Source: Eledone cirrhosa
Taxonomy: Eukaryota
DNA length: 64,000 nt
Reading direction: 5' to 3'
Assembly (NCBI GenBank): GCA_964016885.1
Contig: OZ024742.1
Location: forward strand, 289,540,001-289,604,000
This document shows positions 1 through 64,000 of the stretch, one piece after another; the first letter of the stretch is position 1; each line of letters starts with the position of its first letter. The notes beneath the pieces are model-generated. The model ran no database searches and had not been told where the DNA came from. It worked only from the letters and a program-made list of their open reading frames with translations. The translations under genes were made by a program, and so were the position numbers.

Positions 1-479
1 ATCGCCTCTCACCCCCTCACTTTCACTATCATATACGCTGCTCTCACACTCCTCCCTCACTCCTTGCCAACCAAATATAAATAAGTCTTGTTAAAGGGGA
101 CTAAACCCAGAATTTGTCTCCTATTATTGATGGTCGCTTGTTCAGTTTTCTTCTACGAAATGTAACGTAAATATTTCATTTTCTTCTCAACTCTCCACAT
201 TCGGTTCATTCATCTATATATCTTACAATCCCCCAGAATAAAAAAATCGTATTCAAAATTGGCTTTCTATAATTCTGTTCTGTCTCACCGTTGTTCTAAA
301 AATAATTCTGCTCCTCGCAAACTACCCCATACCCCTCCCTCCCGCCCCCACTCTCCACCTTATTATTTGGACCAATCACAAGTAAACGACCTATGCTAGC
401 ACTTCTGGTTGCTTTTTCAATATGATGGATGAACTAGTGAATTTCTGGAGAGTCAGAAGAATCTGGACACCCGAAGACA

Positions 480-1967
480 ATGCAAACGATAACGACAAAT
501 TCACCTCATGCTGCCGGACGAAAGGGCAAAGCCCCACCCTCTTTGTTGCGGCCGCGGATGGCCAACATAACCCCAACCTCACCCCTCCCTGCACCCCACC
601 CACCAAACGCAATCCAAAACTTCAGAGTTGGTACCATGAATGTAGGGACCTTAAAAGGCTGCTCAAACGAGGTTGTAGAAATGCTTGAACGTAAGGAGGT
701 TGATGTCTGCTGCATCCAAGAGACCAGGTGGAGGGGCGGGTCTACTAGATTCATTGTGGGTAAAAAACGATGCTATAAGCTTTTCTGGGTTGGAAATGAC
801 AATGGGCTGGGTGGGGTAGGAATCATGTTAGCAGAAAAATGGGTGGATAAGATAATAGACGTAAATAGAGTAAACAACAGAATAATTAAAATAAGACTTG
901 TTCTAAATAGAACTACTGTGACGATAATATCTGCGTACGCGCCCCAATCCGGACTGCCTGGCGCTATAAAAGACACTTTCTATGAGACACTGATGCTCAC
1001 TACCTCCCAAATAACCGACAATGACTATATAATTATTGCTGGCGACCTAAATGGTCACGTTGGACAACATTGTGACGGCTATGATGAAATCCATGGAGGC
1101 TATGGGTTTGGTACTAGAAATGAGGAAGGCTCCAGAATCCTGGAATTCTGTGACGCAAATAACCTAACAATCTGTAACACTAACTTCAAAAAACAAGACA
1201 ATCACTTGATCACCTACAGATCAGGGGAACATACCAGCCAGGTAGATTATATCCTTACCAGAAGACGTGACAGAGTGACTGTTGTAAACACTAAATCCCT
1301 CCCCCATGAAGAATGCACCTCCCAACATAGACTGATAATTAGCGACCTCATAGTCAGGACGAGACGTACTCGACAGCAGAAGAGGACTATCCTCAGGAGA
1401 AAAATATGGAAGCTAAAGGACCCCACAGCCAGAAATAAATTTCAAAGCATATTACTTGATGCTTTCGACAGTAAGGAAGAGCATTTAGAGTCGGACAATA
1501 TAGAGGGACAGTGGGAATTCCTGAAAGCAAACCTGCTGATGGCGGCAGACGAAGTCTGTGGCTGGAGCAGGCCTATAGGCAGGAGGAGAGTAACATGGTG
1601 GTGGAACAGTAAGGTGGAGGAGTCGATTAAGGCCAAAAAGCAGGCTTGGAAAGTATGGCGGGATGGGGGAAGTAGAGAAGACTAATGAGTGGCCAGGAGG
1701 GAAGCTAGGAGACAAGTGTACTTCGCAAGAAGGGAAGCAGAGGAAAGAAAGTTCAAGCATGTTCTACAACGCGAGGACCAAAAACGTGAGGTGTTCAGGA
1801 TTGCGAGGCTATGTGTCAAGGAAAACTGTGATATTGTTGGGGAGAAGTGTGTACTAAATGATGATGGCGTACTCGCCATCACTGACGCTGATAAGAAGGT
1901 CGCTTGGAAGTGTCACTACGAGAGGCTACTAAATGAGGAGAATAAATGGGAGAAGGACAGTGTGTAG
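480..1967 (+). pseudogene. RTE LINE ORF, N-terminal part: APE/EEP-family endonuclease plus linker, interrupted by in-frame TAA TGA at 1683-1688
   Basis: Motifs GTMNVGTL, CCIQETRW, ISAYAPQ, AGDLNGHVG, VDYIL, SQHRLI, followed by the RTE linker TWWWN..V. ORFs 480-1685 and 1689-1967 are in the same frame, separated only by two stop codons. Confidence 0.9.
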
Positions 1968-2739
1968 GAAAGGCGTAGGTAGAAACTCCATTTTATGTCC
2001 CAAATGCAAAGTATGGGTGCATAAAAGATGTAGTGGGATCACAGGTAAGCTAACTAAGAACATAGATTTTACATGTGGCCGGTGCTCTGGTGCAATAAGT
2101 AGCAGCAAGTGCCCACAAAATACTAGCTCTTTCAATTGCACAGAGGGTTCTATAGAAATAGTGGACAGCTTCCGTTACCTGGGTGACAAAATCAGCAGTG
2201 GGGGAGGGTGCTCTGAAAGTACAGTAGCTAGAGTCAGAACTGGATGGAAAAAGTTCAGAGAGCTTATACCACTATTAGCCGCTAAAGGGTTCTCCCTAAA
2301 AATGAAAGGTAGGTTGTATGATGCCTGCATACGAACAGCAATGTTGCATGGCAGTGAGACCTGGGCATTGTGTGCAGAGGATATACGCAGACTAGAGAGG
2401 AACGAAGCTTGCATGCTCCGCTGGGTGTGTAATAGTAATATACGCGAACGGCAAAGCATAAACGAACTAAGGAAAAAATTAGAAATAAGAGGGATCAGAT
2501 GTTGTTTACTCGAGAGAAGGCTACGTTGGTATGGTCACGTGATGCGCATGAAAGATGACAGCTGTATAGCAAAGTGCAGGGCAATAAAGATACACGGTAG
2601 CCACGGAGTAGGCAGACCCAGAAAAACCTGGGACGAGCTGATAAATTCCGACCTCACACACTTACACCTCTCCAAGACAATGTCACTGGACCGAGACCTT
2701 TGGCGGTACTCAGTAATAGAGAAGAACCGCCTTACCTAA
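1960..2739 (+). pseudogene. RTE LINE ORF, C-terminal part: Cys/His (PHD-like) finger, RT thumb-side YLG motif and RTE C-terminal domain
   Basis: VCRKGVGRNSILCPKCKVWVHKRCSGI...FTCGRC, IEIVDSFRYLG, RLYDACIRTAMLHGSETW, RRLRWYGHVMRM, GRPRKTW. The frame differs from the upstream part, and no QFGF, FxDxxKAFD or YADD motifs lie between the two parts. Confidence 0.88.
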
Positions 2740-2874
2740 ATACAAAATACACCCCCGTCCCACCACCCCCACCCCATCCACACCGCCCCTTTCAATGTAA
2801 AGTTATGTTGGTACCACAAAATCCAGGCCGAAACAAATGAGATTATGTAGGTGTCACGACAAAAAAAAAAACAC

Positions 2875-3106
2875 ACAGTCCACGCTGTAAATGTGGCCGT
2901 GTAGGCAACACGGTAAAAACCTCCCAGCCCCACACTGTAAATGTGGTTGGTGTTAGGAAGGGCATCCAGCTGTAGAAAACCCGCCAGACAGTCCACGCTG
3001 TAATGTGGCAGTGTAGGCAACACGGTAAAAACCTCCCAGCCCCACACTGTAAATGTGGTTGGTGTTAGGAAGGGCATCCAACTGTAGAAAACCCGCCAGA
3101 CAGTCC
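2875..3106 (+). repeat. Tandem duplication of ~113 bp within the LINE 3'UTR
   Basis: ACAGTCCACGCTGTAA(A)TGTGG...GTTAGGAAGGGCATCCA(G/A)CTGTAGAAAACCCGCCAG occurs at 2875-2987 and 2988-3099 with only a few differences; ACAGTCC starts again at 3100. Confidence 0.93.
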
Positions 3107-3189
3107 TATGCGAACAAGACAACCACTCTTGCCTCAAGTGGGAAAACTCCCGTCCAAACCCATGTAAGCGTGGAACATGGACGTTAAAC

Positions 3190-3226
3190 GATGATGATGA
3201 TGATGATGATGATATATATATATATA
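3190..3226 (+). repeat. (GAT)8 LINE tail followed by (AT)n microsatellite
   Basis: Read directly at 3190-3213 and 3214-3226. Confidence 0.95.
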
Positions 3227-3312
3227 CATATACATGAAGGTAGTTCTCGAGCATGGTCGCATTCTATTAACTGAAACCAGTAAAGGAATAAAAGAAATAA
3301 AAATAACATAAC

Positions 3313-3531
3313 CAACTTGTCGATATTCTTCAACCTCTCTTGGTAAGTGGCCAAATTTTGTTTTGTACCATCCTGTTCACTCTGTAGTTGTCTGAGGTCA
3401 TTCTGGTATTTATCTCGTTCTTCTTCAAGTCTTTTAATACTGTCGTTCATTTGACGCCTTTCTAAACTGGAAGTGTTTTCTTTCAGTTCCATCTTATGTT
3501 GAATGTCCTTTGCTAACATCTCGGCACATTT
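3313..3531 (-). CDS. Internal exon (219 nt, phase 0) of a host gene encoding a long coiled-coil protein
   Basis: Minus strand: branch-point-like CACTAAT, then TTATTCCATTTGTTTTGGTAG acceptor; open frame KCAEMLAKDIQHKMELKENTSSLERRQMNDSIKRLEEERDKYQNDLRQLQSEQDGTKQNLATYQERLKNIDKL (E/K/Q/L-rich); donor TTG|GTTATG (alternative AA|GTTGGT 4 nt earlier). Splices in frame to the 4554-4649 exon. Confidence 0.8.
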
Positions 3532-3609
3532 CTACCAAAACAAATGGAATAAATTAGTGATATAAAATACCATTAAATGTTTTTATGTGTTTCATATGTC
3601 ACTGAAATG

Positions 3610-4170
3610 TCAAAAGCTTCTGGGGAAATAGGAGTCAATCTAGTCATCTGCATAATCAATCAGGTAATACATGATAGAATCATACCCAATGACTGGCATA
3701 GCAGAATACCCATTAATTATTGAAAGGAACAACAATGAGGCATAAAGCCGATCAATGGACCAAGTTATGAAAGTGACAGAAAGAGTTTTAACACAACTAA
3801 TTAGAGAAAGAGTCAAATTAGATGAGATGCTGCTTGGTTTTGAACCAGGGAGGAGCACCACAGATGCCCTCTTCTTAGTGAGACAAAATTATAAAAGATT
3901 CTTGTAAGTCACTATATCTAGCTTTGTGGATATGGAGAAGACCTTTGATAGAGAACCATGATCTAACATCTGGTGGTCTCTCAGGAAACAAGTCATTGAA
4001 GAATGGCTTTTGAGAACAGTGCGAGCCATATACAGTGGAGCTGTCAGTAAAGTGAAAGTAGAAAGTGAGTTTAGGGAGGAATTCAATGTGCAGGTAGGTG
4101 TTCATCAGCCCACTCGTGCTAATTGTAGTACTCCAGGCTATAACTGAGGAGTTGAAGACAGCTGTCAATA
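3610..4170 (+). pseudogene. Old, frameshifted RTE LINE reverse transcriptase fragment (N-terminal RT subdomains)
   Basis: Manual translation across frameshifts: KASGEIGVNLVICIINQVIHDRIIPNDW...DQVMKVTERVLTQLIRERVKLDEMLLGFEPGRSTTDALFLVRQ...VDMEKTFDR...IWWSLRKQVIEEWLLRTVRAIYSGAVSKVKV...FNVQVGVHQ, matching RTE RT motifs (P.DW, QFGF.PGRST.DA, FVDLEKAFD, GVHQG). Confidence 0.85.
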
Positions 4171-4203
4171 GGAATACTATTGTTGATTAAATTAAATTCT
4201 GAA

Positions 4204-4330
4204 TACTGAAAAAGATACCTGGACGACACATATTGTGGAGGGAAAATCTTGACAAACTAAAAATATTTTCAATACACATCAATAACATAAACCCTAACAT
4301 CCAATTCATTATGAACTTCAATAACAAAAA
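4204..4330 (+). pseudogene. Short Penelope-like retroelement RT fragment (catalytic YxDD region)
   Basis: Y*KRYLDDT at 4204-4230, then after a frameshift WRENLDKLKIFSIHINNINPNIQFIMN, resembling the PLE pattern W.RYVDD.F.LW...L..F...LN..HPNI.FT.E. Confidence 0.6.
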
Positions 4331-4553
4331 AAAACAATGGGTGAACAGACAGGGGTGGTGTATGGGTAGAGTGGTTGAACAAGATTCAGTTTTGGTAGTT
4401 CATAAGCTAGAACTGAAACTAAGCCATGTTAACCAGTAATTTCTGGGCAGAACTGGTGCTAAATCAAGGAATCATATTGTGTGTTATGCCTTTCTTCCCA
4501 TAGTTTCAGGATAGAATTAGTTGTAAGCCATTGAAGCAATATCTAATATTTAC

Positions 4554-4649
4554 CTTGCCTTCTTGGAGCTCTTGGATAACACGATGTAATTCTACAGATT
4601 CAGACATCTGCCGTTGGTTCCTTGACATTTTCAATTCTGACATTTCTTC
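4554..4649 (-). CDS. Internal exon (96 nt, phase 0) of the same coiled-coil host gene
   Basis: Minus strand: acceptor TTTAATTCTAG|, open frame EEMSELKMSRNQRQMSESVELHRVIQELQEGK (exactly 32 codons), strong donor AAG|GTAAAT. Phase matches the 3313-3531 exon. Too short to appear in the ORF track. Confidence 0.82.
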
Positions 4650-4710
4650 CTAGAATTAAAGGCATACAGAGGTTACAACATATCTATAGACACAGAAACA
4701 TAAAAGTATT

Positions 4711-4790
4711 ATGTGCGTGTGTGTGTGTTTATGTGTTGGTTTATGTACCACAGCTTGTAGTCTTCTCTATGTGTGTGTGTGTGTGTGTGT
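4711..4790. repeat. Two (TG)n microsatellites
   Basis: TG runs at ~4712-4728 and ~4770-4790. Confidence 0.9.
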
Positions 4791-4855
4791 AATATCCTCT
4801 AGAGACAGCATTGTCCAATGAATAGAACGCTCGACTAACATACACACATGCATCC

Positions 4856-4908
4856 TCCCACACATACATAGCCTAGTGAGTAGGGGACTAGGCTATGTAT
4901 GTGTGGGA
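4856..4908. repeat. Perfect 22-bp inverted repeat with 9-nt loop
   Basis: TCCCACACATACATAGCCTAGT (4856-4877) / GAGTAGGGG / ACTAGGCTATGTATGTGTGGGA (4887-4908); the arms are exact reverse complements. Confidence 0.95.
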
Positions 4909-5294
4909 AGGGGTGGGGTGGGGATTTACCGAAAGTAGGACCAGCTTGGTAGGCCTCTTCCTTTTCAGACTGTGGTGTCGGAGGGACATAATTTTCAGTG
5001 TGAGTTCAGATTACATATCAATAGGTTCTGACGAGAGATTAGGCAAGTAAGTCTCTCACGGATATATCCCATCTGGACAAGAACACTGACAGCAGAGGAT
5101 CCGTGAGCTATGCTTTATCCCCTACACCACACAGATACACAAGTATACTCACACATACACACCACATATTGTAAAAAAAAAAAAACATACTCGAAGTTTC
5201 TGATTTTCATCCTTCAAGTGAACAATTTCAGGTGAGATATTTTGATCAGGTAAACTTCCAGACTACAAGTAAAGGAAGAGTTAAAAAAGAATTA

Positions 5295-5452
5295 TTTTCT
5301 CACCAAGTGAAGAATAGACTGTATGATGAATGCATGAGAAGTGTAATGTTGCAGGATTGTAACAGATGGGCAGTGAATGTAGATGTGCGATGTTGCATAG
5401 TAGTGGGACATGAGCAGTGAATGTAGTGAGCCATGGTCAGTAAATGTAGAGG
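5295..5452 (+). pseudogene. Decayed RTE LINE C-terminal fragment merging into the satellite (seed and proto-units)
   Basis: FSHQVKNRLYDECMRSVMLQDCNRWAVNVD aligns without gaps to FSLKMKGRLYDACIRTAMLHGSETWALCAED of the element at 2290-2382; followed by degenerate re-iterations at 5390 and 5433. Confidence 0.82.
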
Positions 5453-8400
5453 ATGTTATGTGGTAGTGAGACAGTGGCAGTGATTGTAGAGGATGTTATG
5501 TGGTAGTGAGACAGTGGCAGTGATTGTAGAGGATGTTATGTGGTAGTGAGACAGTGGCAGTGATTGTAGAGGATGTTATGTGGCAGTGATTGTAGAGGAT
5601 GTTATGTGGCAGTGAGACAGTGGGAGTGATTGTAGAGGATGTTATGTGGTAGTGAGACAGTGGCAGTGATTGTGGAGGATGGTATGTGGCAGTGAGACTG
5701 GCAGTGATTGTAGAGGATGTTATGTGGTAGTGAGACAGTGGCAGTGATTGTAGAGGATGTTATGTGGCAGTGAGACAGTGGCAGTAAATGTAGAGGATGT
5801 TATGTGGCAGTGAGACAGAGGCAGTGATTGTAGAGGATGTTATGTGGCAGTGAGACAGTGGCAGTGATTGTAGAGGATGTTATGTGGTAGTGAGACAGTG
5901 GCAGTGATTGTAGAGGATGTTATGTGGCAGTGAGACTGGCAGTGATTGTAGAGGATGTTATGTGGCAGTGAGACTGGCAGTGATTGTAGAGGATGTTATG
6001 TGGTAGTGAGACAGTGGCAGTGATTGTAGAGGATATTATGTGGTAGTGAAACAGTGGCAGTGATAGTAGAGGATGTTATGTGGCAGTGAGACAGTGGCAG
6101 TGATAGTAGAGGATGTTATGTGGTAGTGAGACAGTGGCAGTGATAGTAGAGGATGTTATGTGGTAGTGAGACAGTGGCAGTGATTGTAGAGGATGTTATG
6201 TGGCAGTGAGACAGTGGCAGTGATTGTAGAGGATGTTATGTGGTAGTGAGACAGTGGCAGTGATTGTAGAGGATGTTATGTGGCAGTGAGACAGTGGCAG
6301 TGATAGTAGAGGATGTTATGTGGTAGTGAGACAGTGGCAGTGATTGTAGAGGATGTTATGTGGCAGTGAGACAGTGGCAGTGATTGTAGAGGATGTTATG
6401 TGGCAGTGAGACAGTGGCAGTGATTGTAGAGGATGTTATGTGGTAGTGAGAAAGTGGCAGTGATTGTAGAGGATGTTATGTGGCAGTAAGACAGTGGCGG
6501 TGATTGTAGAGGATGTTATGTGGCAGTGAGACAGTGGCAGTGATTGTAGAGGATGTTATGTGGTAGTGAGACAGTGGCAGTGATAGTAGAGGATGTTATG
6601 TGGCAGTGAGACAGTGGGAGTGATTGTAGAGGATGTTATGTGGCAGTGAGACAGTGGCAGTGATTGTAGAGGATGTTATGTGGCAGTGAGACAGTGGCAG
6701 TGATTGTAGAGGATGTTATGTGGTAGTGAGACAGTGGCAGTGATTGTAGAGGATGTTATGTGGCAGTGAGACAGTGGCAGTGATTGTAGAGGATGTTATG
6801 TGGTAGTGAGACAGTGGCAGTGATTGTAGAGGATGTTATGTGGCAGTGAGAAAGTGGCAGTGATAGTAGAGGATGTTATGTGGCAGTGAGACAGTGGCAG
6901 TGATTGTAGAGGATGTTATGTGGTAGTAAGACAGTGGCAGTGATTGTAGACGATGTTATGTGGCAGTGAGACTGGCAGTGATTGTAGAGGATGTTATGTG
7001 GTAGTGACACAGTGGCAGTGATTGTAAAGGATGTTATGTGGTAGTGAGACAGTGGCAGTGATTGTAGAGGATGTTATGTGGCAGTGAGACAGTGGCAGTG
7101 ATTGTAGAGGATGTTATGTGGTAGTGAGACAGTGGCAGTGATTGTAGAGGATGTTATGTGGCAGTGAGACAGTGGCAGTGATTGTAGAGGATGTTATGTG
7201 GCAGTGAGACAGTGGAAGTGATTGTAGAGGATGTTATGTGGCAGTGAGACAGTGGCAGTGATTGTAGAGGATGTTATGTGGCAGTGAGACAGTGGCAGTG
7301 ATTGTAGAGGATGTTATGTGGTAGTGAGACAGTGGCAGTGATTGTAGAGGATGTTATGTGGCAGTAAGACAGTGGCGGTGATTGTAGAGGATGTTATGTG
7401 GCAGTGAGACAGTGGCAGTGATTGTAGAGGATGTTATGTGGTAGTGAGACAGTGGCAGTGATAGTAGAGGATGTTATGTGGCAGTGAGACAGTGGGAGTG
7501 ATTGTAGAGGATGTTATGTGGCAGTGAGACAGTGGCAGTGATTGTAGAGGATGTTATGTGGCAGTGAGACAGTGGCAGTGATTGTAGAGGATGTTATGTG
7601 GTAGTGAGACAGTGGCAGTGATTGTAGAGGATGTTATGTGGCAGTGAGACAGTGGCAGTGATTGTAGAGGATGTTATGTGGCAGTGATTGTAGAGGATGT
7701 TATGTGGCAGTGAGACAGTGGGAGTGATTGTAGAGGATGTTATGTGGTAGTGAGACAGTGGCAGTGATTGTAGAGGATGTTATGTGGCAGTGAGACAGTG
7801 GCAGTGATTGTAGAGGATGTTATGTGGCAGTGAGACAGTGGCAGTGATTGTAGAGGATGTTATGTGGTAGTGAGACAGTGGCAGTGATTGTAGAGGATGT
7901 TATGTGGCAGTGAGACAGTGGCAGTGATTGTAGAGGATGTTATGTGGCAGTGAGACAGTGGAAGTGATTGTAGAGGATGTTATGTGGCAGTGAGACAGTG
8001 GCAGTGATTGTAGAGGATGTTATGTGGCAGTGAGACAGTGGCAGTGATTGTAGAGGATGTTATGTGGTAGTGAGACAGTGGCAGTGATTGTAGAGGATGT
8101 TATGTGGCAGTAAGACAGTGGCGGTGATTGTAGAGGATGTTATGTGGCAGTGAGACAGTGGCAGTGATTGTAGAGGATGTTATGTGGTAGTGAGACAGTG
8201 GCAGTGATAGTAGAGGATGTTATGTGGCAGTGAGACAGTGGGAGTGATTGTAGAGGATGTTATGTGGCAGTGAGACAGTGGCAGTGATTGTAGAGGATGT
8301 TATGTGGCAGTGAGACAGTGGCAGTGATTGTAGAGGATGTTATGTGGTAGTGAGACAGTGGCAGTGATTGTAGAGGATGTTATGTGGCAGTGAGACAGTG

Positions 8401-11400
8401 GCAGTGATTGTAGAGGATGTTATGTGGCAGTGATTGTAGAGGATGTTATGTGGCAGTGAGACAGTGGGAGTGATTGTAGAGGATGTTATGTGGTAGTGAG
8501 ACAGTGGCAGTGATTGTAGAGGATGTTATGTGGCAGTGAGACAGTGGCAGTGATTGTAGAGGATGTTATGTGGCAGTGAGACAGTGGCAGTGATTGTAGA
8601 GGATGTTATGTGGCAGTGAGACAGTGGCAGTGATTGTAGAGGATGTTATGTGGCAGTGAGACAGTGGCAGTGATTGTAGAGGATGTTATGTGGTAGTGAG
8701 ACAGTGGCAGTAATTGTAGAGGATGTTATGTGGTAGTGAGACAGTGGCAGTGATTGTAGAGGATGTTATGTGGCAGTGAGACAGTGGCAGTGATTGTAGA
8801 GGATGTTATGTGGTAGTGAGACAGTGGCAGTTATTGTAGAGGATGTTATGTGGCAGTGAGACAGTGGCAGTGATAGTAGAGGATGTTATGTGGCAGTGAG
8901 ACAGTGGGAGTGATTGTAGAGGATGTAATGTGGCAGTGAGACAGTGGCAGTGATTGTAGAGGATGTTATGTGGCAGTGATTGTAGAGAATGTTATGTGGC
9001 AGTGAGACAGTGGCAGTGATTGTAGAGGATGTTATGTGGTAGTGAGACAGTGGCAGTGATTGTAGAGGATGTTATGTGGCAGTGATTGTAGAGAATGTTA
9101 TGTGGCAGTGAGACAGTGGCAGTGATTGTAGAGGATGTTATGTGGTAGTGAGACAGTGGCATTGAATGTAGAGGATGTTATGTGGCAGTGAGACAGTGGC
9201 AGTGATTGTAGAGGATGTTATGTGGTAGTGAGACAGTGGCAGTGATTGTAGAGGATGGTATGTGGCAGCGAGACAGGGGCAGTGATTGTAGAGGATGTTA
9301 TGTGGTAGTGAGACAGTGGCAGTGATTGTAGAGGATGTTATGTGGTAGTGAGACAGTGGCAGTGATTGTAGAGCATGTTATGTGGCAGTGAGACAGTGGC
9401 AGTGATTGTAGAGGATGTTATGTGGCAGTGAGACAGTGGGAGTGATTGTAGAGGATGTTACGTGGCAGTGAGACAGTGGCAGTGATTGTAGAGGATGTTA
9501 TGTGGTAGTGAGACAGGGGCAGTGATTGTAGAGGATGTTATGTGGTAGTGAGACAGTGGCAGTGATTGTAGAGGATGTTATGTGGTAGTGAGACAGTGGT
9601 AGTGATTGTAGAGGATGTTATGTGGTAGTGAGACAGTGGCAGTGATTGTAGAGCATGTTATGTGGCAGTGAGACAGTGGCAGTGATTGTAGAGGATGTTA
9701 TGTGGTAGTGAGACAGTGGAAGTGATTGTAGAGGATGTTATGTGGTAGTGAGACAGTGGCAGTGATTGTAGAGGATGTTATGTGGCAGTGAGATAGTGGC
9801 AGTGATTGTAGAGGATGTTATGTGGTAGTGAGACAGTGGCAGTGATTGTAGAGGATGTTATGTGGCAGTGAGACAGTGGCAGTGATTGTAGAGGATGTTA
9901 TGTGGTAGTGAGACAGTGGCAGTGATAGTAGAGGATGTTATGTGGCAGTGAGACAGTGGTAGTGATTGTAGAGGATGTTATGTGGTAGTGAGACAGTGGC
10001 AGTGATTGTAGAGCATGTTATGTGGCAGTGAGACAGTGGCAGTGATTGTAGAGGATGTTATGTGGTAGTGAGACAGTGGCAGTGATTGTAGAGGATGTTA
10101 TGTGGCAGTGAGACAGTGGCAGTGATTGTAGAGGATGTTATGTGGCAGTGAGACAGTGGCAGTGATTGTAGAGGATGTTATGTGGTAGTGAGACAGTGGC
10201 AGTGATTGTAGAGGATGTTATGTGGCAGTAAGACAGTGGCAGTGATTGTAGAGGATGTTACGTGGCAGTGAGACAGTGGCAGTGATTGTAGAGGATGTTA
10301 TGTGGTAGTGAGACAGTGGCAGTGATAGTAGAGGATGTTATGTGGCAGTGAGACAGTGGGAGTGATTGTAGAGGATGTTATGTGGCAGTGAGACAGTGGC
10401 AGTGATTGTAGAGGATGTTATGTGGTAGTGAGACAGTGGCAGTAATTGTAGAGGGTGTGATGTGGTAGTGAGACAGTGGCAGTGATTGTAGAGGATGTTA
10501 TGTGGCAGTGAGACAGTGGCAGTGATTGTAGAGGATGTTATGTGGTAGTGAGACAGTGGCAGTGATTGTAGAGGATGTTATGTGGCAGTGAGACAGTGGC
10601 AGTGATAGTAGAGGATGTTATGTGGCAGTGAGACAGTGGGAGTGATTGTAGAGGATGTTATGTGGCAGTGAGACAGTGGCAGTGATTGTAGAGGATGTTA
10701 TGTGGCAGTGATTGTAGAGAATGTTATGTGGCAGTGAGACAGTGGCAGTGATTGTAGAGGATGTTATGTGGCAGTGATTGTAGAGAATGTTATGTGGCAG
10801 TGAGACAGTGGCAGTGATTGTAGAGGATGTTATGTGGTAGTGAGACAGTGGCAGTGATTGTAGAGGATGGTATGTGGCAGCGAGACAGGGGCAGTGATTG
10901 TAGAGGATGTTATGTGGTAGTGAGACAGTGGCAGTGATTGTAGAGGATGTTATGTGGTAGTGAGACAGTGGCAGTGATTGTAGAGCATGTTATGTGGCAG
11001 TGAGACAGTGGCAGTGATTGTAGAGGATGTTATGTGGCAGTGAGACAGTGGGAGTGATTGTAGAGGATGTTACGTGGCAGTGAGACAGTGGCAGTGATTG
11101 TAGAGGATGTTATGTGGTAGTGAGACAGGGGCAGTGATTGTAGAGGATGTTATGTGGTAGTGAGACAGTGGCAGTGATTGTAGAGGATGTTATGTGGTAG
11201 TGAGACAGTGGTAGTGATTGTAGAGGATGTTATGTGGTAGTGAGACAGTGGCAGTGATTGTAGAGCATGTTATGTGGCAGTGAGACAGTGGCAGTGATTG
11301 TAGAGGATGTTATGTGGTAGTGAGACAGTGGAAGTGATTGTAGAGGATGTTATGTGGTAGTGAGACAGTGGCAGTGATTGTAGAGGATGTTATGTGGCAG

Positions 11401-14400
11401 TGAGACAATGGCAGTGATTGTAGAGGATATTATGTGGTAGTGAGACAGTGGCAGTGATTGTAGAGGATGTTATGTGGCAGTGAGACAGTGGCAGTGATTG
11501 TAGAGGATGTTATGTGGTAGTGAGACAGTGGCAGTGATAGTAGAGGATGTTATGTGGCAGTGAGACAGTGGTAGTGATTGTAGAGGATGTTATGTGGTAG
11601 TGAGACAGTGGCAGTGATTGTAGAGCATGTTATGTGGCAGTGAGACAGTGGCAGTGATTGTAGAGGATGTTATGTGGCAGTGAGACAGTGGCAGTGATTG
11701 TAGAGGATGTTATGTGACAGTGAGACAGTGGCAGTGATTGTAGAGGATGTTATGTGGCAGTGAGACAGTGGCAGTGATTGTAGAGGATGTTATGTGGTAG
11801 TGAGACAGTGGCAGTGATTGTAGAGGATGTTATGTGGCAGTGAGACAGTGGCAGTGATTGTAGAGGATGTTATGTGGCAGTGATTGTAGAGGATGTTATG
11901 TGGCAGTGAGACAGTGGGAGTGATTGTAGAGGATGTTATGTGGTAGTGAGACAGTGGCAGTGATTGTAGAGGATGTTATGTGGCAGTGAGACAGTGGCAG
12001 TGATTGTAGAGGATGTTATGTGGCAGTGAGACAGTGGCAGTGATTGTAGAGGATGTTATGTGGCAGTGAGACAGTGGCAGTGATTGTAGAGGATGTTATG
12101 TGGCAGTGAGACAGTGGCAGTGATTGTAGAGGATGTTATGTGGTAGTGAGACAGTGGCAGTAATTGTAGAGGATGTTATGTGGTAGTGAGACAGTGGCAG
12201 TGATTGTAGAGGATGTTATGTGGCAGTGAGACAGTGGCAGTGATTGTAGAGGATGTTATGTGGTAGTGAGACAGTGGCAGTGATTGTAGAGGATGTTATG
12301 TGGCAGTGAGACAGTGGCAGTGATAGTAGAGGATGTTATGTGGCAGTGAGACAGTGGGAGTGATTGTAGAGGATGTAATGTGGCAGTGAGACAGTGGCAG
12401 TGATTGTAGAGGATGTTATGTGGCAGTGATTGTAGAGAATGTTATGTGGCAGTGAGACAGTGGCAGTGATTGTAGAGGATGTTATGTGGTAGTGAGACAG
12501 TGGCAGTGATTGTAGAGGATGTTATGTGGCAGTGATTGTAGAGAATGTTATGTGGCAGTGAGACAGTGGCAGTGATTGTAGAGGATGTTATGTGGTAGTG
12601 AGACAGTGGCATTGAATATAGAGGATGTTATGTGGCAGTGAGACAGTGGCAGTGATTGTAGAGGATGTTATGTGGTAGTGAGACAGTGGCAGTGATTGTA
12701 GAGGATGGTATGTGGCAGCGAGACAGGGGCAGTGATTGTAGAGGATGTTATGTGGTAGTGAGACAGTGGCAGTGATTGTAGAGGATGTTATGTGGTAGTG
12801 AGACAGTGGCAGTGATTGTAGAGCATGTTATGTGGCAGTGAGACAGTGGCAGTGATTGTAGAGGATGTTATGTGGCAGTGAGACAGTGGGAGTGATTGTA
12901 GAGGATGTTACGTGGCAGTGAGACAGTGGCAGTGATTGTAGAGGATGTTATGTGGTAGTGAGACAGGGGCAGTGATTGTAGAGGATGTTATGTGGTAGTG
13001 AGACAGTGGCAGTGATTGTAGAGGATGTTATGTGGTAGTGAGACAGTGGTAGTGATTGTAGAGGATGTTATGTGGTAGTGAGACAGTGGCAGTGATTGTA
13101 GAGCATGTTATGTGGCAGTGAGACAGTGGCAGTGATTGTAGAGGATGTTATGTGGTAGTGAGACAGTGGAAGTGATTGTAGAGGATGTTATGTGGTAGTG
13201 AGACAGTGGCAGTGATTGTAGAGGATGTTATGTGGCAGTGAGATAGTGGCAGTGATTGTAGAGGATGTTATGTGGTAGTGAGACAGTGGCAGTGATTGTA
13301 GAGGATGTTATGTGGCAGTGAGACAGTGGCAGTGATTGTAGAGGATGTTATGTGGTAGTGAGACAGTGGCAGTGATAGTAGAGGATGTTATGTGGCAGTG
13401 AGACAGTGGTAGTGATTGTAGAGGATGTTATGTGGTAGTGAGACAGTGGCAGTGATTGTAGAGCATGTTATGTGGCAGTGAGACAGTGGCAGTGATTGTA
13501 GAGGATGTTATGTGGTAGTGAGACAGTGGCAGTGATTGTAGAGGATGTTATGTGGCAGTGAGACAGTGGCAGTGATTGTAGAGGATGTTATGTGGCAGTG
13601 AGACAGTGGCAGTGATTGTAGAGGATGTTATGTGGTAGTGAGACAGTGGCAGTGATTGTAGAGGATGTTATGTGGCAGTAAGACAGTGGCAGTGATTGTA
13701 GAGGATGTTACGTGGCAGTGAGACAGTGGCAGTGATTGTAGAGGATGTTATGTGGTAGTGAGACAGTGGCAGTGATAGTAGAGGATGTTATGTGGCAGTG
13801 AGACAGTGGGAGTGATTGTAGAGGATGTTATGTGGCAGTGAGACAGTGGCAGTGATTGTAGAGGATGTTATGTGGTAGTGAGACAGTGGCAGTAATTGTA
13901 GAGGGTGTGATGTGGTAGTGAGACAGTGGCAGTGATTGTAGAGGATGTTATGTGGCAGTGAGACAGTGGCAGTGATTGTAGAGGATGTTATGTGGTAGTG
14001 AGACAGTGGCAGTGATTGTAGAGGATGTTATGTGGCAGTGAGACAGTGGCAGTGATAGTAGAGGATGTTATGTGGCAGTGAGACAGTGGGAGTGATTGTA
14101 GAGGATGTTATGTGGCAGTGAGACAGTGGCAGTGATTGTAGAGGATGTTATGTGGCAGTGATTGTAGAGAATGTTATGTGGCAGTGAGACAGTGGCAGTG
14201 ATTGTAGAGGATGTTATGTGGCAGTGATTGTAGAGAATGTTATGTGGCAGTGAGACAGTGGCAGTGATTGTAGAGGATGTTATGTGGTAGTGAGACAGTG
14301 GCATTGAATGTAGAGGATGTTATGTGGCAGTGAGACAGTGGCAGTGATTGTAGAGGATGTTATGTGGTAGTGAGACAGTGGCAGTGATTGTAGAGGATGG

Positions 14401-17400
14401 TATGTGGCAGCGAGACAGGGGCAGTGATTGTAGAGGATGTTATGTGGTAGTGAGACAGTGGCAGTGATTGTAGAGGATGTTATGTGGTAGTGAGACAGTG
14501 GCAGTGATTGTAGAGCATGTTATGTGGCAGTGAGACAGTGGCAGTGATTGTAGAGGATGTTATGTGGCAGTGAGACAGTGGGAGTGATTGTAGAGGATGT
14601 TACGTGGCAGTGAGACAGTGGCAGTGATTGTAGAGGATGTTATGTGGTAGTGAGACAGGGGCAGTGATTGTAGAGGATGTTATGTGGTAGTGAGACAGTG
14701 GCAGTGATTGTAGAGGATGTTATGTGGTAGTGAGACAGTGGTAGTGATTGTAGAGGATGTTATGTGGTAGTGAGACAGTGGCAGTGATTGTAGAGCATGT
14801 TATGTGGCAGTGAGACAGTGGCAGTGATTGTAGAGGATGTTATGTGGTAGTGAGACAGTGGAAGTGATTGTAGAGGATGTTATGTGGTAGTGAGACAGTG
14901 GCAGTGATTGTAGAGGATGTTATGTGGCAGTGAGACAATGGCAGTGATTGTAGAGGATATTATGTGGTAGTGAGACAGTGGCAGTGATTGTAGAGGATGT
15001 TATGTGGCAGTGAGACAGTGGCAGTGATTGTAGAGGATGTTATGTGGTAGTGAGACAGTGGCAGTGATAGTAGAGGATGTTATGTGGCAGTGAGACAGTG
15101 GTAGTGATTGTAGAGGATGTTATGTGGTAGTGAGACAGTGGCAGTGATTGTAGAGCATGTTATGTGGCAGTGAGACAGTGGCAGTGATTGTAGAGGATGT
15201 TATGTGGCAGTGAGACAGTGGCAGTGATTGTAGAGGATGTTATGTGACAGTGAGACAGTGGCAGTGATTGTAGAGGATGTTATGTGGCAGTGAGACAGTG
15301 GCAGTGATTGTAGAGGATGTTATGTGGTAGTGAGACAGTGGCAGTGATTGTAGAGGATGTTATGTGGCAGTAAGACAGTGGCAGTGATTGTAGAGGATGT
15401 TATGTGGCAGTGAGACAGTGGCAGTGATTGTAGAGGATGTTATGTGGTAGTGAGACAGTGGCAGTGATAGTAGAGGATGTTATGTGGCAGTGAGACAGTG
15501 GGAGTGATTGTAGAGGATGTTATGTGGCAGTGAGACAGTGGCAGTGATTGTAGAGGATGTTATGTGGTAGTGAGACAGTGGCAGTAATTGTAGAGGGTGT
15601 GATGTGGTAGTGAGACAGTGGCAGTGATTGTAGAGGATGTTATGTGGCAGTGAGACAGTGACAGTGATTGTAGAGGATGTTATGTGGTAGTGAGACAGTG
15701 GCAGTGATTGTAGAGGATGTTATGTGGTAGTGAGACAGTGGCAGTGATTGTAGAGGATGTTATGTGGCAGTGAGACAGTGGCAGTGATAGTAGAGGATGT
15801 TATGTGGCAGTGAGACAGTGGGAGTGATTGTAGAGGATGTTATGTGGCAGTGAGACAGTGGCAGTGATTGTAGAGGATGTTATGTGGCAGTGATTGTAGA
15901 GAATGTTATGTGGCAGTGAGACAGTGGCAGTGATTGTAGAGGATGTTATGTGGTAGTGAGACAGTGGCAGTGATTGTAGAGGATGTTATGTGGCAGTGAT
16001 TGTAGAGAATGTTATGTGGCAGTGAGACAGTGGCAGTGATTGTAGAGGATGTTATGTGGTAGTGAGACAGTGGCATTGAATGTAGAGGATGTTATGTGGC
16101 AGTGAGACAGTGGCAGTGATTGTAGAGGATGTTATGTGGTAGTGAGACAGTGGCAGTGATTGTAGAGGATGGTATGTGGCAGCGAGACAGGGGCAGTGAT
16201 TGTAGAGGATGTTATGTGGTAGTGAGACAGTGGCAGTGATTGTAGAGGATGTTATGTGGTAGTGAGACAGTGGCAGTGATTGTAGAGCATGTTATGTGGC
16301 AGTGAGACAGTGGCAGTGATTGTAGAGGATGTTATGTGGCAGTGAGACAGTGGGAGTGATTGTAGAGGATGTTACGTGGCAGTGAGACAGTGGCAGTGAT
16401 TGTAGAGGATGTTATGTGGTAGTGAGACAGGGGCAGTGATTGTAGAGGATGTGATGTGGTAGTGAGACAGTGGCAGTGATTGTAGAGGATGTTATGTGGT
16501 AGTGAGACAGTGGCAGTGATTGTAGAGGATGTTATGTGGCAGTAAGACAGTGGCAGTGATTGTAGAGGATGTTATGTGGCAGTGAGACAGTGGCAGTGAT
16601 TGTAGAGGATGTTATGTGGTAGTGAGACAGTGGCAGTGATAGTAGAGGATGTTATGTGGCAGTGAGACAGTGGGAGTGATTGTAGAGGATGTTATGTGGC
16701 AGTGAGACAGTGGCAGTGATTGTAGAGGATGTTATGTGGCAGTGAGACAGTGGCAGTGATTGTAGAGGATGTTATGTGGTAGTGAGACAGTGGCAGTGAT
16801 TGTAGAGGTTGTTATGTGGCAGTGAGACAGTGGCAGTGATTGTAGAGGATGTTATGTGGTAGTGAGACAGTGGCAGTGATTGTAGAGGATGTTATGTGGC
16901 AGTGAGACAGTGGCAGTGATAGTAGAGGATGTTATGTGGCAGTGAGACAGTGGCAGTGATTGTAGAGGATGTTATGTGGTAGTAAGACAGTGGCAGTGAT
17001 TGTAGAGGATGTTATGTGGCAGTGAGACTGGCAGTGATTGTAGAGGATGTTATGTGGTAGTGAGACAGTGGCAGTGATTGTAAAGGATGTTATGTGGTAG
17101 TGAGACAGTGGCAGTGATTGTAGAGGATGTTATCTGGCAGTGAGACAATGGCAGTGATTGTAGAGGATGTTATGTGGTAGTGAGACAGTGGCAGTGATTG
17201 TAGAGGATGTTATGTGGCAGTGAGACAGTGGCAGTGATTGTAGAGGATGTTATGTGGCAGTGAGAGAGTGGCAGTGATTGTAGAGGATGTTATGTGGTAG
17301 TGAGACAGTGGCAGTGATAGTAGAGGATGTTATGTGGCAGTGATTGTAGAGGATGTTATGTGGCAGTGAGACAGTGGCAGTTATTGTAGAGGATGTTATG

Positions 17401-20400
17401 TGGTAGTGAGACAGTGGCAGTGATTGTAGAGGATGTTATGTGATAGTGAGACAGTGGCAGTGATTGTAGAGGATGTTATGTGGTAGTGAGACAGTGGCAG
17501 TGATTGTAGAGGATGTTATGTGGCAGTGATTGTAGAGGATGTTATGTGGCAGTGAGACAGTGGGAGTGATTGTAGAGGATGTTATGTGGTAGTGAGACAG
17601 TGGCAGTGATTGTAGAGGATGTTATGTGGCAGTGAGACAGTGGCAGTAATTGTAGAGGATGTTATGTAGCAGTGAGACAGTGGCAGTGATTGGAGAGGAT
17701 GTTATGTGGCAGTGAGACAGTGGCAGTGATTGTAGAGGATGTTATGTGGCAGTGAGACAGTGGCACTGATTGTAGAGGATGTTATGTGGTAGTGAGACAG
17801 TGGCAGTAATTGTAGAGGATGTTATGTGGTAGTGAGACAGTGGCAGTGATTGTAGAGGATGTTATGTGGCAGTGAGACAGTGGCAGTGATTGTAGAGGAT
17901 GTTATGTGGTAGTGAGACAGTGGCAGTGATTGTAGAGGATGTTATGTGGTAGTGAGACAGTGGCAGTGATTGTAGAGCATGTTATGTGGCAGTGAGACAG
18001 TGGCAGTGATTGTAGAGGATGTTATGTGGCAGTGAGACAGTGGGAGTGATTGTAGAGGATGTTACGTGGCAGTGAGACAGTGGCAGTGATTGTAGAGGAT
18101 GTTATGTGGCAGTGAGACAGTGGGAGTGATTGTAGAGGATGTTACGTGGCAGTGAGACAGTGGCAGTGATTGTAGAGGATGTTATGTGGTAGTGAGACAG
18201 GGGCAGTGATTGTAGAGGATGTTATGTGGTAGTGAGACAGTGGCAGTGATTGTAGAGGATGTTATGTGGTAGTGAGACAGTGGTAGTGATTGTAGAGGAT
18301 GTTATGTGGTAGTGAGACAGTGGCAGTGATTGTAGAGCATGTTATGTGGCAGTGAGACAGTGGCAGTGATTGTAGAGGATGTTATGTGGTAGTGAGACAG
18401 TGGAAGTGATTGTAGAGGATGTTATGTGGTAGTGAGACAGTGGCAGTTATTGTAGAGGATGTTATGTGGCAGTGAGACAGTGGCAGTGATTGTAGAGGAT
18501 GTTATGTGGTAGTGAGACAGTGGCAGTGATTGTAGAGGATGTTATGTGGCAGTGAGACAGTGGCAGTGATTGTAGAGGATGTTATGTGGTAGTGAGACAG
18601 TGGCAGTGATAGTAGAGGATGTTATGTGGCAGTGAGACAGTGGTAGTGATTGTAGAGGATGTTATGTGGTAGTGAGACAGTGGCAGTGATTGTAGAGCAT
18701 GTTATGTGGCAGTGAGACAGTGGCAGTGATTGTAGAGGATGTTATGTGGCAGTGAGACAGTGGCAGTGATTGTAGAGGATGTTATGTGGCAGTGAGACAG
18801 TGGCAGTGATTGTAGAGGATGTTATGTGGCAGTGAGACAGTGGCAGTGATTGTAGAGGATGTTATGTGGTAGTGAGACAGTGGCAGTGATTGTAGAGGAT
18901 GTTATGTGGCAGTAAGACAGTGGCAGTGATTGTAGAGGATGTTATGTGGCAGTGAGACAGTGGCAGTGATTGTAGAGGATGTTATGTGGTAGTGAGACAG
19001 TGGCAGTGATAGTAGAGGATGTTATGTGGCAGTGAGACAGTGGGAGTGATTGTAGAGGATGTTATGTGGCAGTGAGACAGTGGCAGTGATTGTAGAGGAT
19101 GTTATGTGGTAGTGAGACAGTGGCAGTAATTGTAGAGGGTGTGATGTGGTAGTGAGACAGTGGCAGTGATTGTAGAGGATGTTATGTGGCAGTGAGACAG
19201 TGACAGTGATTGTAGAGGATGTTATGTGGTAGTGAGACAGTGGCAGTGATTGTAGAGGATGTTATGTGGTAGTAAGACAGTGGCAGTGATTGTAGAGGAT
19301 GTTATGTGGTAGTGAGACAGTGGCAGTGATTGTAGAGGATGTTATGTGGCAGTGAGACAGTGGCAGTGATAGTAGAGGATGTTATGTGGCAGTGAGACAG
19401 TGGGAGTGATTGTAGAGGATGTTATGTGGCAGTGAGACAGTGGCAGTGATTGTAGAGGATGTTATGTGGCAGTGATTGTAGAGAATGTTATGTGGCAGTG
19501 AGACAGTGGCAGTGATTGTAGAGGATGTTATGTGGTAGTGAGACAGTGGCAGTGATTGTAGAGGATGTTATGTGGTAGTGAGACAGTGGCATTGAATGTA
19601 GAGGATGTTATGTGGCAGTGAGACAGTGGCAGTGATTGTAGAGGATGTTATGTGGTAGTGAGACAGTGGCAGTGATTGTAGAGGATGGTATGTGGCAGCG
19701 AGACAGGGGCAGTGATTGTAGAGGATGTTATGTGGTAGTGAGACAGTGGCAGTGATTGTAGAGGATGTTATGTGGTAGTGAGACAGTGGCAGTGATTGTA
19801 GAGCATGTTATGTGGCAGTGAGACAGTGGCAGTGATTGTAGAGGATGTTATGTGGCAGTGAGACAGTGGGAGTGATTGTAGAGGATGTTACGTGGCAGTG
19901 AGACAGTGGCAGTGATTGTAGAGGATGTTATGTGGTAGTGAGACAGGGGCAGTGATTGTAGAGGATGTGATGTGGTAGTGAGACAGTGGCAGTGATTGTA
20001 GAGGATGTTATGTGGTAGTGAGACAGTGGTAGTGATTGTAGAGGATGTTATGTGGTAGTGAGACAGTGGCAGTGATTGTAGAGCATGTTATGTGGCAGTG
20101 AGACAGTGGCAGTGATTGTAGAGGATGTTATGTGGTAGTGAGACAGTGGAAGTGATTGTAGAGGATGTTATGTGGCAGTGAGACAGTGGCAGTGATTGTA
20201 GAGGATGTTATGTGGCAGTGAGACAGTGGAAGTGATTGTAGAGGATGTTATGTGGTAGTGAGACAGTGGCAGTGATTGTAGAGGATGTTATGTGGCAGTA
20301 AGACAGTGGCAGTGATTGTAGAGGATGTTATGTGGCAGTGAGACAGTGGCAGTGATTGTAGAGGATGTTATGTGGTAGTGAGACAGTGGCAGTGATAGTA

Positions 20401-23400
20401 GAGGATGTTATGTGGCAGTGAGACAGTGGTAGTGATTGTAGAGGATGTTATGTGGTAGTGAGACAGTGGCAGTGATTGTAGAGCATGTTATGTGGCAGTG
20501 AGACAGTGGCAGTGATTGTAGAGGATGTTATGTGGTAGTGAGACAGTGGCAGTGATTATAGAGGATGTTATGTGGCAGTGAGACAGTGGCAGTGATTGTA
20601 GAGGATGTTATGTGGCAGTGAGACAGTGGCAGTGATTGTAGAGGATGTTATGTGGTAGTGAGACAGTGGCAGTGATTGTAGAGGATGTTATGTGGCAGTA
20701 AGACAGTGGCAGTGATTGTAGAGGATGTTATGTGGCAGTGAGACAGTGGCAGTGATTGTAGAGGATGTTATGTGGTAGTGAGACAGTGGCAGTGATAGTA
20801 GAGGATGTTATGTGGCAGTGAGACAGTGGGAGTGATTGTAGAGGATGTTATGTGGCAGTGAGACAGTGGCAGTGATTGTAGAGGATGTTATGTGGCAGTG
20901 AGACAGTGGCAGTGATTGTAGAGGATGTTATGTGGTAGTGAGACAGTGGCAGTGATTGTAGAGGTTGTTATGTGGCAGTGAGACAGTGGCAGTGATTGTA
21001 GAGGATGTTATGTGGTAGTGAGACAGTGGCAGTGATTGTAGAGGATGTTATGTGGTAGTAAGACAGTGGCAGTGATTGTAGAGGATGTTATGTGGCAGTG
21101 AGACTGGCAGTGATTGTAGAGGATGTTATGTGGTAGTGAGACAGTGGCAGTGATTGTAAAGGATGTTATGTGGTAGTGAGACAGTGGCAGTGATTGTAGA
21201 GGATGTTATGTGGCAGTGAGACAATGGCAGTGATTGTAGAGGATGTTATGTGGTAGTGAGACAGTGGCAGTGATTGTAGAGGATGTTATGTGGCAGTGAG
21301 ACAGTGGCAGTGATTGTAGAGGATGTTATGTGGCAGTGAGAGAGTGGCAGTGATTGTAGAGGATGTTATGTGGTAGTGAGACAGTGGCAGTGATAGTAGA
21401 GGATGTTATGTGGCAGTGATTGTAGAGGATGTTATGTGGCAGTGAGACAGTGGCAGTTATTGTAGAGGATGTTATGTGGTAGTGAGACAGTGGCAGTGAT
21501 TGTAGAGGATGTTATGTGATAGTGAGACAGTGGCAGTGATTGTAGAGGATGTTATGTGGTAGTGAGACAGTGGCAGTGATTGTAGAGGATGTTATGTGGC
21601 AGTGATTGTAGAGGATGTTATGTGGCAGTGAGACAGTGGGAGTGATTGTAGAGGATGTTATGTGGTAGTGAGACAGTGGCAGTGATTGTAGAGGATGTTA
21701 TGTGGCAGTGAGACAGTGGCAGTGATTGTAGAGGATGTTATGTGGCAGTGAGACAGTGGCAGTGATTGTAGAGGATGTTATGTGGCAGTGAGACAGTGGC
21801 AGTGATTGTAGAGGATGTTATGTAGCAGTGAGACAGTGGCAGTGATTGGAGAGGATGTTATGTGGCAGTGAGACAGTGGCAGTGATTGTAGAGGATGTTA
21901 TGTGGCAGTGAGACAGTGGCACTGATTGTAGAGGATGTTATGTGGTAGTGAGACAGTGGCAGTAATTGTAGAGGATGTTATGTGGTAGTGAGACAGTGGC
22001 AGTGATTGTAGAGGATGTTATGTAGCAGTGAGACAGTGGCAGTGATTGTAGAGGATGTTATGTGGTAGTGAGACAGTGGCAGTGATTGTAGAGGATGTTA
22101 TGTGGTAGTGAGACAGTGGCAGTGATTGTAGAGCATGTTATGTGGCAGTGAGACAGTGGCAGTGATTGTAGAGGATGTTATGTGGCAGTGAGACAGTGGG
22201 AGTGATTGTAGAGGATGTTACGTGGCAGTGAGACAGTGGCAGTGATTGTAGAGGATGTTATGTGGTAGTGAGACAGGGGCAGTGATTGTAGAGGATGTTA
22301 TGTGGTAGTGAGACAGTGGCAGTGATTGTAGAGGATGTTATGTGGTAGTGAGACAGTGGTAGTGATTGTAGAGGATGTTATGTGGTAGTGATTGTAGAGG
22401 ATGTTATGTGGTAGTGAGACAGTGGCAGTGATTGTAGAGCATGTTATGTGGCAGTGAGACAGTGGCAGTGATTGTAGAGGATGTTATGTGGCAGTGAGAC
22501 AGTGGCAGTGATTGTAGAGGATGTTATGTGGCAGTGAGACAGTGGCAGTGATTGTAGAGGATGTTATGTGGCAGTGAGACAGTGGCAGTGATTGTAGAGG
22601 ATGTTATGTGGTAGTGAGACAGTGGCAGTGATTGTAGAGGATGTTATGTGGCAGTAAGACAGTGGCAGTGATTGTAGAGGATGTTATGTGGCAGTGAGAC
22701 AGTGGCAGTGATTGTAGAGGATGTTATGTGGTAGTGAGACAGTGGCAGTGATAGTAGAGGATGTTATGTGGCAGTGAGACAGTGGGAGTGATTGTAGAGG
22801 ATGTTATGTGGCAGTGAGACAGTGGCAGTGATTGTAGAGGATGTTATGTGGTAGTGAGACAGTGGCAGTAATTGTAGAGGGTGTGATGTGGTAGTGAGAC
22901 AGTGGCAGTGATTGTAGAGGATGTTATGTGGCAGTGAGACAGTGACAGTGATTGTAGAGGATGTTATGTGGTAGTGAGACAGTGGCAGTGATTGTAGAGG
23001 ATGTTATGTGGTAGTAAGGCAGTGGCAGTGATTGTAGAGGATATTATGTGGTAGTGAGACAGTGGCAGTGATTGTAGAGGATGTTATGTGGCAGTGAGAC
23101 AGTGGCAGTGATAGTAGAGGATGTTATGTGGCAGTGAGACAGTGGGAGTGATTGTAGAGGATGTTATGTGGCAGTGAGACAGTGGCAGTGATTGTAGAGG
23201 ATGTTATGTGGCAGTGATTGTAGAGAATGTTATGTGGCAGTGAGACAGTGGCAGTGATTGTAGAGGATGTTATGTGGTAGTGAGACAGTGGCAGTGATTG
23301 TAGAGGATGTTATGTGGCAGTGATTGTAGAGAATGTTATGTGGCAGTGAGACAGTGGCAGTGATTGTAGAGGATGTTATGTGGTAGTGAGACAGTGGCAT

Positions 23401-26400
23401 TGAATGTAGAGGATGTTATGTGGCAGTGAGACAGTGGCAGTGATTGTAGAGGATGTTATGTGGTAGTGAGACAGTGGCAGTGATTGTAGAGGATGGTATG
23501 TGGCAGCGAGACAGGGGCAGTGATTGTAGAGGATGTTATGTGGTAGTGAGACAGTGGCAGTGATTGTAGAGGATGTTATGTGGTAGTGAGACAGTGGCAG
23601 TGATAGTAGAGGATGTTATGTGACAGTGAGACAGTGGTAGTGATTGTAGAGGATGTTATGTGGTAGTGAGACAGTGGCAGTGATTGTAGAGCATGTTATG
23701 TGGCAGTGAGACAGTGGCAGTGATTGTAGAGGATGTTATGTGGTAGTGAGACAGTGGCAGTGATTATAGAGGATGTTATGTGGCAGTGAGACAGTGGCAG
23801 TGATTGTAGAGGATGTTATGTGGCAGTGAGACAGTGGCAGTGATTGTAGAGGATGTTATGTGGTAGTGAGACAGTGGCAGTGATTGTAGAGGATGTTATG
23901 TGGCAGTAAGACAGTGGCAGTGATTGTAGAGGATGGTATGTGGCAGTGAGACAGTGGCAGTGATTGTAGAGGATGTTATGTGGTAGTGAGACAGTGGCAG
24001 TGATAGTAGAGGATGTTATGTGGCAGTGAGACAGTGGGAGTGATTGTAGAGGATGTTATGTGGCAGTGAGACAGTGGCAGTGATTGTAGAGGATGTTATG
24101 TGGCAGTGAGACAGTGGCAGTGATTGTAGAGGATGTTATGTGGTAGTGAGACAGTGGCAGTGATTGTAGAGGTTGTTATGTGGCAGTGAGACAGTGGCAG
24201 TGATTGTAGAGGATGTTATGTGGTAGTGAGACAGTGGCAGTGATTGTAGAGGATGTTATGTGGCAGTGAGACAGTGGCAGTGATAGTAGAGGATGTTATG
24301 TGGCAGTGAGACAGTGGCAGTGATTGTAGAGGATGTTATGTGGTAGTAAGACAGTGGCAGTGATTGTAGAGGATGTTATGTGGCAGTGAGACTGGCAGTG
24401 ATTGTAGAGGATGTTATGTGGTAGTGAGACAGTGGCAGTGATTGTAAAGGATGTTATGTGGTAGTGAGACAGTGGCAGTGATTGTAGAGGATGTTATGTG
24501 GCAGTGAGACAGTGGCAGTGATTGTAGAGGATGTTATGTGGTAGTGAGACAGTGGCAGTGATTGTAGAGGATGTTATGTGGCAGTGAGACAGTGGCAGTG
24601 ATTGTAGAGGATGTTATGTGGCAGTGAGAGAGTGGCAGTGATTGTAGAGGATGTTATGTGGTAGTGAGACAGTGGCAGTGATAGTAGAGGATGTTATGTG
24701 GCAGTGATTGTAGAGGATGTTATGTGGCAGTGAGACAGTGGCAGTTATTGTAGAGGATGTTATGTGGTAGTGAGACAGTGGCAGTGATTGTAGAGGATGT
24801 TATGTGATAGTGAGACAGTGGCAGTGATTGTAGAGGATGTTATGTGGTAGTGAGACAGTGGCAGTGATTGTAGAGGATGTTATGTGGTAGTGAGACAGTG
24901 GCAGTGATTGTAGAGGATGTTATGTGGTAGTGAGACAGTGGCAGTGATTGTAGAGGATGTTATGTGGTAGTGAGACAGTGGCAGTGATTGTAGAGGATGT
25001 TATGTGGTAGTGAGACAGTGGCAGTGATTGTAGAGGATGTTATGTGGCAGTGATTGTAGAGGATGTTATGTGGCAGTGAGACAGTGGGAGTGATTGTAGA
25101 GGATGTTATGTGGTAGTGAGACAGTGGCAGTGATTGTAGAGGATGTTATGTGGCAGTGAGACAGTGGAAGTGATTGTAGAGGATGTTATGTGGTAGTGAG
25201 ACAGTGGCAGTGATTGTAGAGGATGTTATGTGGCAGTAAGACAGTGGCAGTGATTGTAGAGGATGTTATGTGGCAGTGAGACAGTGGCAGTGATTGTAGA
25301 GGATGTTATGTGGTAGTGAGACAGTGGCAGTGATAGTAGAGGATGTTATGTGGCAGTGAGACAGTGGCAGTGATTGTAGAGGATGTTATGTGGTAGTGAG
25401 ACAGTGGCAGTGATTGTAGAGCATGTTATGTGGCAGTGAGACAGTGGCAGTGATTGTAGAGGATGTTATGTGGTAGTGAGACAGTGGCAGTGATTATAGA
25501 GGATGTTATGTGGCAGTGAGACAGTGGCAGTGATTGTAGAGGATGTTATGTGGCAGTGAGACAGTGGCAGTGATTGTAGAGGATGTTATGTGGTAGTGAG
25601 ACAGTGGCAGTGATTGTAGAGGATGTTATGTGGCAGTAAGACAGTGGCAGTGATTGTAGAGGATGTTATGTGGCAGTGAGACAGTGGCAGTGATTGTAGA
25701 GGATGTTATGTGGTAGTGAGACAGTGGCAGTGATAGTAGAGGATGTTATGTGGCAGTGAGACAGTGGGAGTGATTGTAGAGGATGTTATGTGGCAGTGAG
25801 ACAGTGGCAGTGATTGTAGAGGATGTTATGTGGCAGTGAGACAGTGGCAGTGATTGTAGAGGATGTTATGTGGTAGTGAGACAGTGGCAGTGATTGTAGA
25901 GGTTGTTATGTGGCAGTGAGACAGTGGCAGTGATTGTAGAGGATGTTATGTGGTAGTGAGACAGTGGCAGTGATTGTAGAGGATGTTATGTGGTAGTAAG
26001 ACAGTGGCAGTGATTGTAGAGGATGTTATGTGGCAGTGAGACTGGCAGTGATTGTAGAGGATGTTATGTGGTAGTGAGACAGTGGCAGTGATTGTAAAGG
26101 ATGTTATGTGGTAGTGAGACAGTGGCAGTGATTGTAGAGGATGTTATGTGGCAGTGAGACAATGGCAGTGATTGTAGAGGATGTTATGTGGTAGTGAGAC
26201 AGTGGCAGTGATTGTAGAGGATGTTATGTGGCAGTGAGACAGTGGCAGTGATTGTAGAGGATGTTATGTGGCAGTGAGAGAGTGGCAGTGATTGTAGAGG
26301 ATGTTATGTGGTAGTGAGACAGTGGCAGTGATAGTAGAGGATGTTATGTGGCAGTGATTGTAGAGGATGTTATGTGGCAGTGAGACAGTGGCAGTTATTG

Positions 26401-29400
26401 TAGAGGATGTTATGTGGTAGTGAGACAGTGGCAGTGATTGTAGAGGATGTTATGTGATAGTGAGACAGTGGCAGTGATTGTAGAGGATGTTATGTGGTAG
26501 TGAGACAGTGGCAGTGATTGTAGAGGATGTTATGTGGCAGTGATTGTAGAGGATGTTATGTGGCAGTGAGACAGTGGGAGTGATTGTAGAGGATGTTATG
26601 TGGTAGTGAGACAGTGGCAGTGATTGTAGAGGATGTTATGTGGCAGTGAGACAGTGGCAGTGATTGTAGAGGATGTTATGTGGCAGTGAGACAGTGGCAG
26701 TGATTGTAGAGGATGTTATGTGGCAGTGAGACAGTGGCAGTGATTGTAGAGGATGTTATGTAGCAGTGAGACAGTGGCAGTGATTGGAGAGGATGTTATG
26801 TGGCAGTGAGACAGTGGCAGTGATTGTAGAGGATGTTATGTGGCAGTGAGACAGTGGCACTGATTGTAGAGGATGTTATGTGGTAGTGAGACAGTGGCAG
26901 TAATTGTAGAGGATGTTATGTGGTAGTGAGACAGTGGCAGTGATTGTAGAGGATGTTATGTGGCAGTGAGACAGTGGCAGTGATTGTAGAGGATGTTATG
27001 TGGTAGTGAGACAGTGGCAGTGATTGTAGAGGATGTTATGTGGTAGTGAGACAGTGGCAGTGATTGTAGAGCATGTTATGTGGCAGTGAGACAGTGGCAG
27101 TGATTGTAGAGGATGTTATGTGGCAGTGAGACAGTGGGAGTGATTGTAGAGGATGTTACGTGGCAGTGAGACAGTGGCAGTGATTGTAGAGGATGTTATG
27201 TGGTAGTGAGACAGGGGCAGTGATTGTAGAGGATGTTATGTGGTAGTGAGACAGTGGCAGTGATTGTAGAGGATGTTATGTGGTAGTGAGACAGTGGTAG
27301 TGATTGTAGAGGATGTTATGTGGTAGTGAGACAGTGGCAGTAATTGTAGAGCATGTTATGTGGCAGTGAGACAGTGGCAGTGATTGTAGAGGATGTTATG
27401 TGGTAGTGAGACAGTGGAAGTGATTGTAGAGGATGTTATGTGGTAGTGAGACAGTGGCAGTTATTGTAGAGGATGTTATGTGGCAGTGAGACAGTGGCAG
27501 TGATTGTAGAGGATGTTATGTGGTAGTGAGACAGTGGCAGTGATTGTAGAGGATGTTATGTGGCAGTGAGACAGTGGCAGTGATTGTAGAGGATGTTATG
27601 TGGTAGTGAGACAGTGGCAGTGATAGTAGAGGATGTTATGTGGCAGTGAGACAGTGGTAGTGATTGTAGAGGATGTTATGTGGTAGTGAGACAGTGGCAG
27701 TGATTGTAGAGCATGTTATGTGGCAGTGAGACAGTGGCAGTGATTGTAGAGGATGTTATGTGGCAGTGAGACAGTGGCAGTGATTGTAGAGGATGTTATG
27801 TGGCAGTGAGACAGTGGCAGTGATTGTAGAGGATGTTATGTGGCAGTGAGACAGTGGCAGTGATTGTAGAGGATGTTATGTGGTAGTGAGACAGTGGCAG
27901 TGATTGTAGAGGATGTTATGTGGCAGTAAGACAGTGGCAGTGATTGTAGAGGATGTTATGTGGCAGTGAGACAGTGGCAGTGATTGTAGAGGATGTTATG
28001 TGGTAGTGAGACAGTGGCAGTGATAGTAGAGGATGTTATGTGGCAGTGAGACAGTGGGAGTGATTGTAGAGGATGTTATGTGGCAGTGAGACAGTGGCAG
28101 TGATTGTAGAGGATGTTATGTGGTAGTGAGACAGTGGCAGTAATTGTAGAGGGTGTGATGTGGTAGTGAGACAGTGGCAGTGATTGTAGAGGATGTTATG
28201 TGGCAGTGAGACAGTGACAGTGATTGTAGAGGATGTTATGTGGTAGTGAGACAGTGGCAGTGATTGTAGAGGATGTTATGTGGTAGTAAGACAGTGGCAG
28301 TGATTGTAGAGGATGTTATGTGGTAGTGAGACAGTGGCAGTGATTGTAGAGGATGTTATGTGGCAGTGAGACAGTGGCAGTGATAGTAGAGGATGTTATG
28401 TGGCAGTGAGACAGTGGGAGTGATTGTAGAGGATGTTATGTGGCAGTGAGACAGTGGCAGTGATTGTAGAGGATGTTATGTGGCAGTGATTGTAGAGAAT
28501 GTTATGTGGCAGTGAGACAGTGGCAGTGATTGTAGAGGATGTTATGTGGTAGTGAGACAGTGGCAGTGATTGTAGAGGATGTTATGTGGCAGTGATTGTA
28601 GAGAATGTTATGTGGCAGTGAGACAGTGGCAGTGATTGTAGAGGATGTTATGTGGTAGTGAGACAGTGGCATTGAATGTAGAGGATGTTATGTGGCAGTG
28701 AGACAGTGGCAGTGATTGTAGAGGATGTTATGTGGTAGTGAGACAGTGGCAGTGATTGTAGAGGATGGTATGTGGCAGCGAGACAGGGGCAGTGATTGTA
28801 GAGGATGTTATGTGGTAGTGAGACAGTGGCAGTGATTGTAGAGGATGTTATGTGGTAGTGAGACAGTGGCAGTGATAGTAGAGGATGTTATGTGGCAGTG
28901 AGACAGTGGTAGTGATTGTAGAGGATGTTATGTGGTAGTGAGACAGTGGCAGTGATTGTAGAGCATGTTATGTGGCAGTGAGACAGTGGCAGTGATTGTA
29001 GAGGATGTTATGTGGTAGTGAGACAGTGGCAGTGATTATAGAGGATGTTATGTGGCAGTGAGACAGTGGCAGTGATTGTAGAGGATGTTATGTGGCAGTG
29101 AGACAGTGGCAGTGATTGTAGAGGATGTTATGTGGTAGTGAGACAGTGGCAGTGATTGTAGAGGATGTTATGTGGCAGTAAGACAGTGGCAGTGATTGTA
29201 GAGGATGGTATGTGGCAGTGAGACAGTGGCAGTGATTGTAGAGGATGTTATGTGGTAGTGAGACAGTGGCAGTGATAGTAGAGGATGTTATGTGGCAGTG
29301 AGACAGTGGGAGTGATTGTAGAGGATGTTATGTGGCAGTGAGACAGTGGCAGTGATTGTAGAGGATGTTATGTGGCAGTGAGACAGTGGCAGTGATTGTA

Positions 29401-32400
29401 GAGGATGTTATGTGGTAGTGAGACAGTGGCAGTGATTGTAGAGGTTGTTATGTGGCAGTGAGACAGTGGCAGTGATTGTAGAGGATGTTATGTGGTAGTG
29501 AGACAGTGGCAGTGATTGTAGAGGATGTTATGTGGCAGTGAGACAGTGGCAGTGATAGTAGAGGATGTTATGTGGCAGTGAGACAGTGGCAGTGATTGTA
29601 GAGGATGTTATGTGGTAGTAAGACAGTGGCAGTGATTGTAGAGGATGTTATGTGGCAGTGAGACTGGCAGTGATTGTAGAGGATGTTATGTGGTAGTGAG
29701 ACAGTGGCAGTGATTGTAAAGGATGTTATGTGGTAGTGAGACAGTGGCAGTGATTGTAGAGGATGTTATGTGGCAGTGAGACAGTGGCAGTGATTGTAGA
29801 GGATGTTATGTGGTAGTGAGACAGTGGCAGTGATTGTAGAGGATGTTATGTGGCAGTGAGACAGTGGCAGTGATTGTAGAGGATGTTATGTGGCAGTGAG
29901 AGAGTGGCAGTGATTGTAGAGGATGTTATGTGGTAGTGAGACAGTGGCAGTGATAGTAGAGGATGTTATGTGGCAGTGATTGTAGAGGATGTTATGTGGC
30001 AGTGAGACAGTGGCAGTTATTGTAGAGGATGTTATGTGGTAGTGAGACAGTGGCAGTGATTGTAGAGGATGTTATGTGATAGTGAGACAGTGGCAGTGAT
30101 TGTAGAGGATGTTATGTGGTAGTGAGACAGTGGCAGTGATTGTAGAGGATGTTATGTGGTAGTGAGACAGTGGCAGTGATTGTAGAGGATGTTATGTGGT
30201 AGTGAGACAGTGGCAGTGATTGTAGAGGATGTTATGTGGTAGTGAGACAGTGGCAGTGATTGTAGAGGATGTTATGTGGTAGTGAGACAGTGGCAGTGAT
30301 TGTAGAGGATGTTATGTGGCAGTGATTGTAGAGGATGTTATGTGGCAGTGAGACAGTGGGAGTGATTGTAGAGGATGTTATGTGGTAGTGAGACAGTGGC
30401 AGTGATTGTAGAGGATGTTATGTGGCAGTGAGACAGTGGCAGTGATTGTAGAGGATGTTATGTAGCAGTGAGACAGTGGCAGTGATTGGAGAGGATGTTA
30501 TGTGGCAGTGAGACAGTGGCAGTGATTGTAGACGATGTTATGTGGCAGTGAGACAGTGGCACTGATTGTAGAGGATGTTATGTGGTAGTGAGACAGTGGC
30601 AGTAATTGTAGAGGATGTTATGTGGTAGTGAGACAGTGGCAGTGATTGTAGAGGATGTTATGTGGCAGTGAGACAGTGGCAGTGATTGTAGAGGATGTTA
30701 TGTGGTAGTGAGACAGTGGCAGTGATTGTAGAGGATGTTATGTGGCAGTGAGACAGTGGCAGTGATAGTAGAGGATGTTATGTGGTAGTGAGACAGTGGG
30801 AGTGATTGTAGAGGATGTTATGTGGCAGTGAGACAGTGGCAGTGATTGTAGAGGATGTTATGTGGTAGTGAGACAGTGGCAGTGATTGTAGAGGATGTTA
30901 TGTGGCAGTGAGACAGTGGCAGTGATTGTAGAGGATGTTATGTGGTAGTGAGACAGTGGCAGTGATTGTAGAGGATGTTATGTGGCAGTGAGACAGTGGC
31001 AGTGATTGTAGAGGATGTTATGTGGCAGTGAGACAGTGGCAGTGATTGTAGAGGATGTTATGTGGCAGTGAGTCAGTGGCAGTGATTGTAGAGAATGTTA
31101 TGTGGCAGTGAGACAGTGGCAGTGATTGTAGAGGATGTTATGTAGCAGTGAGACAGTGGCAGTGATTGTAGAGGATGTTATGTGGCAATGAGACAGTGGC
31201 AGTGATTGTAGAGGATGTTTTGTGGCAGTGAGACAGTGGCAGTGATTGTAGAGGATGTTATGTGGCAGTGAGACAGTGGCAGTGATTGCAGAGTATGTTA
31301 TGTGATAGTGAGACAGTGGCAGTGATTGTAGAGGATGTTATGTGGCAGTGAGACAGTGGCAGTGATTGTAGAGGATGTTATGTGGCAGTGAGACAGGGGC
31401 AGTGATTGTAGAGGATGTTATGTGGCAGTGAGACAGTGGCAGTGATTGTAGAGGATGTTATGTGGTAGTGAGACAGTGGCAGTGATTGTAGAGGATGTTA
31501 TGTGGCAGTGAGACAGTGGCAGTGATTGTAGAGGATGTTATGTGGTAGTGAGACAGTGGCAGTGATTGTAGAGGATGTTATGTGGTAGTGAGACATTGGC
31601 AGTGATTGTAGCGGATGTTATGTGGTAGTGTGACAGTGGCAGTGATTGTAGAGGATGTTATGTGGTAGTGAGACAGTGGCAGTGATTGTAGAGGATGTTA
31701 TGTGGTAGTGAGACAGTGGCAGTGATTGTAGAGGATGTTATGTGGTAGTGAGACAGTGGCAGTGATTGTAGAGGATGTTATGTGGCAGTGAGACAGTGGC
31801 AGTGATTGTAGAGGATGTTATGTGGTAGTGAGACAGTGGCAGTGATTGTAGAGGAGGTTATGTGGTAGTGAGACAGTGGCAGTGATTGTAGAGGATGTTA
31901 TGTGGTAGTGAGACAGTGGCAGTGATTGTAGAGGATGTTATGTGGTAGTGAGACAGTGGCAGTGATTGTAGAGGATGTTATGTGGTAGTGAGACAGTGGC
32001 AATGATTGTAGAGGATGTTATGTGGTAGTGAGACAGTGGCAGTGATTGTAGAGGATGTTATGTGGTAGTGAGACAGTGGCAGTGATTGTAGAGGATGTTA
32101 TGTGGCAGTGAGACAGTGGCAGTGATTGTAGAGGATGTTATATGGTAGTGAGACAGTGGCAGTGATTGTAGAGGATGTTATGTGGTAGTGAGACAGTGGC
32201 AGTGATTGTAGAGGAGGTTATGTGGTAGTGAGACAGTGGCAGTGATTGTAGAGGATGTTATGTGGTAGTGAGACAGTGGCAGTGATTGTAGAGGAGGTTA
32301 TGTGGTAGTGAGACAGTGGCAGTGATTGTAGAGGATGTTATGTGGCAGTGAGACAGTGGCAGTGATTGTAGAGGATATTATGTGGCAGTGAGACAGTGGC

Positions 32401-35400
32401 AGTGATTGTAGAGGATGTTATGTGGCAGTGAGACAGTGACAGTGATAGTAGATGTTATGTGGTAGTGAGACAGCGGGAGTGATTGTAGAGGATGTTATGT
32501 GGCAGTGAGCCAGTGGCAGTGATAGTAGATGTTATGTGATAGTGAGACAGTGGCAGTGATTGTAGAGGATGTTATGTGGCAGTGAGACAGTGGCAGTGAT
32601 TGTAGAGGGTGTTATGTGGTAGTGAGACAGTGGCAGTGATTGTAGAGGATGTTATGTGGTAGTGAGACAGTGGCAGTGATTGTAGAGGATGTTATGTGGT
32701 AGTGAGCCAGTGGCAGTGATAGTAGATGTTATGTGGTAGTGAGACAGTGGCAGTGATTGTAGAGGATGTTATGTGGCAGTGAGACAGTGGCAGTGATTGT
32801 AGAGGATGTTATGTGGTAGTGAGACAGTGGCAGTGATTGTAGAGGATGTTATGTGGCAGTGAGACAGTGGCAGTGATTGTAGAGGATGTTATGTGGTAGT
32901 GAGACAGTGTCAGTGATTGTAGAGGATGTTATGTGGCAGTGAGACAGGGGCAGTGATTGTAGAGGATGTTATGTGCTAGTGAGACAGTGTCAGTGATTGT
33001 AGAGGATGTTATGTGGCAGTGAGACAGTGGCAGTGATTGTAGAGGATGTTATGTGGCAGTGAGACAGTGGCAGTGATTGTAGAGGATGTTATGTGGTAGT
33101 GAGACAGTGGCAGTGATTGTAGAGGATGTTATGTGGCAGTGAGACAGTGGCAGTGATTGTAGAGGATGTTATGTGGTAGTGAGACAGTGTCAGTGATTGT
33201 AGAGGATGTTATGTGGCAGTCAGACAGGGGCAGTGATTGTAGAGGATGTTATGTGGTAGTGAGACAGTGGCAGTGATTGTAGAGGATGTTATGTGGTAGT
33301 GAGACAGTGGCAGTGATTGTAGAGGATGTTATGTGGTAGGGAGACAGTGGCAGTGATTGTAGAGGATGTTATGTGGTAGTGAGACAGTGGCAGTGATTGT
33401 AGAGGATGTTATGTGGTAGTGAGACAGTGGCAGTGATTGTAGAGGATGTTATGTGGCAGTGAGACAGTGGCAGTGATTGTAGAGGATGTTATGTGGCAGT
33501 GAGACAGTGGCAGTGATTGTAGAGGATGTTATGTGGTAGTGAGACAGTGGCAGTGATTGTAGAGGATGTTATGTGGTAGTGAGACAGTGGCAGTGATTGT
33601 AGAGGATGTTATGTGGTAGTGAGACAGTGGCAGTGATTGTAGAGGAGGTTATGTGGTAATGAGACAGTGGCAGTGATTGTAGAGGATGTTATGTGGTAGT
33701 GAGACAGTGGCAGTGATTGTAGAGGAGGTTATGTGGTAGTGAGACAGTGGCAGTGATTGTAGAGGACGTTATGTGGTAGTGAGACAGTGGCAGTGATTGT
33801 AGAGGAGGTTATGTGGTAGTGAGACAGTGGCAGTGATTGTAGAGGATGTTATGTGGTAGTGAGACAGTGGCAGTGATTGTAGAGGATGTTATGTGGTAGT
33901 GAGACAGTGGCAGTGATTGTAGAGGATGTTATGTGGTAGTGAGACAGTGGCAGTGATTGTAGAGGATGTTATGTGGCAGTGAGACAGTGGCAGTGATTGT
34001 AGAGGATGTTATGTGGTAGTGAGACAGTGGCAGTGATAGTAGAGGATGTTATATGGCAGTGAGACAGTGGCAGTGATTGTAGAGGATGTTATGTGGCAGT
34101 GAGACAGTGGCAGTGATTGTAGAGGATGTTATGTGGCAGTGAGACAGTGGCAGTGATTGTACAGGATGTTATGTGGTAGTAAGACAGTGGCAGTGATTGT
34201 AGAGGATGTTATGTGGCAGTGAGACAGTGGCAGTGATTGTAGAGGATGTTATGTGGTAGTGAGACAGTGGCAGTGTTTGTAAAGGATGTTATGTGGTAGT
34301 GAGACAGTGGCAGTGATTGTAGAGGATGTTATGTGGCACTGAGACAGTGGCAGTGATTGTAGAGGATGTTATGTGGTAGTGAGACAGTGGCAGTGATTGT
34401 AGAGGATGTTATGTGGCAGTGAGACAGTGGCAGTGATTGTAGAGGATGTTATGTGGCAGTGAGACAGTGGCAGTGATTGTAGAGGATGTTATGTGGCAGT
34501 GAGACAGTGGCAGTGATTGTAGAGGATGTTATGTGGCAGTGAGACAGTGGCAGTGATTGTAGAGGATGTTATGTGGTAGTGAGACAGTGGCAGTGATTGT
34601 AGCGGATGTTATGTGGTAGTGACACAGTGGCAGTGATTGTAGAGGATGTTATGTGGTAGTGAGACAGTGGCAGTGATTGTAGAGGATGTTATGTGGTAGT
34701 GAGACAGTGGCAGTGATAGTAGAGGATGTTATGTGGTAGTGAGACAGTGGCAGTAATTGTAGAGGATGTTATGTGGAAGTGAGACAGTGGCAGTGAATGT
34801 AGAGGATGTTATGTGGCAGTGAGACAGTGGCAGTGATTGTAGAGGATGTTATGTGGTAGTGAGACAGTGGCAGTGATTGTAGAGGATGTTATGTGGTCGT
34901 GAGACAGTGGCAGTGATTGTAGAGGTTGTTATGTGGTAGTGAGACAGTGGCAGTGATTGTACAGCATGTTATGTGGCAGTGAGACAGTGGCAGTGATTGT
35001 AGAGGATGTTAGGTGGTAGTAAAACAGTGGCAGTGATTGTAGAGGATGTTATGTGGTAGTGAGACAGTGGCAGTGATTGTAGAGGATGTTATGTGGCGGT
35101 GAGACTGTGGCAGTGATTGTAGAGGATGTTATGTGGTAGTGAGACAGTGGCAGTGATTGTAAAGGATGTTATGTGGTAGTGAGACAGTGGCAGTGATTGT
35201 AGAGGATGTTATGTGGCAGTGAGACAGTGGCAGTGATTGTAGAGCATGTTATGTGGCAGTGAGACAGTGGCAGTGATTGTAGAGGATGTTATGTGGTAGT
35301 AAGACAGTGGCAGTGATTGTAGAGGATGTTATGTGGCAGTGCGACAGGGGCAGTGATTGTAGAGGATGTTATGTGGCAGTGAGACTGTGGCAGTGATTGT

Positions 35401-38400
35401 AGAGGATGTTATGTGGTAGTGAGACAGTGGCAGTGATTGTAAAGGATGTTATGTGGTAGTGAGACAGTGGCAGTGATTGTAGAGGATGTTATGTGGTAGT
35501 GAGACAGTGGCAGTGATTGTAGAGGATGTTATGTGGTAGTGAGACAGTGGCAGTGATTGTAGGGGATGTTATGTGGTAGTGAGACAGTGGCAGTGATAGT
35601 AGAGGATGTTATGTGGTAGTGAGACAGTGGCAGTGATTGTAGAGGATGTTATGTGGCAGTGAGACAGTGGCAGTGATTGTAGAGCATGTTATGTGTCAGT
35701 GAGACAGTGGCAGTGATTGTAGAGGATGTTATGTGGTAGTGAGACAGTGGCAGTGATTGTAGGGGATGTTATGTGGTAGTGAGACAGTGGCAGTGATTGT
35801 AGAGGAGGTTATGTGGTAGTGAGACAGTGGCAGTGATTGTAGAGGATGTTATGTGGTAGTGAGACAGTGGCAGTGATTGTAGAGGATGTTATGTGGTAGT
35901 GAGACAGTGGCAGTGATTGTAGAGGATGTTATGTGGCAGTGAGACAGTGGGAGTGATTGTAGAGGATGTTATGTGGTAGTGAGACAGTGGCAATGATTGT
36001 AGAGGATGTTATGTGGTAGTGAGACAGTGGCAGTGATTGTAGAGGATGTTATGTGGTAGTGAGACAGTGGCAGTGATTGTAGAGGAGGTTATGTGGTAGT
36101 GAGACAGTGGCAGTGATTGTAGAGGATGTTATGTGGTAGTGAGACAGTGGCAGTGATTGTAGAGGATGTTATGTGGCAGTGAGACAGTGGGAGTGATTGT
36201 AGAGGATGTTATGTGGTAGTGAGACAGTGGCAATGATTGTAGAGGATGTTATGTGGTAGTGAGACAGTGGCAGTGATTGTAGAGGATGTTATGTGGTAGT
36301 GAGACAGTGGCAGTGATTGTAGAGGAGGTTATGTGGTAGTGAGACAGTGGCAGTGATTGTAGAGGATGTTATGTGGTAGTGAGACAGTGGCAGTGATTGT
36401 AGAGGAGGTTATGTGGTAGTGAGACAGTGGCAGTGATTGTAGAGGATGTTATGTGGCAGTGAGACAGTGGCAGTGATTGTAGAGGATATTATGTGGCAGT
36501 GAGACAGTGGCAGTGATTGTAGAGGATGTTATGTGGCAGTGAGACAGTGACAGTGATAGTAGATGTTATGTGGTAGTGAGACAGTGGCAGTGATTGTAGA
36601 GGATGTTATGTGGCAGTGAGACAGTGGCAGTGATTGTAGAGGGTGTTATGTGGTAGTGAGACAGTGGCAGTGATTGTAGAGGATGTTATGTGGTAGTGAG
36701 ACAGTGGCAGTGATTGTAGAGGATGTTATGTGGTAGTGAGCCAGTGGCAGTGATAGTAGATGTTATGTGGTAGTGAGACAGTGGCAGTGATTGAAGAGGA
36801 TGTTATGTGGCAGTGAGGCAGTGGCAGTGATTGTAGAGGATGTTATGTGGTAGTGAGACAGTGGCAGTGATTGTAGAGGATGTTATGTGGCAGTGAGACA
36901 GTGGCAGTGATTGTAGAGGATGTTATGTGGTAGTGAGACAGTGTCAGTGATTGTAGAGGATGTTATGTGGCAGTGAGACAGGGGCAGTGATTGTAGAGGA
37001 TGTTATGTGGTAGTGAGACAGTGTCAGTGATTGTAGAGGATGTTATGTGGCAGTGAGACAGTGGCAGTGATTGTAGAGGATGTTATGTGGCAGTGAGACA
37101 GTGGGAGTGATTGTAGAGGATGTTATGTGGTAGTGAGACAGTGGCAATGATTGTAGAGGATGTTATGTGGTAGTGAGACAGTGGCAGTGATTGTAGAGGA
37201 TGTTATGTGGTAGTGAGACAGTGGCAGTGATTGTAGAGGAGGTTATGTGGTAGTGAGACAGTGGCAGTGATTGTAGAGGATGTTATGTGGTAGTGAGACA
37301 GTGGCAGTGATTGTAGAGGATGTTATGTGGCAGTGAGACAGTGGGAGTGATTGTAGAGGATGTTATGTGGTAGTGAGACAGTGGCAATGATTGTAGAGGA
37401 TGTTATGTGGTAGTGAGACAGTGGCAGTGATTGTAGAGGATGTTATGTGGTAGTGAGACAGTGGCAGTGATTGTAGAGGAGGTTATGTGGTAGTGAGACA
37501 GTGGCAGTGATTGTAGAGGATGTTATGTGGTAGTGAGACAGTGGCAGTGATTGTAGAGGAGGTTATGTGGTAGTGAGACAGTGGCAGTGATTGTAGAGGA
37601 TGTTATGTGGCAGTGAGACAGTGGCAGTGATTGTAGAGGATATTATGTGGCAGTGAGACAGTGGCAGTGATTGTAGAGGATGTTATGTGGCAGTGAGACA
37701 GTGACAGTGATAGTAGATGTTATGTGGTAGTGAGACAGTGGCAGTGATTGTAGAGGATGTTATGTGGCAGTGAGACAGTGGCAGTGATTGTAGAGGGTGT
37801 TATGTGGTAGTGAGACAGTGGCAGTGATTGTAGAGGATGTTATGTGGTAGTGAGACAGTGGCAGTGATTGTAGAGGATGTTATGTGGTAGTGAGCCAGTG
37901 GCAGTGATAGTAGATGTTATGTGGTAGTGAGACAGTGGCAGTGATTGAAGAGGATGTTATGTGGCAGTGAGACAGTGGCAGTGATTGTAGAGGATGTTAT
38001 GTGGTAGTGAGACAGTGGCAGTGATTGTAGAGGATGTTATGTGGCAGTGAGACAGTGGCAGTGATTGTAGAGGATGTTATGTGGTAGTGAGACAGTGTCA
38101 GTGATTGTAGAGGATGTTATGTGGCAGTGAGACAGGGGCAGTGATTGTAGAGGATGTTATGTGGTAGTGAGACAGTGTCAGTGATTGTAGAGGATGTTAT
38201 GTGGCAGTGAGACAGTGGCAGTGATTGTAGAGGATGTTATGTGGCAGTGAGACAGTGGCAGTGATTGTAGAGGATGTTATGTGGTAGTGACACAGTGGCA
38301 GTGATTGTAGAGGATGTTATGTGGTAGTGACACAGTGGCAGTGATTGTAGAGAATGTTATGTGGTAGTGAGACAGTGGCAGTGATAGTAGAGGATGTTAT

Positions 38401-41400
38401 GTGGTAATGAGACAGTGGCAGTAATTGTAGAGGATGTTATGTGGAAGTGAGACAGTGGCAGTGAATGTAGAGGATGTTATGTGGCAGTGAGACAGTGGCA
38501 GTGATTGTAGAGGATGTTATGTGGTAGTGAGACAGTGGCAGTGATTGTAGAGGATGTTATGTGGTCGTGAGACAGTGGCAGTGATTGTAGAGGTTGTTAT
38601 GTGGTAGTGAGACAGTGGCAGTGATTGTACAGCATGTTATGTGGCAGTGAGACAGTGGCAGTGATTGTAGAGGATGTTAGGTGGTAGTAAAACAGTGGCA
38701 GTGATTGTAGAGGATGTTATGTGGTAGTGAGACAGTGGCAGTGGTTGTAGAGGATGTTATGTGGCGGTGAGACTGTGGCAGTGATTGTAGAGGATGTTTT
38801 GTGGTAGTGAGACAGTGGCAGTGATTGTAAAGGATGTTATGTGGTAGTGAGACAGTGGCAGTGATTGTAGAGGATGTTATGTGGCAGTGAGACAGTGGCA
38901 GTGATTGTAGAGCATGTTATGTGGCAGTGAGACAGTGGCAGTGATTGTAGAGGATGTTATGTGGTAGTAAGACAGTGGCAGTGATTGTAGAGGATGTTAT
39001 GTGGCAGTGCGACAGGGGCAGTGATTGTAGAGGATGTTATGTGGCAGTGAGACTGTGGCAGTGATTGTAGAGGATGTTATGTGGTAGTGAGACAGTGGCA
39101 GTGATTGTAGAGGATGTTATGTGGTAGTGACACAGTGGCAGTGATTGTAGAGGATGTTATGTGGTAGTGAGACAGTGGCAGTGATTGTAGAGGATGTTAT
39201 GTGGTAGTGAGACAGTGGCAGTGATAGTAGAGGATGTTATGTGGTAGTGAGACAGTGGCAGTAATTGTAGAGGATGTTATGTGGAAGTGAGACAGTGGCA
39301 GTGAATGTAGAGGATGTTATGTGGCAGTGAGACAGTGGCAGTGATTGTAGAGGATGTTATGTGGTAGTGAGACAGTGGCAGTGATTGTAGAGGATGTTAT
39401 GTGGTCGTGAGACAGTGGCAGTGATTGTAGAGGTTGTTATGTGGTAGTGAGACAGTGGCAGTGATTGTACAGCATGTTATGTGGCAGTGAGACAGTGGCA
39501 GTGATTGTAGAGGATGTTAGGTGGTAGTAAAACAGTGGCAGTGATTGTAGAGGATGTTATGTGGTAGTGAGACAGTGGCAGTGATTGTAGAGGATGTTAT
39601 GTGGCGGTGAGACTGTGGCAGTGATTGTAGAGGATGTTATGTGGTAGTGAGACAGTGGCAGTGATTGTAAAGGATGTTATGTGGTAGTGAGACAGTGGCA
39701 GTGATTGTAGAGGATGTTATGTGGCAGTGAGACAGTGGCAGTGATTGTAGAGCATGTTATGTGGCAGTGAGACAGTGGCAGTGATTGTAGAGGATGTTAT
39801 GTGGTAGTAAGACAGTGGCAGTGATTGTAGAGGATGTTATGTGGCAGTGCGACAGGGGCAGTGATTGTAGAGGATGTTATGTGGCAGTGAGACTGTGGCA
39901 GTGATTGTAGAGGATGTTATGTGGTAGTGAGACAGTGGCAGTGATTGTAAAGGATGTTATGTGGTAGTGAGACAGTGGCAGTGATTGTAGAGGATGTTAT
40001 GTGGTAGTGAGACAGTGGCAGTGATGGTAGAGGATGTTATGTGGTAGTGAGACAGTGGCAGTGATTGTAGGGGATGTTATGTGGTAGTGAGACAGTGGCA
40101 GTGATAGTAGAGGATGTTATGTGGTAGTGAGACAGTGGCAGTGATTGTAGAGGATGTTATGTGGCAGTGAGACAGTGGCAGTGATTGTAGAGCATGTTAT
40201 GTGTCAGTGAGACAGTGGCAGTGATTGTAGAGGATGTTATGTGGTAGTGAGACAGTGGCAGTGATTGTAGAGGATGTTATGTGGTAGTGAGACAGTGGCA
40301 GTGATTGTAGAGGAGGTTATGTGGTAGTGAGACAGTGGCAGTGATTGTAGAGGATGTTATGTGGTAGTGAGACAGTGGCAGTGATTGTAGAGGATGTTAT
40401 GTGGTAGTGAGACAGTGGCAGTGATTGTAGAGGATGTTATGTGGTAGTGAGACAGTGGCAATGATTGTAGAGGATGTTATGTGGTAGTGAGACAGTGGCA
40501 GTGATTGTAGAGGATGTTATGTGGTAGTGAGACAGTGGCAGTGATTGTAGAGGAGGTTATGTGGTAGTGAGACAGTGGCAGTGATTGTAGAGGATGTTAT
40601 GTGGTAGTGAGACAGTGGCAGTGATTGTAGAGGAGGTTATGTGGTAGTGAGACAGTGGCAGTGATTGTAGAGGATGTTATGTGGCAGTGAGACAGTGGCA
40701 GTGATTGTAGAGGATATTATGTGGCAGTGAGACAGTGGCAGTGATTGTAGAGGATGTTATGTGGCAGTGAGACAGTGACAGTGATAGTAGATGTTATGTG
40801 GTAGTGAGACAGTGGCAGTGATTGTAGAGGATGTTATGTGGCAGTGAGACAGTGGCAGTGATTGTAGAGGGTGTTATGTGGTAGTGAGACAGTGGCAGTG
40901 ATTGTAGAGGATGTTATGTGGTAGTGAGACAGTGGCAGTGATTGTAGAGGATGTTATGTGGTAGTGAGCCAGTGGCAGTGATAGTAGATGTTATGTGGTA
41001 GTGAGACAGTGGCAGTGATTGAAGAGGATGTTATGTGGCAGTGAGACAGTGGCAGTGATTGTAGAGGATGTTATGTGGTAGTGAGACAGTGGCAGTGATT
41101 GTAGAGGATGTTATGTGGCAGTGAGACAGTGGCAGTGATTGTAGAGGATGTTATGTGGTAGTGAGACAGTGTCAGTGATTGTAGAGGATGTTATGTGGCA
41201 GTGAGACAGGGGCAGTGATTGTAGAGGATGTTATGTGGTAGTGAGACAGTGTCAGTGATTGTAGAGGATGTTATGTGGCAGTGAGACAGTGGCAGTGATT
41301 GTAGAGGATGTTATGTGGCAGTGAGACAGTGGCAGTGATTGTAGAGGATGTTATGTGGTAGTGACACAGTGGCAGTGATTGTAGAGGATGTTATGTGGTA

Positions 41401-44400
41401 GTGACACAGTGGCAGTGATTGTAGAGAATGTTATGTGGTAGTGAGACAGTGGCAGTGATAGTAGAGGATGTTATGTGGTAGTGAGACAGTGGCAGTAATT
41501 GTAGAGGATGTTATGTGGAAGTGAGACAGTGGCAGTGAATGTAGAGGATGTTATGTGGCAGTGAGACAGTGGCAGTGATTGTAGAGGATGTTATGTGGTA
41601 GTGAGACAGTGGCAGTGATTGTAGAGGATGTTATGTGGTAGTGAGACAGTGGCAGTGATTGTACAGCATGTTATGTGGCAGTGAGACAGTGGCAGTGATT
41701 GTAGAGGATGTTAGGTGGTAGTAAAACAGTGGCAGTGATTGTAGAGGATGTTATGTGGTAGTGAGACAGTGGCAGTGATTGTAGAGGATGTTATGTGGCG
41801 GTGAGACTGTGGCAGTGATTGTAGAGGATGTTATGTGGTAGTGAGACAGTGGCAGTGATTGTAAAGGATGTTATGTGGTAGTGAGACAGTGGCAGTGATT
41901 GTAGAGGATGTTATGTGGCAGTGAGACAGTGGCAGTGATTGTAGAGCATGTTATGTGGCAGTGAGACAGTGGCAGTGATTGTAGAGGATGTTATGTGGTA
42001 GTAAGACAGTGGCAGTGATTGTAGAGGATGTTATGTGGCAGTGCGACAGGGGCAGTGATTGTAGAGGATGTTATGTGGCAGTGAGACTGTGGCAGTGATT
42101 GTAGAGGATGTTATGTGGTAGTGAGACAGTGGCAGTGATTGTAAAGGATGTTATGTGGTAGTGAAACAGTGGCAGTGATTGTAGAGGATGTTATGTGGTA
42201 GTGAGACAGTGGCAGTGATTTTAGAGGATGTTATGTGGTAGTGAGACAGTGGCAGTGATTGTAGGGGATATTATGTGGTAGTGAGACAGTGGCAGTGATA
42301 GTAGAGGATGTTATGTGGTAGTGAGACAGTGGCAGTGATTGTAGAGGATGTTATGTGGCAGTGAGACAGTGGCAGTGATTGTAGAGCATGTTATGTGTCA
42401 GTGAGACAGTGGCAGTGATTGTAGAGGATGTTATGTGGTAGTGAGACAGTGGCAGTGATTGTAGAGGATGTTATGTGGCAGTGAGACAGTGGCAGTGATT
42501 GTAGAGGGTGTTATGTGGTAGTGAGACAGTGGCAGTGATTGTAGAGGATGTTATGTGGTAGTGAGACAGTGGCAGTGATTGTAGAGGATGTTATGTGGTA
42601 GTGAGCCAGTGGCAGTGATAGTAGATGTTATGTGGTAGTGAGACAGTGGCAGTGATTGAAGAGGATGTTATGTGGCAGTGAGACAGTGGCAGTGATTGTA
42701 GAGGATGTTATGTGGTAGTGAGACAGTGGCAGTGATTGTAGAGGATGTTATGTGGCAGTGAGACAGTGGCAGTGATTGTAGAGGATGTTATGTGGTAGTG
42801 AGACAGTGTCAGTGATTGTAGAGGATGTTATGTGGCAGTGAGACAGGGGCAGTGATTGTAGAGGATGTTATGTGGTAGTGAGACAGTGTCAGTGATTGTA
42901 GAGGATGTTATGTGGCAGTGAGACAGTGGCAGTGATTGTAGAGGATGTTATGTGGCAGTGAGACAGTGGCAGTGATTGTAGAGGATGTTATGTGGTAGTG
43001 AGACAGTGGCAGTGATTGTAGAGGATGTTATGTGGCAGTGAGACAGTGGCAGTGATTGTAGAGGATGTTATGTGGTAGTGAGACAGTGGCAGTGATTGTA
43101 GAGGATGTTATGTGGCAGTGAGACAGTGGCAGTGATTGTAGAGGATGTTATGTGGTAGTGAGACAGTGGCAGTGATTGTAGAGGATGTTATGTGGTAGTG
43201 AGACAGTGGCAGTGATTGTAGAGGATGTTATGTGGTAGGGAGACAGTGGCAGTGATTGTAGAGGATGTTATGTGGTAGTGAGACAGTGGCAGTGATTGTA
43301 GAGGATGTTATGTGGTAGTGAGACAGTGGCAGTGATTGTAGAGGATGTTATGTGGCAGTGAGACAGTGGCAGTGATTGTAGAGGATGTTATGTGGCAGTG
43401 AGACAGTGGCAGTGATTGTAGAGGATGTTATGTGGTAGTGAGACAGTGGCAGTGATTGTAGAGGATGTTATGTGGTAGTGAGACAGTGGCAGTGATTGTA
43501 GAGGATGTTATGTGGTAGTGAGACAGTGGCAGTGATTGTAGAGGAGGTTATGTGGTAGTGAGACAGTGGCAGTGATTGTAGAGGATGTTATGTGGTAGTG
43601 AGACAGTGGCAGTGATTGTAGAGGAGGTTATGTGGTAGTGAGACAGTGGCAGTGATTGTAGAGGATGTTATGTGGTAGTGAGACAGTGGCAGTGATTGTA
43701 GAGGAGGTTATGTGGTAGTGAGACAGTGGCAGTGATTGTAGAGGACGTTATGTGGTAGTGAGACAGTGGCAGTGATTGTAGAGGAGGTTATGTGGTAGTG
43801 AGACAGTGGCAGTGATTGTAGAGGATGTTATGTGGTAGTGAGACAGTGGCAGTGTTTGTAGAGGATGTTATGTGGTAGTGAGACAGTGGCAGTGATTGTA
43901 GAGGATGTTATGTGGTAGTGAGACAGTGGCAGTGATTGTAGAGGATGTTATGTGGCAGTGAGACAGTGGCAGTGATTGTAGAGGATGTTATGTGGTAGTG
44001 AGACAGTGGCAGTGATAGTAGAGGATGTTATATGGCAGTGAGACAGTGGCAGTGATTGTAGAGGATGTTATGTGGCAGTGAGACAGTGGCAGTGATTGTA
44101 GAGGATGTTATGTGGCAGTGAGACAGTGGCAGTGATTGTAGAGGATGTTATGTGGTAGTAAGACAGTGGCAGTGATTGTAGAGGATGTTATGTGGCAGTG
44201 AGACAGTGGCAGTGATTGTAGAGGATGTTATGTGGTAGTGAGACAGTGGCAGTGTTTGTAAAGGATGTTATGTGGTAGTGAGACAGTGGCAGTGATTGTA
44301 GAGGATGTTATGTGGCACTGAGACAGTGGCAGTGATTGTAGAGGATGTTATGTGGTAGTGAGAGAGTGGCAGTGATTGTAGAGGATGTTATGTGGCAGTG

Positions 44401-47400
44401 AGACAGTGGCAGTGATTGTAGAGGATGTTATGTGGCAGTGAGACAGTGGCAGTGATTGTAGAGGATGTTATGTGGCAGTGAGACAGTGGCAGTGATTGTA
44501 GAGGATGTTATGTGGCAGTGAGACAGTGGCAGTGATTGTAGAGGATGTTATGTGGTAGTGAGACAGTGGCAGTGATTGTAGAGGATGTTATGTGGTAGTG
44601 ACACAGTGGCAGTGATTGTAGAGGATGTTATGTGGTAGTGAGACAGTGGCAGTGATTGTAGAGGATGTTATGTGGTAGTGAGACAGTGGCAGTGATAGTA
44701 GAGGATGTTATGTGGTAGTGAGACAGTGGCAGTAATTGTAGAGGATGTTATGTGGAAGTGAGACAGTGGCAGTGAATGTAGAGGATGTTATGTGGCAGTG
44801 AGACAGTGGCAGTGATTGTAGAGGATGTTATGTGGTAGTGAGACAGTGGCAGTGATTGTAGAGGATGTTATGTGGTCGTGAGACAGTGGCAGTGATTGTA
44901 GAGGTTGTTATGTGGTAGTGAGACAGTGGCAGTGATTGTACAGCATGTTATGTGGCAGTGAGACAGTGGCAGTGATTGTAGAGGATGTTAGGTGGTAGTA
45001 AAACAGTGGCAGTGATTGTAGAGGATGTTATGTGGTAGTGAGACAGTGGCAGTGATTGTAGAGGATGTTATGTGGCGGTGAGACTGTGGCAGTGATTGTA
45101 GAGGATGTTATGTGGTAGTGAGACAGTGGCAGTGATTGTAAAGGATGTTATGTGGTAGTGAGACAGTGGCAGTGATTGTAGAGGATGTTATGTGGCAGTG
45201 AGACAGTGGCAGTGATTGTAGAGGAGGTTATGTGGTAGTGAGACAGTGGCAGTGATTGTAGAGGATGTTATGTGGTAGTGAGACAGTGGCAGTGATTGTA
45301 GAGGAGGTTATGTGGTAGTGAGACAGTGGCAGTGATTGTAGAGGGTGTTATGTGGTAGTGAGACAGTGGCAGTGATTGTAGAGGATGTTATGTGGTAGTG
45401 AGACAGTGGCAGTGATTGTAGAGGATGTTATGTGGTAGTGAGCCAGTGGCAGTGATAGTAGATGTTATGTGGTAGTGAGACAGTGGCAGTGATTGAAGAG
45501 GATGTTATGTGGCAGTGAGACAGTGGCAGTGATTGTAGAGGATGTTATGTGGTAGTGAGACAGTGGCAGTGATTGTAGAGGATGTTATGTGGCAGTGAGA
45601 CAGTGGCAGTGATTGTAGAGGATGTTATGTGGTAGTGAGACAGTGTCAGTGATTGTAGAGGATGTTATGTGGCAGTGAGACAGGGGCAGTGATTGTAGAG
45701 GATGTTATGTGGTAGTGAGACAGTGTCAGTGATTGTAGAGGATGTTATGTGGCAGTGAGACAGTGGCAGTGATTGTAGAGGATGTTATGTGGCAGTGAGA
45801 CAGTGGCAGTGATTGTAGAGGATGTTATGTGGTAGTGACACAGTGGCAGTGATTGTAGAGGATGTTATGTGGTAGTGACACAGTGGCAGTGATTGTAGAG
45901 AATGTTATGTGGTAGTGAGACAGTGGCAGTGATAGTAGAGGATGTTATGTGGTAGTGAGACAGTGGCAGTAATTGTAGAGGATGTTATGTGGAAGTGAGA
46001 CAGTGGCAGTGAATGTAGAGGATGTTATGTGGCAGTGAGACAGTGGCAGTGATTGTAGAGGATGTTATGTGGTAGTGAGACAGTGGCAGTGATTGTAGAG
46101 GATGTTATGTGGTCGTGAGACAGTGGCAGTGATTGTAGAGGTTGTTATGTGGTAGTGAGACAGTGGCAGTGATTGTACAGCATGTTATGTGGCAGTGAGA
46201 CAGTGGCAGTGATTGTAGAGGATGTTAGGTGGTAGTAAAACAGTGGCAGTGATTGTAGAGGATGTTATGTGGTAGTGAGACAGTGGCAGTGATTGTAGAG
46301 GATGTTATGTGGCGGTGAGACTGTGGCAGTGATTGTAGAGGATGTTATGTGGTAGTGAGACAGTGGCAGTGATTGTAAAGGATGTTATGTGGTAGTGAGA
46401 CAGTGGCAGTGATTGTAGAGGATGTTATGTGGTAGTGAGACAGTGGCAGTGATTGTAAAGGATGTTATGTGGTAGTGAGACAGTAGCAGTGATTGTAGAG
46501 GATGTTATGTGGCAGTGATTGTAGAGCATGTTATGTGGCAGTGAGACAGTGGCAGTGATTGTAGAGGATGTTATGTGGTAGTAAGACAGTGGCAGTGATT
46601 GTAGAGGATGTTATGTGGCAGTGCGACAGGGGCAGTGATTGTAGAGGATGTTATGTGGCAGTGAGACTGTGGCAGTGATTGTAGAGGATGTTATGTGGTA
46701 GTGAGACAGTGGCAGTGATTGTAGAGGATGTTATGTGGTAGTGAGACAGTGGCAGTGATTGTAGAGCATGTTATGTGGCAGTGAGACAGTGGCAGTGATT
46801 GTAGAGGATGTTATGTGGTAGTGAGACAGTGGCAGTGATTGTAAAGGATGTTATGTGGTAGTGAAACAGTGGCAGTGATTGTAGAGGATGTTATGTGGTA
46901 GTGAGACAGTGGCAGTGATTGTAGAGGATGTTATGTGGTAGTGAGACAGTGGCAGTGATTGTAGGGGATATTATGTGGTAGTGAGACAGTGGCAGTGATA
47001 GTAGAGGATGTTATGTGGTAGTGAGACAGTGGCAGTGATTGTAGAGGATGTTATGTGGCAGTGAGACAGTGGCAGTGATTGTAGAGCATGTTATGTGTCA
47101 GTGAGACAGTGGCAGTGATTGTAGAGGATGTTATGTGGTAGTGAGACAGTGGCAGTGATTGTAGAGGATGTTATGTGGCAGTGAGACAGTGGCAGTGATT
47201 GTAGAGGGTGTTATGTGGTAGTGAGACAGTGGCAGTGATTGTAGAGGATGTTATGTGGTAGTGAGACAGTGGCAGTGATTGTAGAGGATGTTATGTGGTA
47301 GTGAGCCAGTGGCAGTGATAGTAGATGTTATGTGGTAGTGAGACAGTGGCAGTGATTGAAGAGGATGTTATGTGGCAGTGAGACAGTGGCAGTGATTGTA

Positions 47401-50400
47401 GAGGATGTTATGTGGTAGTGAGACAGTGGCAGTGATTGTAGAGGATGTTATGTGGCAGTGAGACAGTGGCAGTGATTGTAGAGGATGTTATGTGGTAGTG
47501 AGACAGTGTCAGTGATTGTAGAGGATGTTATGTGGCAGTGAGACAGGGGCAGTGATTGTAGAGGATGTTATGTGGTAGTGAGACAGTGTCAGTGATTGTA
47601 GAGGATGTTATGTGGCAGTGAGACAGTGGCAGTGATTGTAGAGGATGTTATGTGGCAGTGAGACAGTGGCAGTGATTGTAGAGGATGTTATGTGGTAGTG
47701 AGACAGTGGCAGTGATTGTAGAGGATGTTATGTGGCAGTGAGACAGTGGCAGTGATTGTAGAGGATGTTATGTGGTAGTGAGACAGTGGCAGTGATTGTA
47801 GAGGATGTTATGTGGCAGTGAGACAGTGGCAGTGATTGTAGAGGATGTTATGTGGTAGTGAGACAGTGGCAGTGATTGTAGAGGATGTTATGTGGTAGTG
47901 AGACAGTGGCAGTGATTGTAGAGGATGTTATGTGGTAGGGAGACAGTGGCAGTGATTGTAGAGGATGTTATGTGGTAGTGAGACAGTGGCAGTGATTGTA
48001 GAGGATGTTATGTGGTAGTGAGACAGTGGCAGTGATTGTAGAGGATGTTATGTGGCAGTGAGACAGTGGCAGTGATTGTAGAGGATGTTATGTGGCAGTG
48101 AGACAGTGGCAGTGATTGTAGAGGATGTTATGTGGTTGTGAGACAGTGGCAGTGATTGTAGAGGATGTTATGTGGTAGTGAGACAGTGGCAGTGATTGTA
48201 GAGGATGTTATGTGGTAGTGAGACAGTGGCAGTGATTGTAGAGGAGGTTATGTGGTAGTGAGACAGTGGCAGTGATTGTAGAGGATGTTATGTGGTAGTG
48301 AGACAGTGGCAGTGATTGTAGAGGAGGTTATGTGGTAGTGAGACAGTGGCAGTGATTGTAGAGGATGTTATGTGGTAGTGAGACAGTGGCAGTGATTGTA
48401 GAGGAGGTTATGTGGTAGTGAGACAGTGGCAGTGATTGTAGAGGACGTTATGTGGTAGTGAGACAGTGGCAGTGATTGTAGAGGAGGTTATGTGGTAGTG
48501 AGACAGTGGCAGTGATTGTAGAGGATGTTATGTGGTAGTGAGACAGTGGCAGTGTTTGTAGAGGATGTTATGTGGTAGTGAGACAGTGGCAGTGATTGTA
48601 GAGGATGTTATGTGGTAGTGAGACAGTGGCAGTGATTGTAGAGGATGTTATGTGGCAGTGAGACAGTGGCAGTGATTGTAGAGGATGTTATGTGGTAGTG
48701 AGACAGTGGCAGTGATAGTAGAGGATGTTATATGGCAGTGAGACAGTGGCAGTGATTGTAGAGGATGTTATGTGGCAGTGAGACAGTGGCAGTGATTGTA
48801 GAGGATGTTATGTGGCAGTGAGACAGTGGCAGTGATTGTAGAGGATGTTATGTGGTAGTGAGACAGTGGCAGTGTTTGTAAAGGATGTTATGTGGTAGTG
48901 AGACAGTGGCAGTGATTGTAGAGGATGTTATGTGGCAATGAGACAGTGGCAGTGATTGTAGAGGATGTTATGTGGTAGTGAGAGAGTGGCAGTGATTGTA
49001 GAGGATGTTATGTGGCAGTGAGACAGTGGCAGTGATTGTAGAGGATGTTATGTGGCAGTGAGACAGTGGCAGTGATTGTAGAGGATGTTATGTGGCAGTG
49101 AGACAGTGGCAGTGATTGTAGAGGATGTTATGTGGCAGTGAGACAGTGGCAGTGATTGTAGAGGATGTTATGTGGTAGTGAGACAGTGGCAGTGATTGTA
49201 GAGGATGTTATGTGGTAGTGACACAGTGGCAGTGATTGTAGAGGATGTTATGTGGTAGTGAGACAGTGGCAGTGATTGTAGAGGATGTTATGTGGTAGTG
49301 AGACAGTGGCAGTGATAGTAGAGGATGTTATGTGGTAGTGAGACAGTGGCAGTAATTGTAGAGGATGTTATGTGGAAGTGAGACAGTGGCAGTGAATGTA
49401 GAGGATGTTATGTGGCAGTGAGACAGTGGCAGTGATTGTAGAGGATGTTATGTGGTAGTGAGACAGTGGCAGTGATTGTAGAGGATGTTATGTGGTCGTG
49501 AGACAGTGGCAGTGATTGTAGAGGTTGTTATGTGGTAGTGAGACAGTGGCAGTGATTGTACAGCATGTTATGTGGCAGTGAGACAGTGGCAGTGATTGTA
49601 GAGGATGTTAGGTGGTAGTAAAACAGTGGCAGTGATTGTAGAGGATGTTATGTGGTAGTGAGACAGTGGCAGTGATTGTAGAGGATGTTATGTGGCGGTA
49701 AGACTGTGGCAGTGATTGTAGAGGATGTTATGTGGTAGTGAGACAGTGGCAGTGATTGTAAAGGATGTTATGTGGTAGTGAGACAGTGGCAGTGATTGTA
49801 GAGGATGTTATGTGGCAGTGAGACAGTGGCAGTGATTGTAGAGCATGTTATGTGGCAGTGAGACAGTGGCAGTGATTGTAGAGGATGTTATGTGGTAGTA
49901 AGACAGTGGCAGTGATTGTAGAGGATGTTATGTGGCAGTGCGACAGGGGCAGTGATTGTAGAGGATGTTATGTGGCAGTGAGACTGTGACAGTGATTGTA
50001 GAGGATGTTATGTGGTAGTGAGACAGTGGCAGTGATTGTAAAGGATGTTATGTGGTAGTGAAACAGTGGCAGTGATTGTAGAGGATGTTATGTGGTAGTG
50101 AGACAGTGGCAGTGATTGTAGAGGATGTTATGTGGTAGTGAGACAGTGGCAGTGATTGTAGGGGATATTATGTGGTAGTGAGACAGTGGCAGTGATAGTA
50201 GAGGATGTTATGTGGTAGTGAGACAGTGGCAGTGATTGTAGAGGATGTTATGTGGCAGTGAGACAGTGGCAGTGATTGTAGAGCATGTTATGTGTCAGTG
50301 AGACAGTGGCAGTGATTGTAGAGGATGTTATGTGGTAGTGAGACAGTGGCAGTGATTGTAGAGGATGTTATGTGGCAGTGAGACAGTGGCAGTGATTGTA

Positions 50401-53400
50401 TAGGATGTTATGTGGCAGTGAGACAGTGGCAGTGACTGTAGAGGATGTTATGTGGTAGTGAGACAGTGGCAGTGATTGTAGAGGATGTTATGTGGTAGTG
50501 AGACAGTGGCAGTGATAGTAGAGGATGTTATGTGGTAGTGAGACAGTGGCAGTAATTGTAGAGGATGTTATGTGATTGTGAGACAGTGGCAGTGATTGTA
50601 GAGGATGTTATGTGGTAGTGAGACAGTGGCAGTGATTGTAGAGGATGTTATGTGGCAGTGAGACAGTGGCAGTGATTGTAGAGGATGTTATGTGGCAGTG
50701 AGACAGTGGCAGTGATTGTAGAGGATGTTTTGTGGCAGTGAGACAGTGGCAGTGATTGTAGAGGATGTTATGTGGTAGTGAGACAGTGGCAGTGATTGTA
50801 GAGGATGTTATGTGGTAGTGTGACAGTGGCAGTGATTGTAGAGGATGTTATGTGGTAGTGAGACAGTGGCAGTGATTGTAGAGGATGTTATGTGGCAGTG
50901 AGACAGTGGCAGTGATTGTAGAGGATGTTATGTGGCAGTGAGACAGTGGCAGTGATTGTAGAGGATGTTATGTGGTAGTGAGACAGTGGCAGTGATTGTA
51001 GAGGATGTTATGCGGTAGTGAAACTGTGGCAGTGATTGTAGAGGATGTTATGTGGTAGTGAGACAGTGGCAGTGATTGTAGAGGATGTTATGTGGTAGTG
51101 AGACAGTGGCAGTGATTGTAGAGGATGTTATGTGGTAGTGAGACAGTGGCAGTGATTGTAGAGGATGTTATGTGGTAGTGAGACAGTGGCAGTGATAGTA
51201 GAGGATGTTATGTGGTAGTGAGACAGTGGCAGTAATTGTAGAGGATGTTATGTGATAGTGAGACAGTGGCAGTGATTGTAGAGGATGTTATGTGGTAGTG
51301 AGACAGTGGTAGTGATTGTAGAGGATGTTATGTGGCAGTGAGACAGTGGCAGTGATTGTAGAGGATGTTATGTGTCAGTGAGACAGTGGCAGTGATTGTA
51401 GAGGATGTTATGTGGTAGTGAGACAGTGGCAGTGATTGTAGAGGATGTTATGTGGCAGTGAGACAGTGGCAGTGATTGTAGAGGATGTTATGTGGTAGTG
51501 AGACTGTGGCAGTGATTGTAGAGGATGTTATGTGGTAGTGAGACAGTGGCAGTGATTGTAGAGGATGTTATGTGGTAGTGAGACAGTGGCAGTGATTGTA
51601 GAGGATGTTATGTGGTAATGAGACAGTGGCAGTGATTGTAGAGGATGTTATGTGGCAGTGAGACAGTGGCAGTGATTGTAGAGGATGTTATGTGGTAGTG
51701 AGACAGAGGCAGTGATTGTAGAGGATGTTATGTGGTAGTGAGACAGTGGCAGTGATTGTAGAGGATGTTATGTGGTAGTGAGACAGTGGCAGTGATTGTA
51801 AAGGATGTTATGTGGCAGTGATTGTAGAGGATGTTATGTGGTAGTGAGACAGTGGCAGTGATAGTAGAGGATGTTATGTGGTAGTGAGACAGTGGCAGTG
51901 ATTGTAGAGGATGTTATGTGGTAGTGAGACAGTGGCAGTGATTGTAGAGGATGTTATGTGGTAGTGAGACAGTGGCAGTGATTGTAGAGGATGTTATGTG
52001 GCAGTGAGACAGTGGCAGTTATTGTAGAGGATGTTATGTGGTAGTGAGACAGTGGCAGTGATTGTAGAGGATGTTATGTGGCAGTGAGACAGTGGCAGTG
52101 AGACAGTGGCAGTGATTGTAGAGGATGTTATGTGGCAGTGAGACAGTGGCAGTGATTGTAGAGGATTTTATGTGGTAGTGAGACAGTTGCAGTGATTGTA
52201 GAGGATGTTATGTGGCAGTGAGACAGTGGCAGTGATTGTAGAGCATGTTATGTGGCAGTGAGACGGTGGCAGTGATTGTAGAGGATGTTATGTGGTAGTG
52301 AGACAGTGGCAGTGATTGTAGAGGATGTTATGTGGTAGTGAGACAGTGGCAGTGATTGTAGAGGATGTTATGTGGTAGTGAGACAGTGGCAGTGATTGTA
52401 GAGGTTGTTATGTGGTAGTGAGACAGTGGCAGTGATTGTAGAGGATGTTATGTGGTAGTGAGACAGTGGCAGTGATTGTAGGGGATGTTATGTGGTAGTG
52501 AGACAGTGGCAGTGATAGTAGAGGATGTTATGTGGTAGTGAGACAGTGGCAGTGATTGTAGAGGATGTTATGTGGTAGTGAGACAGTGGCAGTGATTGTA
52601 GAGGATGTTATGTGGCAGTGAGACAGTGGGAGTGATTGTAGAGGATGTTATGTGGCAGTGAGACAGTGGCAGTGATTGTAGAGGATGTTATGTGGCAGTG
52701 AGACAGTGGCAGTGATTGTAAAGGATGTTATGTGGTAGTGAGACAGTGGCAGTGATTGTAGAGGATGTTATGTGGCACTGAGACAGTGGCAGTGATTGTA
52801 GAGGATGTTATGTGGTAGTGAGACAGTGGCAGTGATTGTAGAGGATGTTATGTGGCAGTGAGACAGTGGCAGTGATTGTAGAGGATGTTATGTGGCAGTG
52901 AGACAGTGGCAGTGATTGTAGAGGATGTTATGTGGCAGTGAGACAGTGGCAGTGATTGTAGAGGATGTTATGTGGCAGTGAGACAGTGGCAGTGATTGTA
53001 GAGGATGTTATGTGGTAGTGAGACAGTGGCAGTGATTGTAGAGGATGTTATGTGGTAGTGACACAGTGGCAGTGATTGTAGAGGATGTTATGTGGTAGTG
53101 AGACAGTGGCAGTGATTGTAGAGGATGTTATGTGGTAGTGACACAGTGGCAGTGATTGTAGAGGATGTTATGTGGTAGTGAGACAGTGGCAGTGATTGTA
53201 GAGGATGTTATGTGGTAGTGAGACAGTGGCAGTGATTATAGAGGATGTTATGTGATAGTGAGACAATGGCAGTGATAATAGAGGATGTTATGTGGTAGTG
53301 AGACAGTGGCAGTGATTGTAGAGGATGTTATGTGGTAGTGAGACAGTGGCAGTGATTGTAGAGGATGTTATGTGGCAGTGAGACAGTGGCAGTGATTGTA

Positions 53401-56400
53401 GAGGATGTTATGTGGCAGTGAGACAGTGGCAGTGATTGTAGAGGATGTTATGTGGCAGTGAGACAGTGGCAGTGATTGTAGAGGATGTTATGTGGTAGTG
53501 AAACAGTGGCAGTGATTGTAGAGGATGTTATGTGGTAGTGAGACAGTGGCAGTGATTGTAGAGGATGTTATGTGGCAGTGAGACAGTGGCAGTGATTGTA
53601 GAGGATGTTATGTGGCAGTGAGACAGTGGCAGTAAATGTAGAGGATGTTATGTGGCAGTGAGACAGTGGCAGTGATTGTAGAGGATGTTATGTGGCAGTG
53701 AGACAGTGACAGTGATTGTAGAGGATGTTATGTGGTAGTGAGACAGTGGCAGTGATTGTAGAGGAGGTTATGTGGTAGTGAGACAGTGGCAGTGATTGTA
53801 GAGGATGTTATGTGGTAGTGAGACAGTGGCAGTGATTGTAGAGGAGGTTATGTGGTAGTGAGACAGTGGCAGTGATTGTAGAGGACGTTATGTGGTAGTG
53901 AGACAGTGGCAGTGATTGTAGAGGAGGTTATGTGGTAGTGAGACAGTGGCAGTGATTGTAGAGGATGTTATGTGGTAGTGAGACAGTGGCAGTGTTTGTA
54001 GAGGATGTTATGTGGTAGTGAGACAGTGGCAGTGATTGTAGAGGATGTTATGTGGTAGTGAGACAGTGGCAGTGATTGTAGAGGATGTTATGTGGCAGTG
54101 AGACAGTGGCAGTGATTGTAGAGGATGTTATGTGGTAGTGAGACAGTGGCAGTGATAGTAGAGGATGTTATATGGCAGTGAGACAGTGGCAGTGATTGTA
54201 GAGGATGTTATGTGGCAGTGAGACAGTGGCAGTGATTGTAGAGGATGTTATGTGGCAGTGAGACAGTGGCAGTGATTGTAGAGGATGTTATGTGGTAGTG
54301 AGACAGTGGCAGTGTTTGTAAAGGATGTTATGTGGTAGTGAGACAGTGGCAGTGATTGTAGAGGATGTTATGTGGCACTGAGACAGTGGCAGTGATTGTA
54401 GAGGATGTTATGTGGTAGTGAGAGAGTGGCAGTGATTGTAGAGGATGTTATGTGGCAGTGAGACAGTGGCAGTGATTGTAGAGGATGTTATGTGGCAGTG
54501 AGACAGTGGCAGTGATTGTAGAGGATGTTATGTGGCAGTGAGACAGTGGCAGTGATTGTAGAGGATGTTATGTGGCAGTGAGACAGTGGCAGTGATTGTA
54601 GAGGATGTTATGTGGTAGTGAGACAGTGGCAGTGATTGTAGAGGATGTTATGTGGTAGTGACACAGTGGCAGTGATTGTAGAGGATGTTATGTGGTAGTG
54701 AGACAGTGGCAGTGATTGTAGAGGATGTTATGTGGTAGTGAGACAGTGGCAGTGATAGTAGAGGATGTTATGTGGTAGTGAGACAGTGGCAGTAATTGTA
54801 GAGGATGTTATGTGGAAGTGAGACAGTGGCAGTGAATGTAGAGGATGTTATGTGGCAGTGAGACAGTGGCAGTGATTGTAGAGGATGTTATGTGGTAGTG
54901 AGACAGTGGCAGTGATTGTAGAGGATGTTATGTGGTCGTGAGACAGTGGCAGTGATTGTAGAGGTTGTTATGTGGTAGTGAGACAGTGGCAGTGATTGTA
55001 CAGCATGTTATGTGGCAGTGAGACAGTGGCAGTGATTGTAGAGGATGTTAGGTGGTAGTAAAACAGTGGCAGTGATTGTAGAGGATGTTATGTGGTAGTG
55101 AGACAGTGGCAGTGATTGTAGAGGATGTTATGTGGCGGTGAGACTGTGGCAGTGATTGTAGAGGATGTTATGTGGTAGTGAGACAGTGGCAGTGATTGTA
55201 AAGGATGTTATGTGGTAGTGAGACAGTGGCAGTGATTGTAGAGGATGTTATGTGGCAGTGAGACAGTGGCAGTGATTGTAGAGCATGTTATGTGGCAGTG
55301 AGACAGTGGCAGTGATTGTAGAGGATGTTATGTGGTAGTAAGACAGTGGCAGTGATTGTAGAGGATGTTATGTGGCAGTGCGACAGGGGCAGTGATTGTA
55401 GAGGATGTTATGTGGCAGTGAGACTGTGACAGTGATTGTAGAGGATGTTATGTGGTAGTGAGACAGTGGCAGTGATTGTAAAGGATGTTATGTGGTAGTG
55501 AAACAGTGGCAGTGATTGTAGAGGATGTTATGTGGTAGTGAGACAGTGGCAGTGATTGTAGAGGATGTTATGTGGTAGTGAGACAGTGGCAGTGATTGTA
55601 GGGGATATTATGTGGTAGTGAGACAGTGGCAGTGATAGTAGAGGATGTTATGTGGTAGTGAGACAGTGGCAGTGATTGTAGAGGATGTTATGTGGCAGTG
55701 AGACAGTGGCAGTGATTGTAGAGCATGTTATGTGTCAGTGAGACAGTGGCAGTGATTGTAGAGGATGTTATGTGGTAGTGAGACAGTGGCAGTGATTGTA
55801 GAGGATGTTATGTGGCAGTGAGACAGTGGCAGTGATTGTATAGGATGTTATGTGGCAGTGAGACAGTGGCAGTGACTGTAGAGGATGTTATGTGGTAGTG
55901 AGACAGTGGCAGTGATTGTAGAGGATGTTATGTGGTAGTGAGACAGTGGCAGTGATAGTAGAGGATGTTATGTGGTAGTGAGACAGTGGCAGTAATTGTA
56001 GAGGATGTTATGTGATTGTGAGACAGTGGCAGTGATTGTAGAGGATGTTATGTGGTAGTGAGACAGTGGCAGTGATTGTAGAGGATGTTATGTGGCAGTG
56101 AGACAGTGGCAGTGATTGTAGAGGATGTTATGTGGCAGTGAGACAGTGGCAGTGATTGTAGAGGATGTTTTGTGGCAGTGAGACAGTGGCAGTGATTGTA
56201 GAGGATGTTATGTGGTAGTGAGACAGTGGCAGTGATTGTAGAGGATGTTATGTGGTAGTGTGACAGTGGCAGTGATTGTAGAGGATGTTATGTGGTAGTG
56301 AGACAGTGGCAGTGATTGTAGAGGATGTTATGTGGCAGTGAGACAGTGGCAGTGATTGTAGAGGATGTTATGTGGCAGTGAGACAGTGGCAGTGATTGTA

Positions 56401-59400
56401 GAGGATGTTATGTGGTAGTGAGACAGTGGCAGTGATTGTAGAGGATGTTATGCGGTAGTGAAACTGTGGCAGTGATTGTAGAGGATGTTATGTGGTAGTG
56501 AGACAGTGGCAGTGATTGTAGAGGATGTTATGTGGTAGTGAGACAGTGGCAGTGATTGTAGAGGATGTTATGTGGTAGTGAGACAGTGGCAGTGATTGTA
56601 GAGGATGTTATGTGGTAGTGAGACAGTGGCAGTGATAGTAGAGGATGTTATGTGGTAGTGAGACAGTGGCAGTAATTGTAGAGGATGTTATGTGATAGTG
56701 AGACAGTGGCAGTGATTGTAGAGGATGTTATGTGGTAGTGAGACAGTGGTAGTGATTGTAGAGGATGTTATGTGGCAGTGAGACAGTGGCAGTGATTGTA
56801 GAGGATGTTATGTGTCAGTGAGACAGTGGCAGTGATTGTAGAGGATGTTATGTGGTAGTGAGACAGTGGCAGTGATTGTAGAGGATGTTATGTGGCAGTG
56901 AGACAGTGGCAGTGATTGTAGAGGATGTTATGTGGTAGTGAGACTGTGGCAGTGATTGTAGAGGATGTTATGTGGTAGTGAGACAGTGGCAGTGATTGTA
57001 GAGGATGTTATGTGGTAGTGAGACAGTGGCAGTGATTGTAGAGGATGTTATGTGGTAATGAGACAGTGGCAGTGATTGTAGAGGATGTTATGTGGCAGTG
57101 AGACAGTGGCAGTGATTGTAGAGGATGTTATGTGGTAGTGAGACAGAGGCAGTGATTGTAGAGGATGTTATGTGGTAGTGAGACAGTGGCAGTGATTGTA
57201 GAGGATGTTATGTGGTAGTGAGACAGTGGCAGTGATTGTAAAGGATGTTATGTGGCAGTGATTGTAGAGGATGTTATGTGGTAGTGAGACAGTGGCAGTG
57301 ATAGTAGAGGATGTTATGTGGTAGTGAGACAGTGGCAGTGATTGTAGAGGATGTTATGTGGTAGTGAGACAGTGGCAGTGATTGTAGAGGATGTTATGTG
57401 GTAGTGAGACAGTGGCAGTGATTGTAGAGGATGTTATGTGGCAGTGAGACAGTGGCAGTTATTGTAGAGGATGTTATGTGGTAGTGAGACAGTGGCAGTG
57501 ATTGTAGAGGATGTTATGTGGCAGTGAGACAGTGGCAGTGAGACAGTGGCAGTGATTGTAGAGGATGTTATGTGGCAGTGAGACAGTGGCAGTGATTGTA
57601 GAGGATTTTATGTGGTAGTGAGACAGTTGCAGTGATTGTAGAGGATGTTATGTGGCAGTGAGACAGTGGCAGTGATTGTAGAGCATGTTATGTGGCAGTG
57701 AGACGGTGGCAGTGATTGTAGAGGATGTTATGTGGTAGTGAGACAGTGGCAGTGATTGTAGAGGATGTTATGTGGTAGTGAGACAGTGGCAGTGATTGTA
57801 GAGGATGTTATGTGGTAGTGAGACAGTGGCAGTGATTGTAGAGGTTGTTATGTGGTAGTGAGACAGTGGCAGTGATTGTAGAGGATGTTATGTGGTAGTG
57901 AGACAGTGGCAGTGATTGTAGGGGATGTTATGTGGTAGTGAGACAGTGGCAGTGATAGTAGAGGATGTTATGTGGTAGTGAGACAGTGGCAGTGATTGTA
58001 GAGGATGTTATGTGGTAGTGAGACAGTGGCAGTGATTGTAGAGGATGTTATGTGGCAGTGAGACAGTGGGAGTGATTGTAGAGGATGTTATGTGGCAGTG
58101 AGACAGTGGCAGTGATTGTAGAGGATGTTATGTGGCAGTGAGACAGTGGCAGTGATTGTAAAGGATGTTATGTGGTAGTGAGACAGTGGCAGTGATTGTA
58201 GAGGATGTTATGTGGCACTGAGACAGTGGCAGTGATTGTAGAGGATGTTATGTGGTAGTGAGACAGTGGCAGTGATTGTAGAGGATGTTATGTGGCAGTG
58301 AGACAGTGGCAGTGATTGTAGAGGATGTTATGTGGCAGTGAGACAGTGGCAGTGATTGTAGAGGATGTTATGTGGCAGTGAGACAGTGGCAGTGATTGTA
58401 GAGGATGTTATGTGGCAGTGAGACAGTGGCAGTGATTGTAGAGGATGTTATGTGGTAGTGAGACAGTGGCAGTGATTGTAGAGGATGTTATGTGGTAGTG
58501 ACACAGTGGCAGTGATTGTAGAGGATGTTATGTGGTAGTGAGACAGTGGCAGTGATTGTAGAGGATGTTATGTGGTAGTGACACAGTGGCAGTGATTGTA
58601 GAGGATGTTATGTGGTAGTGAGACAGTGGCAGTGATTGTAGAGGATGTTATGTGGTAGTGAGACAGTGGCAGTGATTATAGAGGATGTTATGTGATAGTG
58701 AGACAATGGCAGTGATAATAGAGGATGTTATGTGGTAGTGAGACAGTGGCAGTGATTGTAGAGGATGTTATGTGGTAGTGAGACAGTGGCAGTGATTGTA
58801 GAGGATGTTATGTGGCAGTGAGACAGTGGCAGTGATTGTAGAGGATGTTATGTGGCAGTGAGACAGTGGCAGTGATTGTAGAGGATGTTATGTGGCAGTG
58901 ATTGTAGAGGATGTTATGTGGTAGTGAGACAGTGGCAGTGATTGTAGAGGATGTTATGTGGTAGTGAGACAGTGGCAGTGATTGTAGAGGATGTTATGTG
59001 GCAGTGAGACAGTGGCAGTGATTGTAGAGGATGTTATGTGGCAGTGAGACAGTGGCAGTAAATGTAGAGGATGTTATGTGGCAGTGAGACAGTGGCAGTG
59101 ATTGTAGAGGATGTTATGTGGCAGTGAGACAGTGACAGTGATTGTAGAGGATGTTATGTGGTAGTGAGACAGTGGCAGTGATTGTAGAGGATGTTATGTG
59201 GTAGTGAGACAGTGGCAGTCATTGTAGAGGATGTTATGTGGCAGTGAGACAGTGACAGTGATTGTAGAGGATGTTATGTGGTAGTGAGACAGTGGCAGTA
59301 ATTATAGAGGATGTTATGTGGTAGTGAGACAGTGGCAGTGATTGTAGAGGATGTTATGTGGCAGTGAGACAGTGGCAGTGATTGTAGAGGATGTTATGTG

Positions 59401-62400
59401 GTAGTGAGACAGTGGCAGTGATTGTAGAGGATGTTATGTTGCAGTGAGACAGTGGCAGTGATTGTAGAGGATGTTATGTGGCAGTGAGACAGTGGCAGTA
59501 AATGTAGAGGATGTTATGTGGTAGTGAGACAGTGGCAGTGATTGTAGAGGATGTTATGTGGCAGTGAGACAGTGACAGTGATTGTAGAGGATGTTATGTG
59601 GTAGTGAGACAGTGGCAGTGATTGTAGAGGATGTTATGTGGCAGTGAGACAGTGGCAGTGATTGTAGAGGATGTTATGTGGTAGTGAGACAGTGGCAGTG
59701 ATTGTAGAGGATGTTATGTGGCAGAGAGACAGTGGCAGTGATTGTAGAGGATGTTATGTGGCAGTGAGACAGTGGCAGTGATTGTAGAGGATGTTATGTG
59801 GTAGTGAGACAGTGGCAGTGATTGTAGAGGATGTTATGTGGTAGTGAGACAGTGGCAGTGATTGTAGAGGATGATATGTGGCAGCGAGACAGTGGCAGTG
59901 ATTGTAGAGGATGTTATGTGGCAGTGAGACAGTGGCAGTGATTGTAGAGGATGTTATGTGGCAGTGAGACAGTGGCAGTAATTGTAGAGGATGTTATGTG
60001 ATAGTGAGACAGTGGCAGTGATTGTAGAGGATGTTATGTGGTAGTGAGACAGTGGCAGTGATTGTAGAGGATGTTATGTGGCAGTGAGACAGTGGCAGTG
60101 ATTGTAGAGGATGTTATGTGTCAGTGAGACAGTGGCAGTGATTGTAGAGGATGTTATGTGGTAGTGAGACAGTGGCAGTGATTGTAGAGGATGTTATGTG
60201 GCAGTGAGACAGTGGCAGTGATTGTAGAGGATGTTATGTGGCAGTGAGACAGTGGCAGTGATTGTAGAGGATGTTATGTGGTAGTGAGACAGTGGCAGTG
60301 ATTGTAGAGGATGTTATGTGGTAGTGAGACAGTGGCAGTGATTGTAGAGGATGTTATGTGGTAGTGAGACAGTGGCAGTGATTGTAGAGGATGTTATGTG
60401 GTAATGAGACAGTGGCAGTGATTGTAGAGGATGTTATGTGGTAGTGAGACAGTGGCAGTGATTGTAGAGGATGTTATGTGGCAGTGAGACAGTGGCAGTG
60501 ATTGTAGAGGATTTTATGTGGTAGTGAGACAGTGGCAGTGATTCTAGAGGATGGTATGTGGTAGTGAGACAGTGGCAGTGATTGTAAAGGATGTTATGTG
60601 GCAGTGAGACAGTGGCAGTGATTGTAGAGGATGTTATGTGGTAGTGAGACAGTGGCAGTGATTGTAGAGGATGTTATGTGGCAGTGAGACAGTGGCAGTT
60701 ATTGTAGAGGATGTTATGTGGTAGTGAGACAGTGGCAGTGATTGTAGAGGATGTTATGTGGCAGTGAGACAGTGGCAGTGATTGTAGAGGATGTTATGTG
60801 GCAGTGAGACAGTGGCAGTGATTGTAGAGGATGTTATGTGGTAGTGAGACAGTGGCAGTGATTGTAGAGGATGTTATGTGGCAGTGAGACAGTGGCAGTG
60901 ATTGTAGAGGATTTTATGTGGTAGTGAGACAGTGGCAGTGATTGTAGAGGATGTTATGTGGCAGTGAGACAGTGGCAGTGATTGTAGAGCATGTTATGTG
61001 GCAGTGAGACGGTGGCAGTGATTGTAGAGGATGTTATGTGGTAGTGAGACAGTGGCAGTGATTGTAGAGGATGTTATGTGGTAGTGAGACAGTGGCAGTG
61101 ATTGTAGAGGATGTTATGTGGTAATGAGACAGTGGCAGTGATTGTAGAGGATGTTATGTGGTAGTGAGACAGTGGCAGTGATTGTAGAGGATGTTATGTG
61201 GCAGTGAGACAGTGGGAGTGATTGTAGAGGATGTTATGTGGCAGTGAGACAGTGGGAGTGATTGTAGAGGATGTTATGTGGCAGTGAGACAGTGGGAGTG
61301 ATTGTAGAGGATGTTATGTGGCAGTGAGACAGTGGCAGTTATTGTAGAGGATGTTATGTGGTAGTGAGACAGTGGCAGTGATTGTAGAGGATGTTATGTG
61401 GTAGTGAGACAGTGGCAGTGATTGTAGAGGATGTTATGTGGTAGTGAGACAGTGGCAGTGATTGTAGAGCATGTTATGTGGTAGTGAGACAGTGGCAGTG
61501 ATTGTAGAGGATGTTATGTGGCAGTGAGACAGTGGCAGTGATTGTAGAGGATGTTATGTGGCAGTGAGACAGTGGCAGTGATTGTAGAGGATGTTATGTG
61601 GTAGTAAGACAGTGGCAGTGATTGTAGAGGATGTTATGTGGCAGTGAGACAGTGGCAGTGATTGTAGAGGATGTTATGTGGTAGTGAGACAGTGGCAGTG
61701 ATTGTAAAGGATGTTATGTGGTAGTGAGACAGTGGCAGTGATTGTAGAGGATGTTATGTGGCACTGAGACAGTGGCAGTGATTGTAGAGGATGTTATGTG
61801 GTAGTGAGACAGTGGCAGTGATTGTAGAGGATGTTATGTGGCAGTGAGACAGTGGCAGTGATTGTAGAGGATGTTATGTGGCAGTGAGACAGTGGCAGTG
61901 ATTGTAGAGGATGTTATGTGGCAGTGAGACAGTGGCAGTGATTGTAGAGGATGTTATGTGGCAGTGAGACAGTGGCAGTGATTGTAGAGGATGTTATGTG
62001 GTAGTGAGACAGTGGCAGTGATTGTAGAGGATGTTATGTGGTAGTGACACAGTGGCAGTGATTGTAGAGGATGTTATGTGGTAGTGAGACAGTGGCAGTG
62101 ATTGTAGAGGATGTTATGTGGTAGTGAGACAGTGGCAGTGATTGTAGAGGATGTTATGTGATAGTGAGACAGTGGCAGTGATAATAGAGGATGTTATGTG
62201 GTAGTGAGACAGTGGCAGTGATTGTAGAGGATGTTATGTGGTAGTGAGACAGTGGCAGTGATTGTAGAGGATGTTATGTGGCAGTGAGACAGTGGCAGTG
62301 ATTGTAGAGGATGTTATGTGGCAGTGAGACAGTGGCAGTGATTGTAGAGGATGTTATGTGGCAGTGAGACAGTGGCAGTGATTGTAGAGGATGTTATGTG

Positions 62401-64000
62401 GCAGTGAGACAGTGGCAGTGATTGTAGAGGATGTTATGTGGTAGTGAGACAGTGGCAGTGATTGTAGAGGATGTTATGTGGTAGTGAGACAGTGGCAGTG
62501 ATTGTAGAGGATGTTATGTGGCAGTGAGACAGTGGCAGTGATTGTAGAGGATGTTATGTGGTAGTGAGACAGTGGCAGTGATTGTAGAGGATGTTATGTG
62601 GCAGTGAGACAGTGGCAGTAAATGTAGAGGATGTTATGTGACAGTGAGACAGTGGCAGTGATTGTAGAGGATGTTATGTGGCAGTGAGACAGTGACAGTG
62701 ATTGTAGAGGATGTTATGTGGTAGTGAGACAGTGGCAGTGATTGTAGAGGATGTTATGTGGCAGTGAGACAGTGACAGTGATTGTAGAGGATGTTATGTG
62801 GTAGTGAGACAGTGGCAGTAATTGTAGAGGATGTTATGTGGTAGTGAGACAGTGGCAGTGATTGTAGAGGATGTTATGTGGCAGTGAGACAGTGGCAGTG
62901 ATTGTAGAGGATGTTATGTGGTAGTGAGACAGTGGCAGTGAGACAGTGGCAGTGATTGTAGAGGATGTTATGTGGTAGTGAGATAGTGGCAGTGATTGTA
63001 GAGGATGTTATGTGGCAGTGAGACAGTGGCAGTAAATGTAGAGGATGTTATGTGGTAGTGAGACAGTGGCAGTGATTGTAGAGGATGTTATGTGGCAGTG
63101 AGACAGTGACAGTGATTGTAGAGGATGTTATGTGGTATTGAGACAGTGGCAGTGATTGTAGAGGATGTTATGTGGCAGTGAGACAGTGGCAGTGATTGTA
63201 GAGGATGTTATGTGGTAGTGAGACAGTGGCAGTGATTGTAGAGGATGTTATGTGGCAGTGAGACAGTGGCAGTGATTGTAGAGGATGTTATGTGGCAGTG
63301 AGACAGTGGCAGTGATTGTAGAGGATGTTATGTGGTAGTGAGACAGTGGCAGTGATTGTAGAGGATGTTATGTGGTAGTGAGACAGTGGCAGTGATTGTA
63401 GAGGATGTTATGTGGCAGCGAGACAGTGGCAGTGATTGTAGAGGATGTTATGTGGCAGTGAGACAGTGGCAGTGATTGTAGAGGATGTTATGTGGCAGTG
63501 AGACAGTGGCAGTGATTGTAGAGGATGTTATGTGGTAGTGAGACAGTGGCAGTGATTGTAGAGGATGTTATGTGGCAGTGAGACAGTGGCAGTGATAGTA
63601 GAGGATGTTATGTGGTAGTGAGACAATGGCAGTGATTGTTGAGGATGTTATGTGGTAGTGAGACAGTGGCAGTGATTGTAGAGGATGTTATGTGGCAGTG
63701 AGACAGTGGCAGTGATTGTAGAGGATGTTATGTGGCAGTGAGACAGTGGCAGTGATTGTAGAGGATGTTATGTGGTAGTGAGACAGTGGCAGTGATTGTA
63801 GAGGATGTTATGTGGCAGTGAGACAGTGGCAGTGATTGTAGAGGATGTTATGTGGCAGTGAGACAGTGGCAGTGATTGTAGAGGATGTTATGTGGTAGTG
63901 AGACAGTGGCAGTGATTGTAGAGGATGTTATGTGGCAGTGAGACAGTGGCAGTGAGTGTAGAGGATGTTATGTGGTAGTGAGACAGTGGCAGTGATTGTA
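5453..64000. repeat. 40-bp tandem satellite array, at least 58.5 kb (runs off the window), consensus ATGTTATGTGGYAGTGAGACAGTGGCAGTGATTGTAGAGG
   Basis: Strict 40-bp periodicity, single orientation, no inserted foreign sequence seen; occasional 26-, 37-, 38- and 54-bp variant units; about 1,450-1,500 copies by length. Confidence 0.99.

What the first reader, a model, noticed from the sequence alone, without database searches (positions are those of the whole stretch)
5295..5500. Birth site preserved: graded series from LINE fragment to proto-units to homogenised monomer
Seen, in order: LINE frame ...AGTGTA|ATGTTGCAGGATTGTAACAGATGGGCAGTGAATGTAGATGTGCG (5346); ATGTTGCATAGTAGTGGGACATGAGCAGTGAATGTAG (5390, which retains the ancestral ATGTTGCAT and ACATG); a partial ..TGAGCCATGGTCAGTAAATGTAGAGG (~5427-5452); then canonical units from 5453. 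Inference: the first duplication joined the GAT(G) of the E-D codons to the ATG of M-L-H by microhomology, fixing a 40-bp period. Edge copies escaped homogenisation, which suggests the array originated at this locus rather than being transposed here.
Basis: partly seen in the sequence, partly recalled or inferred. Interest (0 to 1): 0.75.

Follow-up and report, generated by a model that had tools for sequence, protein, structure and literature searches.

The report
Intron satellite grown from LINE seed
A 149,000-base run of a 40-base repeat fills one intron of a spliced gene, and a related species appears to hold only a few copies at the same spot, so it likely grew in place from one of about a dozen equally old, decayed repeats of a jumping-gene fragment rather than through the graded series first proposed.

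Summary
The sequences are there as described and the junction is real: a single-copy contig spans 4800-5474. The array is 149 kb (3,668 units), its exact monomer occurs only here (2118 of 2118 genome-wide hits), and about eight more decayed LINE-like units close its far end. A related species holds the same flank, the same edge units and about 2-4 monomers, so amplification in place is well supported. The edge units carry none of the monomer's five derived bases and are 24% apart, like independent LINE copies: siblings, not a gradient. The first junction is in a 47-bp register; the 40-bp period is likely a later 7-bp deletion. The same LINE segment is tandem at 64 other loci fetched, in at least two subfamilies (one clade rejected). 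On the three largest contigs, 23 of 25 junction loci lie near ends, and many junctions carry bases absent from their own flank. So the first duplication may have been imported. The array lies in a 150.7-kb spliced intron. This is a known process, unusually well caught; the scan found like cases from other LINE segments in this genome.

The parts
4554..4649 (-). exon of the host gene (coiled-coil-like, unidentified)
   Evidence: open 32-codon frame; loose end of the X5 contig matches it by eye with one 3-base difference
5191..5262 (-). exon of the host gene just downstream of the satellite intron
   Evidence: X5 633-bp contig lies on 5190-5262 with 0 differences and continues on the exon at L040:1993-2103
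5263..5292 (-). 3' splice site and pyrimidine tract of the 150,730-bp intron
   Evidence: sequence and the spliced contig
5265..5345 (+). old LINE fragment, C-terminal part of the ORF, upstream of the repeated segment
   Evidence: frame from 5295; hits to LINE copies from about 5285; weak alignment score; orthologue in organism B, 17 differences in 180 bases over 5172-5351
5346..5389 (+). edge unit 1, 44 bp: 47-bp register, 3 bases short (likely a deletion in this lineage), CpG at the junction intact
   Evidence: the organism B contig over 5322-5452 is 134 bases against 131
5390..5426 (+). edge unit 2, 37 bp, LINE-state bases
   Evidence: present in organism B
5427..5451 (+). edge unit 3, 25 bp, entered through a short GTAG repeat
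   Evidence: present in organism B
5452..64000 (+). 40-bp satellite, first 58.5 kb of a 149-kb array that ends about 90 kb beyond the window (G000:C3:289694495), followed by about eight decayed LINE-like units

Best explanation
The 149-kb array likely grew in place, likely after this species split from a relative, from one 40-bp member of an old cluster of about a dozen decayed tandem copies of a 47-bp piece of a LINE coding region, and the other copies lie unamplified on both sides. Steps: (1) shown: the units derive from the LINE segment that encodes M-L-H-G-S-E-T-W-A-V-N-V-E-D, which is bounded by a short natural direct repeat (TGCGA or TGTGA) 47 bp apart. (2) inferred: a 47-bp duplication at that repeat, about as old as the LINE insertion, gave a small cluster; misalignment at shorter repeats gave 40-, 37- and 25-bp members; all then decayed independently. 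(3) shown as far as one run of contigs allows: the relative keeps this cluster with about 2-4 monomers. (4) inferred: here one member was multiplied about 1000-fold by unequal exchange or break repair that copies blocks of 1.7-14 kb, perhaps helped by a 10-bp internal repeat at 14-bp spacing. (5) open: the first 47-bp junction was either made here (about 45%), copied in from another locus by recombination (about 40%), or carried by a retrotransposed master copy (about 15%). No function is implied; the host gene is spliced across the array.
For: Exact 39-mer: 2118 hits genome-wide, 0 on the reverse strand, and 2118 in this locus (reverse hits do occur with other patterns). Single-copy X1 contig over 4800-5474 with 1 difference. 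Organism B (run X4): contigs on 5172-5351, 5322-5452, 5426-5493 and 5441-5495, the last with 0 differences and running straight into the far-end letters; monomer-bin depth 105 against 23-31 single-copy, and 58 against 20 at the far end; in X1, 32,184 against 6.15. Edge units 24.4% apart (45 pairs), plain copies 24.3% (300 pairs); array units 3.7% apart and 2.4% from their consensus, below the 7-9% between the species' flanks. Identical runs of 119, 93 and 72 units at lags of 105, 136 and 176 units. 48 units of 26 bp and 3 of 54 bp use the 14-bp register. 47-bp units at the edges with 40- or 42-bp units inside at C3:371.3, C9:35.5, C17:20.5 and C24:11.8 Mb.
Against: Organism B rests on one run of short contigs; summed contig depth is not a copy number, and no single piece spans its whole cluster. 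No outgroup, so loss in B is not excluded, and concerted evolution resets the array's clock. X1 may be the sample that was assembled, and its contig reaches only 23 bases past 5452 (under the tool's 31-base bar), though it bridges 5346, 5390 and 5427. No LINE frame continues after the far end, so the array is not enclosed by two halves of one copy. The T-form monomer has no long perfect internal repeat (5 bp), so the self-similarity argument holds only for the C-form.
Confidence: 0.8

Rival explanations
1. One reading: one LINE fragment duplicated here at a 40-bp period, and the edge units are successive intermediates towards the monomer.
For: Order of parts is as described; distance to the monomer falls along units 1-3; units 1 and 2 match the host's own upstream bases at the junction (TTGCA), as local birth predicts.
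Against: No derived monomer base in any of the three units; the monomer is no further from the LINE than its neighbours; first junction in the 47-bp register; the finished monomer already sits in the relative's small cluster.
Confidence: 0.07
2. The array was already large in the common ancestor and collapsed in organism B.
For: One B contig matches the array's commonest sequence with 0 differences over 55 bases although the flanks differ by 7-9%. Tandem arrays contract readily (general knowledge).
Against: Two other B monomer contigs differ at 4 sites each. Array diversity (2.4% from consensus) is below half the flank divergence (about 3.5-4.7%). A collapse would have to remove over 99.9% of units and spare both decayed edges.
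Confidence: 0.08
3. On the first duplication only (compatible with growth in place): the 47-bp junction spreads between dead LINE copies by ectopic recombination, so the seed here was imported.
For: Two-unit loci L336 and L092 carry junction bases (GTG-CTA) that their own upstream flank lacks; the pair of states is in 0 of 63 plain copies. Host-state junctions sit next to the flank and foreign ones inside at L342, L343, L346. Array-bearing copies are not one clade (34 against 70 rows, AU p = 1.2e-5). 23 of 25 junction loci on C1-C3 lie within 10% of an end, against 4 of 55 places found by flank (Fisher p = 7e-14). Among A-type cores, T at +24 goes with arrays (7 of 10 loci, against 2 of 13 for C; p = 0.013), and about 10 of the 11 units here have that T.
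Against: The foreign bases are also the ones that copying from the neighbouring 13-bp sub-repeat would give (seen by eye), so they may arise convergently. This locus is interstitial (23.5% from an end), lacks the GTG junction, and its first junction matches its own flank. The search patterns were built from array units. Subfamily B is a star tree, so a master with a duplication is not excluded within it.
Confidence: 0.4
4. Misassembly joined an unrelated satellite to this flank.
For: No long reads were seen; block duplications inside the array could be partly assembly artefacts.
Against: Contigs of two species give the same join; both ends fit one small ancestral cluster; a spliced contig links the exons on either side.
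Confidence: 0.02

Closest known systems
SINE-derived satellites (sSats) of squamates, PMC10702118 (abstract and sections 17 and 19 read)
   Same: Tandem repeats of part of a retroposon at many loci, a longer terminal unit matching the element, more uniform units in longer arrays, subtelomeric preference, orthologues that differ in unit number.
   Different: Source here is a LINE coding region; one locus reaches 3,668 units (up to about 1000 there) with a private monomer; the orthologue differs about 1000-fold (there mostly 0-1 units, some 10 or more); junction bases foreign to the host flank are not discussed in the sections read.
Alu-derived minisatellites and the Haber-Louis short-direct-repeat model (Jurka and Gentles 2006 not held; seen only as cited in passages of PMC3389668 and PMC6947457)
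   Same: A 40-50-bp segment bounded by short direct repeats in a dispersed element is duplicated at many copies, then amplified by slippage, conversion or unequal exchange.
   Different: Those stay minisatellites as described in the passages seen; here one reached satellite size, with a secondary change of period (47 to 40).
Satellites related to LINE ORF2: chicken HinfI (CR1), PROsat, Pvc20 (passages and table of PMC9659126)
   Same: Monomer related to a LINE coding region.
   Different: Described there by similarity only; that review finds no conclusive evidence of preferred portions, whereas one breakpoint recurs here at dozens of loci.

Membership tests
TE-derived tandem repeat (minisatellite to satellite) | Unit homologous to part of a dispersed element | tested here: met
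   monomer and edge units score above all 200 shuffles against plain LINE copies
TE-derived tandem repeat (minisatellite to satellite) | Element sequence continues at a terminal unit | tested here: met
   upstream frame at 5295-5345 (weak score); none downstream here; both flanks at many sister loci
Haber-Louis minisatellite birth | Short direct repeat bounding the unit in the unduplicated element | tested here: met
   plain copies show TGCGA/TGTGA upstream and TGCGA/TGCG 47 bp downstream; 4-5 bp, at the short end of the 5-10 bp quoted in PMC6947457
Haber-Louis minisatellite birth | Junction copies the host's own flank (local birth) | tested here: inconclusive
   met for the first junction here; not met at many subfamily B loci
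Satellite DNA under concerted evolution | Long homogeneous array, units closer to each other than to their source | tested here: met
   3,668 units 3.7% apart; 17% from the LINE majority
Satellite DNA under concerted evolution | Multi-locus family, heterochromatic or centromeric | tested here: not met
   exact monomer at one intronic locus; chromatin not testable
RTE-clade LINE (source element) | One ORF with AP endonuclease and RT, short tandem-repeat 3' tail (definition recalled) | tested here: met
   related copies: Exo_endo_phos, RVT_1 and PHD, homologues of about 1050 aa with both domains, (ATG)n tail
RTE-clade LINE (source element) | RT groups with named RTE elements in a tree | not tested

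The most novel reading that the evidence does not exclude
A duplication junction behaves as an infectious allele: it passes by ectopic recombination between dead copies of a LINE, mostly near chromosome ends, turning each into a satellite seed; this locus is an old recipient caught both before (organism B, 2-4 units) and after (3,668 units) a 1000-fold burst inside a working intron.
Probability: 0.3. Interest if true: 0.75.

Novelty: new member of a known kind. Interest (0 to 1): 0.5.

Why it matters
Satellite birth is usually inferred from similarity alone. Here the source element, the seed cluster, the unamplified orthologue and 64 sister arrays from 2 units to about 22 kb are all in hand. 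That makes two old questions testable: which unit of a 'library' gets amplified, and whether seeds arise anew or spread between loci. It also shows an intron of about 1.8 kb growing to 150.7 kb while the gene is still spliced. The process itself is known, and nothing here shows a function.

Tried and rejected
Graded edge: no shared derived bases, no divergence gradient. Shared order of unit lengths among old clusters, as one master array would give: none seen by eye in 17 loci plus this one; that parse was noisy; best colinear hits to the far-end cluster were 73-75% over its length. Master carrying the repeat as the norm of a subfamily: 0 of 60 distinct non-query copies with a recognisable segment were tandem (87 non-query loci read; 26 had no recognisable segment, 1 duplicate). 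Hairpin as driver for this array: the monomer dimer folds weakly (-4.4 kcal/mol, other strand 0; no shuffle control). Host gene identity: no Pfam hit for three exons, no solved-structure hit for one, Atlas not available. No RNA holder was listed; X5 is judged to be cDNA only from its spliced contig. RAD-seq run X6 did not cover the unique flank. Literature searches for this family in print: 2 listings; 0; 2; 2; 114 papers, 15 listed, none on cephalopod satellites by title; 2; 0. No supplements were read; those of PMC10702118 may bear on junction states.

Full report
Setting. The window is G000:C3:289540001-289604000 of a 3.0-Gb genome; an octopus by my recollection of its repeats, not shown by any search. 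Bases 5452-64000 are a 40-bp tandem array. I fetched 110 kb downstream and 20 kb upstream. The array runs to extended position 154,495, that is 149,044 bp and 3,668 units, broken once by a 2,779-bp antisense LINE copy.

Observation. The three edge units are at the stated places: 44, 37 and 25 bp. They and the monomer match plain LINE copies above all 200 shuffles; the upstream fragment passes narrowly. They are not graded. None has any of the five bases that mark the monomer. They differ from the majority of 25 plain copies at 7/37, 4/37 and 4/28 sites, the monomer at 7/42. The far end has about eight further decayed units, one of which restarts 39 bases upstream in the LINE, and no downstream LINE frame. 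The ten edge units compared are 24.4% apart, plain copies 24.3%, so the cluster is about as old as the insertions themselves.

The junction is real and the monomer is private. An exact 39-mer occurs 2118 times in the genome and 2118 times in this locus. The 5180-5460 query found no other copy above 80% over more than 100 bases among 40 of 114 candidates scored. A contig of run X1 at single-copy depth spans 4800-5474 with one difference. X1 may be the assembled sample, and it extends only 23 bases into the first monomer.

The orthologue. Run X4 (organism B, one run, another study) has contigs on 5172-5351 (17 differences), 5322-5452 (9 differences, 3 gaps), 5426-5493 (4) and 5441-5495 (0 in one contig, 4 in another). 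The 0-difference contig goes from edge unit 3 through one monomer straight into the letters of the far end. The far-end units are present too (L040:518-618). Depth on the monomer is 105 against 23-31 for single-copy pieces, and 58 against 20 at the far end; in X1 it is 32,184 against 6.15. The tool warns that such depth is no copy number; in X1 it gives about 5,200 against 3,668 assembled, so I use it only for order of magnitude. B thus appears to hold about 2-4 monomers inside the same cluster. The B contig over 5322-5452 is three bases longer, which fits a full 47-bp first unit (inference). Array units are 2.4% from their consensus, less than half the 7-9% between the species' flanks, which fits growth after the split; collapse in B is not excluded without an outgroup.

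The period. Plain copies carry a 4-5-bp direct repeat 47 bp apart. A strict 47-bp junction pattern has 95 hits at about 30 loci, a looser one 827 hits; the 40-bp junction pattern has 43 hits at 7 loci. At four loci 47-bp units lie at the edges and 40- or 42-bp units inside. The 47-bp junction itself creates GAT(GT) twice, 7 bp apart, so I infer that 40 is a deletion product of 47.

Growth. Identical runs of 119, 93 and 72 units recur at lags of 4.2, 5.4 and 7.0 kb, and the favoured lags differ along the array: local block duplication, as unequal exchange or break repair would give (inference; some blocks could be assembly artefacts). About half the units have a C at position 13 that makes a perfect 10-bp repeat at 14-bp spacing, and 51 units have lost or gained 14 bp.

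The family. Of loci fetched because they matched array queries or junction patterns, 64 have two or more units (47 of 48, one, 16; a few are near-copies of each other). Among copies picked by downstream flank alone, 0 of 60 with a recognisable segment are tandem, so the state is rare. In a tree of downstream flanks (104 rows with at least 130 aligned bases; shorter flanks and this locus dropped) 25 array copies mix with 21 plain copies in subfamily B (100/98) and 9 lie outside it; one clade is rejected (AU p = 1.2e-5). The label is still clustered (18 changes against 29 shuffled) and B is unresolved. On C1-C3, 23 of 25 junction loci lie within 10% of a contig end, against 4 of 55 flank-picked places (not all checked as plain) and 2 of 20 for subfamily B alone. 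Many junctions read GTG-CTA where the locus's own flank reads ATG-CTG, even in two-unit loci. That fits import by ectopic recombination, but the same two bases would result from copying the neighbouring 13-bp sub-repeat, so convergence stands as a rival. This locus is of the older type, interstitial, with a first junction that matches its own flank but a T at +24 shared with other old arrays. Where its first duplication arose is open.

Host gene. A 633-bp contig of run X5 lies on 5190-5262 (record 113-185) and on L040:1993-2103 (record 186-296, same length and depth), with canonical splice sites: a minus-strand intron of 150,730 bp, about 1.8 kb before growth. The gene is unidentified.

Comparison. 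The closest cases are squamate SINE-derived satellites (PMC10702118, abstract and sections 17 and 19) and Alu-derived minisatellites born at short direct repeats (passages of PMC3389668 and PMC6947457). LINE-ORF-related satellites are listed in PMC9659126 (passages). Seven searches found no description of this family. Earlier unreviewed notes of this scan describe the same behaviour for a 99-bp ORF piece and a 48-bp tail piece in this genome; they are leads, not support.

Verdict. Real, grown in place, not graded, seeded in a 47-bp register whose origin is open. A new member of a known kind with an unusually complete record; interest 0.5.

Noticed in passing
G000:C3:289608441-289611219 (L031:4441-7219): 5'-truncated antisense LINE copy inside the array with an unbroken 824-codon frame (RVT_1, PHD) and an (ATG)n tail; only about 4 bases repeated at its ends.
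   Followed up: partly
window 603-3213: Older LINE copy of a related family, 74-76% like the insert, lacking about 920 bases that hold the RT core; a 112-bp duplication in its 3' tail at 2875-3106.
   Followed up: partly
C26:20.988 Mb, C14:41.064 Mb, C28:98.459 Mb (L295-L297); L046 upstream flank: Other segments of the same LINE also appear tandem (periods of about 222, 133 and 49 bp, judged from hit spacing and sequence), so the 47-bp site is not the only source. L295-L298 were fetched but not analysed.
   Followed up: no
L291 (C25:1.82 Mb) and the far end of this array: Both use a longer register that restarts 39 bases upstream in the LINE.
   Followed up: partly
L337, L339, L155 (C1:5.14 Mb, C1:6.43 Mb, C1432), probably L081; C3:252.63 and 253.01 Mb: Array loci that are near-copies of each other, likely segmental duplicates or alternate haplotypes.
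   Followed up: partly
L040:6004-6174, L042:8230-8400, L300:6849-7019: The same 57-residue RT stretch three times near this gene: likely three further very young LINE insertions.
   Followed up: no
L040:2110-2400: A degenerate tandem stretch of another kind in the next intron (seen by eye).
   Followed up: no
L334 (C7:27.36 Mb), L287 (C16), L289 (C28:100.81 Mb): Sister arrays with periods 47, 40/42 and 43 and at least 63, 115 and 84 units in the stretches fetched; L334 and L287 run off the stretch, so they may be large.
   Followed up: no
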